Assembly (NCBI RefSeq): GCF_036321535.1
Contig: NC_087454.1
Location: 27,032,001-27,096,000, forward strand
DNA: 64,000 nt
Source of the DNA: Camelus dromedarius
Taxonomy: Eukaryota
Direction of reading: 5' to 3'
The notes beneath the pieces were generated by a model that did not search any database, had not been told where the DNA came from, and saw only the letters and a list, made by a program, of their open reading frames with translations. Numbering within the stretch: the first letter of the stretch is position 1; each line of letters starts with the position of its first letter. The position numbers and the translations under genes were made by a program. Positions 1 to 64,000 of this stretch are shown one piece after another.

Positions 1-139
1 ATCCACTGAGAAATGTTTGCCAAGGAGTTCTGTGAACTTACAGCCTCATGAGAAAAGCTTGAAAAGCAGTCTCCAAGTTTTGCTAAGATGATCCTACTTT
101 AGACAGTAAAACAGTTAGGAGACACCAAGACTAAAATAA

Positions 140-557
140 GCCTCCTCTGCTTGGAAACAGCTTCGAAGGATGTTTTTGACTTGCCCAACAGAGAGCTGTT
201 CCAAGCCTGAGCGCCCACAGTTGTCTGTACCCCGACCACCTCAGCAGAGCATCTAGGAATCAACTCTGTAACCATCATGCTGTGAGGACCCTACAGAGAG
301 CCCTACGTGGAGAGGAGCTGGGACCCCTGGCCAATAACCAGCGTCAACTTGTCAGCCATTTGAAGAGGTCACCTTGGAAGTGATCCTCCAGCCCTAGTCA
401 AACCTCCAGATGATGTAACCTCGAGAGAGACTCTGAACCAAAAATGACACCTAAATCCCTAAGATTCATAATATCTGGTAGATAAGAAATGACTATTATT
501 GTTTTAAGCCACTAATTTGGTGGGTGATTTGTTACATAGCAACTAACAGGTAACTAA
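140..557 (+). mobile_element. MaLR LTR (MLT1F/G-like)
   Basis: Typical MLT1 3' end TTTTAAGCCACTAA...ATTTGTTACATAGCAA; the start is approximate. Confidence 0.6.
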
Positions 558-748
558 TTGGTAGTCTATGCTTTCACAGCTTACGTATAATATTACGGGG
601 TGTTAATCAAAGTTCTTAGTTATAAGCAAGAGAAACCAATTCTGGCAAACATAAGCCAAAGGGACACTGGGCAACAGAACCCCAGCTCCGGTTCAGAAAA
701 AGAGTCAGGTAGGCACACCTCCACGGCTCTGAAGAGCCACTGACCATC

Positions 749-1117
749 TGTCTTAGTCAGTTCAGGCTGCAATAACAGAATGCTACAGACCAAGTGCTTT
801 AAACAACAGACATTTAATTCTCACAGTTCTGGAGGCTGAAAGTCTAAGATCAAGGTGCTGGGACCTGGAGTCTGGTGAGAGCTCTCTTTTGATTTCAGAT
901 GACTATATTGTTGTATCCTCACATGGCAGATAGGAGAGCAGACAGAGAGGAAGCAATATCTCTCTGTTTCTTTTCATAAGGGCACTAATCCCACTCATAA
1001 GAGTTCTGCCATCAATGACCAACTACCCCAAAGGCCCCACCCACTAATACCATCACCTTGGGGGTTCAGATTTCAACATATGAGTCTTTGGGAAACTCAA
1101 ACATTCAATCCATAGCA
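749..1117 (-). mobile_element. MaLR solo LTR (MLT1A/B/C-like)
   Basis: Begins TGTCTTAGTCAGTTCAGGCTGC, contains TCTCACAGTTCTGGAGGCTG, and ends TTCAACATATGAGT...CATTCAATCCATAGCA. Confidence 0.8.
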
Positions 1118-3479
1118 CATCCTTCATCTAAGTTTTCAGCATTCAGAGTCTGGAGTGACAAAGAAATGGACTATGTCCCAGCCCCCTGGCTACACTAATG
1201 GCAGGAGAGAAAGGACCCATCCCTTTGGTATTGTCTTCCTCTGAGGTTGCTCCCAGTGGGGAAAGATGACTCCTGAAAGGACACTGGGGTTCTGTTGAGG
1301 AGGGGATGGGATACTCTGCAGCCAAAATTAATAAATGTCTAGCCCAGGGGTCACTACATGGTGCTACAAAGAGGAAGGCCTCAAATACTGACCCAGACCA
1401 CAGGCAGGCAGAGGGCTGAGCGCTTTACGTTCGTAGTCCCATTAATCTCCTGTCTTCCAAGGAGGGTGGTGTTATGCCCACCATCAGACAAGGAGATGAA
1501 AGCTCAGACATGTTAAATAATTTGCTTGGGTCTTCATGGAAAGTGATAGAGATGGTTTTTAAGTTCAAGACCATAGAGTTCCTTGGTCCTGACTTGTCCC
1601 ATCTTACCAGGCTTCCAAGACTGGGCCTCAGGGGAATGGGACCACATTCTGCTTTGATAAGATCTGCTTTGATAAATTTAAAAGTTCATTGAGGGAGAGA
1701 AACCAAGGCTGAAATAAGTGGGTCACCAGATCTGCTCCCAGGGAGGGAATGTACCTGAGTTATAGCTGTCTAGCTTGGCCCAGAAAGAAGAGGGTAGTCA
1801 CAGGCAGAAAGAACAGCACAGATACACAGAGAAGGAGAGTTTCTAGAAACTGAAGCTTCCCAAGGGCTCAGACTGTGCACACTGAAAGGGGTCCACTTCA
1901 GCCAGAGCACAAGGAGCCCATCTTTGGGGAAGCCCTGAGGATGGGCACTAGCAAGATGTGAAGGCTTTCCTGGTACCTCTCCAAGACCACCAATGCCACC
2001 AGGTCCCCTTCTCTGTCACACACTCTCTGAGATTCCCAGGGACGGGATGGCCAGCTTCTCCCTGGATCAAGTGTTAGACACTTCCCTAGTCCCACTTCTA
2101 CGCTCTCCCCAAGTAAGGAATTTTTTTACAATAGCATCTCCACCTACCTCAGTATTTCCTAAATATTATTCTTAATTTTCTGATTACAGCTTTTCTAGGT
2201 TATTTGGAAACAAATCTATTCCCACCTGAGGGTTGATAGCTCGTACAAAGCATATTCCTGTCCTCAGGCTAACGTCTTTATGACATTATGACACCAACCA
2301 GTTCATACCGATGGTAGCTTTTTGCTGGCCAGGAGCCATAACATCTCTACCAACAAGAAACTAGCATAGATTAAAACAAAGCCAGTCTGAGAGAGATTAT
2401 CTAAAGAAAATAAATGAGGAATTCTAAGCACGTAATAAGAAGTCAAATATGTGCTGAGCAGATGAATAAACATACCTGTGTAAGGCTTCAAGAAGGATGA
2501 ATAAGGATGACAGTTCTCATGAAAGAGTATTCCCAGGCTTTTGAATTTCAAAGACCAATAAATTTGTGTTGTGTTTTAAATTGGGAAGGGGAGAATCAAC
2601 ATAGGATTACTACCTTTATACTTTGCCAAGTAAGGACATTTTAATAAAACTATCATCTCCATTACTATCCTTTCATAAGATAATAGGCCCTTGACACCAG
2701 CAAGGAAAGAAAGGGTAGATCACAGAACGAAGGACAAAAGACAAAGTCTTTCCAGAGAAAGAATCATGGGCGCATTGCGTAGGGATCTTAGTTGCACATT
2801 GGAGAGTTTCCGTCCAGCTAGTTTAAGCACAAAGCAACGTATTAGAGAGTCTACGTAGTTCACAGAATCACTGGAAGGGCTGAAGGAAGAGACTTTAAGC
2901 AGGGCTTCCAGTATCGAGTCTCCAAACCACACCACAGAACCAGGTCACCAAGAAAGCTGCCAAGTCAGGCAGGTGCAGCCACAGCTGCTGGTTGCTCCTC
3001 AGAATAAGCACTAGCCTCATGCTGTTCAACTCCTCGCTTTACTCAAGGCCAAATCGAAGACCTCTGTGAGTTCAGCTGATTGGCAGAAACGAAACTTCTA
3101 AATCCCAGTCTGCCAGGGAGCCTGGGAAATGCAGGCTTCTTTTCAGCCTCTGCAGTATAGGAAAGCACGTGGGGCTGGAGAAGGCACTGAGTAAATCAGC
3201 TCACGACTGCTGGCAAGCTTTTGCTGCATGCTCATGAAACATGTCAAAGTCTGACCCTGGATTGTGCAGGGATCAGAGTATGTCTTGAGGGATGTGTGCA
3301 GTCATGCTTTATTGAGAAGATTCTGAAGGTCAGTGGAATGACACCGACACTTGCTGAAGGCATGACTCTTCTCGGGAAGAGGGTCTGCTCCCTGGGGCCA
3401 CAGCATCAACCACACCCAGGCCGTAGTGGACATCTGTCATATTTGCAGCTGTCCATCCACTTCTGAGGAGCTTTTTCCA

Positions 3480-3995
3480 TATTTGGGGATATTTGCACGT
3501 AATGAGTCCCACCTTCCCAATATTGAAGTCAGAATTCAAATTCCCAGACTCTTTTCTAACTAGATTCACCATGGGAACCGGGCTCTGACCATCTAATGCC
3601 CCAACTTGAGATTTGATGCAGAAATGGGTGGCATGAAGAAGCAGGCAGCACATGCAGCTTCCATTTTCTGCTGACATGGATGGCAGCAGAGGCCCCAGCT
3701 TTCAGAGGTGAGGTCTGGTTCCCAATTCACAGGTGGCAGTGGTGGTGGCAGGAGTGGCGGCAATAAAGTTGAGTTCCTGCCATCTAGTGCTCAATAGCAG
3801 CAGCCACAGTAGTACCAGTTTCCCTTCTTGGGCTGGTTCTACCCCCACAGCTGAGGGCATCATTCCTGGAAACTTTACCTCAATTCTATTTCTCAGCCCT
3901 CCAAATGACTGTTTATTCTTCAGGATAAAAGCCCCCTGACTTAATCTCCAGCAACAGTGGATTCTGTTGTGAGCAACTGAGAACCCACCTGATGT
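3480..3995 (+). mobile_element. ERVL-type LTR (LTR16/LTR33-like), degraded
   Basis: 3' end GTGGATTCTGTTGTGAGCAACTGAGAACCC resembles recalled LTR16/33 termini. Confidence 0.4.
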
Positions 3996-4306
3996 GCTGG
4001 GTGAGCCGGGAACATCTGACTCTGACTCCACGGCCTCAGGACCACGCTCAGTACCATCCCTGCAGCAGAGAGTGTCCGCCTGGACCTTATGCCCCTTTTC
4101 CTTCATCAAGTCAGGCGCCAAGAGGGAGGGAAGGAAAGTGCTGCTCTCTCTGACTCCCAACAAGAATGCTCTTCTTCACTGGTTTTTTTTTGTAACCAAC
4201 ACTGTGCAGGGCAGGTGTTCAGCAAATGTTTGACAAATGAATCAGTGAATGAATGAACGGGCAAGTACACTCCAAAGTCATGCTCAGCTGGACCCATCAT
4301 CCAGAC

Positions 4307-4806
4307 CATGCTGTCCATCACAGTGCCCACTAGCAGGACATGGCTACTCAGCCCTTGAAATGTGGCTAGTGCAACTGAGGGCCTGAATTTTTATTTCATT
4401 TCAATTGATTTAAAAATTTTAATTCATACCTAATTTCATTTTTGGAAAACTTTCAGCTTGTTTAACTTGTGAGTGTCAATGTCCTTTTTCCATTTTACAA
4501 AAATTTTATGAACGCTAAATATGGATCGAATATTTGCAACAAAAATTTAACACATTTTTGATACTCTGAAATCAAGATATGCTGTAATTATAAAAAAACA
4601 CACCAGATTTCAAACACTTTATGGGAAATAAAGAATGTAAGACATGCTATTAATAATTTTTGTATTGATTATATGTGATATTAGGTTAAGCAAAAAATGT
4701 TATTACAATCTAACTTCACCTGTTGCTTTTTACATTTTTTGATGTGACCACTAGAAAATGTAGAATTCAGTATGTGGCTTCCATTGTGTTCCAATGGACA
4801 GATCTG
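4307..4806. mobile_element. hAT-Charlie element (MER33/Charlie1-type)
   Basis: Degenerate TIRs CATGCTGTCCA...TGGACAGATCTG and a MER33-like body (AGATTTCAAACACTT...CACCTGTTGCTTTTTAC). Confidence 0.7.
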
Positions 4807-6017
4807 ACATTGGCATGGACGTTGCTCAGCAGGCAGATGGGGTGCCGAGGACACGTGTTACCTCTGGGCACTGGAACCACTAACCCTGCAGACCAGGGCT
4901 CAAACTTTCTCATTCATTCTCCTTCCGGCTCTAAACCCAACAGGTGGAAGTTTAGGTATGGGCTTCTACAACGTGCATAAGAACAGAAGTCACAAATTTG
5001 GTGTGTTTAGGGACCAGGGAGGGAACCTACCAGGAAAAGGGCTGGAGGTAAGTCCACAAGCAGTAACCAGTCACTTTAAATAAAGGCAACACACAAAGAA
5101 AAATTCCCCAAGTGGACATCCCCTGGGTGAACTGGTGCCAGGCCCATAGAAGAAAGCCCTCGGGGAGCCTCAAACAAGGTTGCTTCATTCCAAGGCGAAG
5201 AGACTGAAGCCAGAGAGGTAAAAGCCGTGCTAATTAGCACTAGAGCCAGGGCTGAGCACTTAATGTCCCAGCGCCCCTGGAGCACACCATCTCTTGGCTT
5301 TAGGAGCTGATAAACACAGCCAATTGGGTTTGATTTGAGGAAGGAAGGATCTACCCTACAGAGATCAGGCAGCTTGCCACCTATCTCAAGATTTCCAAGC
5401 CTCCTGCTCCCCACTGCAAGCCCATTCTGACAGATTAGGGCTGGGGCCAGAAAGCATTCCCTCCCATCATAGAAACCCCCCCACCTATGGCTTCTAGTCA
5501 CAATTCCAGAAGGTTTGAAACTCTTAAAGTGATTTGTTCCAGGGTAGGAAGTAACACAAAATAAAGATGACTTTGGCTGGCATGGAGAGCAAGGAAGAGA
5601 CAATAGGAGAAAAGGGGAAAACTGTGCTGGACTCCAGGGGACAAAGATGCTCTTAGCAGCCCAGTTCCAAGCCAAGAGCAGAAGGAGAAGGCTAAGGTAC
5701 CAGCCTGGCATAGCTGGCAGCCCCCAGTGTGTGTGTGTGGGGGGGAGTAACAGAGGGTGGACAGGGTTACAGGAAGAGGGAGGGGGTGCGAGGGTCCCAT
5801 CCTGGAGGCTTGCTTCTAGTAGAAAGGGAAGAGAACCTCCCTGATTTACCATGCTGGACCCAGACAATGGCCACACTGGAAGTACAATCTGCAAAATGCT
5901 GCCCTCCAACCTGCCCCCATCTGTACGATTTTACCACATAAAACCATTCATACCCACATCCAAATTTATCAACCTGAGCAAAATATAGTTAGTAGCAAAG
6001 AAAAGCAATTTTCGTGT

Positions 6018-6023
6018 TTTATT
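6018..6023 (-). terminator. UNC5CL: Probable UNC5CL polyadenylation signal AATAAA
   Basis: AATAAA on the minus strand about 1.5 kb after the stop codon; a second candidate lies at 6296-6301. Confidence 0.55.
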
Positions 6024-7549
6024 ATACAATATTGCTCACCACAGAAAAAGCTTTAGTATTTTTTTAATTAAATACAGAAGCAAACTGTTAGTGTTGCCAG
6101 GGAGATCATTTGTCTGCCCTTGAAAAAATTAACAACACCTGTTTGCAAACAAAAGCCTTGCTTGAGTTGAGTCAAACCCTTTGTTCTCTTTTCAGGATCC
6201 AGCCTATTGATCTATTTTCTATACAGTGCCTAACACATAGTAGGTGCTGAATAAATCACTGTTGACTGAAAGGGCTGTTCTTTAATCCCTAACCTTTTAT
6301 TTTCTGACCCTAAATTTGATCTTGATTCATGGGGTAGAATCCCCACCCATCCATTCCTAGGGTAGACCGGTGTCTTTCAGTAGCTTTTGATACATAAGAT
6401 TGGTTTAGAGACACTTGCCTTGGGGGGGAATGCCTGAGGGTTGCAGAGAGAGAGAAACACATAAGGGCAGGTTCAGTAACTAGGTAGAGATGAAAAGATG
6501 GTAACAGAGAGCCTGAGAGATTCAGGGATAGAGCTACTGCAGGAGACAGTGACAGCAAAATGAAGTCAGAGAGACTTCAAAATTCAGTTTTAATCTCAAG
6601 ATAAAGAGATAAAAAGTTTGGGCAACAGTCATAATCTTGAAGTTTCTTTTCAGCTTTGATGTTTTTTGACAGAGATAATGGCAGAGAGAAAGGAAGACAA
6701 GGCAAGGATGGGAGGATAAAGAGATCAAGGAAGGCAAAGGAGACAGGTGGACAGCCAGGTATGACTGCCCATCTTCAGATCTGGCCTTGAACCTTTGTCC
6801 TCCCTCACCTCACACCCACAGCGCTGGGCTCCTTCAAGCCTCAGCACCCCATGAAGACTCAGCTCCTACCGTGATCCACTCAGCATCCCCTGCTCCCCCA
6901 ACTTTAAGATCTCTGAACCACTCTTTGCATGTCCAGCATTCTCCACGAGGCTTTCTCACTGCTCCAGCCCATATCCACTCCTTCCCTTCTCAACGTTTAA
7001 AGCATGGGCAGTTCATACCACATCCAACTCTTCTGACCACAGGGCATGTGGTTTAGAGTTCCACCTCAGCTCCTGTGGGCTCATCCTGATTCCCACAAGA
7101 GAACTGTGGTCTTGCCAAGGCTCCAAACCCAAGCCCATATATTCCAGGATTCTCCATGATACTCAGTCCAATGCCAGGTATCACTAAGTGCTTAGTGAAT
7201 ACTTGTGGGCTCACCAGTCCCCAAGGAGTGCCAACAGGGCAGCAATAGTCCATCGGTCTATTAAATAGTTTCCCACAGGCTGACCGCGCTGGGGCCATCT
7301 CCTGGGCTCCTGCGCCCCCTGCTGGCCAGGAAGGGATCTGCACACAGGACGAAGTGGTCCAAAACGGTGGTCCTGACCCGGGGAGGCTAACAATGGCATC
7401 AGGCCTCACGGTGGCCCCAGGCACCGTCTAAGGATCCCAGTGAGGTCGGTGGGCACAGACAGGAACAGATGCTGTGTTCTTCCTACGTGTCGGGGCACAC
7501 CCACGGCCTCCCCGTGGACAGCGCCCCACCCTGCCTCGCAGCAGGGCGC

Positions 7550-7772
7550 TCAGAACTTCTCGTCCAGCTCCAGGCCCTGGTTCTCCTGGGCGCCCCCGCG
7601 GACCGGGACTGGGCTGCCGCTTTGCGTCCCGCTCAGGTAGCTCTGGATGACGGAGGCGCAGTCCAGCCGCTCCATGATGGTCATGAGGTAGTGCAGCTCC
7701 TGCAGGCTGCCGTTCTGCTCCTCGAACAGCTCCAGGATGGCTGCCGCGGGGCTGCGCTGGCAGGACAGGAAC
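7550..7772 (-). CDS. UNC5CL: UNC5CL last coding exon ([16 protein letters not shown]...DEKF*)
   Basis: Acceptor GGCCAG|; TGA at 7552-7550; 223 nt. Confidence 0.95.
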
Positions 7773-10700
7773 CTGGCCGGGAGGTGGGCGGTCCGGGGGA
7801 GGTGACAGGAGGAGGGGCACTGCCGCGAGATCCACCCCTCCCCCAGCTCCTCATCCTCCTCCTGTCTGCCTTCCGGGGCAGTCGGGATGGTGGCAAGGCC
7901 CAGGACTTTGAAATCTGAGATTGCCCCAGCTCAAATCTGATATTGCCCTGGCCCAAAGGGTAATCCTCTCCAGGCCTCAGTTTCCTCTTCTTACAGCAGG
8001 GCTTGGATGAGAAGACCTCTAAGTTGGCTTCCAGTTCTGATGTTCTGCAATTGCCTTCTCTATGTCCCCTACTCCAAACACACCCTCCCCTCCCTCTCTC
8101 CCAGGCCACCACATCCGGCCCACCACTAAGGAAGCAGCTGTTCCTAACCACGACTTTTACCATGACCCTCCTCTGCTCAAAAACCTTTCAGAGTCCCTTT
8201 CGACTACTAACCAAGCTCACTCTCCTGATTTTCTGGCTCATCCACCACCTGGCCTTGCCCTGTTTTTTCTGACCTTTTCTCCCTGAGCCGTCCCTCCTCA
8301 GGCCTATCCCTTTCCCACCTTAAACCATCAGACCCACGATCACCTCTGCTACCCCCAAACAGAAAGGCTGATCACCCTCTTCCTCACCACCTGTTCCTGA
8401 AGCCTTTCTAATTCCCACCTCCTAGGTGGAGACCATTCTGCACTCCTCAGTTTGGACTTCTGGGCATAGCTCCCGCAAGTCTTTATTATTCATTTTTTAA
8501 AATTGAGATACATAGTTGACCCTTGAACAACACCACTTTGAACTACATGGGTCCACTCATATGCAGATTTTTTTCAGGAGTAAATAGTACATTCCTACCC
8601 TGTCCCTGGTGGTTGAATCTGCAGATGGGGAATCAGGGATACGGAGGGCCGACTGTAAGTTATACTAGGATTTTTGACAGGATGGAGGGTCACACCTCTA
8701 ATCCCCACGTTGTTCAAGGATCAACTGTAATTGACGTAAGTCTTCATTATTCTTGCTTCGGCCATCCCATGTCCCCGTTTTCAGCTTGCTATGCAATATT
8801 GGACATATACAATAACGTCAAAGGAGCATGTGCCTTGATTTTTTTTAAGCTCTCTATATCCCTTACTAGAGTGTAAGCTGCTAGGTAGGCACTGGGACTA
8901 TGTCTCGTTCATCTTGTATTCCAATGCTTAGCATAGTTTTTCCAGGACATTGTAGGTATTTGATAGATGTTTAATAAATGAGCGGTTTTAAAATCTACCC
9001 TGTTTTCTAGTCTCATCTCCTGGGTGAAGTCCTCTGTGACCCCTGCTGTCACAATCTGAGTTCTGGGGCTTAGCTCAGAACTGGTCTACTGATCTCTCTT
9101 GACAGAGCCCACAGCTGCATTGCCTGCATCATTGCTGTTTATTGAATTAACACATGCAAGGCACACAGCTACATGGTCTACACACTTCATTCTATGGTCT
9201 GCCGTCCTGCCCCTCAGGGCACAGCATGTCAAGCACTCAGTATGTACCAGTGACTTACATGTGATCCAATATCTTTTTGAATATTTACTGAACACCAACC
9301 ATGAGCCAGGCATCATTCTAGGTACCGAGAATACCGTGATAAGCAGAAAGATTTCTAAAGCCTTCCTGTGGAGTCCCTCTCACTTCTCCTGCTCTGCTCC
9401 CCTGGCCTTTTCCTCTCTCACCTGCCACGTCCTCTCCTCTTTGTAGCCATGAGAACGAGGACTGCTCGGCCCTAACCAATGGGATCATTGTCCTAAGGAG
9501 ATCAGCCCTGTTCTGAGGAGTGGTGGGGGTGGGGGGGAGATTGGCCATTCCCTGACTTTTAAGTCCCTCCCTTATCTGTCGTCCAGTCTCCATGGGTCCC
9601 TCCAAGGGGTCCTGAGAACCCCACCCCAGTCCACCTTCCGCTCCCATGTTCAGACCTCACCCCTCTTACCGGATTTTCATACCGCAGAGCCCCAGGTGGG
9701 AGGCCAGTCGGCGCCAATCGTTGCCTGTGATGCTGTTGGGCTCCAGCAACATCTGCAGCCGCTCAAAGAGCTCTGGGGGCAGCCTGCGGGGGAGAAAGGG
9801 TGCTCTTGGAGGGGAGGATCAAGAGACCCAGTCTGGTTCCAGACACACCTCAATGCTGTGCTCGCCCTGCAGGCATCCCCCAGGCAGCAGCCCAAGCAAC
9901 CCCCACCTCACCTATTGCATGGGGGTGGCTGGGTGACAGGGGGTGGCGCTGTCCAGGATTCCTCCTCTGATGCTTGAAATCTGAGGATTTCCATGTATTT
10001 GGTCTCCAAACCCTGAGCCGACAGAGGGGCAGGGAAACATTTAGGGATTGTATGACATCCCTCTGAAGGAGCTGGGGCACCCACCTCCAGTCCCCATGTC
10101 TCTCCTTCAGCCTGTCACCCAGAGCCACTTAACCAGGAGACACAGCCCCACCCCACCAGCACCCTCTACCCTCTGCTTCCCTGACTCCAGAACCTTCTCA
10201 CTTAAGTTTGCTCACTGAGCTCTTGGGGACCTGGGACGTGAAGACCAAACAAAGTACATCCCAAGACACTAAGAGAAGTCCTGGGTGGGGTCATGGGCAG
10301 GGGGAGGTCATCCAATAACAGAGACTGAACTTGGGCATACATGCCCACTTCTTCCATTCTTCCTCTCCTTGGCTCCTCCTCCCTAAGTGATACCTCAAGG
10401 AGTATCTGCCTCCTCCCCAATAAGATGCCACCATGTCTCCCCAAAGATTCTCCAGTCCTGACTTCTTCATACCTTCCCTCAGGAGAGCTGAGTATCTAAA
10501 TCCCATTCTACCCACTCAAGACCCCTTCCTGTTTACTCTCCACCTTAAGATATATAGCACCATCTCTCAGATGTAGACCGTCAGTCCAAAAAGAAACCAC
10601 ATCCAGGTGGGGAGAAAGGGTTACTCTAGGGTTTGGTTCTTTTACCCTCCTGCTAGATTCATCCATGGATAGACAGGAGTCAGGAATGCTGAGTAACTTG

Positions 10701-13700
10701 GAGGCCAGGAGGTCTCTGCCCTGGAAAAATGCCCTCTTCCCTTGCTTGATTATGTGCCTAGAGCCATACTTCCTGGGCACCAGACCCTTGCCCACTTTGC
10801 CCAGAACACCCCCAGGCTCTGCCCTTCCTCTGCCCCTCAGCTCCAACTCACATCCTGGAAGGTGTGCATGGTGACGATGATCTCATTGGTCAGTGCCGAG
10901 CAGTCTTCGTTCTCACTGGCTGCAAAGAGAAGATGTAGCAGGTGAGAGAGGAAAAGTCCCCGGGGAGGAGAGCAGGAGAGCAAAAGGGACCCCACAGTAA
11001 GACTGGAAATCTGAAGCAGCTGTGCAGGCCACCCCGGCTTCCTCACTGCGAAGATCTGCCGTGGCCCCTTGCCTTTAAGAGAGGGTCTGCGGGCACGGCT
11101 GAGTGAGGAGCTGCGGGGTTCCAGGGTGACCGGGAGCAGAGAGGAGAGGGCAGCAGGTGGATGCGAGGCTCCTGGACTACCTGCTTTTCTGCGGAAGCAG
11201 AAGGAGCGGAAGGGGCACTTTCCATGCCAGATGTGCAGATGGGGGACCAGCTGGCAACTGCTGTCGTCCACATTCTCCCAGCCTGGGGAGGGGCAGAGAG
11301 CAGAGGGCCTCAGAGAGCGGGGCCTTCCACGAGGGTTTAAGGAGGCCACTGTGTGGCAGGCGCTGTGCAGGGCGCTGTGGGGAGGGCCGGGGAGGGAGCA
11401 AAGGCCGGAGGGCGACTCAAGTGGATGGGAGCCCCCAGAGCCTGGGGGGGACCCCTGAGCGGTCTTCCTTCTACCAACACACACTGCCCCCAACACACAG
11501 CACACAGACCCCCACCCCTCCACCCTCCACTCCAACCCCCACCCTCCCATCTACTACCCCCAGAAGCAGCCACACATGTGTTCCCATGTCCTCAGGCACA
11601 CAAACACCCCGACCCCATCGTCAATTCCTGTAGCCAACCCACAACACAAGGAGGGCAGAAAAGACTGGGCCTCCTCCTCTGACACCAGCTCCATCAGGAT
11701 GGGACAACAGAAGCCTCCCCTCCCCTCCCTGACCCTGTGGGAGCCACACCTCTCCTCCCACCTCCCATCCACGTCACCTACCCTCCTACGGAGGGACTGG
11801 TGCTGAGTGGGCAACAGAGGGAGGAAGTGGGCATAAGCCTGGGGCTCTGGGAGGCACAGCAGGAGCCAGAGGCCCCCTTGAAGCTGCTGTCAACCCAGGA
11901 TTCTCGAAAAGCAACTTGGAGTTCCCAGATTCCCACCTCAGGAGAGGTCCAGACCCCCTCCTCCAGTGGGATCCTGTTGCCCTGCCCCCCGGGCCTGCCT
12001 CCCTCACCCTCGGAGATGTATTTGAGTTTCAGGCACTGGTCCCCTTGGGCCCCGGTGAAATCGAAGAGCTGGCAGGGCCCACGCAGGCGCCCGCCGTGCG
12101 GCTGCTCGTTGGTCACAGCCCACTGCAGGGCACAGGGCGTGTTGTTGAGGAAGTAGACGCGCAGCTGCAGGTGGGACTGCCCCGGAGCCAGAGGCGAGCA
12201 GAACACGGCCAGCTGCAGCCACTTGCGGGCTTCCCGGCCCACCGGCGCCTCCAGCACGCAGGTGTAGAGGCTGCGGAGAGAGGCGGTGGCAGGGACCATG
12301 CACAGTGCCTGAGGGAGAGGCTGGGACACCAGCCCACCTGCCACCAAGCTCCCACTGCACCAGGGGCCTCTGTGGAGGCCTCCAAGGGGATGAAGAGAAC
12401 ATTCCAGGGTGTGTGTAGGGAAGGCCTGGGGCGGAGGGGTCAGCTAAGGGGACAGAAAGTGAGTCATGTCACAGTGACCGTCACTGAGTAGGGAAAAGAG
12501 CCAGTGTGGGAAAGAGGGAAGCTAGTCTCAGGGCTGCCATGCTTGGGAGGGGTCCCACACATGGCCCTGCTCTGGTCAGTGGGTGGCAAGGGGACTGGGA
12601 GGCAGAAGGGTCTAAGTTTCTAGAAAGACAGAACTAAGGACAGACGTGAGATGGGACGGAGTCAGAGAACTGGAGGGGGCAGACTGCCCTAGTCAGTTTG
12701 GGGATAGTCTTGGACTGGGGCACAGGGAAGAGACAATCTTAGGAACAGAGGTAGAGATGGGACAGGCCCCCTCTAGACAGAGGACTCTGGGTAGGCAGAG
12801 GGGACCACAGTAAGGTGCGCAGTCCTGGACAGGGTTGGACAAGGTAAGCTGTTGTAGACACTAGGACAGAGGGACTGGGGAAGGACACGGGGATAAGGTA
12901 TTTACAGGCCATCATGGACAGATAAAGGGGCCACCCCTACAGAGAGGTGAGGGTGAGGCCAGCAGAGAAAGGAGGCAGGAAGCACAGGCCGATGGGCAGG
13001 TGCCTACCTGAAGTGGGAGAGGAGGATGCGACATTCATCCCGGGAGGTGTGGTCTCCTGGCCGCCCCAGGGGCTTCCAGGCCTTGGCGTCCAGCAGGGTC
13101 GTGTTGCTGCTGTAGGTGCGGGCGTGGCTGGGTTGCTGGGCACAGTGCTTGAACGTGAGGGTGCAGGGCTTCAGGAAGGAGGCCCCATGGGGGCCACACG
13201 CCACCACGGGGCTCACCAGCCCCTGGGCTCGGGACAATGACGGGGCGTCTGACAGATCCCACACCAGGATCAGTGACACGCGCTCCTGGCGTCCCACAGA
13301 CACAGCACCTGGGGAGGGGGCGAGCTGAGATGGGCCTGGCAAGCAGATACACCCTACCCCAGAAGACGCCGGGCCAGAGTGGGAGAGGAGGTGGGGCAGG
13401 AGCCCAGGAGAGACGGTGCCCAGGGGAGAAGACACACGGGGAGGCAGCACGGAAGGAGAGGAAGGTGACTCTGACTGCCTTGTGATGTCACCCTGAGCAA
13501 GTTGTCTCCTTCCTCCCAGGGCTGCTGCCAGCTCACTAGAACAAGGCCCTTTACTTCCACCTGCCAGGAAGCTGTCATAAACATTTGTAATATATCAACC
13601 TTTAGAGTCAAGAAAGTCAAACTAAACATATAAACAATTTTCAAAATTATGACAATGTCTCTGAATGGTGCTCCCTTGGAGTTGGTGCCCTTGTCCAATG

Positions 13701-14132
13701 TGCAACGTGAACAACTGTACCCTGAGAAGGGAGCTGGGTGCTGTTACCTGGTGGGATAAGCAGGGAAATGCCCGTATCCTGGAGCATCAGGCAGCCGCCT
13801 CGGTGATCCACCTCTCGAGCCGAAAACACCAGCAGCTTGTGCATCAGCTGGCGGATGACGGTCTGGCCTTGGGTGGGTGTGTGCAGTTCCTGGTAGAAGG
13901 CGGCCACCTCCTGCAGCGTAGCTGGTGGGAACTGCCTGGAGGACTCATTTTCTGGCAGGGGAGTGGGATGGGACACTGGTTCCTCCAGGCTCTCCAGCTT
14001 CCAGCAGGCACCCAGCAGCCGGCGAGGACAGCGCCATCGAAGGCACTGGGCCAGAAGGACAGCACTGGCCACCGGAACCCCCACCAGCAGTAGGAACTGG
14101 GCGGGATGGAGGGAACTCTCATGGGAGCACAT
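7550..14132 (-). CDS. UNC5CL: UNC5C-like protein (ZU5 and death domain), 518 aa; complement(join(13748..14132,13008..13308,12008..12270,11181..11282,10852..10919,9912..10012,9670..9783,7550..7772))
   Basis: Eight exons with GT-AG boundaries and consistent phases sum to 1557 nt (518 aa plus TGA). The translation runs [27 protein letters not shown]...[10 protein letters not shown] (ZU5)...[12 protein letters not shown] (death domain)...ELDEKF and matches recalled mammalian UNC5CL. Confidence 0.96.
8513..8727. mobile_element. TcMar-Tigger MITE (Tigger2/MER28-like) in the last UNC5CL intron
   Basis: TIRs TAGTTGACCCTTGAACAAC / GTTGTTCAAGGATCAACTG, followed by TA. Confidence 0.8.
9670..9783 (-). 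CDS. UNC5CL: UNC5CL coding exon 7 ([38 protein letters not shown]), death domain
   Basis: Acceptor CCGCAG|; donor CCG|GTAAG; 114 nt. Confidence 0.95.
9912..10012 (-). CDS. UNC5CL: UNC5CL coding exon 6 ([10 protein letters not shown]...PPCNR)
   Basis: Acceptor GCTCAG|; donor TAG|GTGAG; 101 nt. Confidence 0.94.
10852..10919 (-). CDS. UNC5CL: UNC5CL coding exon 5 ([23 protein letters not shown])
   Basis: Acceptor TTGCAG|; donor GAT|GTGAGT; 68 nt. Confidence 0.95.
11181..11282 (-). CDS. UNC5CL: UNC5CL coding exon 4 ([10 protein letters not shown]...FRRKA)
   Basis: Acceptor CCCCAG|; donor GCAG|GTAGT; 102 nt. Confidence 0.95.
12008..12270 (-). CDS. UNC5CL: UNC5CL coding exon 3 ([10 protein letters not shown]...KYISEG)
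   Basis: Acceptor CCGCAG|; donor GAGG|GTGAG; 263 nt. Confidence 0.95.
13008..13308 (-). CDS. UNC5CL: UNC5CL coding exon 2 ([11 protein letters not shown]...LSHF), ZU5 domain
   Basis: Acceptor CCCCAG|GT; donor CAG|GTAGG; 301 nt. Confidence 0.95.
13748..14132 (-). CDS. UNC5CL: UNC5CL coding exon 1 (MCSHESS...LLIPPG), includes the N-terminal hydrophobic segment
   Basis: ATG at 14132-14130; donor CCAG|GTAAC at 13747. Confidence 0.95.
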
Positions 14133-14419
14133 CCGCCTGGTCACTTGATGCTGCCAGATCCCCTGCACCCCTGTGCCAGCAGAGGCCAAGGGCTCAGGGG
14201 AAAAAAGGAGTCAGTGCCAGATGAGCCTTTTCAAGGTCACGGAGGTGAGACTTGGCTTCCAAAGTGGCTGCAATGAGGGAGCAAATTGTCTTCATCTGCA
14301 TGAACCCCACATGCCCCGGTCAGATCAATTCCTTTAACAGAACTTCACCTATCTCTCTCTTCCTCAAGAACCTGCCATGGCTCCCCATGACCTAGTACAT
14401 CAAATTAATCTCCCATGAG

Positions 14420-14575
14420 ACAGAAAGACCTTGGATTTGCAATTAGAGATTGTGAGTTTAAATACCACCCTGGTCATTGCTGAGTGAGCTTGTCATATTG
14501 CTTAATGTGCCTCCGTTTCCTCAAATGTCAAAATAGCTACTTTGATCTGTGTGGGCTGATTTAGGAAAATCTTAA
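14420..14575 (+). mobile_element. MIR SINE fragment
   Basis: CCTCCGTTTCCTCAAATGTCAAAAT core-like motif. Confidence 0.5.
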
Positions 14576-14599
14576 AGTAGAAAAGCAAGCCACAAAGAG

Positions 14600-15190
14600 C
14601 TAGACATCTTCTGATCTCATTAATGTAAATAACAAAACTATATACAAGTATGGATACCTGTTTATGGATGTATATGTAAATGATAGAGAAATGTCTGGAG
14701 TAGTGCTGTGTAATAAACATATAACGTGAGCTACAGATGTGCTTGTAAACTTCCTAGGGCCACATTAAAAAAGCAAAAAGAAACAGGAGAAATTAATTGT
14801 AATAATATATTTTATATAACTCGCTATATTCAAAATGTTATCATTTCGACAGGTAATCAATATAAAATTGAGCTATTTTACGTTCTTTTTTCGTACTAAG
14901 TCTTTGAAATCCATGTGTATTTTACACACCCAGCACATCGCAGCTGGGACTCACTCCACTTCAAATGCTCAGTCGCTACATGTGCTGGTGATTCCTGTCT
15001 TGGACAGTGCTGGTCTGGGAGGGTACACCCCAAACTATTCCCACCGGTCATTACTGAAAAGGATGCGAAATCGGGGGCCTGGAGGTATGAATGAGGACTT
15101 TCTATTTTCTGAAACTCTTTTTTCTGTGCTCTTTGAATTTTTCACACCAAGCATGCATGTCTTTATACTAACTTTGTGATTCTTTTTAAA
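14600..15190 (+). mobile_element. Old L1 (L1ME-like) 3' fragment interrupted by MER33
   Basis: L1ME-like 3' UTR sequence on both sides of the MER33 insertion. Confidence 0.5.
14701..15012. mobile_element. MER33 (hAT-Charlie), about 310 bp
   Basis: TIRs TAGTGCTGTGTAAT / TTGGACAGTGCTG; degenerate 8-bp TSD GTCTGGAG / GTCTGGGA. Confidence 0.8.
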
Positions 15191-16349
15191 AGCTATGAAA
15201 AGTAGAGGGAAGAAATAACCTCTCCGAGTGATTGTGAGGATGGCATGAGACCATGTGAAAAGCATCTGTAGATGATAAACCGGGCCCACATATGTTTGCT
15301 CATGCCCCTCCTTCTTCCAGAAAGGTCAGAAGGTAGCTCCCAGGGATACATAAAACACAGGAGTCACAAAAGTTAAAGTGGAAGCCAAAAGAGAACGAAG
15401 ACTAAAGGCGCGGTCCTCCAGTGAGGCTCACCTGGCCCCCAGCCTCAGCCTGGGGCCTGGGCCTTCAAGCAGCTCCCCGCACAGACACCAGCCCCTCCCC
15501 AGGCCCTCAGAACCCACAGCCTCCCCCTCCCACTCCCCCTCTTCCTCCCTTAATTTCCAACAGCCCATTCTCTGTCAGCCCAGGTCCCCACAGCTTGTTG
15601 ATTTCAGCCTCTGGCCTTTGTTCCTGCTGTTCTCTGCTTCACCCCTCACCAGCTCCCCGCACCTGGACCCCTCCTGCTCGGTAGTGCCCCCCGCCCCCAC
15701 CACCCAGCCCTGGGCCATCTCCCCATCCAAAAGCTCTCCCACCGCCATCCCGCCACACTGAGTAACTCTTGGCCCTGTGCTGTCACATGTGGCTTTCCCA
15801 CTCAAATGAACCATTTGTGAGCGTCAGCTGGGTCCCAGGCTGTGTGGGAAGTTCGTTCCTGCCAATGAAGATGTCTTATTCAGCTCTCAAGGAGCTTCTG
15901 AGGGCCTGGGATTCATTCACCCCAAGGCTGAGTTCTGTGAAACACCACATCCTCCTTCAAAGTCTTCAGGGTCCCCATGGTTGATCCCCTAGGATCCACA
16001 CCGGAAAGCCTCCCGGCACCCCTTCCTCCACTCCCTTTGCTCACACCACCCCCACCCCGGAGCTGAGGCCTTGCCCCAGACCTCCTGTTCCTTCCCTGTC
16101 TGCCTTCTTCCTCCCTTCTACGGGCCCCAGGAAAGTGAAGCCCCGCTCCCAGGTCTTCCCAATCAGGGGCCGAAGCTCCTCTGTATCTTCAGGATTGGGC
16201 AATGCGGAGCAGGGTGGGGACCTGTTTGCCTCACGTCCTCATGGAAGACGGAGACAAAAAGGGAAGGTGTGGCATTGCTCCCTTGGCCTTAAACTCCAAG
16301 GCTGCAGACAGTGCCCCAGCAGGGCAGGCAGGTGACGTAAGTAAGCCGG

Positions 16350-16382
16350 CCTCAGCCTGCCCTCAGCCTGCCCTCAGCCTGC
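16350..16382. repeat. Perfect tandem repeat (CCTCAGCCTGC)x3
   Basis: Read directly from the sequence. Confidence 0.9.
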
Positions 16383-16474
16383 GGGGAATGGGCGTCAGAG
16401 CCGCAGTCTTCCCTTGACCTTCCATCCAATCCTTCCGGTTTTTTCACATTAAAGATAATCAGAATTATAACTGT

Positions 16475-16620
16475 AGTAATAATAGCTAACAGTCAGGGAG
16501 CTTCACTCCGTGCCAGTGCGTTAACGCGCTCTACATGGCCTAGCTCATTCCATCCTCGGAGCAGATTTATGAGCTGCCTGTTATTTTTATCTCCATTTCA
16601 CAGGTAAGGAAGCCAGGTTT
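16475..16620 (-). mobile_element. MIR SINE
   Basis: ATCTCCATTTCACAGGTAAGGAAGCCAGG resembles the reverse MIR core. Confidence 0.6.
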
Positions 16621-17767
16621 TCTCCCCCAGTGAGGACAGAGGGGAGATTATTAAACTTCAGAAGGGAAGGATGAGCAGAGATGACGAGGGCTTCCAGAAA
16701 CACTCCCTCTCTCCCTCTGCCCCATCTTTTTCTCTGGGGTCTTTTCTTTCCACTTCTAGAGGAAATGAAGTTGGAAGAGAAAGAAACAAAAATAAACAAA
16801 AGGAAAAATAAACAGAAGGAACTAAAGGCACAACCTTAGTGCCACAGCCAGTGATGCCCTGCACCCCCTGCCCACAGAGGCACCAGTGACAGGGGATGGG
16901 TCAGATATTGGGAAAGAAAGGAGGGGCTCCCTCTGTTTCTATAGCAACAACCTTCCTGGGGCCTCCAAAGACCAGAGTCCAAATCCCCTCCACCCCATTG
17001 GGTGGCACAGTGAAGTCCCCTTGCCCAGCCTTCCAACCTGGAGGGCCTTTCAATGGCCCATTCATTACCTGGCCTGGAGAAGGTTCACTCCTCCCCCAGC
17101 TCAGCCTCCCTTCTCCAAGGCTGAGAGCTCTCCAGGCCACCTTGGACCCCACTCCATCCTCCCTTTTGCCCCAGGACAGGGCAGGGTCCTGAATCTACAG
17201 CATAGCAACCAGCTAACTGCAGGCTGGAGCCTCCTAACCACATGCCTGACTCTGTATTACCCATGCCTCCAGTTTGTCTTGTCTTGTCTTGTCCCAGACC
17301 CCATGTCATCCTGGGTAGCACCTCCTTAAGATGAAGGTCCTTTAGAATGCCGTCACCTGTCCCTCCACACAAGGATCTGGGCTCCCACTACAAAGCTCTG
17401 CTTGTATACTTTGAGGAAACTCTCAACCCTTCTCCCGTGTCACTGGTTGTTTTTGTGTCTACTCAACCACCAGAAAACTTCCAGTTTCTGAAGGACAGAA
17501 AAAGTACCGGGATGGATAAGTCCAAACCTGTCATGGCTGCATTCATCAGCATAGTTTACATTTCCATAGTGCATTCCCCTTGTCCTCACACCCGCTGGGC
17601 AGTGGCCCTCTCCCAAGCCCTTTTCTCCTCTCCTCTCCTGCTCCAGCACAGGTTCTCCACTCTCTGCCTGGCCCTGCTGAGCTGGCCTGGCTCCTCCCCT
17701 GAGTCCCAGGTGGCCCCATGGTAATGCCCACCCCACCCCTAGCTGCCTCAGGGGGTGTTCACCTTAC

Positions 17768-17820
17768 CGTGTAGGGGCTCCCAGAGGCTGCCAGCTTGTC
17801 CAGGAACAGTAGTTCCGTCG
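17768..17820 (-). other. UNC5CL: Candidate non-coding 5' exon of UNC5CL (53 nt)
   Basis: Acceptor CTTTCTGTTTCTCAG| and donor ACG|GTAAGG on the minus strand, upstream of the first coding exon. Confidence 0.45.
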
Positions 17821-18028
17821 CTGAGAAACAGAAAGGTCAGCCAGACCCCGTCACCAGGCCAGCAGACAAGTGGAGGTGGGCGGGGAATCCAGGCAGGAGT
17901 GGTGCTTCCCGCTTCCTGGCAGAGTCCTCCTCCTAGCCGCCCTGAACAGGGGTGGGGGAGTCTGTCTCCGTCCTTTGGCAAAGTCCAGCCGAGGTGAGGG
18001 AGCAGCCGAGGATCCCAGAAATCGGTGG

Positions 18029-18037
18029 ACTTACCAG
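18029..18037 (-). other. UNC5CL: Candidate first-exon splice donor of UNC5CL (CTG|GTAAGT; exon would end at 18035)
   Basis: Consensus donor about 3.9 kb upstream of the first coding exon. Confidence 0.4.
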
Positions 18038-18175
18038 TCTAGGTCTGGAAGGGAGGGGACAGAGGGAGACAACGTGTTACAGGTGAAACCCCTCTACAGT
18101 GCCCTCTACTGGTCAGTGATCATCCCCAGCCACAGGCTGTTGAAATGGCACAAGATCAGAGGAGGAACCCTAACC

Positions 18176-18330
18176 AGAGCTTCTCAAACTATAATGTGCA
18201 CACAAACATTGTAAGAATGTGTGTTCTGATCCCATAGATCTGGGGTGGGACCTGAAGTTCTGCATCTTTAAGAAGCCCCCAGGGGATACCATGGCGGTCT
18301 GCCCAGGGAGCAAAGACCATACCCAGTTCC
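18176..18330. mobile_element. MER5A-like hAT MITE
   Basis: CAGAGCTTCTCAAACT...GATCTGGGGTGGGACCTGAAGTTCTGCAT. Confidence 0.65.
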
Positions 18331-18669
18331 ACCACTTCCCACACAGATATGCTAGTGGAGGCACTGAGAGGGCTGTCAACCCACAAGTTGCTGACAGCAT
18401 TGGGGTGTACCCATATCTGCTCCCTCCCAGCACACTTTCCACTGCCCACAGGGACACTGCCACTTAGGGGAGAGCTGAAATTGTGGCCGTTTACCAGTCT
18501 AAGTCCTGCCTTAGAAACTGCCCAGGAAAGACAATGCCACTGGAATGAAGCTCCCTGTGCAGAGGGATGATTTTTCCAGCTGTTTACTGCTGAATCCTCA
18601 GCTCCTGGTACAGCCCATAGTAGCTGTTCACTAAAGACTTGAATGAATGAGTGAATCGGCAAGAGAAAA

Positions 18670-18870
18670 GAGGAGGCATTTTGGATCCAGACTGCCAGCA
18701 CTGAACCCAGTGACCCACCCACTGGCTGTGTCAGTTGCTCAACCCTCTGAGTCTCACTTTCCTTGTCCGTCAAATGCACATGATTATATTTACCTTGCAA
18801 GGGACAATGATGGTCATTATCAAGCTAATAAATATCAAGTGCGTGCAAAATGGGTGCTCGCTAAGTGGTA
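18670..18870 (+). mobile_element. MIR SINE
   Basis: CCCTCTGAGTCTCACTTTCCTTGTCCGTCAAATG. Confidence 0.6.
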
Positions 18871-21009
18871 ACTTGTCACCATGTTCTGACCTCCTGCAGC
18901 AGAGGAGCCATGGTGAACTCCCCCAGCCGGGCAGTGATCATCTGTCCTAGAAAATAAGTAACTGCTCCTGCTTTCATCTTAGTTAATGATTCCCTGGCCT
19001 CCTGCCCTGGACTAAAACCCCCTCCCCTCTGCTACCTTTCCTGGGAGGATGGGATAAATGCCTCCTAGGGGTGCCCAGGTCCCCAAAGTGGAGAGATGGG
19101 GCAAAGGAATAGTGGAGAGCCGCCAACCTGGGGAGGAGACCTCCTGTCTAAAGGACAAGCGAGGAAGAGGCACTCAGAACTTTGATAGGGACGAAGAGGG
19201 GAGGTGTTAGTCTTTGCTGGACAGAGCTCTTTCTGAGTCATACAGAAGGCGTTCTCCTCTGAGTCATGAGCTCCCAGGGGTTTGTGAAACATCTGTCAAG
19301 CTCGATTCCAAGCCTGGAAGGGCCATGCCAACTACAGATTATAACCAGGGGCTGTGTCCATGTCTCATGAGCTCATTTCTGAAGCTGGTGCTTGCCTCAC
19401 CTGGGGACAGCCCCTGCTACAGGAAGATTCTGGGGAAATCTGAGGGTCCTCACCACCCCCATGGACACAAAGCTGTTCATGGGATGCAGAGACCACAGAC
19501 ATCAGTAGCCTGGCAGCCTGGGGCTGAACTGTCTCAGGAGGTCCGGGTCTTGCAGTGCCAAAGCCTCAACTGTTCCATTAAGGGGGGGGGGGGCCTCCAG
19601 AGGCTAGGTCCAACAGATCAGGAGACCCCTGTTGAAAGGAACCCTTCAGGGCCATGCAATCTGAACTCCCCAGCCAATGTCACCACCCTTGTCACTGGAG
19701 AAAGGCAGCCCAGCTGGGAGCCCCACTCCACCCCTCCCCCCGCCTCCCACCCTCTGCCTTCCACATCATATGTCAGCGGGCACTCAGTCTGGGAGATGTG
19801 CTGCCTGAGGTAAGGGGAACACAGGCCTGGGAATAAATAAGGGGACACCAGGAGTGAAGAAGAACAAGAAGAAAGGATTGGAGCAAGGAGGGGGGCCCTC
19901 CGACACTGGATAGAAAAAAAGAAAACAGACAGAGAGACAGGAAGGCAGAAAGTGAAGACATGGATGGTGAAGAGCAGAGAAAGATAAATAGAAAGGTGTC
20001 CAGGCCGGCAGGCTGGTCAGCCCTGTCCCTAGAACCTCCAAGACATGTTCCTGCATCCTTGACAAGAAAGGATGGAGTGGGCAGTCACTCCAGAACACTG
20101 AGAATAATCAATCACATCAATCATGGGCAGGAGGCTGAAATACCACAGGCAAAGGAGAAGCATGATATTGGGTGGGGGCCTTGGTTGGAGGAGGGTCTGT
20201 GCATCACCCCACATGCGAATGACTTAACAAACCAAAATGCAAATGAACATGGCAGCATTTTCATCAGAGACCAGGCAGTTATTTCCTTGAGAAGTCAGGC
20301 CACAAGAAATCTGGGTGCTCATGTAGGTGGCCCTGACCCTCTGTAAGTGGAAAGATGGAAGGGGAACCTCCCCCAGCCCTGGAGAGATAGATGAGAGCTT
20401 CAGAGAAAGGCACCTACAGTGTCACTCTGCTGAGTTTGAATTTGGGCAGGTGCTCAGGTGGGGTGGGCTCCTGTAGTCTGCCAGTCTGGTACAGCAACAT
20501 AAGCCAGGGCAGATGGGCTGGCCCATTCTGGACCAAAAAAGACTCCCAGGGATCTCTGGCTCCTGCCTTCCAAACGTGGTTCTTCCAGGTTGGTTATGGC
20601 AACTTGGTTGAATTCAGTCTAAGACACTGTCCCATCGAGGGCCTGCTATGTACCTGGCCAAGTGCCACCTGCTGTGGGAGGCAGAAAAGACAGGCATAGC
20701 TGGACCTGAGATCCAGGAGTCAGACACACGCTGGGGAAGAGGAGTCTTCACTAAGAAGCAGGTATCAATACTGGACAGTATACTCGGTGCCAAATGAGTG
20801 GTGTGGAGAAAAGAAGTGCATGGAAAACAGAAAAGGCGGTGTGGGCTCAGAGGAGCAGGATGGGAGCTGGCCCAACACAGCCTCTAGGACTAGACCTCCT
20901 ACAAAGGCTCAGGTAGAAGGAGACAGATGGGCAGACACAGGGAAAGGACCAGGGGAAGGCTACCATTAGTGTGTTCTCTGCCTCCCCAGATTGTGCCTCC
21001 TTGAGGAGA

Positions 21010-21182
21010 ATGTGGCCTCAAGGGGTCATCTTCATGGCCCTGGCACTCCTAGGGCCCACCCTGGTCAGGCTGTTCACCCATCATTGGACGTCTGGTTGGT
21101 GTAACAGCCTGAAGTAGCTGCCCTGGTGCCCATCCCACAAGGTTTTGTTGCTTGTGTGGACAACCATCTACCCTGTCATAGG
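21010..21182 (+). pseudogene. TSPO2: TSPO2 coding exon 1 with a premature TAG at codon 36
   Basis: Acceptor CCTCCCCAG| at 20989; ATG at 21010; ...AAG TAG CTG CCC TGG TGC...; donor GG|GTGAGG at 21183. Confidence 0.88.
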
Positions 21183-21553
21183 GTGAGGACCCATTTCTCA
21201 TGCTATGGGGTGGGAACAAGTCTCCCATCCCTGAACTGCTGCTGCATTCTGACCTCCAAAGGGCTGGTACCTCATCTTGCCTCCTCTGATGTGTCCCCTC
21301 TGTACCTGCCTTGGATTCCAGCCCGTCTTCTTCCACCCTCTCCCAGTCTCTCCATCCCCTCCCCACATCACCAAGCCCACTTCTTCCCACCACTTTCCCC
21401 GCCCCAGCCCTCAAATGAAGCCTAGACCCACTTACCCCTTTTCAGCCCAGGAGGATTACCTCTTGGTAACCAAAATGCCTTACGCCAGAGGGCTTCCTCC
21501 ATTTACCATGGAAACACTCTCTTCTGAGCGTTTCTGCCACCATCTCTCCACAG

Positions 21554-21692
21554 CTATGCCTCCTACCTGGTGTGGAAGGACCTGGGAGGGGGCTTCGAGC
21601 GGGCCCTGGCCTTGCCTCTAGGCCTCTCTGCTGCGCAGCTCGCCATCAGCTGGGTTGTCCTGATTCTCTTCCTAGCCCACTCCCTGGGTCTG
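21554..21692 (+). pseudogene. TSPO2: TSPO2 coding exon 2 with a non-canonical donor (GA instead of GT)
   Basis: Acceptor CTCCACAG|; translation YASYLVWKDLGGGFERALALPLGLSAAQLAISWVVLILFLAHSLGL, followed by GAAAGT. Confidence 0.87.
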
Positions 21693-21929
21693 GAAAGTCA
21701 CAAGGGCTCAGCACTGGAATAGCGTGGGAAATGGGGGGCTGCCAGGACCCAGAAGCAGATGGAATGGCAGGTCAATCGGGTGCAGGCAGTAACGGCTGGG
21801 CAGACTTCTCTGAGCCCCTGTGGTGTGCACAGAGTGCCAGGAACTGGACTCGCTGGGTCCAGGATGCTGCAGAAAGGTCAAGGGCCACTTCCCAGGGCAG
21901 CCTGCCTGACTGCCCTGCCCTCTGCCCAG

Positions 21930-22130
21930 GCCCTGCCACACCTGCTGCTGCTCTTCGGGCTGGTGGTGAGCATGGCACTGATCTGGCACCCCACCAACAA
22001 ACTGGCTGCCCTGCTCCCGCTGCCCTACCTGGCCTGGCTCACTGTGATCACATCCATCACCTATCACCTGTGAAGGGACAGCCTTTGTCCAGACCACCAG
22101 CCTCGGCCCATGGGGGAGAAGAGTAACTGA
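21930..22130 (+). pseudogene. TSPO2: TSPO2 coding exon 3 with a premature TGA in the CRAC motif
   Basis: Acceptor CTGCCCAG|; translation ALPHLLLLFGLVVSMALIWHPTNKLAALLPLPYLAWLTVITSITYHL*RDSLCPDHQPRPMGEKSN*. Confidence 0.88.
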
Positions 22131-22294
22131 GGCACGGGGGCTGGGGAGCAGGGGAAGCGGCCAGGGATTGACAAGTCCCCGCAGGTGACTCGTCCCATTG
22201 TGGCCACTGTCCTGGGCCCTCCACTGCCACTATCCATTAGAATTCAGAGACATGGGGAAAAGGGAGGAGACTTATTTTATACTTAATATAAATT

Positions 22295-22300
22295 AATAAA
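22295..22300 (+). terminator. TSPO2: TSPO2 polyadenylation signal AATAAA (second copy at 22338-22343)
   Basis: AATAAA 165 nt after the ancestral stop, in an AT-rich tract. Confidence 0.6.
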
Positions 22301-22559
22301 TTCTGTATTAATAAGCATTAATTTAATTGTATAAATGAATAAAATCCTGTTAATGAACTTTGAGGGTATGATGTCCAGGGTGGCAGGGCCGGAATGAGTG
22401 TGTCTGCATGTGTGTGAGTGTGCACACGTGAATGAAGGTGTGAATGCACGTATTCGGAGGGCGGGCGCACCATCTCCACTCACATGCCCTCCCAAACCTG
22501 ACCCCGAAGTTTAGGACTTAGATTACTGATTACCTGAAAAACAAAATGTATTTGAAAAG

Positions 22560-22920
22560 TTACATAAAAGGAAAACAGAAAAGCAAAGTCAAAAAGGATA
22601 CCAATTACAGGTGTCAAGTTATATATTTTATACTATGTATTATATGTAAATACAAATATATATTATGTATTATATATCAAAATATGTTATATTAATTCTG
22701 TTTAATTCATCTATTTTATTAATTCAGTACATTAATTATACTAATAACTATACAATAATACATGATATGGTTATATATGTTATACCAGTACCTTATGTCA
22801 TTATCTGATACATATGAATGTATAAGTAAGATTATAGATCATTTTTTATTTTTGTTTTCATATACTCATACTATTGGGTTTTTGCTTCAATTCATTATTA
22901 TTATTATACGAAAAAATGTT
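22560..22920. repeat. Very AT-rich low-complexity tract, probably a decayed L1 3' fragment
   Basis: TATA-rich run such as TATATATTTTATACTATGTATTATATGTAAATACAAATATATATTATG. Confidence 0.5.
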
Positions 22921-23229
22921 GAAAAAAAAAAGAGATGTAGTGATTTCAGTAGGAGTGTCTTGTCCACCCTTCTCTCTTTCTAAACCTTCTCATTGGCTTT
23001 TTTCTTTTCGTCTCTTCCTGCCTCTTGTTTCCTACTCCTCTTGTTTCAAAGCCCGGATGGTGGCAAGGAGTGACTGCCACAGGGCTCCCTCCCCAAATCC
23101 TAAAACAAGGCCAGCTGGAAGGCCAGGCGCCTTGCGGCAAGAGCTTTTAAAAATACCGACCAGACTCTCTAGGGATGGGCCTGGGCCTTGGTGTTTTTAA
23201 AACTCCCAGGACCTCCTCATGTGCAGCCC

Positions 23230-23405
23230 ACCTGAGACCACTGCTGAGCGTGTCCCAGAGCCAGCCAGGAGCCTATTAAAAATGTGTATTCCTTGGACCC
23301 CACCCCAGATTCTGAATCAGAACTTTTGGGGTGGGCTCCATACATTTTTAGATTTAACAAGCTCCCAGCACTTCTGTCACTTGCGCTCACCAAAATTTGA
23401 GAGCT
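23230..23405. mobile_element. MER5-family hAT MITE
   Basis: ATTCCTTGGACCCCACCCCAGATTCTGAATCAGAAC...TTTAACAAGCTCCCAG. Confidence 0.65.
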
Positions 23406-23829
23406 CCAGGCACGGATGGTCCCTCAGGGCCCATTTTGCTTTGACAGCCTTTGGTTCTGTGAGCTGAGTTCTGCGCCTAGAACCAACTGTGCCCTCTCAG
23501 GTGGGGGCCAAGGACCACACAGAGGGGAACAGCCAGAGGACACCATCATTTGAGAAGGAGACTGGCTCTTCCTGGAGCTCGCCAAGGGAGGACTAGCGAG
23601 AAGGAATCTGCATTGTTCCCGCCTCCACAAAGGGTGTGCTCTGCCCAGCAGGGCAGATCGGTCACCTGCCTTCCTGGAGGGCACACACAGTGCCCCACCC
23701 ACCTTTGTGTCCCCAGCCCCAGTGCAGCACAGGGCACAGAGGTGTTCACACATCTTTGTTGATCAAATGATTGACTGAATAAATGAACACACTGTTCTAT
23801 TAAAGGAAAGTGCTGACCAGCAGCCCACT

Positions 23830-24045
23830 AACACCTGCACCCCACTCTGGACCAACTGAAAAAGCCTCTTTTGGGGGCAGGGAAGGGCCCTAATAGTTTT
23901 TGAAACATCTCAGGTGGTTCTAATGTGCAGGCAGACTGAGAAGAGCTGCCGTGCTTCTCCAAGTGTGGCCCAGTGACCACGTGGGGCACTTGCGCATGGC
24001 TGGGACTCCAGCCTCGTTCCAGACCCACGGAATCAGATCAGCTTG
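23830..24045. mobile_element. Adjacent MER5A/MER5A1-like fragments
   Basis: CTCAGGTGGTTCTAATGTGCAG...TGAGAA followed by GTGCTTCTCCAAGTGTGG...CCAGACCCACGGAATCAGA. Confidence 0.55.
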
Positions 24046-26672
24046 GGGAATGAGTGGTTAGCAGTTCTGGCCTTGGAGACAGACCAGCTTGGGCTTGGAT
24101 ACTGACTCTGTCATTTATTAACTGGTAACTGGGTACGAGTAACTGACTTCACTGTCTGTGCTTCATGCTCCTCAGCTGTAAAATAGGGACCTCAGGGAAC
24201 TGCTGGGAAGAGTAAATGTGCCCAGCTGCTCCATCGCTGCGTGACCTTAAACAAGTGAACACCCCAGAAGTATCTGTCATTGTCCTTATGTCACCATCTC
24301 ATGTAGGCATTACAAATATGCTACCAGTTTCATTTATGTTACCAATTCTAGAAGTTAAACTGGCCCTCCAAGAAGATGCACCATGCCTATCATATGACTC
24401 AGACCTCCCCAGGCCAAGCTGATGCCACAAGCCCAGGGATCCAGATGCCTCTAGTTTTGGATATTGGCCCTAGAAGGAAGCTTGACTTGGGTCAACCCGG
24501 AACTCTCATCCTCTGACCCCAAAGTCGTTCTTAAAATCCCCCTCAGCACCAGCTCCTTGGTTCCTGAATGGGAACCTCTAATCCCCGAGCCTCCCCACCT
24601 TTCCTCTTACCTTTCCTCTACCCCTCTTCCCAGTTCTGAGCCCAGCCTGGAGTACACGCTGCCCTTGGCCCCTCCTCTCTTGTTACCTAGAGCTGTGCCT
24701 AAATAGAGTCGGAGCTGTCTCCTCTCTTTGCCAGATGCAGCCCAGGAGTCCACCATCCAAATCACATGTGTGTGCGTCTCTGTCCTTGGGCAGTGTTTTT
24801 CCACTTGCCTCTGAATGGGCACATCGTGTCTGAAAGTGATTCACTCGGAAGGTAGGGGAGAGACAAGCCCTTCACCAATGTCTGGAGAGGTGGGGAGCAG
24901 CACCATGCAAAATAGCAACCTCAGAAGACAGGGTTATGTCTCAGTCTACTGTCTCCTGGTGCCGTCTTTCTCCCCTGAACCCTTCAATTTCCTCCCTTTG
25001 CCAATGTCTGCAGAATGCGAATACACAGGGGTGAGGTGAGATGAGCAGACTGGTAGGTGTATATCTAGTGGACAAAGGTCAGCTGGGCTGGGAGAGGGGC
25101 AGAGTGCAAGCAGTGTTTTCTCTGCACATCTCCGGCCCCTCCTACCTATGGGCAGGTAGAGGTGATGCCCTATGGGAGGCGTAAGGCCCCTGAGTGCTGT
25201 CAGGCCCCGGCCAGGGCTCCAAAGTCATGGCCACCATCCACTCTATCTCCTGGGGTTCCCCTGCACACCAAGCCCAGTTTCAAAGTCTTCCCAGGGTTCC
25301 CTTCCCTTGTAGTTCCAGAAAACAAGCATAAGAACCTTTTGTTTTAAAGATTTATTGCTGATCCTCATTAGTGATGCACAGGTGACCCATCTAAACAAAG
25401 CCTGACTTTAGTCAGGGTCCCCTCGGATCTGGACCCCCCCTTTCATCCTCAAGCAGAGTCCACCAAGGCCCCTGGCTCTTGCCTAGCTTCAAGGACCCTT
25501 CATCACGGAGGCCCCCCTTCTAGCACGCAAGCCAGGAGAACCCCTCTGTGTCACGCCAGACACAACAGTAGCTATTTGGCCTCATTTGTCCTCTAGTGTC
25601 TATCTCCAAGTCCCCCAGCCCATTTAGAAATGATTTGCTCAGGAGATCACCTGAAAAGCCCTACCCCCTCCACCTGCACCTACTCCAACACATTTCTACG
25701 GGCTGAAAATCTCCTCTCAAAAGTTGATTATTAAATTCATCACTTTCTCCCAGTAGGTTCTTCGACCCGGCAAACATCCCTTCAAAGGGGAACACTATTA
25801 GTCAACTTAATGGCCATGATTCTTATCAGACCATTTTCCTCAAAGACTCCAACCATGGGAGCCAGGTGGTGCCAGGAGTGGCCTCTAGAATGGAAGACCA
25901 TGGTGACCAGGACTAAAGTTCCAGGTGTCACCATTCTCCCACAGGGTAGTGTGTCCTGCATGGCAAGCCAAGCATGGTGACCCGCACAGGAGGCGATTGG
26001 AAACTCTGGCCTCCTCCCATCCCAGCCTCAGACTCTAGGAGACCCGTGGCCCTCTCCCCGCATCCCGCCAAGGCTCTGGACACCCCTGTGTTTATGTCAA
26101 CAGAGCACTTGCCGACCGGGGCAGGCTCCTGCCTGCCAGCGGGGTGCCTGGTACTCGTGGCCCGTTGTTTGTGTACCTCGTCTCAGTAGTGACTGAGGGG
26201 CAGGCACTCCCAGGCTGGGTCTCTGGGGCAACGTGCTGTTGGGGTCCCAGCTGTCCCTGCACATAAAGCACCCACAACGGGCTCCCGAGGTGTCTTCTTT
26301 CATAGGGTGAGAATTTAAACCTTCCCCTGGTGAGGCTGCTATTTTCCACCAGCCTCCAGCTGGCCTCTCTACTCCCTTCCCAGTGAGGGCAGCTTGGCAT
26401 CAGGCCGAGACCCAAGGAGTACCCGAACCTGACCCTGTCCCCTCCTCCCCAGCCACCTCCCAGAACCTCTGAATGCTTTCTGAAACAAGCGTGGGAAATG
26501 GGACAGGGAGAGGCAGGCCACAGCATACCCTGGGCTTAATCCTTCTCATTCCAGCCACCTCCACCGCACAGAAAGGGGCTAGGGCTAGGGCTACAGAGAC
26601 AGGTTGGGAAAATTCCCTTTTCTGTTTCCATCCCCACTCACCAGCTGCCTGGTGTCTCCATACCTATACCCC

Positions 26673-26674
<2 letters not shown>

Positions 26675-26720
<46 letters not shown>
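26675..26720. repeat. (AC)23 microsatellite
   Basis: Read directly from the sequence. Confidence 0.95.
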
Positions 26721-26722
<2 letters not shown>

Positions 26723-26844
26723 CTTCATATACCAACTGCTTCCAGAGCCCAATCTCCCTGCAAGAACTCCCTCTCCCCTAATCCCCTTCTTGCCCTCCTC
26801 CCTGAGAGCCTAGCCTCAGGGGTCCTGGGAGCAGTAGGGACTGA

Positions 26845-27055
26845 ATGGTGCAGGAGTTAAGACTCTAAAGACACACAGTTCTACTCTCACTAGCTGGGTG
26901 ACCTTGAGCAAGTCACTTAACCTCTCTGATCTCAATTTCCTCACCAATAAAATGAGTATAATAATAATACCTACCCCAATATTCTGATGAGGAGTGAATG
27001 AATTAATTTATGTGACCTGCTCAGAGCAGTGTCAGTCCCTGAGTAGGGGCTGAGC
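26845..27055 (+). mobile_element. MIR SINE
   Basis: CACTAGCTGGGTGACCTTGAGCAAGTCACTTAACCTCTCTGATCTCAATTTCCTCA, a strong core match. Confidence 0.85.
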
Positions 27056-28458
27056 TGGTGTCAGTTCTCACTGTTACTGAATTCCAGGCAGCATAACACA
27101 ATGGGAAAAGCATGTAACTTGGAGGCTGACAGACTTGCGTTCAAATCCCAGCACCCCCCTGACCCCACGGAAATAAGTAGATACCTTATTTCCCAGTTTC
27201 CTCCTCTGCAGAACGGGCGTACTGATATAAACCTACCCAGCAGTGTTAACGCAGGGGGTGGGGAGCGCCTGTACTAAAAAGAGTATGGTGGCAGCTGCAG
27301 GAGGAGGAGTCCAGCTCCTGGCACCTGATCCCCCAGATTAGCTGCTGCACTCTGGGGCCAGCGGGGAAAACTGGTCAGACTTGGAAAGGAGAGCCAGGGA
27401 CCAGGCAGGAATTCGGGCCCCCAGGAGGTGCCATAAATAGCCAGAGCAAGTCAGAGGCCCTCCAGGGAAGCGGGGAGGAGGGGCTGGAAAGGAGTAGTGG
27501 AAAAGGAAGCTGTCAGTCGTCAGTCCAGGGAGGGTCAGGACGCTCTCCCAAGTGCCAAAGGTAAAGCTGTACGTGGATCTGGTAGGAGCGAGGGGTCACC
27601 TCTTCAGAGAGGACCAGCTTGGGGACCAGCTCTGCACCATCTCCCAACATCACCCAGAGTCGGATCATTTCTTCTACACTCTTCCACCCTGCAAGTCTTT
27701 GGGAGACAGTCCTGCTTCCTCAGTTTCATGTCTTTGACCATCCTGGAATAGACAGTAATAACTCAGCTTGCATCACAGGCAGGAACACTGAGGCCCAGAG
27801 ATGCTAAGTGAGTTGGCCAAGATCACACAGTGAATCAAAGGCTGAGATGGGGATATGAACATGGGTTTTTTTTCCTCTCCCAATCCAGGGTTATACACAG
27901 CAGCCAAAATATAGGAATCTACTCTCAAGAAGGAAGTCTTTCCAACAGGGGAAAGGATCTCTCCTCCCTACTTTCCTCCTTGCAAGACATTTTACTCTCT
28001 TCCTTCATAGATCCAAGCACATCACAGCAGCTGCAACCACAAGTGGGACATAATGCTTTAGAGATGCAGCCATCAGAGCTTGCTGGGTGCAGCCCTAGAA
28101 ATAAAAATGTAGGCTCAGAAGACCTGGACTTAAATCCTTGTGTGACCTTATACAAATCACTTCACCTTTCTGAGCTGCAGGGTCCCTAACCTGTAAAATG
28201 AAGCCAATAATACACACACACACACACACAAACTGAGTGAGATTGGTGTGAGGACCACAGGCGATCATGCGTGCCTGAACACCTCCAGATGCTATAAAGA
28301 CTGGGAGCTGTTCCTGGTGAGGCAGCACCTTATTTATCTCTGTCTCCTAGGTGTTTACCACTGTAGTGCCTGGCACGTAGAAGCCCTCGATAAATGCTGA
28401 TCAAATAAAAGAATGAAGTAAACTCTCTGCATTTAAATGTTGTGTGTCTGTGTGTTGG

Positions 28459-28468
28459 CTATTTATAA
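28459..28468. promoter_or_regulatory. MEF2 consensus site CTATTTATAA about 2.2 kb upstream of the APOBEC2 ATG
   Basis: Matches YTAWWWWTAR. Confidence 0.45.
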
Positions 28469-28594
28469 GCTATCATTGCCTTTACTTTGTGTACACAAGC
28501 ACTACTACCGCTACCCTGTGCCTTACACCCCTGGAAAAATACCTGAAAAAAATTACCTCTGGATAGGATGCTTTTAGTAATAAGCCTAATAGGT

Positions 28595-28728
28595 AGGTTG
28601 ACCGTATATGTAGTTGATTGTTCTACACTGGGTCACCTGGGGAGTGAAAGGGGCATTTGTAGCAATTATGCCTGGAAAACAAATATAAACTGGGATGGTC
28701 CTGGGCAAACCAGAACACCTGGACATCT
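28595..28728. mobile_element. MER94 (hAT-Blackjack) MITE
   Basis: AGGTTGACCGTAT...GAGTGAAAGGGG...AAACTGGGATGGTCCTGGGCAAACC matches the recalled MER94 layout. Confidence 0.7.
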
Positions 28729-29089
28729 CGCTCACAAGGGGCCATGCTGCTGAGAGCTCTCTGGAAGAGAGAGCCTCCAATCCTCCGAACTATCCTGACT
28801 CCTATTCTCTAGTCAGACCATGGAAAGGGTCCTCTGCCTTCTCATCCCCACCACCAAACCCGACTGGGAGCTATGTTCAGACCGGTTCCCCCTTTTTCTC
28901 AGGTTCCTCATTTTCAAACTCTAGGTGACCCAGACCCCATCCTTCTGTTGCCCTGAGAATGTCCTAGAGTGTCTGCATTGCCCCAAACATGAAAACCCTT
29001 GGCCCCAGCTAGGCACGCATCATGTGAAGTGCAAAAATCATCCAGCTCCCTCCCTGTGCTGTTGCAGCTCAGGGATTATTCTAAGGGCC

Positions 29090-29705
29090 CCAGTCATCTC
29101 TCATTAGTGTTGATAGGCTTATAGCTGGTCCCTTGACTTCTGCTCTTTCTCACTTTTCTCTATTCTCAACAAAGCAGCCTGGGTGATCCTATAAAAATAT
29201 ATCAGACCACACATCTCACCTGTTCAAAGACAATGACTTCCCATCTCACTTAGAGAAAAAGCCAAGGCCCTTACAACAGCCTAAGGCCCCAGCTATTTAT
29301 TCCTCATTTATCTCTCTGGCCTCATCTCCTAGGACTCTCAAGCCACACCGATGTCCTTACTTGTTCCTCAAATACATCCACCTCAGGATCTTTGCACCTG
29401 CTCTTCTCCTCCTTGGAACATGTTCCCCTTAGATATCCATATGATTATTTCCCTTACCTTCTTCAGATCTTTTCTCAATTGCCTCCTTTTCAAAGTTCTT
29501 CCCTGGCCATCCTATAAAAACATGTCACTGTGTTACCCCTCCCCGACTTTTCTCTTTAGTACCACCAAATAGACCATAGATACTACTTATCCAAACCCCT
29601 CAAGCCCTGTGAGGCAAGACTTTGTTTTGTTCTTTGCCATATCCCCAGTACCTGAAACAACACCTGGCATAGAGTAGATGCTCAATAAGTATTCATTGAA
29701 TGAAT
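29090..29705 (+). mobile_element. L2 LINE 3' end (L2a-like)
   Basis: CAAAGCAGCCTGGGTGATCCT...CCTGGCATAGAGTAGATGCTCAATAAGTATTCATTGAATGAAT. Confidence 0.8.
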
Positions 29706-29732
29706 AAAGGACCAATTGGGAAGGAACATGCA

Positions 29733-29943
29733 TGGCGGTTGAATGTTTGGCCTCTGGTGTCAAATGGCCTGGGTTTTAACCCTGCCTCTGCTGTGGGCTG
29801 ATGACCATAAGCATGGCCCTTAACCTTTCCGTGAGTCTCAGTTTCCTCATGTGTAACACGGGGATAATCTGCATTGCCTGCCAGGGCTGTGGAGAGCATT
29901 AAGTCCAATTTCACATGTAAAACACTAACATCATTGCCTGGCC
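29733..29943 (+). mobile_element. MIR SINE
   Basis: GTCTCAGTTTCCTCATGTGTAACACGGGATAAT. Confidence 0.75.
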
Positions 29944-30530
29944 TATTTTCAAAACTCTCAATTTAATAAATCTCAGTATTGTTACTCCTGGAGGCTCCCA
30001 GTGGATTTGACACTGCCTTATGTGCCCATAACCGGAAGCAGCATCCACTCCCTTTAAGTAACAACTCACAGTTTCTTTCCCAATTAGCGGTACTTCTCTG
30101 CCCTGTCTCAGGACCCTCCTTTCCTAAACCCAAATCTCCTCAACCAAATGGGCCCGGGTCTCTTTGCAACCGCCCCATTCTGCACAAGCCTTTTCCTGCT
30201 TAAACCTCTGAGAGAGCTTTCCTCCAAAATCTCAGGATACCCACCCTGGGGCCCTTCCATGATCTCACCAGGATGCTGGGAAAGTCCGGTGGGAAACAAA
30301 GGTGAGGGATAGAAAGTGAGAGCGGAGGATTAGGAAGAGATATGAAGACGTGTGAACTGGTGCGGGGTGCGGGGAGAGGGCCAAGCCATCCCCACCTGCC
30401 AGCTTCCTGTCTTGCTCCTGATAAATAGGGGATCCTGATGGCCAGATTTTCCATTCCCCCCATCCTGGCATCCGCCGTCACTCAATTAAAAAAAGATAGA
30501 GGGAGAGGGCCTGGGGGAGGGGCCTCTGCT

Positions 30531-30536
30531 TATAAA
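30531..30536 (+). promoter_or_regulatory. APOBEC2: APOBEC2 TATA box (TATAAA); E-box CAGCTG at 30619-30624
   Basis: TATAAA about 170 nt upstream of the ATG, preceded by GGGGGAGGGG. Confidence 0.6.
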
Positions 30537-30702
30537 GCCTGCGGCCCAGGGGGTAAGCGCACTCCGCCTGCCTGCCCTGTCCTCTTCCTGTCACCCTCCA
30601 GGCAGACTTAGCTGCTGACAGCTGCTTGGGACTCTGCTGCCAGACCTTGGCCCAGACCACTGCCTCCCTTCCTCTCAGCAACTCCTGAGCCACAGCCCCT
30701 CC

Positions 30703-30833
30703 ATGGCCCAGAAAGAAGAGGCCGCTGCGGCCGCGGCGCCTGCCTCCCAGAATGGTGAGGATCTGGAGAACCTGGAGGACCCCGAGAAGCTGAAGGAGCT
30801 GATTGAGCTGCCGCCCTTTGAGATCGTCACAGG
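30703..30833 (+). CDS. APOBEC2: APOBEC2 coding exon 1
   Basis: Kozak CCATGG; donor GG|GTGAG at 30834. Confidence 0.96.
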
Positions 30834-33800
30834 GTGAGAGCCCGGTGTGGGCTGGGCTTCTCCTCCCTAGAAGAGCACCGGCTGGGGACAGGTTGGGGGC
30901 ACCGAGGACGATAATCGGAGGGGTCAGGGTCTCCGTCCTGCAGTGTGAGAGTGCGCAGCGGGGGCTGCAGGGGACCCAGCAGCAAACTCTCTTGCTTCTA
31001 AGTGACACCTTGGACCCTCTAACAGGGGAAGTAGGAGGAGCTCCGCGGAGGTGAGGGCCCAGAGAAGGAAATCACCCCTGAGGTTTCATGGTTTGGGGGC
31101 GTCCATCAGCTGCCTCTCTGAGTAGATGTTGTATAGTTCTAGGGAATTTGGTCAGAACACCGGATGCCACTGGCACGTGTCAGTGTGGCCCCAAAGTACC
31201 TCTTCCCCCAGCTTCTCTCTCTGCTTCTGAGTGGGCCTCTCCTCTACCTGTATGTTTCTCTTTCTTTAGAGCTTCTCTCTGGAATAGAAGATCCTAAGAC
31301 AGGAAAGATAGATTCATCCTTTCCCAAGCCAGGGTGAGAAGAGGTTTTCTCCCTTGCTGAATCTTTTCTAAGTCTCCCCAGGGACTATGCACACCTGCCC
31401 CCAGGGAAGCAGAGACGTTACAGGCCGGGTAGCACAGGCTAGGCCCCACAGCTCCCAGGCAGAGGAGTTCCAAAGCCCTCAGCCACAACCCGGAGGAACC
31501 AGGACCCAGAGCAAAGAGTCTCGAGGCTCCAAACGGGGGCTGCACAGAGGGTCCCCTTGTCTTGTCCAGATCAGGCCATTTCCAGGAAGAAAAAAAGCTG
31601 TCTTTTTCCTTTTCCCTCTCTGTCCCTTTAGCAGAAGATTCGGGTAAGTTCCTAAACAAAGAACAAGAAGGGAATATGTGGGGCCTGAGGATTCCTTCCT
31701 GGGAGTCTCCAGCAATGCCCACAGGCAGAAGAGGGGCTACACTAAGAGAAATTTCAGGAAGAACAGGGGCATGATGCCTTCAAGGGGCAGAAGGAGGCCT
31801 GGGAGGCAATTTGGACTTGCTGTTTGAAGCTGGGAAAGTGAATTTCTAGCCCTGGCTGCAGTTTTTCATTCGTAACATGAGGAAGTTACACTAGTTGATC
31901 CCGAAGATCCCTTCCAGCTCAGATATGTTCCGGTTTCTAAGAGAACCTGAGGGAAAGGCATCTTAGTTCCTGAGGCAAGAGTTCAGGGAAGAGCCCTTGA
32001 ACTTGCATTCGCCCATGCCCAACCAAGTAATGTCACCCTCATCCCAGGATTAAGGGACCAATGGGACACAGATTAATTTAGACGCAGGGAGGGCCTAGGG
32101 CCACCAGGCCAGGAGAGTCCTTGATTCCAGTGTCCTCCTCTCTATGGAAGGAGATCCTTTTCCTAAGAGCTAAGCATGCTGGTCCCTGCTGCCCTTGGTC
32201 GCACACACACAGGCACATGCACACCCACTCTGCGCAGTGCTGTGATCTTCCCAGCACAGGGGTGGGGTAAGTCCAGAACAGAATTAAGAGTATGTCTGTT
32301 GAGTTGAACATGCTTTGTGGTCTCAGGGTGGTGGGTTTTGAAAGATTAAATCCCCTGATGTCACTTCCACTTGTCTGGGGCTTTATAGTCCCGGCACACT
32401 CACATGCCTGAGCTCCTTCAAGCCACTGCACAAGGCGAGGAGGGGTGCCCTATCATCCCCACTCCACAGATGGGGAACTGAGAGTCAGGGAAATGGAGTG
32501 ACTGGTCCAAGAGCACAGAACCAGTAAGTGGCAGGTCTTCTGACTCTAGCCAAGCGTCCTTACCACTTGTCTCTTACTCATGCTGGGTCCCCGATTTCTG
32601 AGACAGAGCTCCGCCTGTCTCCATCTGCAAAGTTGTGAGGCTCAGTGGCTTCCCTGACCCAAGGCTCAGAAAAAGAGGCAGAAGTGGGGCCACTTTCCAG
32701 TGCTCTGAGAACAGTTCAAGAGGGAAGTGGGGCCCTGAGTGTTTCCCGGCCACAGGCAACAGCTGTGGAGACTGGTCTCCTGGGCCCCTCCGGGTAAACA
32801 GACTGCTTAAAATAGCGCAGAGGTGCGGCTGTGTCTGTGCCGGGGCAGGATGAGGGAACCCCATCCCTCTCCTTCACTCTCCAGGTGCCCTGGCGTCAAA
32901 AGAGCCAGCAGAGCCAGGACTCCCACAGGGGTGGGTCTAGCAACACTGCCCCTACGATTCTGGCCCCAAACTAGAACAGCAGGTGGCTTTTCAGGAAACA
33001 GTCTTAGGTGAGGAATAAGGAGAGAGATGTCTGCTTGTTGTGATTCTGGTTTGAACAGGGCAGTCGGGATAGAAAGCAGACCTCAGAACACTAAAAATAA
33101 TGGGGTGGAAATTGCTCGAGAAAGGTCTATAACTGTGGTGTGCCCAGGCCCGCTCAAGTTGGCTGAGTTGTTTGGGTGCATTTCTTACCAACTGTGTTCA
33201 GTGACTTTATGCTGCTTTCTTGAAATCTCCACAATGGGGGTGTTTACAGAAATCAGCAAATNNNNNNNNNNNNNNNNNNNNNNNNNNNNNNNNNNNNNNN
33301 NNNNNNNNNNNNNNNNNNNNNNNNNNNNNNNNNNNNNNNNNNNNNNNNNNNNNNNNNNNNNNNNNNNNNNNNNNNNNNNNNNNNNNNNNNNNNNNNNNNN
33401 NNNNNNNNNNNNNNNNNNTAAACCAGCACACCACTGAAAGAGAGAACCCTCTGAACATGAACGGGAGAGCAGAGGAGGGATCAGGTTTAGGAGTGCTTGA
33501 GGGGTAAGATTTGGGGTCCAGAGAAGGCATCACCCATCAGTTCTAGGTTTAATTTCTCAAGTGTCAACCATTGTTCAAAATCTGAGAGGTTGGATTACTC
33601 AACCTATCTTTCCGATGAGGAAACCAAGCCTCAGAGGGAGTAATAATTTGCCCAGAGCTAGCAGATGGAGTAGGGTGTGAACGCCAAGACTGTCCGATCC
33701 AAATCACTAGGCTGCATCGAAAAAAACCATAAAGAGAAGTCTTGTCATATGCAACAAATATTTTCTGAATAGGAGTCATTTATTTGCTGCCCGTTCCCCC

Positions 33801-36800
33801 CACAAGTATTTAACCTCCATGAGGACAGGGACTCTGCCTTTTAGCTGCTTTCTCCCTGGAGAACAGCACCAAGAATAGTACCCAGCTCTTAACTGATACT
33901 AAACAAATATTTGTTGAATAAATAAGTGAACAACTAATTGAGAACCTAGTGTGTGGTAGGCTCTCTGCCAGGCACTTGAAGAAGGAATTAATTGGGGGAG
34001 GGCTTCTCGAGGAGAGAAGTTCAGGATATATGAAGATCCGGCAGCGCTAGGCTTAGAGGAGAATTCCACTGGTTCGCACCTGCCTCTGAACTCAGCATGC
34101 TTTAGGGAAGCTCTGGAGCACCGGAAGAGGCTATCTCTCCATCTCTCCATCCCAGTGATGAGTGACTGCAGCTCTGCCTGGCAGCACCCCTTGCTGTGTC
34201 TTTCTCTCTAGTTATGTTGTGTGTGATTTTACATAAAGCTGAACCTACTATCAAAGGGGTTATTCTGGAACAGAGATGAATCGCACAGGCAGTGACTCTC
34301 CTTTCAACCACTTCTTTAGCCACCAGTAGTTTACTCCACCCACGTGAGGAACAGTGAGGGTTCAGAGAGGAAGGGCTGCGCAAGGAGTGAGGGGCCTCTG
34401 ACACCATTCTTAATGCTCACTAGATTCAAGGGTGCTGAGAAGGTTTGTGCCACTGACTCTGGCCACCCTGGCCTCCACTGAGGGTTGGGGGAAGGTCAAA
34501 TCTCACATGCACAGATGGTAATTCCCAGGGAAACAGGGTGGCCTCGGGGCTTGCCACAGGCAGAATCGCATCCAGAACCGCCAATCAGGAGCCAGTAGCC
34601 CATCAAAACCCTCCTTAGCTCTAGCAAGTCAGGCTGTTAGAACTCTCTGCTTCTCTCCACTCCTTCTATGCCCACTCCTCAGCATCCACTTTGAAAAGTA
34701 GTCTGACAAACGGAAAAGGAAACCGAAACTGGCAATTCTGCCCCTTTCGAGCAGGTCACAAAAGGTCTCAGTGAGCAAAGCGGAAACAAGTCAACACTCA
34801 ATTACCTGTGAGTAGATTTTCCACTCTATGGATTATTTTGTAGCAAATGTTTAATCTCCAAGTAGTTTTCACTGCCCTCCACGTTGCTTCCTTTCACTGT
34901 CTAGATTTATGCTTAAGAAATGCAAATGCTTTTCAACGTGAAAGTGAGAAAAATATATATATTACATCAACTCACATCCTTTCTCCATCAAGCTGGCCAT
35001 CGTCCCCACCATGAGGACTCTCGGTTTCCTGCCTAGAGAATTGCAATGCCCAGAAACCTGGGTCTAAGCAGATGAAGTGTGAATGTTTGCAGAAAGTATG
35101 AGGAAGTGGTGCTTGAAGAGGTGCTTGGGAGCGGGTAGGAATCATGCTGGTGGTTTCTGTGCCTGAAGAGGTGACTGAGTCCAGGTGAAGACTACCAACA
35201 GCATCTCTCTCCTACCCACCACTCCAACACACACCCACACACCACTTTAGCAGTAAAATATCTTCTGGGGTTGAGTGTAAAGGGCTGTAAGTAACCATAG
35301 TACTCAGGCATACCATGCCACCAGAAAAATAAAATATGTTTGTGATTATCTACAAGATCACTGTCACTATTTCCTTCCTTCCACTAGTGGGCATAATAGC
35401 GTTGACATATTTTGTGATTCTACAATATCACCTAAGATGGCCACGCTGTCTAGCTCTCCGGAGAAATTTCAGACCTCTACCACCCCTGTTCTCCTGGTGC
35501 CCCTCCAGGGCCTGGCTGTTTCAGTCTGTGGGAGCCCCAGAGGGCCTCATTCAACCTTTATGCTCCTAGAAGACCAAGGATCCCACTGCAAAGCCAAGCA
35601 AGCTCAGCCTCTGAGCACGCCCAAGGAGGGGCGTGGTCTGGCAAAAGGCCCTGAAGAGCAAAAAAGGCTTTCAGCAAGAAGGGTAAATAAGCTCTGTGTG
35701 TCTCCGTAGTGGGGGAAAAAAAACAGTCCAGGAAGTAAAGATATCATTTAGCAACTGGCCAGAGCTCTCAAGTGGTCTGGTGAGGTGAGTTTAAGTGGAG
35801 AGAGCTCAGTGTGAGTTCCCTGCAGGGATCAAAATAGGAGAGGGTACTCATCAGGCCAGCCATTCTCCCCAAATGTTAAGTAAACAATAAACACATCCAA
35901 CCAGGGACAGAGGGACTTAGAGAGCTAAATATAGTCCCTGAAGGAATCCCAGGGCTGGGTCCCCAAACACATCCATCTCCACAGTGGAACCTTAATCTGA
36001 CAGCAAGGGACACAGGAACCTGGGTAGAGAAAATCTGGTGATGGGGGAGGGGAGGACTGCAGGGAAACAGCTCAAGTTTACTCAGCGCTTTGGCACCTGC
36101 TGCTTATCCCTAAGAAGCCAAGGCCCTGGGATACCAGGGATCCCCCTGCAGCCCAAAGAGTTGGGTGACCTCCCCGGGGGAAGGGAAGGGGTGTAAGGAA
36201 GCAAGAGCACAGTTACTGGTTACCATAGGGCACCTTCTGGGGCAACCACAGGGATGATTACATTTTTAAAAGAAAACATTCAGCCTCTCCTTCTGACCTT
36301 TTCAATCTCTCCCGTCATAGCCTCTTCATTCTCTTTGGCCTTGAAACTTGGCACAAATCTTCCTTATTTTAGAAAAACAAGCACATACTCATAAAGAGAA
36401 AAAGTGTTCAGCTCTGATGCTCTCTCTAGCCTCTCTCCTTTTTTCTCACCTTCTTATTACTACTAAATTTTTCAAAACACCTGGCCTTTTTCTACTGCTT
36501 TCATTTCCTAATCGTCCATCTCCCCTTAAAGCCACTGGATATATTCATCACCAAGTCTGGTGTCCTAGGACACCAAGGGAAAAGCCTAAATTTCAGGCTT
36601 TCCCCAGCTTCACTCTGTCTGCCTAAAGCCATCACAGCACTCTGCCGTGGACCTTCATTATACCCTTCTTTACTCAGGAACCTGTAACAATTCTCTACTG
36701 CCTCCTGAATCAAGGCTAAACTTTCAAGAGCCTCCATCATGTGTCCTGCACTCTACGTCTTTATTTTTAGTAGTCTACAACTGTTCTCAGCTGTCTTATT

Positions 36801-38198
36801 TACATCTTCTCTGTCCAGCCAGAATGTAGCTGCTAGGTAATAAGTGTCTGGAGAAGAGAGGCCAAGTCTTTTATGATTTTGAAACGACTCAGTACTATAC
36901 ACACACTAACTCCTTTGAAGGTATCCTTAGGTAGTCTGGCCTCAAAGATAAACATTCTTGGTCACTTATGTGACAACCCTTTCACCTGAGGGAAAAGACA
37001 GACCTGAGAAAGTCATCAGGAGAGCCTGGGACTGCAAGGTTTAGGCCATCCCATGCCTAAGAAGCAGTATACATGAGTGACGAGCAGGAGAAATGAAAGC
37101 ATGAAACCTGCAACATCTTTGTCTTGCTCTGTCTTGAGCATTTTCACATTTGCCGCTTTGCACAATCACTATTTGAACACTGCTTCTCACACCTGGCCAC
37201 ATACTAGAATCATGTGGCGAGTTTTAAAATGCTGATGCCTGGCCCCCTTCAGATGTTCTGATTTCACTGGTTTGGTGTGGGGCCCTGGCACGGACATTTG
37301 TAGAGTCCTCAAGGGGATTCTAATGTACAGCCAGAGTAAAGAGTCACTGATTCAGAAATGTGGGAGTGTGCTGTGTGCTGGGAATGATGGCGGAGTGTTC
37401 GGGGACCCATCCTAATAGGGTGTCCAGGGTGCACACCTCACCCCAAATTCTCTCTTCTCCTTTAGACAAACACTTTTGGATTCTTTTGTGCCTTTCTGTC
37501 ACTGCTGTTAGTGTAGGCAAGGCCTGTCTTAATAGTAAGAGTGAATGTGTCTCCAAGGTACTGATTTTGGAGAGCTACCTACACTAGGCTAGTCCTAGAG
37601 CAAGAATTCATCGTTCTCTCTCCTTCCCTGTGCCTTTGTCTCCCTGACCCACAGGGAGCGGCTGCCGGTCAATTTCTTTAAGTTTCAGTTCCGGAATGTG
37701 GAGTACAGCTCCGGGCGGAACAAGACCTTCCTCTGCTACGTGGTGGAAGCGCAGAGCAAGGGAGGCCAAGTGCAGGCAACACGGGGATACCTAGAGGACG
37801 AGCACGCCGCGGCCCATGCGGAGGAAGCCTTCTTCAACACCATCATGCCAACCTTCGACCCCGCACTGCGGTACATCGTCACCTGGTACGTGTCCTCCAG
37901 CCCCTGCGCGGCCTGCGCTGACCGCATCATCAAAACCCTCAACAAGACCAAGAACCTGCGCCTGCTCATCCTGGTGGGGCGGCTCTTCATGTGGGAGGAG
38001 CCCGAGATCCAGGCGGCTCTGAGGAAGCTGAAGGAGGCAGGCTGCAAGCTGCGCATCATGAAGCCCCAGGACTTCGAGTACGTCTGGCAGAATTTTGTGG
38101 AGCAAGAAGAGGGCGAATCCAAGGCCTTTGAGCCCTGGGAGGACATTCAGGAGAACTTCCTGTACTACGAGGAGAAACTGGCGGACATCCTGAAGTAG
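30703..38198 (+). CDS. APOBEC2: APOBEC2 (muscle cytidine-deaminase-like protein), 224 aa; join(30703..30833,37655..38198)
   Basis: 131 + 544 = 675 nt. Translation MAQKEEAAAAAAPASQNGEDLENLEDPEKLKELIELPPFEIVTG/ERLPVNFFKFQFRNVEYSSGRNKTFLCY...HAEEAFF...SSSPCAACA...LADILK* contains the HxE...PCxxC zinc motif. Confidence 0.97.
32450..32568 (-). mobile_element. MIR SINE
   Basis: ATCCCCACTCCACAGATGGGGAACTGAG. Confidence 0.65.
33262..33418. other. Assembly gap (157 N) in APOBEC2 intron 1
   Basis: Run of N. Confidence 1.
34712..34731 (-). promoter_or_regulatory. ISRE (CAGTTTCGGTTTCCTTTTCC on the minus strand) in APOBEC2 intron 1
   Basis: Exact AGTTTCNNTTTCC consensus plus a third GAAA unit. Confidence 0.55.
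36280..36900 (+). mobile_element. Degraded L2 LINE fragments
   Basis: Pyrimidine-rich L2-like sequence ending CCAGAATGTAGCTGCTAGGTAATAAGTGTCTG; boundaries are approximate. Confidence 0.4.
37180..37350. mobile_element. MER5A-like MITE
   Basis: ACATACTAGAATCA...AAAATGCTGATGCCTGGCCCC...GGATTCTAATGTACAGCCAGAG. Confidence 0.65.
37655..38198 (+). CDS. APOBEC2: APOBEC2 coding exon 2 (deaminase domain); the exon continues to the donor at 38218/38219
   Basis: Acceptor CCCACAG|; TAG at 38196-38198; CAC|GTGAGT 20 nt later. Confidence 0.97.
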
Positions 38199-38680
38199 GC
38201 GACTGGGCTCAGCCTCACGTGAGTCATGACACCATCACTCTTTTCACTGTTAACCTGGGTTAAAGCTTGAGGTCAGGCAGTGTGAGTGGTTTGTTTGATT
38301 TTCCTTTGAAAGAATTTCATTTCTCTGCTTTTGGTTAGGTGCAAAAACATTTTTAGAATATCCTGCCTTCTTTTCTCTTTCCTCTAAATTCCTCTCCCTA
38401 AATCCTTTTCTCTCCTACCCTTTTCTATCAAACTGACTTTTGTATCAAACCATCACTTGGAATGCTCAAGGGTGACAACAACCCAGAAGCTTTGATGAGG
38501 TAGAATGACTTCTGTAATGAGATTTAGATGGTGCAAGGACCTGTTATTCAACAGCAGAGAAGATATTTCAACCCCCTAAGCATGTCCCCATGTCCATATA
38601 CACCTTCTAGATGTCTTCCCTACCCCCATTTGCAACCTTACCATTCCATTTTTCTCTAATGCAATTTTTCATTCCTTCAG

Positions 38681-39330
38681 GGGTATTTTCTTTTTTTATT
38701 TTTCATACTTTCCAAAGTCCCCAAATGGATCTGTAATCAACTTTTGGGGGACCAAAGAAGCTTTCATGTTTTCAAGCAAATAGTTCCACTTTGAGGGAGA
38801 CCAATAATTGCTGTGTGAATGTACAATGCAAGAACACTTCTCTTAAGTTAAGAAGACCTCAGCAGAACTCGGAGAAAAATGCTGAATGCAGGAATGGAGA
38901 TAACACAGTAACTAGTTCTTCTACAAAGGAATGTTTAAAGGGATAAAAAGATGTCTGCAAATTAGGCAGCAGCTCAGAAGTAGCCTCTTAGAGACAGAAG
39001 ATGGGATAGGAGAACTGGAAGTAAAGATGAACTGTTTAAGCAAATTAGGACACAATTAAGGCCAATTTGGCCTCTTGCTGAGGGTAAATCAGACTGTCAG
39101 AGAAACGGGCCGACTACTCTCAGGAAAGAGGGTGAAGGATCCTTTACTATCTCCTTTTGAAGTTGGTCTGATCTAGTTTGCTCCCACAGAACTGCTATGA
39201 CTAAGTCCCTTTACAAGACCTGAGTTACTGATCAGAATTTTCCTGTACAGAGAAAGGGTCTTCACCTCTTATGCAACTTTCATTCTGGAACAACTCGCAT
39301 ATTAATAAAACATGAAAGCAGCATGCTTCC
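38681..39330 (+). other. APOBEC2: APOBEC2 non-coding 3' exon; polyA signal AATAAA at 39304-39309
   Basis: Acceptor TTTTTCATTCCTTCAG| at 38680 and a downstream AATAAA; the 3' end is approximate. Confidence 0.65.
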
Positions 39331-42300
39331 ATGAAGATGCAAAAAAAAAATTTTTGGTGTCTTTCACTCTTAATACTCTAAAGAAATGATGTCACTTCAT
39401 GGACATGTTCTGGAAATATCAATGTTCCAGAGCTTGATGTTGGCAGGTGTTTGCTGATAGATATGCACACAGGGTGCCTGGTAATTATCCAGCTGAGCAC
39501 TCGCCAACCCATGAAGACACAATTTTCAGCCATTTCCTACAAAAAGCAGGACCCAGGAACTGAAATCAGTGAGACTATGGTTGGATAATGCCACTTAGTA
39601 CTTTGCTCACATAAAATAAGACACCACTCTGAGTGGTGGTGAGTAGTAATAAAAACAGATTTCTAGGGGTGACCTCTGAAAACACAAAATTAACTTTTAA
39701 ATTCCTTAAAGATTTTATTAGTGTAGGGACTATCACTGTAATGAGACACCCTACATAGATTCTGCAGAATGATAGCTTAATTTTAACGGATATACTTCCT
39801 TCTTAAACATTCAGAACTCTGAAAGAAGACTTTCAGAGTCACGGGCCACTTCTTCCAGCTGCCAAACTGGCAAGACTTCAGAGATGTGTGTGTGTTTTCC
39901 ATTAAGTCAAATAATTAAATAGCTAAATCTGCTATAAAAATTAAGCATTTAAAGGGGGATTAAAAGAGCTTTTAATTTTGGATAATTGAGATTGTATATT
40001 ACGCTAATCTAAACAGAAGTAAAATAGATAAATCAGTCTGAGGGAAAAGTCCATTCCTAAGTCAAATTATTTTTAAATAAAACATTATTGTACATGTTCC
40101 ACATTGTAAGCCTCCTTCCATTAGCATACATAACCGTATTATCTGGACCCATTAACATGCTTCCCTGTATTCTACTTGAGTACCTCGTGTTCCTGAAGGG
40201 AAAGGTTAAAAACGTACGAAGCTTAAAAAAAAAAGGCATGAAATCAAGTTGTAATCTAAAAGCCCCAAAGAACTCTGCTTAATTAAAATACTCCTAAGAA
40301 ACGGACATTTGTTAAAGAAAATTTGTCTCATATTTATTCTATCTTTTTAAAAAACGACAGAAGAGGATTTAACCATATATTTAACTCAAGAGAACCGAGT
40401 GAAAGTAGATCTCTTCTGGAGCTTTCTTTGTGTGAAGCACACCAAAAGATGAATAAACCAAACTCAATCCTGAGTAAGCCAGAAATCACAGGAGACTGTG
40501 GAGGAGAAATTCAGGCACTTGTTGGGGAAGGCACACAGAAACCCTTGCTCAAAGAGAAAACTCCACATTGTTTGGGGCCAGCAGGGCTCTCAGTAACATG
40601 CTTTTTGTTTTTTCACTAAGGCTGCCTGCTGCCACCAAGAGAGAGCAGTGACATGTATGGCCATCTGGGACATGCCTGACTTCCTAACACCACTTGGAGC
40701 TGGACAACATTCGACAATCAACCAATCCTACTGCACAAGGCCCTCCAAGGACTCAAAATACACTTTTGCTGTTAATCATTTAAGTCGTGCCTCTCCCTCT
40801 AAGGCTGTTCTTGGGAAAGAGGAAAGTGAGCTGCAAGGAGAGAAGTAACAACCATATATGGGCACCAGGCATCTGTGGGTTGAAGGTCCTCATTAGTCCC
40901 TCAGTTGGGCTGCTTACAGCAAAGGGCCTGAGACCCCAGGTCTGCACAGATCTTTGAAATATGTCCAGAAATGCATTTTGTTGAGTTTTTTTTAAGAAAG
41001 AAAAACAGCAACATTAATAAAAGAGGTGGTGTGGTCTTTCTGTGACCAGGTTTTTTAAAGAACTTGGACGTTTAGAAGTTACTGTGGACAGTGAGCAAGT
41101 CCCAGAAATAGGGATGTCCGAGGCTCTGAACCAAGCCATGACATTCTATAAACTGGGAGGGAGGCTTAAACAAGGACTTGGCTAGGCAACACAGGGAATA
41201 CAAACTCTCCCACGCGGACTTCACACATTGGTCTTGACTCTCATAAAATATTTTCTTCTGTGATTACTTGTAAGTGAGTGTCTTTTCCCTCCTCTGAAGA
41301 CCAGGAATACAGCAGAGAATGAAACAAAAGGCACAGAAAATCTGTTTATAAGGTAGATAAACATCCTAAATGCCAATTCATAAGCAGTTAGCCTCTGGAT
41401 TAAAGAAGACAGGGTGAGAAGTAGGAGGGTTTCAATGTTCGGATACAGTAAGATTAGTCAGCATGTGGTTCTTGATGATGATGGCAGACTGATGCCAAAA
41501 GTCTCATTTCCTAAAAGGTTTGTTTGAGTCCTATGTTAAACAGAATTTCACATGAGAATTTCTGGGTGTTTGCCAAACTCTAACTAGTTTCCAGGAATAA
41601 TGTGTTCATTCTTATTATCAGGCCATGTCTCATTTCCCCAGGCTTCAAGTGCGATAAGTCATCGGAATTTGACCCCAAGACTAGCTGCAAGTGACAAAGC
41701 ACTTTATCAGAACCCTGCTGAATTCCACTTACACCCACACCTCCACAAAACCACAAAAAAGAAACATGAGTGAGGCTCACACTCCATGAAAAAAATTAAC
41801 CTGAAACCTGTTAAATGTGGAGGCAGCCTAGAAAGCCAATGTTTTGACCCAGTGTTAAGAGTTACTTGCATTGTTACGCAAGATACTTTAAATTTCTTAT
41901 CACCCCACTCTCATTTCCAGTTCTGTGTAGATATTCTCTCTCTTTTTTTCCCCTTCAATTTTACTGTGTGTATGTGGACAGAAACAAAGATGGAAGAAAA
42001 GCCTGTCTTAAAAGTTTGACAGTGAACTTGCCCCTTGCACTGCCCCTACCCCAACCGTGTGGAGAACTCATCTGTTACACATAGAGATACAAAAGAAGTG
42101 AAATACTTTTTGAAACTGCTGCCTCGTATCAGGCTGAAATGTGATAAGAACACAAGTCTAAAGTACAAAGATTGTAATTAACCAGTGCTTTCCTAGTGTT
42201 TCAATAAGCCCCCCCCCCTTTTCAAATCCAGTTCTTTTACACTTGGGGAAGCAGCAAGTCCTATGACAGACCCAGAATCCACTCTAGGGAGAAAAATCAA

Positions 42301-42999
42301 TAGGTCTGGCTGTTTGAACTCTTACCACCTCAGTAAGGGGAAAAAAAATACTCCACTCATTTCCCCCATACCTCTGATACTGAACCACTGGCTGAATCCA
42401 TGAACTTTATTCTTCCACCATGAAATCAAGAGTGGACAAAGCACTGCTCTCCTAGCTCAGAAAAGGGGACTAATAGTTACTGTTTCTGATCCCAGCTGGC
42501 TACACATCAGAATCCTCTGGAGCTTAAAAACACAAAGAAACCTGGACACTCTCTCCCCCTCCACCCCCACTACGAGTTTAGAATTCTTTTTGGACTAAGT
42601 GGACCTTTATTTTTTTAAGAAGATTCAAAAGGATTTTGTTGAGTACCACTGATTTACTGAGTCATTACTCTACACTAGGAACTTTGCCAGGTATTTAACA
42701 TGTATTATATATTTCATTGGTTTCATGACTGAATTCAGAGAGGTTCAATCACAGAAACTATGTAGTGGACAGAAGAGAGCAAGAGTTCACCATGAGGAGA
42801 TTCTAAAAACCTACCTTTCCAGTATGCTGACCCACAGTTCTTGCCCATTCTGATTTCTTATTTCTCATCTTGCTTTTCTTCCTACTGGACCCTCTATCTG
42901 ATTCCTCCAAATTAAGTTACAAGTGAATCCTCCATTACCCAAATTCAGAACAACACAGACATGTGCACAGAACCTCACTGGACACCCCCTTAAAAGGTA

Positions 43000-43005
43000 T
43001 TTATT
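43000..43005 (-). terminator. OARD1: Candidate OARD1 polyA signal AATAAA (alternatives at 42606-42611 and 42406-42411)
   Basis: AATAAA on the minus strand about 530 nt past the stop. Confidence 0.5.
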
Positions 43006-43211
43006 TTTCCATTCTTAACACCACAAATTCCTCACTAACAACATAAAACTTTCTGTAATTTAAACAAAACCAAACCAACAATTCTCTCCTAGGATGAATA
43101 TGATGACATAAGGATAATACCAAGTAAGTGCACAAATGACATAAGATGCAAAATTAACTGGAATGTTCATCCTTCCTTAAAGTTCTCTTAACAGTAGAGA
43201 AGTAGAAGCAA

Positions 43212-43230
43212 TGCTGCCACCTAGTGGCAA
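43212..43230. promoter_or_regulatory. CTCF-like motif (TGCTGCCACCTAGTGGCAA)
   Basis: Close match to the reverse CTCF core GCGCCMYCTAGTGG. Confidence 0.6.
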
Positions 43231-43532
43231 GCCAAACAAATCAAGTAGCATCCAGAGCAAAACAGGGGTCATAGGCCCAACATTTGGTTTCCCCACCTAA
43301 TATCAGGCCATCTTCTACTTACCTTACTGAAAAAAAAAATTACCAGCAACATTTCCCAAGAAACCCCTCCTCCAGAGTCCCAGTCCAATCATGGGAATCA
43401 ACCCAAGTCTGGCCTGTGACATAGACTACTTCCCATGAAACTTTCCTCTAACCATTTTAAGGACAGTTCGCTCAGTCGTATGGCCCCACACAGATGACAC
43501 AGAATGTGGACACATCCAACATGCTTATCTGT

Positions 43533-43635
43533 TCAGAGTGTGTACACAGTAATCTTGATGTCTGTTGCCTCAAACACCTCCTCAATCATCGCAGATACAT
43601 GTTCCCATTGCAGACGATCAAGTCCACATCCAATC
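43533..43635 (-). CDS. OARD1: OARD1 last coding exon ([10 protein letters not shown]...VYTL*)
   Basis: TTTTTCAG|; TGA at 43535-43533. Confidence 0.95.
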
Positions 43636-46600
43636 CTGAAAAAGACAAAACATCCCCACTGGTTGTGATGAAGGTATCTAGGTATCTAGGATCCTTCTAG
43701 GTATCACTTCTTCCCTCTTCCTTTAGGCTGCATCCACCCAAAGCTTAAGGACAAATTATCTCATCTCATACCTACAGACAGCCATGGTGGGAGTTTGGAA
43801 GTTAATTCCTATTGTGAGACACCTAAGGCTGCTTCCTAGACAGCTCTGACATCCAATAGCTGTCACTTCTTTTTTGCCTAATTAAGTGCCACTTCCCAAT
43901 TATTTCAGGCTACATTCAGAAATGCATAACTCTGCCATGAAGTGACATGGAACAACTCACCATCCTTCTATTTCTACTGATGAAAACTAGCTGTGGGTGG
44001 ATGATGGGAAAAAAAATTTTTTTAATAAATTTTTTTTTAATGGAGTACTGGAGATTGAACCCAGGATCTCATGCATTCTAAGCATGCACTCTACCATTGA
44101 GCTATATCCCTCCCCCCAAAAGTTGGTATTTAAAAAATACACTTATGATAATGAAACGTTAAGGAAGATAAAAAGGAGAATGACAAAGGACAGGGTCTTT
44201 GCAAACAGGAAGTCAAGATGGAATGTTGGGAAATGCCAAGCTGATTGTAATTTAGATCTCTGCAACACCCTGGTGAGAAACCTCAGTCAGCCCACAAAAC
44301 TCCTACTACCTGGCACCTTTCTTCCAAGATTGTTACTTTATTCCTAGGGAAAATAGAGAGGCTTAAAATTGCTAATTTTGTATAATGTGGGAAGCCCCTG
44401 AAAACACTGTGATTAAAAAACCCACAAAAAAACAGTTTCTGGTACACAAGCCATGAATGTATTAAAGACCCAGGTAAGATGAGGAACCCTATAGCCACAT
44501 TCATAAGTAACTTGGGGCTTGGAATAAACCTGCATACATGGTCAGCACTGACTCAAAACTAGTCTGACAGGAAGAGAAGGGACCTCAAAGCCTACTTCCT
44601 GAAAAAGGAAACAAAAGGGAGACTGAACCCCCAACATCAGTCCCTTAAATTCCTAATATCTAGGAAGGATCTAAGATGTTGTATCAGGGTGATATTCTCT
44701 GGCTACTATCCACGCTGAACACAAACAAGCATGCAGTATAAAACACAGTGGTAACAATTTCCTTCACACAGAATTAACAGGTTTGGAACACCTGAAATGG
44801 CCCAGAGGGAAATCACAATTGTTCAATCTTAGTTCTTTAACTTTCATTGCTTCAAGAATAGACGCTAAGCTTCAGGCAGAGGATGCCCAGAATTCAACAA
44901 ATGGGACTGAATTATGGTTCTCCACTACTAAGTAAGCTGAGGCAGGACTGTTTTAGTCATCCTGATTGATTCAACCCAAGCTAAAAAATAGGAATGCCCT
45001 GGCCTAAGATCTGACAACTGGTTTACTTAGAATTTCTTAATGTTTTGAAATCTGTCTACCCTTAAGTCAGTATTTTGGGTTAAGTTAAGCTTTTAAGTCA
45101 TTTGCTTTTGGGTAAGAAAGTAAATCTCATCAATAAGTCTTCATTTAGGGCCCTGGATTTCCTTGCCTGGGCATAGACAGGTCGGTGACTCCATTCTTCA
45201 GACAGTGGGACTTCATGGCTTCTAAACTCTTCTGTAAGTTTTCATAAGTTGGCTTGTGTGAAGCCCTTTTCTTCGTAATCTGAGTACAGGGAATTAATTC
45301 AAACTTCTATTAGTTCAAAATGACAGCCAAAGAAAAGTCATCACATTCTCCCAACATCCTGATAATTAAAATAAGCATATTTTTATAGAATAGTCTAGAG
45401 CAGGGAAGGCAAATGTCATACTGTCCCTTCCAGTGATGGGAGGGGAAATCCACTGAATAGGGCCTGAGAAACCCAGACACTGCCATATAATATTTCCTTT
45501 TCCCAAGAAACCCAGATTAGCAGGTGCACCCATCATTTGTTTTTAAGCAAGGTAGGTAAAAGTCACTTCCAATGGATAAGCTGCATATCTGTAACAAGGA
45601 AGAACCCATAGCTCCTAAAATTTCTGTTAAGTCTATTTATTTAGAAACTGTGCTTGCTTTTGGTTTCTCTACAAAAGAACAGGGAGAAACTGGTAGCATT
45701 TCAAACAAGATCAGAATTCACAGCAGCCTTAAAGACAGCATTCAAAGAGGCTAGGACACATCCCCACTCAGTGGGCTTATAGTGAGTTGGGCTATACGTC
45801 ACCCAGCACCATCACCAAGAAGCCACACTCTTTCTGGGGCTGAAGACCATTTGGACAGTGGAAGGATCCCACATTGAGGCAGCAGGCAGGAAAGGACTGA
45901 GTATTACTTGGCAATGCATTTGATAGGGAAGAATGAGAGGAAAAACTCTCATTCTTGAGACTTTATTGTCTCTATCTCACTAAGATTAGGAAGTAATTAA
46001 AGTATGGAAGGCGTCCCTAACTTTTGCAAGTCTTACAACCCAAGTCTTTGGTGAATATCACAGTACTCTTTCCTATGGAGCCGGGGTGCAGCCTGTTGCT
46101 CCTTTCCAACCCAGTGCACCAAATAGCCACCACCATTGATCTGAGTTGGCACGAGGTCAGCTTTTTAACATCTTTGGTTGTCTGGAGTGGATCGACACAA
46201 ATGTAATGCAGCCTATCTGTTTACCAACCCTTAGAACATATTAAGCATTGGCCCCATCTTACCAAGTAATATATATATCGCCCATCTCTCTTCAGAACAG
46301 CCACTTCTCCAGATTTCTTTTCTAAGAAAAACAGTTATTTAATAGTGAAAAGGAAAAAAAAGAAAATCAAAACACTGAGCTCCATTCTTAGATTTTTAAA
46401 AAATCTCTATAGATCTGAGTTTACTTTAGAACCAGAATTTTCATTTTGGAACACTTTTATCTGATCAGTCTTCCCAAAATACTATATTTAACTTCCTGCT
46501 TTCTTAATGTCTTCTCAATGTTTTCCCCACACCCGATTTTTTGTCTGCTGCATTTTCAAATATACCCTCTTGTTCACTTAAAAATTTTTAATGTTTATTG

Positions 46601-47866
46601 CCTTGAAATGTTTTAGAAAGTACAGCATTTTTTACTTGCCAAACGTGTGTTCATTCAATAATAATCTTTTAAATACAAAGAGCTAATGTGTTAAGCATTA
46701 GGGGGAATATAGACATATAAAAAAGTTCTTAACTGTTAAAGAGTTTTCAATCAAAATGGAGTGTCATTTTCACAAATAAATACAATACAAAGCAGTAAGA
46801 AATTGCTTTTTTAAAGACTGAGATCAGAATCACCAGTGGAGACTGATTCAGTAAGCCTGAACTGTAGTCCGAGCAACTGTTTCAGAAGCTCCTCATGTGC
46901 TTCTACTACACATCTATAATTTAAAATCATTAGTAAAAGTCATGGGAGGGGTCTGTAAGGAAGAAGAGGTTCTAAACTACTTTGAAGAATAAGTACAATA
47001 CGGTTAAAAAGAGGATCTTGAATGCCAAGCTCATACCTATGGACTTTGCTAAGCACTTCAGAGTTATTAAAGGTTTCAGAGAAGTGGAGTCTTATTATCA
47101 AGAAAGATTTCTGATAGAGGAAAAAGAAATTAAAAACTTTTACAAGAATTCAAGTTTGGTGTGATAAGATGCAAACTAGAGGCCATTTTTGTAAAGGAAA
47201 AACTCAACCTGCATAGTTAAAAGGACTCGGTGGGAGGAATCTTCTCTATACATGCATATCTTATTTAACAATTAAATATAACAGGAGGTCAAAAGATGCT
47301 CTAGCCAGAGCAGATGAATTAAAATGCTTTCAAAACTCACGCTGATTTAACAGTTCCTGCACCCCTCCAAATTTCTTCTTGAAGAGGACAGCTATCCCAG
47401 CGCCCATTCGACAGTCCTCACTGATACAGTGGGCTAAAGAGTCTGTTTTGGGGCATGCAAAAAGGTCTCCTTTCACGTAAGTAATCTAAAACGTGCAAAG
47501 GTAAAGAAAATGTTTTATTAGATACAGAAAAACACTAAGCTATTTCTTTTCCTTTACTGTGCCCCCCACCACTACCCCTCCCCAGCCCCTCCTTGATTTA
47601 AAGACAAATCCTTGGAATTTAATTTAAGAAGTTATCTAAAGCAAATTAAAGCATATGTAAAGAAAGTGATGGATGGTCTCTGGCTAGGATTGTATTAGCC
47701 TTTCTGAAGTAAATCAGCAGGGAGAGGGGAGACAATTCAATTATTGGTTTAATTAAAAAGTGTTTATGCTTTTGACCTCAATTATTCTGAATTTCAGTTC
47801 ACCAATAAGTTAATAGTTGTTACGCACTCTGCTTCCTTCTGAATCTTCATTAGGACTGCTGGCCAT
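43533..47866 (-). CDS. OARD1: O-acyl-ADP-ribose deacylase 1 / TARG1 (macrodomain), 152 aa; complement(join(47828..47866,47341..47485,46263..46321,45167..45279,43533..43635))
   Basis: 39+145+59+113+103 = 459 nt. Translation [54 protein letters not shown]...[12 protein letters not shown]...[13 protein letters not shown]...VYTL* has catalytic K84 and D125 present. Confidence 0.96.
44017..44117 (-). mobile_element. tRNA-derived SINE (camelid Vic-1-like) in the last OARD1 intron
   Basis: Minus strand GGGGGGAGGGATATAGCTCAATGGTAGAGTGCATGCTTAGAATGCATGAGATCCTGGGTTCAATCTCCAGTACTCC with an A-rich tail; A-box and B-box present. Confidence 0.8.
45167..45279 (-). CDS. OARD1: OARD1 coding exon 4 (ITKKRASH...LSMPR), GC donor
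   Basis: ACTCAG|ATT; donor CAG|GCAAGG; 113 nt, and the phase matches the next exon. Confidence 0.92.
46263..46321 (-). CDS. OARD1: OARD1 coding exon 3 ([19 protein letters not shown])
   Basis: TCTTAG|; donor TTG|GTAAG; 59 nt. Confidence 0.95.
47341..47485 (-). CDS. OARD1: OARD1 coding exon 2
   Basis: TTTTAG|ATT; donor C|GTGAGT; 145 nt. Confidence 0.95.
47828..47866 (-). CDS. OARD1: OARD1 coding exon 1 (exon acceptor at 47904)
   Basis: ATG at 47866; donor AGA|GTGCGT. Confidence 0.93.
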
Positions 47867-48079
47867 ACTGAGTCGCTATTCCCAGAATTTAACTGTTTCT
47901 TCAGCTGTGAGAAGGGGAAAGAAGGAAAAATGCACGCAACCTGAATATATTACATTCGGACTGCCCTGACCACCCATTTACTAATTTTTTCCCCACCGTT
48001 CATTGCGGAATGTGAGTTCATTCAAACTCTGGGAAGTAATGCAAAACTCTTCTGAGGCAAGAAAAAGAAAGAGAAAAAA

Positions 48080-50110
48080 ACCCTATGTTCCGAGGTGGCA
48101 GCGTCCTGCTCGCATTTCGCGCTTTCCTAGAGCGGAAGAAAGGCGGTCCTCAGACACGCCTCCTCCTCTTACCCGCGCCGAGAAAGGCGGATTCAGGACT
48201 GTCTCCTTTTCTCTATAAGCGTTTCCCCGTTGGGTTTGGCCCACAAGCAAAAAGGTGGGACTTAGCCACAGTCCCCTTAAGTCGCAAACAGGGAGTGTAC
48301 GGGCCAGGGGGAGTATAATGCCAGGGAGAGGGAAGGCGGCCTTTCAAGGAAGGCTCACCTCCATCTTTTGAGGGCGAGGAAGGGAAGAAGTCTAGCGAGG
48401 CCTCCCATTCTGTCTCCTACCCTAGGGCGGATCAGCCAGGGCGTAGGGCCTGTCCCGGGGTCCCATGGGAGGGAGCAGGGAGGCTCGTTCAAAGTCCCAA
48501 CATACCGGGGTTACCCTTCACCTGGAAAAGAGTCGGCCGTTAGGAGGTCCCTCCCCGCAAGGAAGGGCTCTGGTAGGTGGGAAGCAGCGGACGAGCCCAG
48601 ATGCAGAGCCAATCCCGCCACGGGTCTTAATTGCACACACCTAAGATGGCCGCCCACCACCCGGGAGCGGGGCGGAAACGAGCCCCTCTAGCTACCTAGC
48701 CAAGCCTGCACTCTTTGGTGATGGCCGCCGAACTTCCGGCGGTAAATTCCGTAGAGTATCCCGCCGCCGCCCGGGCATGCGTAACGAGACAGCCGACAGC
48801 GAGTCGGCTAGAACGGCGCTTGCGCGTTAGCCTTAGGGGTGTGTCTCCAGGGGCCGCATAGAGGCGGGAGTGGGCAGTTGGCAAAAGAGTTAGTTGGCGC
48901 CTGCGTAGTACTATGTTCAGGGCGGTATTTGAGCTAAAGGGCCTGGCGCGTCTAGAAGGCGCCTGCGTATTCCTTCACCAGGGGTGGAATCTAATCAGGA
49001 AAGTGGGCGTGGCTTCGGGCGACGCCTGCGCGGTGCTCCTTCAACTGGGGGTGGGGCGAGCCCAGAGCTCGGGCTAGGGGGCGTGGTCTTGGAAGCGCCT
49101 GCGCAGAGGCAGNNNNNNNNNNNNNNNNNNNNNNNNNNNNNNNNNNNNNNNNNNNNNNNNNNNNNNNNNNNNNNNNNNNNNNNNNNNNNNNNNNNNNNNN
49201 NNNNNNNNNNNNNNNNNNNNNNNNNNNNNNNNNNNNNNNNNNNNNNNNNNNNNNNNNNNNNNNNNNNNNNNNNNNNNNNNNNNNNNNNNNNNNNNNNNNN
49301 NNNNNNNNNNNNNNNNNNNNNNNNNNNNNNNNNNNNNNNNNNNNNNNNNNNNNNNNNNNNNNNNNNNNNNNNNNNNNNNNNNNNNNNNNNNNNNNNNNNN
49401 NNNNCCAGCGTCCTCGGCCCGGAGCCTGCGAGCGCCCGGGGGCACTCCCGACCGAGGCCTGCAGGGGGCCGCCCCGCGCGGTGATGGCGTTCTCGGGAGC
49501 AGGCATTTCGGGGTCCAGACCCTTGCAGAGTGCTGGAGCCAGTTGGGGATGTGTCCCCGTCCCCCTGACCCTTAGGCTCAGGTTCTCAGGCCCCAGGCCT
49601 GGGGGTGGTGGGCTTGCCTCGCTTGAAGGCCCCTATGCTCAGGTATACACACAAGCGGTCCCAGGGCCTCGGCGGTTTCCTCCTGGTCGTTCCGGCCTGA
49701 CGTTTAAGCCCGCCCTTGAACTCAACACGCTCTGGCCCTCGGGACAGGAAGTCTCCCCCTGCAGGGCCCGCGTACCCCACCCCTCCATGAGCGGGTCTGC
49801 AAGCCCCTGCATTGAGAGGGAGGCCTGGGGAAGATGCGCGCCGCGGCCGTAGGGCCCCGCTTCGGCGCGGAGAGGAGCCCTGGCTGCCCCCGCCTCGGTG
49901 CTCTGCGGGCCCGCCCTTGCAGGCCCCCGGATCGGGGGAGGGGGTCCGTTAGTGCGCCTACTCGGGCCGCGCTGCGCCCCTCCTCCCAGCACGTTTGGCC
50001 CAGGTCTCCGGCCCGGCGCCGTTACCACCCCCTTTTGGCTCGTCATTTCCTCTCCTCCCCACCCCGATCTCGGGGCAGAGGCGCACACCTCCGTCTTGGA
50101 GCCCAACCAA
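48080..50110. promoter_or_regulatory. CpG island; OARD1/NFYA bidirectional promoter
   Basis: GC- and CpG-dense sequence between head-to-head genes. Motifs: CCAAT 48609-48613, YY1-like AAGATGGCCG 48643-48652, ETS ACTTCCGG 48732-48739, four NRF1-like GCGCCTGCG motifs 48897-49104. Confidence 0.9.
49113..49404. other. NFYA: Assembly gap (292 N) in the CpG island; probably hides NFYA non-coding exon 1
   Basis: Run of N at the GC-richest point of the island; no recognisable NFYA exon 1 end in the flanks. Confidence 0.75.
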
Positions 50111-52889
50111 GCGGTCTCCCTTTCTTCCCCGAGCTGTAAGGCCTGTCCATTCGGTGTCTGGAACTTTCACTGTTAGAAGATTGAGAGCCCTGTGCGTTCC
50201 TTTTCCCCGAGGCTGCACAACTTGTTTCTGTATCATTAGTCTTATCTGTTGCTCATCTTGTGAACTCTTCCTCCCCTGGGAATGTACAGTGCTTTTTCTT
50301 TCACCTTTGTGTGTCACTTTGAATGTGTCAGACACCACTAATTAGCTCAGTCCACAACATTTTTTTCGTTTGTTTTTTAGTATGTTGACGTTTTCTCAGT
50401 AGATACTTACAAATACTTAACAGTCTTACTAGGTTTTTGTGAGTGAGAGGAAATCTTCATTGACAACCAAGTATCGAACAGTTGGTATGCACCAGGCATC
50501 CATCTAAGTGCTGGGAAGAGAGTGGATAGAGAGGTCGATAAGAACCTACCTAGCCTGGTGGAAATTGACAGGTGAACAAGTAATTGGTACCTCCCGATTA
50601 GGTTACCTAGCTGATGTATAAGCTACCAACAGCCTTGGTGGAAAGCTCAACATTGCCACACTTTTGATTGGCTTTGAAGGATGATGGGATTTCTTGGGAC
50701 AAGAAAAGAGCGTTGCTCTCATGTGCAGAAGCACCAAACTGCCTTGCGTTTGAAGAGTAAGAGAGCGTAGGGCAGTGGGCAGTGGTGAGAGTTTAGGCTG
50801 GAAGCCCAGTTGGTAGAAACACTTGTCTATCTTGCTAAGGAATTTTTTTGGAAGCAGTAATTTTGTGGAGATTCAGATAGGAGAAATCTAGAAGTACTTT
50901 TTTTCCTCCTAAAATTGGAAAAATAAGTTTCTGACTTACGAGGTTCTGCTCCACAATAACAGCTGACTCTGGCAGAAGAAAGGGAGATTTTTCTCCTGGG
51001 ACTTTAAAAGCTATTTTTACTCATGTGAAACGCCTAGTGCAGCAGTCCCTGCTATGTAGAGTAGGTCTTTAGTATGTGGTGCCTGTTTTTATAATCGCAT
51101 TTATTAAGGTTATACAACTGTTAGGCTTCAGAAAACTAGTCCAGAGCTCTTTGCATTAGTAAAACTTTGGGGACAGTTTTTGTTTTCACTTTGAGGGGTG
51201 AACTTTTTCATTGTTTAAATCATTTTTTAAATTCTTATAATTCTTAAAATACCTACATCAATAGATGGGGCACCATGGCTTCGATTTTTTAAAAAACATT
51301 TACATTTGCCTTTAGGCTAGATAAATACCTTGGTACTTAAAAATGGGTATATCTAGTAACTTTAAAACCAGTAAACATTTTTGCTAGACTTCTTTCTAAA
51401 AGACAGTAATAGCCTGGTCACTTTTTTTGCCAAACCTCTCTAGAGCTTCCACCTGTCTGCAGAACCTCTTTGCCTGGAATTTTGAGAGACAATAGTCTGG
51501 GCCTTTAGCTTTCTCTTGACATGTGGCCTTTTAGTCAGCTTTCATAAGAGGAAATTTTCATGTCCTTGTTTTTGTGATCTTCCTTCGTTTGGAGTATTCC
51601 ATTCCTTCCCACATCATCACATATATAAATACTTCTCATGCTTAAGACCAAGTCAGATGCCACATTTTTCTAAAGCCTTGTCTATCCCCAGTTGGAAGAA
51701 ATCTCTGTTCTCCAAACTCCCATATTTGTTTCTCTCGTAGGGTTTCAGTGTAGATTTTTACTCCTTTGCTAAACTTAAAGACTGTTTGAAGTTGCGATCT
51801 TCATCAGAGTTTTTTTCCTTTTGTTTCTGAAACCTTCAGAACAACACGTGACAAGTGGTACATCATTAGTGGAGATTAAGGAGCAAATTAGGAACCCTAA
51901 TCCTTTTGGACCATGGGGCAGCTGGACAGCCCTTTGTTCTCTAGTTTTTTTCCAAACACAGATCAGGACCTGTTTGTTGTGAAATCAGTTTAGTGGGTCA
52001 GTGCTGATAATTTTTTACAAATAGAATAGAAAATATCACAGTGCATCTTAAACTTACAAAGATAAGTTATACTTACAAAGATAAGTATTTATGAAACTTC
52101 TGTTTGTTACTTTTTTAGTGTGTTGCATGAGCATTTGTGATACGAAATGTGTTTCTCACTGTGAATTGTCAAAAAAGTTTGAAAGCTACTGTTAATGCTA
52201 CAGTCTTCACCTGGTAGTGATTGTCAAATACAGTACTCCTGAAGGGCTTTTCACGTGCTTATGGTTGAGTTTCTAGAAATTTTAGCTTTAAAAGTTTGGG
52301 TCCATGTAGAATGGGTTCCTGAGTAGTTAGCTGCATTTTAGGTTTAGCACCTTGAAGTGGGGAGGAAGAAAAGTTCGTGCTAACCAGAGTAAACACATTT
52401 TCTCTCTTTGAGGAAAAAAACATTCAAAACTTTGGATTAGGAGCAAGAGCCAGAGACAGACTAAATCTGGCTGACTTAATTTTGTTAGAATCTTGGGCAG
52501 AGAAACACTTGAGGAAAGACGGTGTCAAATTATATTGCCATTCCGCTGAGAACACTCAATTGCAGCCTTCCCCGTTAGCAGTCTCAGTATCATGCTCCAA
52601 GCAGGATCATTCCCTCATTAATACGGCAGAGAATTGCTGTTAGACTTGAAGTTGCTTCTGTTTTTACCCTTCAAAGTGTAGTGGATTTAACTGTTTTTAA
52701 ATTGTAGCATTTGTATTACCAGGGTAAGCTGGTTAAAATCTGCATGACATTTTATTAGTTGTTTCCCTGCACTTCCAGTAAGATTAAATTTCTGGAAATT
52801 AGCTGTAAATGAAAAGATTTCATACAGGAAGGGGATTTGGGGGGGGTGGAGTGTCAAAATACAGAGGATATTCCTTCCTGATTCTTATT

Positions 52890-53170
52890 TTTTAAAATCA
52901 ACTCTTTTGAGATATAGTTTAGACACAAAGGATAATCATTTGAAGTGTACGTGTTGAATTTTGACAAATTTATACACCCATGCAACCACCACCACAATGA
53001 AAATATAAAACATTTTATCACCCTAGAAAGTTCCTGATGGTCTGACCCTGTCAACTTCTCATTTTGCCCTCTCCCCCCCCTTTTCCATTTCCAAGGAACC
53101 ACTGATCTGCTTTCTGTCTCTAGATTACTATTGCCGAGAACAGGGTTTCATATAAATGGAATCATACCAC
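52890..53170 (-). mobile_element. L1MB-like 3' end
   Basis: TTTTGAGATATAGTTT...CCATGCAACCACCACCACAAT...CCACTGATCTGCTTTCTGTC...TATAAATGGAATCATAC. Confidence 0.75.
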
Positions 53171-53471
53171 TCTTTTTTGTACCATGACCTTAATTTTTAA
53201 TTTTTTTAGTTTAGAAACATAAATGTGTGTGTTGCAGCTAGAGAAAAGATAAAGTTTAGGGAAGACCATTCACTTCCCTGGCAGAGCCACTTAGTCTGGC
53301 TGAAAATCTGTTTTTCTGAACTGTTCCCACAATCTCTCAGGAGCGAACTCAGTCAGCCAGTTCAGAAGAGACTGGTATAAAAACCAGAAAGCCAGTTTGT
53401 CAGTATGCAGTGAGAAATAACTATCAGGTTTACTTGTGTTGATGATCATATCTGCTCCCTGTTGGCTAATC

Positions 53472-53629
53472 TTTTTTTTTTTAACATTTTTTATTGATTT
53501 ATAATCATTTTACAATGTTGTGTCAAATTCCAGTGTTCAGCACAATTTTTCAGTTATTCATGGACATATACACACTCATTGTCACATTTTTTTTCTCTGT
53601 GAGTTATCATAACATTTTGTGTATATTTC
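53472..53629 (-). mobile_element. Young 5'-truncated L1 3' tail (camelid-type) with a 16-bp TSD
   Basis: Poly-T followed by AACATTTTTTATTGATTTATAATCATTTTACAATGTTGTGTCAAATTCCAG...; TSD CCCTGTTGGCTAATCT (53457-53472) / CCCTGTTGGCTCATCT (53630-53645). Confidence 0.85.
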
Positions 53630-53829
53630 CCCTGTTGGCTCATCTTTGTGTAAATCCAAGTTATAGCAAAATGTTTGCTTGGTGAGCATTTTGTTAGAGC
53701 AAGGGTAGTGAGTTGGAGAGCCATATGGCCACAGGCCATCATGCTGTGATGGCATAGTCATCCTGTCACTTGTTTATGGCTCTTATACTTTTACATCGCA
53801 TACCAATTTGGCTATGAGTAATAGGCTCA

Positions 53830-54030
53830 ATTTTTATTAGATTTTCCTCCCAACATTTTAGTATAAAAATTTGCAAACATACAGTAAAGTTGAAAGGGTT
53901 TTACAATAAACACCCATATACCCTTCATCTAGAGTCTCCCATTAATGTTGTACTGTACTTGCCTTTTCAGATATCTCTCCATCCATTCATCTGTCGATAA
54001 CACTTCTTCCTAAATATTTGGACATGCACT
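53830..54030 (-). mobile_element. Old L1 (L1MC/MD-like) 3' fragment
   Basis: AAAAATTTGCAAACATACAGTAAAGTTGAAAG...AAACACCCATATACCC. Confidence 0.55.
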
Positions 54031-54449
54031 TGAATATATTTTGACTTCTTCACACCACATTGAGACACTTTACAAGTTACTCATCTCATTTGTGGATTTG
54101 TGTAGAGCGGTGCACTGCTTTGCTGCTGTGATGTGTGGCTCATGTAGCTCATATAATTTTATCGTTTAATTTTTAGAATTTATGAAGACCTAGAGAAAAA
54201 TTGGAGGAAAGATTTATCTACATTTTGTTTATACCTGTACTTCCCCCATGTTTCCAAGGAGAATTACATACGATTTTAAGTTTTTGAATTCAAGTCTTTA
54301 TTCAAAGTTCTCAAATATCACTTCAGTTTTATCTGATTGTGCCCAAAAAGGAGTTTTCAGCTGTTAAAGTGTATGAGAAGAGTAAATTTGGGTGTTGACT
54401 GTATATTTAATGATATTAAGGACTTGTTAATTTTTTAAGTTTGAAAGAA

Positions 54450-54730
54450 TTATAGAGACACAATATCAGTGTGATAAAGTGATAAAGGCAAAAGAATCTT
54501 TTCTCTTTAGAGGTAGATGCTGTAGTATTTGTGAGGCTTGGGGATAATAAATTGCCTGGCATTTGCTTCAGAGAAATCCTGGGGTGGGTAAAAGTGGATG
54601 AGATTATGTGAAGTGAGACTGACCATCTGTTGAAAATTGTTGAAGCTGGGTGTTGGCTGTGGGTGTTCATTATATTGTCCTCACTGTTTTGGTATATATT
54701 TGAAATTTTCCATAATAAAAGTTAAAATTA
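54450..54730 (+). mobile_element. Old L1 (L1MD/ME-like) 3' end
   Basis: TTGAAAATTGTTGAAGCTGGGTG...GTTCATTATATTGTCC...TTTGAAATTTTCCATAATAAAAG. Confidence 0.7.
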
Positions 54731-55495
54731 TACAAGAAAGGGTAGGATATTATTAGGTATTCAGATTCAAGGCTGGGAAAAACTTAAAAATTCTTTCTAG
54801 AGAAAATCATAGCTGTAATATGGCATGTAAACTTTTTTTCCATATGTCTAGTCTATAAATAGTATTTTTGCCATTAGTATAATTCCTTTTTATTTTTTGC
54901 TCTGGATTAAAACACAAACTCCTAAACCTTCACTGGGGCTTTCTTAATACTACTTAATGGAGATTTTAATAAGCAAAATGTTTGACTTCGGATCTGGGTA
55001 ATTATTTACTAAGTAATAAACCCTGAAGTTTTATGTATGACAAATGTGTGGTACAAATTACAGAAACTTTATTTTCAAAAGTACATGTGCAGACCTGAAA
55101 ATCAGTGTTAAATAGGCTCTGTAACAGTGATACTGTAGCTTAATGAGAATTTCTAAGGTGCAGGTGTTTCTCTAGTAGTGTTGAAGCTTAAGGTTGCTCT
55201 TAAGAAATGACTAAGAACATTTTTTTAAATGTGTTAAATAGCATTATGGTATTGTTACTGGGATTGTGCCATGTATTCCTAGTTAAAAATGATACTGAAT
55301 ATAAACATTTCCCACTTCTCTTTTCTTGCAAATAAAGCACAGCAGTAAGTTATCAAGGTTAAGCATTGGTAAGGACTTTATTAACAATCTCATTTTACTT
55401 TTATTTTCCTACCTTTCAATAGGAGTGCATCTTGAAGTCTTCGAGGATCTCCAGAGTGAAACTCCCTGTGGACAGGACTCTGACTTGAAGGGACC

Positions 55496-55570
55496 ATGGA
55501 ACAATACACAGCGAACAGCAATAGTTCAACAGAGCAGATTGTTGTGCAGGCTGGACAGATTCAGCAGCAG
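55496..55570 (+). CDS. NFYA: NFYA exon 2 coding part (exon starts at 55423)
   Basis: Acceptor TTTCAATAG|; Kozak ACCATGG; donor CAG|GTATGG. Confidence 0.95.
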
Positions 55571-58500
55571 GTATGGAAGTAAAACAGCTTTAAACATCAC
55601 AGCAACAGAGCTAATAGCACTGCTTAGTTGTGGAATTATTTGAGAGGTTCCAGACCTTCTAAGTAATGGGTCTGGTGATTTGTGTTGAAGTGCTTTTTGA
55701 AGATTGAATTTGTTGTGATTTCTGTCCTGTTTGGAACTCTGTATCCACTCTATGACCACTTACAGTTTGGAGCCTGGTTTAATAGCAGATTGCCCCCTTT
55801 ACTAAAATTCAAAACATCTAGTCTGTTTTCACATGGAACTTTGGAATTTTTAGTTTTTCTGGAATCAATTTGGTTGCTTCTCTTACTGATTAAGCTAGCT
55901 TATGATCTTTGGCCACAGTAGACAAACCATGGTAGCTTCTAAGAAATACACTGTTCTTTGATTTGATCTGTCACAGTGCTTGTTCTGAAAAGCTCTAGTT
56001 TAACATGAAGATAATATTTAGATAGCTGCACTTACAGATAAGCACATATTAGAAAGGAATTCCCCGCTGCTGTTTTATTCCTAATTAAGATAGGTTGCTT
56101 TCTTGAATTTATACACAGATTACATTTTCTGATGCTTTGTACCTGGCTTTATTTTAGTAAAATTTCACTTGTTTTTCTTCCCTCGAAGAAGTTTATTATG
56201 CATTGATTTGACTTTAGGCCAAGATTGAGAATGTTTTATTTCCAAAATGGAACTTAGATAATACAGTAAAACAGTTTTTCTATTAACTATTAACTAATAG
56301 TTATTAGGGAGGGCAAAGGACGGTAGAAAAGGGGGTCCACAAAGGACGCTCCATTCACATCAGTGCCCTGGTGGGTGAATTCTTGTCCTCTCAGAGCTTG
56401 CTATTAGGCGATATAGAAATAAGGTTCAATCTGTGAAAACATTTCTTCTAAGGTAGTTAGTCCAATTGAGTAGGAGTAATCCTAGTTTGGGGCCATAAGA
56501 ACAGTAACCTCATGAAGGTGATTTTGGCTCATAGTGATTGCTTCCTTCCTTTTTGGTGATTGCATTTAAGTTCCAGAAATTCTTCATTGTAGCTTCTCAG
56601 CTGCAAAAACCTGATTAACTTTTTTGTTCTTGTGAACTCATTTGAGGAAATGAAAAGAGCATTAAAATAACTACAAGCAGAAGGATCAAATACCTATTTT
56701 TGGAGGGAAGGACTGTGTTAAAATTTTTTGTTTTAATGATCATGGCAGCTATTTTGATGTTTTTGAGTCATAGAAGTGTTTTGAATTCCATTCTGTGGGT
56801 CAGAGGGCTAATATCTTTAATCCTGCCACTTTCAACAAAACAGCTTCTGTATAGGGAGTTTGTATAGTTTGAAAGTCCTGTGTAGGGTGGGGCTATTGAA
56901 AGAAGATCCTCCCTCTCCCACAAGAGGTAAGGTGATCTCATGTCTTGAACTATACATTTCNNNNNNNNNNNNNNNNNNNNNNNNNNNNNNNNNNNNNNNN
57001 NNNNNNNNNNNNNNNNNNNNNNNNNNNNNNNNNNNNNNNNNNNNNNNNNNNNNNNNNNNNNNNNNNNNNNNNNNNNNNNNNNNNNNNNNNNNNNNNNNNN
57101 CTGATTCTCTGTAAGCACTGCATGAACTTCTCCTCCCCTCATGTCTGGTGCTGTCTGTGGTAGGATCTTAAGGAGGGATGGCAAAGTCAGTTGCATGTCT
57201 TTGATGCTGCTAACTTGTCTTTGAGGCTTATAAGATGCCAGTTTCCTAAGTCATGTAGTGACTCCAGTATCAATCTTCTCAAAACTGCCATTTGGCTAGT
57301 GTGTTTCTTTTGGGATGCCTGGGAAAGAATCAGTATAAGTGACAGGAAGAAATTCTTACAAGTGGCATTAGAACCTGTTTAGAGCTCAGACTCTAGTCAG
57401 ATAGTGTGGTAAATTTTCTTGAATTTGTATTTATAATAGTGAAGAAGAGATGAGAATACATACGTATCTACTAGGCTAGATTGTGCTGTATTTTTATTCA
57501 AAGGACAACTCAGCTGTAAATAATGTTTATACTTGACAAGATTTAGCTAATCACTGAATCTTGTTAATCTCTTAACTGCTATCTTTTCACTACCTTTCCT
57601 GGGGAAATCATGACCTGTCTTATTAGATCTGCAAAGATTGCCCCATAGCTCTTGGTTGGACGGAGATGGCATATGCTTTCTACAGGTCTTAGGTGTTACA
57701 ACCACTATAAGAATTCCTGTTTAAACAGTGCAGTTCCCTAACATGTATGGCCAAGTTAAATAAATTAGGGTTATATTTTAGCCAGTTCCAGAGTAGAAGC
57801 ATAAGTCTTCTCTGTGTTTATAGATTACTTTAACTAAATGAACATATTTTTTAGAAATTAGCAAGATTGGAGTGCCCTGCCTTTTTTCCTCCATTGGATG
57901 GAAGTGATTCAAAGTAGGACCTAGAATGTAGAACTGGCATCTCATTTTATTATTAATACTGCTTGGCAAGCATCCTGCAGTTAACTACCCCTTATTATAC
58001 TCATTTCACTTCACCCTTCCAGCCCCACCCCCAATCCTGCTGCCCATGGTGTTTGATGATGATACACAGCCAATTCTGAACATAAATTAAGCTAAAAGAA
58101 GCTGAGCTTGTAGGTACTCCCAGACTGTATTCAAATCTCAGAGTTCAACAGCTTGTTACTCGTGTTTTTCATGCTTGCTTCATCTTATTGACATAAAGCA
58201 GTCTTGTCATTAACCACTTGTGGAATGGGAATGTAACATGCTCTTAACTGGATGGCTTCTTGTCTGATGCATGTGTCCTTGTAATCCTTTATATATTCTA
58301 AAAACAATGGGCTCCTTGGAGTCTCAAATGGTTTATCATGTGCATACATAGCGTATCAGTGAGGGGAGAAGTTAAGATGATGGATAGCCAGAAAATTATT
58401 AATAGTTGTACTATAAAACTTGTGTTTCTTACTTACACAGATTTTATTCAAAGAAATAGAAGCACTTTATGGAAATAATGGAAACTTTTTCTTTAGGGCC

Positions 58501-60069
58501 CTGATTATTTTGGAGAATTTTAAATAACTTCTTTCAGTTAGTCACACAATAAATTTTCTAGAAAATCTTTCCTGATAGAGCATATGCAAGCATTAGTGTA
58601 GCAAAGGGAATTTGATTTGGGATGAGGAAGTGAGAGAAGGAGAAAGCATGAGAGTATCAGATTATAAAGTCCTTGAAAAGAAAAGTGGAACTTCTCACTG
58701 AACAGTTTAACAAAACATAGAATTTAAGTGTTCCTGAAGATTCTGATGTGCTGGTGCTGGTAAAAGAGGGATCCTTAATATTTAATCGACTCATCTAGGA
58801 CAGATTGATCTTTTAGGTAATTACTGTTATTTGAATGTACTTTCACTGACATTAAGAATGAATATTTCAGATACACAAATTTTTTTTGCCCTGTTCCAGA
58901 TAATTCCTCAAAACAAAGATAGAATCTGAAAATGAAAGTTTTGGGCTTTTTTTAGCTATTCTATTGAACAGTCCAGTTCACTTCTAAAGTAGCTTGTTTT
59001 TTTGTTTGTTTGGTGGGTGGTTGGTTGGTTTTTTTGTTGTTTGTTTTTTTGGCTTTTCAGAATGCATTCAGTTAGCTAGATATTTTTATACTGGGACTCA
59101 AGATGTTACAGAGCACTTAAAATGCCCTGGCTTCTGGAGTAGTCCATTTGCTTTTTGGATCTTGGAAGTTGGGAGTTTTTTGGTACATTGAAAATGCTCT
59201 GTGTAATTTTCACATTTGTTAAAGGTAAAATAATTGTGCAGATATTGCAGGGTCCAGTGTGAGAAATTCCACCACAGAGATTGCAAACTGACCAGCAATA
59301 TTTCTAGGCATTTTTACTAGTGGGCTCCTTATACAAAGGACTAGAATTCTCAGTGAGGTAAAAAAAGGGTAAAAGGTGTATGTTTCAAATATGATTGAGA
59401 GACTGTAGAGAAGAAGGTTATTCCACATAAACTTCTAGAGCTGCTTGCTACCTAACCTGCAGTCATTGCTAGGTACAATTTGATTTATTTCTTCCAAGTT
59501 ACTTAGAATTTGCACCCAACCACCATTAGCCCTCCCCCTCATTGCCTCCTCTCCAGCCTTCACTAGAGACCATTCCTGGCTATTGGTCTAAAAAGGCAAA
59601 CATCCTTGATGTTTATTAAATATTTCTCATAGGTTTAGCCCGTATTTGATGATAAATGCCTTATATCTATTGAGGCTTCCCAAAGACCCTGGGCATACTC
59701 CTTTATATCTGATCTTACAGTACTCAACTTGGCATTTAGTCACAGATACTGTATTTTTGAAGAAGATAACTTGAGGATGAGGACTTGAGACTATATTCTT
59801 AGTGTCTTTCCTACCTTTTCTCCCTCTAGCAGGAAGCAGACTACAGACTAGTTCCAGTGATTGTCTTTTGGTAAAAACCATTTTGTTTCTTGTGTTATTT
59901 CATTGTTCTCATTGTATTTCAGGTCCAGGGGCAGCCATTGATGGTACAAGTCAGTGGAGGCCAATTAATCACATCAACTGGCCAACCCATCATGGTCCAG
60001 GCTGTTCCCGGTGGACAAGGTCAAACCATCATGCAAGTACCTGTATCTGGGACACAGGGTTTGCAGCAG
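55496..60069 (+). CDS. NFYA: Nuclear transcription factor Y subunit alpha, 5' partial; visible join(55496..55570,59923..60069); the gene continues past the window
   Basis: MEQYTANSNSSTEQIVVQAGQIQQQ and VQGQPLMVQVSGGQLITSTGQPIMVQAVPGGQGQTIMQVPVSGTQGLQQ match the recalled NF-YA Q-rich activation domain. Confidence 0.95.
56961..57100. other. NFYA: Assembly gap (140 N); probably contains NFYA alternative exon 3 (87 nt)
   Basis: Exon 3 (QQGGVTAVQLQTEAQVASASGQQVQTLQV) is not visible between exons 2 and 4. The gap is large enough, lies about 1.4 kb after exon 2, is preceded by a pyrimidine tract and is followed by TGCATG motifs. Confidence 0.7.
59923..60069 (+). CDS. NFYA: NFYA exon 4 (147 nt, symmetric phase 0)
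   Basis: Acceptor GTATTTCAG|; donor CAG|GTGAGT. Confidence 0.95.
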
Positions 60070-60589
60070 GTGAGTGATAGTTTAAAAAAGAAAAGTTGAG
60101 ACAAAATATCAGGATGGAAGCTTTAAAAAACAGGTTGTTACAAACTGAAAATTGATATGGCATTTAATTGCTTCCTACCCTTTGTTCGCATTTAGTCAAT
60201 TTCCCTCCTTTGTAGTGTCAGTGGTATAAAGCAGAGCTATACAGAAATGGACATTTCTGCTAAGAACTAAGATATTAGACATAATCTTGAATAAAGAATA
60301 TAAAAAGAGAATCTAGTTTGTAAAAGTAATTCACTGATGTGACCTTTGTTGGCACTTCTGGGCACTGGGGGAGAAAATTTACATTCTGCTTTGGAGATTT
60401 TTGTTTTGGATCAGAAATGTTACCCTTTTTATTTCCTTCCATGTAATATATAACTTGTTATCTAGCAAGTGAAGAAAAAGGAAATGCTTCAGTCCAAACC
60501 CATCGCACACACCTCAAGCTGTACTTAGAGCAAAATTTATAACCTTAAATATTTTAAAAGAACTGAAAATAAATGAATGGTATTTCTCT

Positions 60590-61039
60590 TAAGAAGTTAG
60601 GAAAAGAACAAAATGAGCAAAAGGTAAATTAAAATTAATGAAGTAGGAAACTAACAATAGTGTAGAAAGGTAAATAAAAGCTGATTCTTTAAACAGACTG
60701 ATAAAGTAGTTAGATAAATCCACTGAGAAGACTTGATTCAGAAACGGCAAACAAAAGTAGACAGGGCACACAACTCTGGCATCAAATTTTAAAATTAGAG
60801 GGATTTTTATCTTGGCAAGAATTTAAAACTGATTTTATCCAGTGCTAGAGTGGGTGTGAAGAAAATGAAACACTCATTATTGTTAGTAATCTTTCTAAAT
60901 CACTTTGGAAAGATATCTTACTCTTAAATCCAGAAACTTTTTGATCTACCTGTCACACTTCTGAGAAACTTCTATGAGAAGAAAAGCATCAATATGTAGG
61001 GGAAAATGTGCAAAGGCACTTACTGCAGCATTGTACTTA

Positions 61040-61076
<37 letters not shown>

Positions 61077-61340
61077 CACACAAAGAAAACCTGTAGCCTG
61101 AATGTTAATAAGGATTTTAAAAATGGTCGAATACAGCATACTGTATTCATATATGGAGTATTATGTCCTTTTTGTTGAAAAGAATGAATTGTTGACTTGG
61201 AGGAGGGGTTAATATTGAAGTATTCTTAGTGAAAAATGATTTGCAAAGAAATATATACTTGTCATCTTACCTTTGTAATTAATAGCCATATCCCATTGAG
61301 TGTATATGTTTATGAACTTTTTACCAAAGTTTTCTAGAAC
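60590..61340 (+). mobile_element. Degraded L1 (L1ME-like) ORF2/3' fragments
   Basis: A-rich L1-like sequence (AAGAAGTTAGGAAAAGAAC...; CATACTGTATTCATATATGGAGTATTATG). Confidence 0.5.
61043..61072. repeat. (AC)15 microsatellite
   Basis: Read directly from the sequence. Confidence 0.9.
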
Positions 61341-62084
61341 TATTTATATCTTGTTTTAACGGTTACAATGATCACATTAATGTCTTAGTTTTGCTGGAGG
61401 AATGTGTAATATCAGTCAAAAAATTCAGCCACGATTACACTGCTCGATAAATCAAACTTAATTTTTGCATATTCCCTTTGTAGGTCTATGCACACCTTTC
61501 GGGCATAATTGTACCATGCATATAGTTTTCATTGTTGTGTGTTTGGTGTTTTTGTTTGTTTTGTTTTGCTTTTTTAAAAATTTCTCTTATTTCCGGATGA
61601 TTTTCTTACCATGTTTAATTCCCTCATAATAGTCAACTTGGTGAATCAGAATTTCTCACTTATAAAGTGTATTTAGGGATTTTTTTTACTTTACTTTTGT
61701 GAGTTTGTTTTTTCTTTTATAGGTAAGATACTAAAATGTATTTGAATTTTATAGCTTTATTTTTTCAGTTGAATTAAATCTTACTGTAATTTCTTTGTAG
61801 TAGGGGAATTGGTTGAGCAAAAGGTAAGATCATTTTTAAAGCTATTGGCATATTTTTGTCAGGATAGAGTTGCAGTTAGGATTAAAAATAGTTTCCACGT
61901 TTCTCCATGCATAAATGTATGAGCCTTTAAGTATATTTTTAGTGTATGTACTTTCCTCAGTTTCGCAGTGCAATTTCATTTCTGTCCTTCCTCTCATTGC
62001 CTGCTTTCCAACCCCCTGTTGCCACGCCTTCTTCTCTCCTGTTGAGTAGAAACTGTAATAGAGTTCTAGGAACAGTGGACTAAG

Positions 62085-62232
62085 TGCAGTGACCTGGCTT
62101 TGATTCTCAGGTCTACCAGTAAACAAACTTTCTGATCTTGGCCAAGTCATTTGATTGTCAGTTTTCTCATTCGGAAATGCAGTTTATATCAGGTGATTTC
62201 TAGGGTTCATTCCAGCTCTACATTCTGTGATT
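62085..62232 (+). mobile_element. MIR (MIR3/MIRc-like)
   Basis: TGATCTTGGCCAAGTCATTT...CTAGGGTTCATTCCAGCTCTACATTCTGTGATT. Confidence 0.6.
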
Positions 62233-62829
62233 TTTATGGTAGTTTTTCGGGGGGGCCTTTAAAAGACATTGGAAGGGTTATTTTATTCCCCTCCCTCCAA
62301 GCAGGACTGTAAGCAATCAAACCATATTGGAAAAATTATTTTCTGTTAATGTTATATAATATGGCTCTAAGTGAGATTCCATAGCCACCCTTAGAATGCT
62401 TAAAATTTAAATCCATTTTTATTAGAGGCGGCTTTGGTGTTTTTTGAATGACCATATCTTTTAGGAGAGTACTTAACTCTTTTGGGACTGCATCTTCTAT
62501 TTTAGAATTCCAGTGAAACCTGTGCTCTCTTTTTAGATTAAGATCCCTGGCTTGATACAGACAAAATAGTGAGTCAAGAAAAGACGTAAGAATATTGGAA
62601 ATTGGTATATAACCCCAAAAGAATAAAGTATTAGTGAAGAAATTGTTTAAGAATGATATTGAAAAAGAAAATCGATCCCTTTTGACACATACTGTGTCAA
62701 AAAATACTAGCTAGATAGGTTACAGATCTAAATGTAGAAAAGCAAACTTGCAAACTTTTATATTCTCTTTACAGGAACATTTTCTTTATGATGTAGGATA
62801 GAGAAGGATTTCTTAAAGACAAAAAAATT

Positions 62830-63070
62830 AATTTGAGTACTTTAAAAAAGCTTATATACATCAAAATATAAAATAAAGGTAAAAGATGAGGTGCAGATTT
62901 GGAGAAGATATTTTTTAACATATAACTGGGTTTTTATCCAGAGTACATTAACATTTTTATATAGATATGAAAACGATTCAATAGAAAAATGGGCAAAGAA
63001 TATGAATAGATGGAAGAGGAGACCCTGTTGACAGATGTTCCTTGCTATTCCAAAATTCAGAGAGAAATAG
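62830..63070 (+). mobile_element. Old L1 ORF2 fragment
   Basis: ATTTGGAGAAGATATTT...CAATAGAAAAATGGGCAAAGAATATGAATAGA. Confidence 0.6.
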
Positions 63071-63148
63071 ATTGAGATAACTGGATAGATTTCTTTACTT
63101 GTTTGTTTATTTACCAACACTTTCTAAGTCCTAACTATGTACTAAGTA

Positions 63149-63292
63149 CAGTTGGCCCCCCATAACCACAGGTTTCACATCTGCAGGTATGGAGGTCCAC
63201 CTGTAAGGGACTTGAGCATGCAGGGATTTTGGTATCTGCCAGTTGGGGGTGGGGTCCTGGAACCAGTCTCCATGGATACCAAGTGATGACTA
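63149..63292. mobile_element. TcMar-Tigger MITE (MER2-like)
   Basis: TA|CAGTTGGCCCCCCATAACC...TGTAAGGGACTTGAGCAT...GGTCCTGGAACCAGTCTCCATGGATACCAAGTGATGACT. Confidence 0.7.
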
Positions 63293-63316
63293 TTTGGGGA
63301 AAGTAGTTAAGACCTA

Positions 63317-64000
63317 GGCAGAGGATTCTAGGAAGGTGGCAGAGTGGGATATACCAGGAATCTGCCCCCCACACACACACACACACACAACGATTGCACT
63401 GGCAGAATCTGTCTGATTTAGCTATTTGGGAACTCTGGAGTCTACTGAAGGCTTGCAGCTTCCAGGGGACAGCTTAGATGGTAAACTGAGGTTAAGTTCA
63501 GTAATTTTCAGCTTTTAGCTAGCACAGTAATAGGTACCCAGTTCCCTGGTAGACAGCTGTGCAAGGTTTCAGAAGCAGCTTACACACAGCTTGTAGGAAC
63601 CAGGGTATAAACAAAATAAGACCCTTTTCTCTAAATATCAGGGATCGCTGGTTGCTGCTTCTGATTACAGAGGTACAGAGAGGAAGACATCATTTTTGTT
63701 ACACCTACCCTCATTTGCTATGAGCCCTCCCACTCCAGCTAAAGTGACCTTTAGGGGATTTAAAAGGTAGTGCCCTTCCCTGCCTTCATTTTCCTTTTTC
63801 TCCTTTTGAGAGCTAGACATTAGACTCTAGGGCATTCAAAAGCAATTGCATATTTTTAAAAAAGTGATTGCACATGCCCAAGAAAGGCGCAAGCTCTGAA
63901 AAGACCTTAAGTTTATGCCTCAGGCTGGTTTTTGGCATAGAGACAGCCTACAACAATAACCAAAAAATCCCAGCAAACCCTGGGGAAAGGGGAGAATCTG
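63317..64000 (+). mobile_element. L1 5' UTR (L1M/L1MA-type), runs off the window, in NFYA intron 4; contains (AC)9 at 63371-63388
   Basis: GGAAGGTGGCAGAGTGGG...CCAGGAATCTG...GCACTGGCAGAATCTGTCTGA...GGAACTCTGGAGTCTACTGAAGGCTTGCAGCTTCCAGGGG matches a recalled L1M 5' end. Confidence 0.65.

Follow-up and report, generated by a model that had tools for sequence, protein, structure and literature searches.

TSPO2 is very probably a fixed unitary pseudogene in camels, and the same gene appears to have been damaged separately in several pecoran ruminants

Introduction

TSPO2 is among the few erythroid-specific membrane proteins, and it has been proposed to move cholesterol while the red-cell precursor goes through its final divisions. 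The function of the protein has been shown in mouse and dog (PMC7278357). Tspo2 knockout mice are viable, with a compensated mild anemia, binucleate erythroblasts, and abnormal erythroblast division (Kiatpakdee et al. 2020, PMC7278357). Dogs with mutant TSPO2 are likewise viable and display the HK (high-potassium) red-cell trait, again with a mild phenotype (PMC7278357).

In this study, we analyzed the TSPO2 locus of the dromedary, Camelus dromedarius, which lies in a stretch of 64,000 nucleotides (contig NC_087454.1, positions 27,032,001 to 27,096,000), referred to below as the window. The camel gene occupies the same locus as the functional TSPO2 genes of human, mouse, and dog, and it has the same three coding exons in the same phases, with an exon 3 that is 81 to 85% identical to that of other mammals. 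However, the functional genes encode a protein of five helices, whereas the camel copy contains two nonsense codons, a dead splice donor, a codon deletion, and prolines in helices 4 and 5. The camel thus resembles the HK dogs and the Tspo2 knockout mice as a living mammal in which TSPO2 function appears to be lost. It differs from them in the nature of the alleles, which in the dogs and mice are within-species missense, small in-frame, or engineered changes, whereas in the camel there are multiple lesions, apparently fixed across the genus, in a gene that appears to have drifted in a near-neutral manner. An initial annotation of the window had proposed a lineage-specific loss of TSPO2 and a possible link to the small elliptical red cells of camelids. 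Here, we examine the locus itself, its state in other Camelus sequences and other mammals, and the bearing of the results on both proposals.

Results

Identity and genomic context of the locus. Direct reading and translation of the forward strand from the ATG at 21010 yielded three coding exons of TSPO2 within window positions 21010 to 22130 (Table 1). The donor after exon 1 is intact, with a GT at 21183 in the sequence GTGAGG. Comparison with the Pfam family TspO_MBR (PF03073) gave a match to the exon 3 piece with an E value of 6.4e-9 and 36.1 bits, above the 24-bit cut-off, and the exon 2 piece alone scored 20.8 bits (E value of 3.5e-4), which is below that cut-off. The full-length best database matches to exon 3 were all annotated as translocator protein 2, at 72 to 83% identity, and scores were much lower for the TSPO-like proteins found in fish, insects, and molluscs. 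The top-scoring match in the exon 3 search was a repeat protein of 490 amino acids that aligned via low-complexity sequence, and it was discarded as no relative. The exon boundaries of the camel gene aligned with those of whale, zebra, and pangolin, and the intron phases are conserved.

Table 1. Features of the camel TSPO2 locus and its flanks, in window coordinates
Feature	Position	Strand	Remarks
UNC5CL, part (exons of the UPA and ZU5 domains)	11778-14189	-	Domain matches; upstream synteny anchor
Upstream exon of GenBank model Cadr_000021881	20648-20761	+	Joined directly to exon 3 in the model, which ends at the premature TGA
TSPO2 coding exon 1	21010-21182	+	Codons 1-57 plus 2 nt; start ATG intact
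Lesion 1, in-frame TAG at codon 36	21115-21117	+	Sense codon in the readable comparison species
TSPO2 coding exon 2	21554-21692	+	139 nt, 142 nt expected; AG acceptor intact
Lesion 2, donor after exon 2 is GA instead of GT	21693-21694	+	CTG/GAAAGT (slash marks the exon end)
TSPO2 coding exon 3	21930-22130	+	AG acceptor intact; ancestral stop TGA kept at 22128-22130
Lesion 3, in-frame TGA at codon 152	22071-22073	+	TGG in all seven aligned species
APOBEC2	30703-38198	+	Coding exons 30703-30834 and 37656-38195 plus stop, intact; downstream synteny anchor

The gene is flanked by UNC5CL upstream and APOBEC2 downstream, with the large exon of APOBEC2 at a distance of 15.6 kb from TSPO2. This interval matches the gene order around TSPO2 in other mammals, including human, UNC5CL-TSPO2-APOBEC2. 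The retention of introns, together with these flanking genes, indicates that the locus is the TSPO2 ortholog at its ancestral place and neither a processed nor a stray copy; both a processed and a duplicated copy are ruled out by the introns and the synteny. On these comparisons of sequence, the locus is identified as a TSPO2 ortholog, closer to TSPO2 than to TSPO1. The Pfam result, the best matches, and the UNC5CL and APOBEC2 flanks all agree with the identity and ancestral position given in the initial annotation. That annotation had also described the neighboring genes as free of lesions, which holds for APOBEC2, as its two coding exons match the annotated dromedary protein at 100% identity. 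In a database search, the large APOBEC2 exon agreed with the Camelus dromedarius protein at 165 of 166 residues, the one mismatch being a start-codon M set by the tool. Runs of N occur in the window outside the TSPO2 locus, at 33262 to 33418 (157 bases), 49113 to 49404 (292 bases), and 56961 to 57100 (140 bases).

Disabling lesions. Three disabling lesions had been claimed for the gene, namely nonsense codons at positions 36 and 152 and the loss of a splice donor, and all of their coordinates proved correct on direct reading. The sites were compared in an alignment of the loci of gray whale, zebra, cattle, ibex, musk deer, fallow deer, and pangolin. At the site of codon 36, the six readable species all have AAG, AGG, or GAG, and the musk deer has a 1-bp deletion there. 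All six species that still have exon 2 carry a GT donor behind it; cattle have lost the exon. Codon 152/153 is TGG in seven of seven aligned species, and the residue is W in 40 of 40 other mammalian TSPO2 proteins. The premature TGA at this site falls inside the C-terminal L/V-x-Y-x-R/K cholesterol-recognition motif.

Further changes accompany the three lesions. A one-codon in-frame deletion, also claimed earlier, was seen as 3 bp missing between 21668 and 21669, and it accounts for the length of exon 2 being 139 rather than 142 nucleotides. Four replacements are unique to the camel at sites that are at least 90% conserved: P12A, Y83S, L108P, and L135P. The last two are the leucine-to-proline changes noted previously, which are real and lie in helices 4 and 5. 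Exon 3 also carries I127T.

We considered two ways in which the gene might escape these lesions. The next GT after the dead donor, at 21697, lies 4 nucleotides downstream and shifts the frame, so rescue by a nearby cryptic donor was rejected. Read-through or recoding was rejected as well, since it would have to act on two different stop codons and would still leave the dead donor. With two nonsense codons and a destroyed donor, the five-helix TSPO2 protein cannot be made from this locus, and the stops at codons 36 and 152 together with the GA donor mark it as a TSPO2 relic rather than a working member of the family.

Lesions in other Camelus sequences. The region from 19500 to 23500 of the window was compared with chromosome CM016646.2 of the CamDro3 assembly. 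The two are 99.9% identical, differing at three sites and one indel in 4 kb, with none of these differences on a lesion, and CamDro3 carries all three lesions. Ten contigs derived from ten separate sequencing runs were also compared. The GA donor and the TGA at codon 152 were present in ten of ten, and the TAG at codon 36 in all seven that reach exon 1. The sample is modest, consisting of 12 Camelus sequences (the window, CamDro3, and the ten run-derived contigs), and all 12 carry every lesion that they cover. Sense codons at 21115 and 22071 and a GT at 21693 had been named in the initial annotation as observations that would refute the loss; CamDro3 and the run contigs show only the lesions wherever they cover these sites, and the loss has in effect withstood that test.

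The Camelus sequences fall into two haplogroups with a divergence of 0.25 to 0.5%, one made up of the window, CamDro3, and two runs, and the other of the remaining eight runs. Fixed differences between the haplogroups occur at 21598, 21615, and 21715, and site 22105 is polymorphic (G/A) inside the dromedary-like haplogroup. All three of the coding differences found between or within haplogroups are nonsynonymous. Our guess is that the haplogroup of eight runs represents the Bactrian camel.

Intact orthologs and the search for a second copy. A search with an intact bat TSPO2 retrieved full-length orthologs from over 40 mammals of most orders, including pig, peccary, and many whales, with no camelid among them. 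A pig cDNA contains a complete TSPO2 frame of 171 codons, and the genomic loci of gray whale, zebra, and pangolin likewise have complete 171-codon frames with normal splice sites. Among 5.8 billion sequences, no full-length camelid TSPO2 protein was found. Neither the exon 3 peptide nor intact TSPO2 queries retrieved a camel-like exon 3 frame extending past codon 152 from databases that take in the annotated dromedary genome and assemblies of camel reads; every camel-like exon 3 frame found there stops at the premature TGA. The exon 3 peptide had two exact matches that end at that stop, one a dromedary gene model of 85 amino acids and the other a frame of 104 amino acids on contigs assembled from raw runs. 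These contigs and their cluster relatives supplied the ten run contigs compared above.

Other camelids were sought through the same collections. Sequence clusters at 90% around the camel exon 3 frame and a neighboring frame contained Camelus variants only, and a homology search that used this exon 3 frame as query returned horse, pig, and other species with no second camelid lineage. The whale, pig, and goat TSPO2 clusters had no camelid member. The cluster listing for APOBEC2 has dromedary as its sole camelid entry. A degenerate DNA pattern for exon 3 found no match in JGI metagenomes.

Selection on the camel branch and age of the loss. The ratio of nonsynonymous to synonymous rates (omega) was estimated on a codon alignment in which stop codons and gaps had been masked, using our own branch model of the Goldman-Yang type. 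With eight taxa, omega was 0.74 on the camel branch, 0.38 on background branches, and 0.25 in ruminants. The camel value differed from that of all other branches at a P value of 0.04 and from the background alone at a P value of 0.10, and it was compatible with an omega of 1 (P = 0.42). With ten taxa, omega was 0.76 for camel and 0.37 for background, with P values of 0.078 for equality of the two and 0.47 for a camel value of 1. The rise over background thus has a P value of 0.04 in models with two omega classes and of 0.08 to 0.10 in models with three or four. An approximate 95% interval for the camel omega is 0.38 to 1.45, and the camel stem has 26 nonsynonymous and 11 synonymous codon changes. 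The initial annotation had proposed shared lesions with a dN/dS near 1 as support for an ancestral loss. Neutrality is not rejected at the estimates of 0.74 to 0.76 (P = 0.42 to 0.47), but the increase over background is weak (P = 0.04 to 0.10). The data, being statistics on 171 codons, are suggestive of TSPO2 having drifted neutrally over a large part of the camel branch.

Two clocks were applied to date the loss. With an assumed camel branch length of about 64 million years (My), based on published artiodactyl timescales, treating the camel omega as a dN/dS mixture would place inactivation about 37 to 40 My ago, with an interval that spans nearly the whole branch. A lesion-count clock would give 13 to 32 My, with a 95% range of 2 to 94 My, varying with the rate used. 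Both clocks are compatible with a loss before the split of Old World and New World camelids, about 17 to 25 My ago, without showing one. We lean modestly toward expecting at least one of the lesions in alpaca and llama as well.

TSPO2 in pecoran ruminants. In cattle (ARS-UCD, GCA_002263795.4, CM008190.2; extracted locus 1699 to 2504), TSPO2 is without exon 2. About 206 bp, equivalent to window positions 21560 to 21765 and containing nearly all of exon 2 and the start of intron 2, are replaced by about 20 bp. The TSPO2 protein models of cattle, yak, and banteng read through this gap, and a 69-amino-acid entry in UniProt is a frameshifted product of exon 1 joined to exon 3. In Capra ibex (GCA_054642885.1; extracted locus 1441 to 2580), exon 2 is thrown out of frame by 5 bp inserted into a run of G, and the donor after exon 1 is GC. 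The goat RefSeq TSPO2 is labeled LOW QUALITY PROTEIN, other goat models follow the shifted frame, and a sheep model skips the part of exon 2 that bears the insertion in ibex. From the sequences of these loci and models, this exon 2 lesion may be common to goats and sheep.

Damage was also found in musk deer and fallow deer. Moschus berezovskii (GCA_022376915.1; extracted locus 8070 to 9260) has ACG in place of the start codon and deletions of 1 bp and 2 bp in exon 1, and the Ensembl model for Moschus moschiferus has the same garbled segment in exon 1. In Dama dama (GCA_048126745.1; extracted locus 1441 to 2551), a single assembly contains at least eight TSPO2 lesions. These include 1-bp and 4-bp deletions in exon 1 followed by a CT donor, a TAG, a TGA, and further deletions in exon 2, and a 1-bp insertion and a 25-bp deletion in exon 3, the latter in the C-terminal tail. 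The NCBI model for this species is a LOW QUALITY fusion of TSPO2 with the first exon of APOBEC2.

In the tail of exon 3, near window positions 22105 to 22112, there is a deletion of 5 bp in cattle and ibex and of 6 bp in musk deer. These deletions may be one old pecoran event in a G-rich segment where the alignment is ambiguous, and they would affect only the tail that follows the cholesterol motif. In the aligned loci, no lesion was common to camel and any of Bos, Capra, Moschus, and Dama, and no clearly disabling lesion was seen in common among these four pecorans. The pecoran stem had an omega of 0.31 and the pecoran crown one of 0.50; the crown value was below 1 (P = 0.006) and no different from background. 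With lesions that do not match and an omega below neutrality, the ruminant events look separate and fairly late. The pecoran and camel genes are alike in being the same gene at the same syntenic place with disabling lesions carried by each genus, and they differ in the lesions themselves.

A possible residual product. The 85-amino-acid dromedary model mentioned above is a GenBank entry, Cadr_000021881, labeled as a hypothetical protein. Its exon 3 part extends from 21930 to 22073. Judged by its structure as a gene model, the entry is probably an annotation artifact built on the relic.

Discussion

We are highly confident that the camel locus is a single-copy ortholog of TSPO2 and a unitary pseudogene that is fixed in Camelus. 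One alternative is that the lesions are errors of a single assembly and that the true gene is intact. Single assemblies can hold base errors, and the window does differ from CamDro3 at three sites and one indel. However, those differences spare the lesions, and every lesion recurs in CamDro3 and in the ten independent contigs wherever they cover it, which excludes assembly error and leaves this explanation a negligible probability. A related alternative is that null alleles are still segregating and that intact alleles exist among camels. The sample of 12 sequences is small enough to leave some room for this, and other sites in the gene are polymorphic, 22105 among them. Against it, all three lesions travel together in each of the sequences, which span two haplogroups separated by fixed differences, and three linked null mutations at high frequency short of fixation would be unlikely. 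We consider segregation very improbable.

The remaining alternatives accept the lesions as real and fixed and would place TSPO2 function elsewhere or give the locus a new one. If the locus were a decayed duplicate, a functional TSPO2 would reside in another part of the camel genome, and our searches for one covered only collections of proteins and read assemblies. Yet this copy keeps its introns within the ancestral UNC5CL-APOBEC2 interval, and the sequence collections contained no camel-like exon 3 frame that continues beyond codon 152, such that a second, working gene is also very hard to credit. It is slightly easier to imagine a remodeled locus that still makes a useful product, either a short C-terminal protein or a regulatory RNA. 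The dromedary GenBank model links the upstream segment at 20648 to 20761 with exon 3, and short products of exon 1 joined to exon 3 are found in the cattle and sheep databases too. The 85-amino-acid product, however, would contain just two of the five helices and would be missing the end of the cholesterol motif, and exon 3 bears L108P, I127T, and L135P in addition to the stop, which is unlike a conserved product. The read-assembled contigs hold the introns and are thus genomic rather than transcripts, and no transcript evidence was seen. A remodeled product is accordingly given little credence, and a fixed unitary pseudogene remains our reading of the camel locus.

On this reading as a fixed pseudogene, the inactivation of TSPO2 would date back millions to tens of millions of years, and camel erythroblasts would mature without the protein. 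The loss could be tolerated because the gene is only mildly required, as the viable knockout mice and mutant dogs indicate. The independent damage in pecorans may reflect a relaxed need for TSPO2 in these artiodactyl lineages. In this respect, the loss proposed as lineage specific in the initial annotation stands only in part: the camel has a loss with three lesions of its own, but Bos, Capra, Moschus, and Dama break TSPO2 too. Pigs, peccary, whales, and almost all of the other mammals sampled retain an intact gene. As read from assemblies, the ruminant lesions look like separate and later events than the one in camels. We narrowly favor repeated, independent losses of TSPO2 among ruminating artiodactyls, in camels and in at least four pecoran genera of three families (Bos, Capra, Moschus, and Dama).

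The proposed link between TSPO2 loss and the small elliptical red cells of camelids fared less well. The red cells of pecoran ruminants are round, and these animals have damaged TSPO2 as well. The ellipsoid camelid cell has been explained by a camelid-specific splice form of 4.1R that hyperstabilizes the membrane skeleton (PMC9926112). The damage in round-celled ruminants and the 4.1R explanation together weaken the link, and the loss of TSPO2 is probably unrelated to the oval shape of camel red cells. If the repeated loss is real, it would suggest that red-cell or lipid physiology has changed in a way common to these lineages, and not that the oval camelid cell is involved. A causal physiological link behind the repeated loss is unlikely.

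No published report of TSPO2 loss in camelids or ruminants was found in the literature searched, and genome-wide catalogues of gene loss or the NCBI pseudogene annotation may well flag the camel gene already. Camel TSPO2 is apparently a new instance of a familiar class, the unitary pseudogene, and its apparent recurrence across ruminating artiodactyls adds to its interest. There is a practical consequence for annotation. The dromedary hypothetical protein is a model placed on a relic, and the same applies to the odd TSPO2 models of cattle, yak, banteng, goat, sheep, musk deer, and fallow deer.

That a genus, and probably several lineages of artiodactyls, live normally without TSPO2 amounts to a natural experiment on how the protein is replaced, and it raises the question of whether the loss of TSPO2 leaves a signature in the membrane, cholesterol, or cation content of the red cell. 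If repeated loss is correct, these artiodactyls would be natural knockouts, and late erythroblast maturation would be able to dispense with TSPO2-mediated cholesterol handling.

Follow-up and report, generated by a model that had tools for sequence, protein, structure and literature searches.

TSPO2 in camels: very probably a fixed unitary pseudogene with three lesions

Gene content of the window

In mammals other than camels, TSPO2 (translocator protein 2), a member of the TspO/MBR family (PF03073), is a membrane protein with five helices that binds cholesterol. We analysed its locus in a window of 64,000 nucleotides from Camelus dromedarius, and all positions given below are those of this window. 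The coding exons of TSPO2 lie on the plus strand between two neighboring genes, as follows.

11781-14189, minus strand: exons of the upstream neighbor, a ZU5/UPA-domain gene (UNC5CL-like)
20990-21182, plus strand: first coding exon of TSPO2 (exon 2 by analogy with other mammals), with the start codon at 21010 and a GT donor at 21183
21554-21692, plus strand: TSPO2 exon 3 (139 nt)
21930-22130, plus strand: coding part of TSPO2 exon 4, with the ancestral stop TGA at 22128-22130
30703-38198, plus strand: the downstream neighbor APOBEC2, with its first coding exon at 30703-30834 and its last-exon open reading frame (ORF) at 37698-38198

Exons 3 and 4 were placed by matches to the Pfam TspO_MBR domain and by alignment with two outgroup genomic loci, one from rhinoceros (L015) and one from a further mammal (L012), the latter with 82.6% DNA identity to the camel locus. 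Exon 4 exceeded the curated threshold of 24 bits for this domain (36.1 bits, E = 6.4e-9), while exon 3, taken alone, fell short of it (20.8 bits, E = 3.5e-4). When the exon-4 part of the stop-free ORF of the window was used in a homologue search, the named best matches were all “translocator protein 2” and came from many mammals. The ATG and the end of exon 2 line up with both outgroup loci; the start of this exon is placed by the acceptor AG at 20988-20989, which we took from the sequence. The protein P0006 was at one point considered to be camelid, as its intron-derived part is camel-like, yet with only 82.6% identity of its contigs to the camel locus it does not belong to a camelid, and it was used as an outgroup instead.

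The upstream neighbor was identified by its ZU5 (E = 8.5e-15 and 4e-6) and UPA (E = 5.9e-8) domains; it also has an N-terminal exon carrying a predicted membrane anchor. The last-exon ORF of APOBEC2 encodes 166 residues with 95% identity to mammalian APOBEC2 and matches the APOBEC2 family at E = 4.9e-57. This gene looks intact, and its first coding exon has an alanine-rich N-terminus. As a yardstick for the position of TSPO2 we used the human gene order, which we take to be a UNC5CL-like gene upstream and APOBEC2 downstream; in sheep and ibex, the locus tags of TSPO2 and APOBEC2 are adjacent. Because these neighbors are conserved, the camel sequence represents the ancestral TSPO2 locus and not a stray copy.

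Elsewhere, the window contains three runs of N, at 33262-33418 (157 bases), 49113-49404 (292 bases) and 56961-57100 (140 bases), and the one at about 49.1 to 49.4 kb falls within a GC-rich stretch that resembles a CpG-island promoter. A (CA)n microsatellite at about 26650-26700 reads as HTHTHT... or VCVCVC... in ORF translations.

Lesions in the TSPO2 coding exons

The coding exons carry the following changes, each of which was placed by alignment with the two outgroup loci.

21115-21117, plus strand: premature TAG at codon 36, ancestral AAG (Lys)
21693-21694, plus strand: destroyed splice donor of exon 3, GT to GA
22071-22073, plus strand: second premature stop, TGA at codon 152, TGG in both outgroups

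The first of these had been reported in a first-pass annotation of the same DNA, which treated it as a single nonsense allele. Reading the frame directly, we found 35 sense codons from the ATG at 21010 to the TAG at 21115-21117, and beyond the stop, 22 further codons of this frame, LPWCPSHKVLLLVWTTIYPVIG, retain homology to TSPO2 up to the GT donor at 21183. From the last base of the TAG at 21117 to the last base of the exon at 21182 there are 65 nt, and skipping of exon 2, one of the escape routes that had been named, would take the start codon with it. The claims made at the sequence level thus all held, while the framing as one nonsense allele was too narrow, since the dead donor of exon 3 and the second nonsense codon lie on the same haplotypes.

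At codon 36, both outgroup loci have AAG, with flanks that match the camel sequence base for base, and the camel TAG therefore arose by one A-to-T substitution at 21115. In 18 of 20 orthologous TSPO2 proteins this position is Lys; goat has Glu and degu has Thr. As judged from these alignments, the camel codon is a true nonsense substitution, and a chance stop is ruled out.

The donor context of exon 3 is CTG/GTAAGG in rhinoceros and L012, compared with CTG/GAAAGT in camel (the slash marks the end of the exon). The GT dinucleotides closest to the dead donor are at 21688 and 21697, which would shift the frame by -5 and +4, respectively. Exon 3 also differs from both outgroups by an in-frame deletion of 3 bp, or one codon, between 21668 and 21669. 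As dog TSPO2 is likewise one residue shorter in this stretch, the deletion on its own may be harmless.

The Trp at codon 152 is invariant among the 20 TSPO2 orthologues, and in-frame homology runs on past the TGA to the ancestral stop at 22128-22130. We considered decoding of this TGA as selenocysteine and rejected it: Trp stood here ancestrally, and such decoding would repair neither the TAG upstream nor the dead donor. Between the TAG and exon 4 of the camel window there is no in-frame ATG. Given its two premature stops, at codons 36 and 152, and the dead donor between them, camel TSPO2 has no ORF for all five transmembrane helices and the C-terminal CRAC motif.

Compared with intact mammalian TSPO2 (pig P0005, peccary P0010, goat P0028, rhinoceros P0020 and dog P0021; 169-172 residues), the camel gene has the same exon structure and phases, start, ancestral stop and genomic neighbors, and its last coding exon shares 75-89% protein identity with theirs. 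What sets it apart is a pair of nonsense codons, the GA donor of exon 3 and the loss of one codon.

The three lesions are single-base substitutions. An A-to-T change converted the Lys codon 36 from AAG to TAG, a T-to-A change the exon-3 donor from GT to GA, and a G-to-A change the invariant Trp codon 152 from TGG to TGA. Translation from the normal ATG would then stop after 35 residues, and the product would hold at most the first of the five transmembrane helices, as the first-pass annotation had also proposed. The dead donor would lead to retention of the intron or to frame-shifting cryptic splicing, and any read-through product would be cut at codon 152, still short of the C-terminal end of the cholesterol-recognition motif.

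Transcripts in which a termination codon lies more than 50 to 55 nt upstream of an exon-exon junction are subject to nonsense-mediated decay (NMD). The TAG ends 65 nt before the junction of exons 2 and 3, with another junction downstream, and by this rule a correctly spliced camel TSPO2 mRNA would be predicted to be an NMD substrate. The fate of such an mRNA is largely moot in the case of a fixed gene loss with three lesions.

We also asked how the camel lineage has changed at other codons. By parsimony it has accumulated 20 nonsynonymous changes (two of them nonsense) against 6 synonymous ones, where the neutral expectation is about 2.8:1. The camel departs from the other mammals at five columns that are invariant in 20 of them, the highest number for any full-length sequence, and its replacements at residues invariant elsewhere include P12A, Y83S, I126T and L134P. 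With codons 58-73 masked in the rate calculations, Nei-Gojobori estimates of branch omega were 0.7-1.07 for camel compared with 0.25-0.53 for pig and L012, while the branch of rhinoceros and the stem was as high as that of camel. TSPO2 is a short and generally fast-evolving gene, with pairwise omega of 0.4-1.06. The camel rates are therefore consistent with relaxed constraint but do not prove it, given the equally high rhinoceros/stem branch. There are no frameshifts in camel TSPO2, its sole indel is in-frame, and all of its exons are still recognizable. The absence of frameshifts suggests that the decay is not very old and the presence of three lesions that it is not very young.

Camel copies, transcripts and the status of the gene

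For comparison with the window, other camel copies were taken from the dromedary assembly in GenBank, GCA_000803125.3 (TSPO2 locus L001), and from ten further SRA runs, each of which supplied one Logan contig by exact look-up of the ORFs that span the intron and exon 4. Over 1.8 kb, L001 and the window agree at 99.94% of positions; they differ at 22105, which means that the window stems from a different animal or assembly. The TAG was present in all eight copies that cover 21115 (L001-L008, that is, L001 and seven of the contigs); A or C at this base, which had been set beforehand as the observation that would speak against the stop, occurred in none of them. The GA donor and the TGA at codon 152 were present in 11 of 11 copies.

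The copies fall into three haplotype groups with 3-7 differing sites in 1.8 kb, set apart by fixed differences at 21598, 21615, 21715 (and 21816). Within the exons, the haplotypes vary at 21598, 21615, 22088 and 22105, and all four variants change the protein: Glu/Gly at codon 73, Pro/Ser at codon 79 (an invariant Pro), Cys/stop at codon 157 and Arg/Gln at codon 163. The stop at codon 157 (TGT to TGA) is an extra nonsense variant of contig L002. At codon 163, CGG (Arg) is found only in the window, and all other camel copies, like most mammals, have CAG (Gln).

A broader sample was provided by 31-mers of the locus. The sampled 31-mers were found in full (100%) in 19 DNA or unclassified runs with three coded organism labels, and five of the studies behind these runs cannot be the source of the window. 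Runs with a fourth organism label held at most 91% of them, which fits the second haplotype group and is the share expected from the four to seven differences by which the other groups depart from the window. Haplotype structure and 31-mer shares together suggest that dromedary and Bactrian camel account for the two main groups, and if this is so then the three lesions are older than the split between these species. All three lesions were found on every haplotype sampled. The loss looks fixed and older than the split of the haplotype groups, and it would by extension be fixed in the whole species; what we compared were assembled contigs, in which minor variants are dropped, and a rare intact allele could be hidden by them.

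We then turned to transcripts and gene models of the locus. More than ten RNA-seq runs hold it as unspliced contigs of 1-3 kb that include upstream sequence and both introns, and all of the contigs that we fetched were collinear with the genome. Most of these runs are labelled “reproductive system metagenome” (contigs L002-L011, 19485-22559). Neither the TAG nor the TGA is edited in the contigs. They could represent pre-mRNA, an intron-retained transcript of a pseudogene, or DNA carry-over, and what they show is that no editing is visible. Their ends were considered as transcript boundaries and rejected as such, as they are scattered (19485-20417 and 22375-22559) and extend beyond both AATAAA motifs (22295 and 22338).

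The only camelid protein that we found is P0002 from Camelus dromedarius (locus L001), a chimeric “hypothetical protein” of 85 residues. Its model splices 20648-20761 to 21930-22073, which joins an upstream ORF of 38 residues to exon 4 and omits exons 2 and 3, so that it retains 47 of about 170 TSPO2 residues and fewer than two helices. The GT at 20762 that serves as its donor is probably the true donor of non-coding exon 1. The decayed gene has misled the annotation, and the protein itself is an artefact.

A single-copy gene that one lineage has inactivated, and for which no functional paralogue stands in, is termed a unitary pseudogene. Several inactivating mutations are present here (AAG to TAG, GT to GA and TGG to TGA), each of them polarized with two outgroups. 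Full-length TSPO2 is not encodable in the camel copies sampled, and the protein is presumably absent. The homologue search gave weak evidence against an intact copy elsewhere in the genome, as it listed no further TSPO2-like protein from a camelid in the range of 57-182 residues. On the camel sequence that we read, namely this 64-kb window and the matching contigs, TSPO2 in Camelus is very probably a fixed, three-hit unitary pseudogene. As in other mammalian unitary pseudogenes, the locus is syntenic, it carries several lesions together with protein-changing drift, and its orthologues are intact in sister lineages. Unlike typical examples, its decay is shallow.

One alternative is that the TAG is a segregating null allele and that TSPO2 remains functional in many camels, the intact haplotype having escaped sampling. 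Comparing contigs instead of reads leaves some room for this, because contigs hide minor alleles, and among the 13 studies listed, several may be the window's own source, with independent animals uncounted. On the other hand, none of the eight covering copies, which span three haplotype groups, lacks the TAG, and two more independent lesions occur in 11 of 11 copies, so that all three sites would need to be in the ancestral state in any intact allele. Moreover, every exonic polymorphism changes the protein. We consider a segregating allele highly improbable. That the stop might be a sequencing or assembly error confined to one assembly has nothing to recommend it beyond the general possibility of such errors, and it is refuted by the presence of the same TAG both in GCA_000803125.3, which differs at 22105, and in independently assembled contigs from seven other runs; the chance that this explanation is correct is close to nil.

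It could also be speculated that the locus yields a useful product in spite of its lesions, by read-through, by A-to-I editing of UAG to UGG, through an alternative isoform that joins exon 1 to exon 4, or as a non-coding RNA. The locus may indeed be transcribed, as its unspliced contigs occur in more than ten RNA-seq runs, and the GenBank model does link an upstream ORF with exon 4. However, those contigs may stem from contaminating DNA or pre-mRNA and show the TAG and TGA unedited, the closest cryptic donors change the frame, and the exon-1-to-exon-4 model keeps just the 47 residues of TSPO2 noted above. Rescue would be needed for all three separate lesions. A useful product is thus even less probable than a segregating allele, and the most likely explanation by far is that the gene has been lost in Camelus.

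Possible consequences for camelid red cells

TSPO2 is specific to late erythroblasts (PMC7278357). In dogs, a missense allele (C40Y) and an in-frame allele (VFT) of TSPO2 cause the recessive high-K+ (HK) red-cell trait (PMC7278357). In mice, knockout of Tspo2 gives rise to binucleated erythroblasts and to an anaemia that is compensated, and Tspo2-knockout erythroid cells are depleted of cholesterol (PMC7278357). Loss of function impairs cytokinesis and maturation of erythroblasts in both species and leaves red cells with features of an immature membrane (PMC7278357).

The camel case resembles the dog HK alleles and the knockout mice of Kiatpakdee et al. 2020 in that the same gene has lost its function, and the dog C40Y substitution is four codons from the camel stop in dog numbering (PMC7278357). 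The viability of the mouse knockout indicates that loss of TSPO2 is compatible with life (PMC7278357). The dog alleles, however, segregate within breeds and are either missense changes or small in-frame ones, and the mouse allele was engineered (PMC7278357); the camel lesions are truncating and splice-destroying, appear to be fixed in the whole species, and are known from sequence alone.

Few mammals have red cells as aberrant as those of camelids. The cells are stiff, flat ellipsoids in which the protein:lipid ratio is high, and their osmotic resistance is marked (PMC9926112). Their shape has been attributed to a splice isoform of 4.1R, while the high protein:lipid ratio is still unexplained; the study in question mentions the TSPO2 paper solely in its reference list (PMC9926112). 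In the literature that we searched, loss of TSPO2 in camelids is not described, although the supplementary tables of large gene-loss screens may list it.

We looked for the gene in camelids outside Camelus in several ways. In a search for an alpaca or llama locus by way of APOBEC2, the cluster members listed contained solely entries from Camelus dromedarius. A search with the exon-2 piece produced no candidates, and it was insensitive, as it also missed the called 58-residue exon-2 product of L012. Of two degenerate DNA patterns run against JGI metagenomes, one gave no match and the other gave five contigs that were alike over the pattern of about 25 nt alone and had no TSPO2 homology.

It is tempting to place the loss of TSPO2 in the ancestor that all living camelids share and to suppose a functional tie between this loss and the unique red cells of the group. 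We regard this as rather unlikely. If it were true, an altered handling of cholesterol during erythroblast maturation may have helped to shape the membrane, or a reorganized erythropoiesis may have made TSPO2 dispensable. For annotators there is a caution in these data, as the sole database protein from the camel TSPO2 locus is a chimeric model. For red-cell biologists the loss of TSPO2 in camels offers a cheap and testable lead, in which the link to the red cell is an idea and not a finding. A lineage that is fixed for a TSPO2 null must tolerate the loss or compensate for it, and camels would represent a natural knockout in animals whose red cells are themselves odd.
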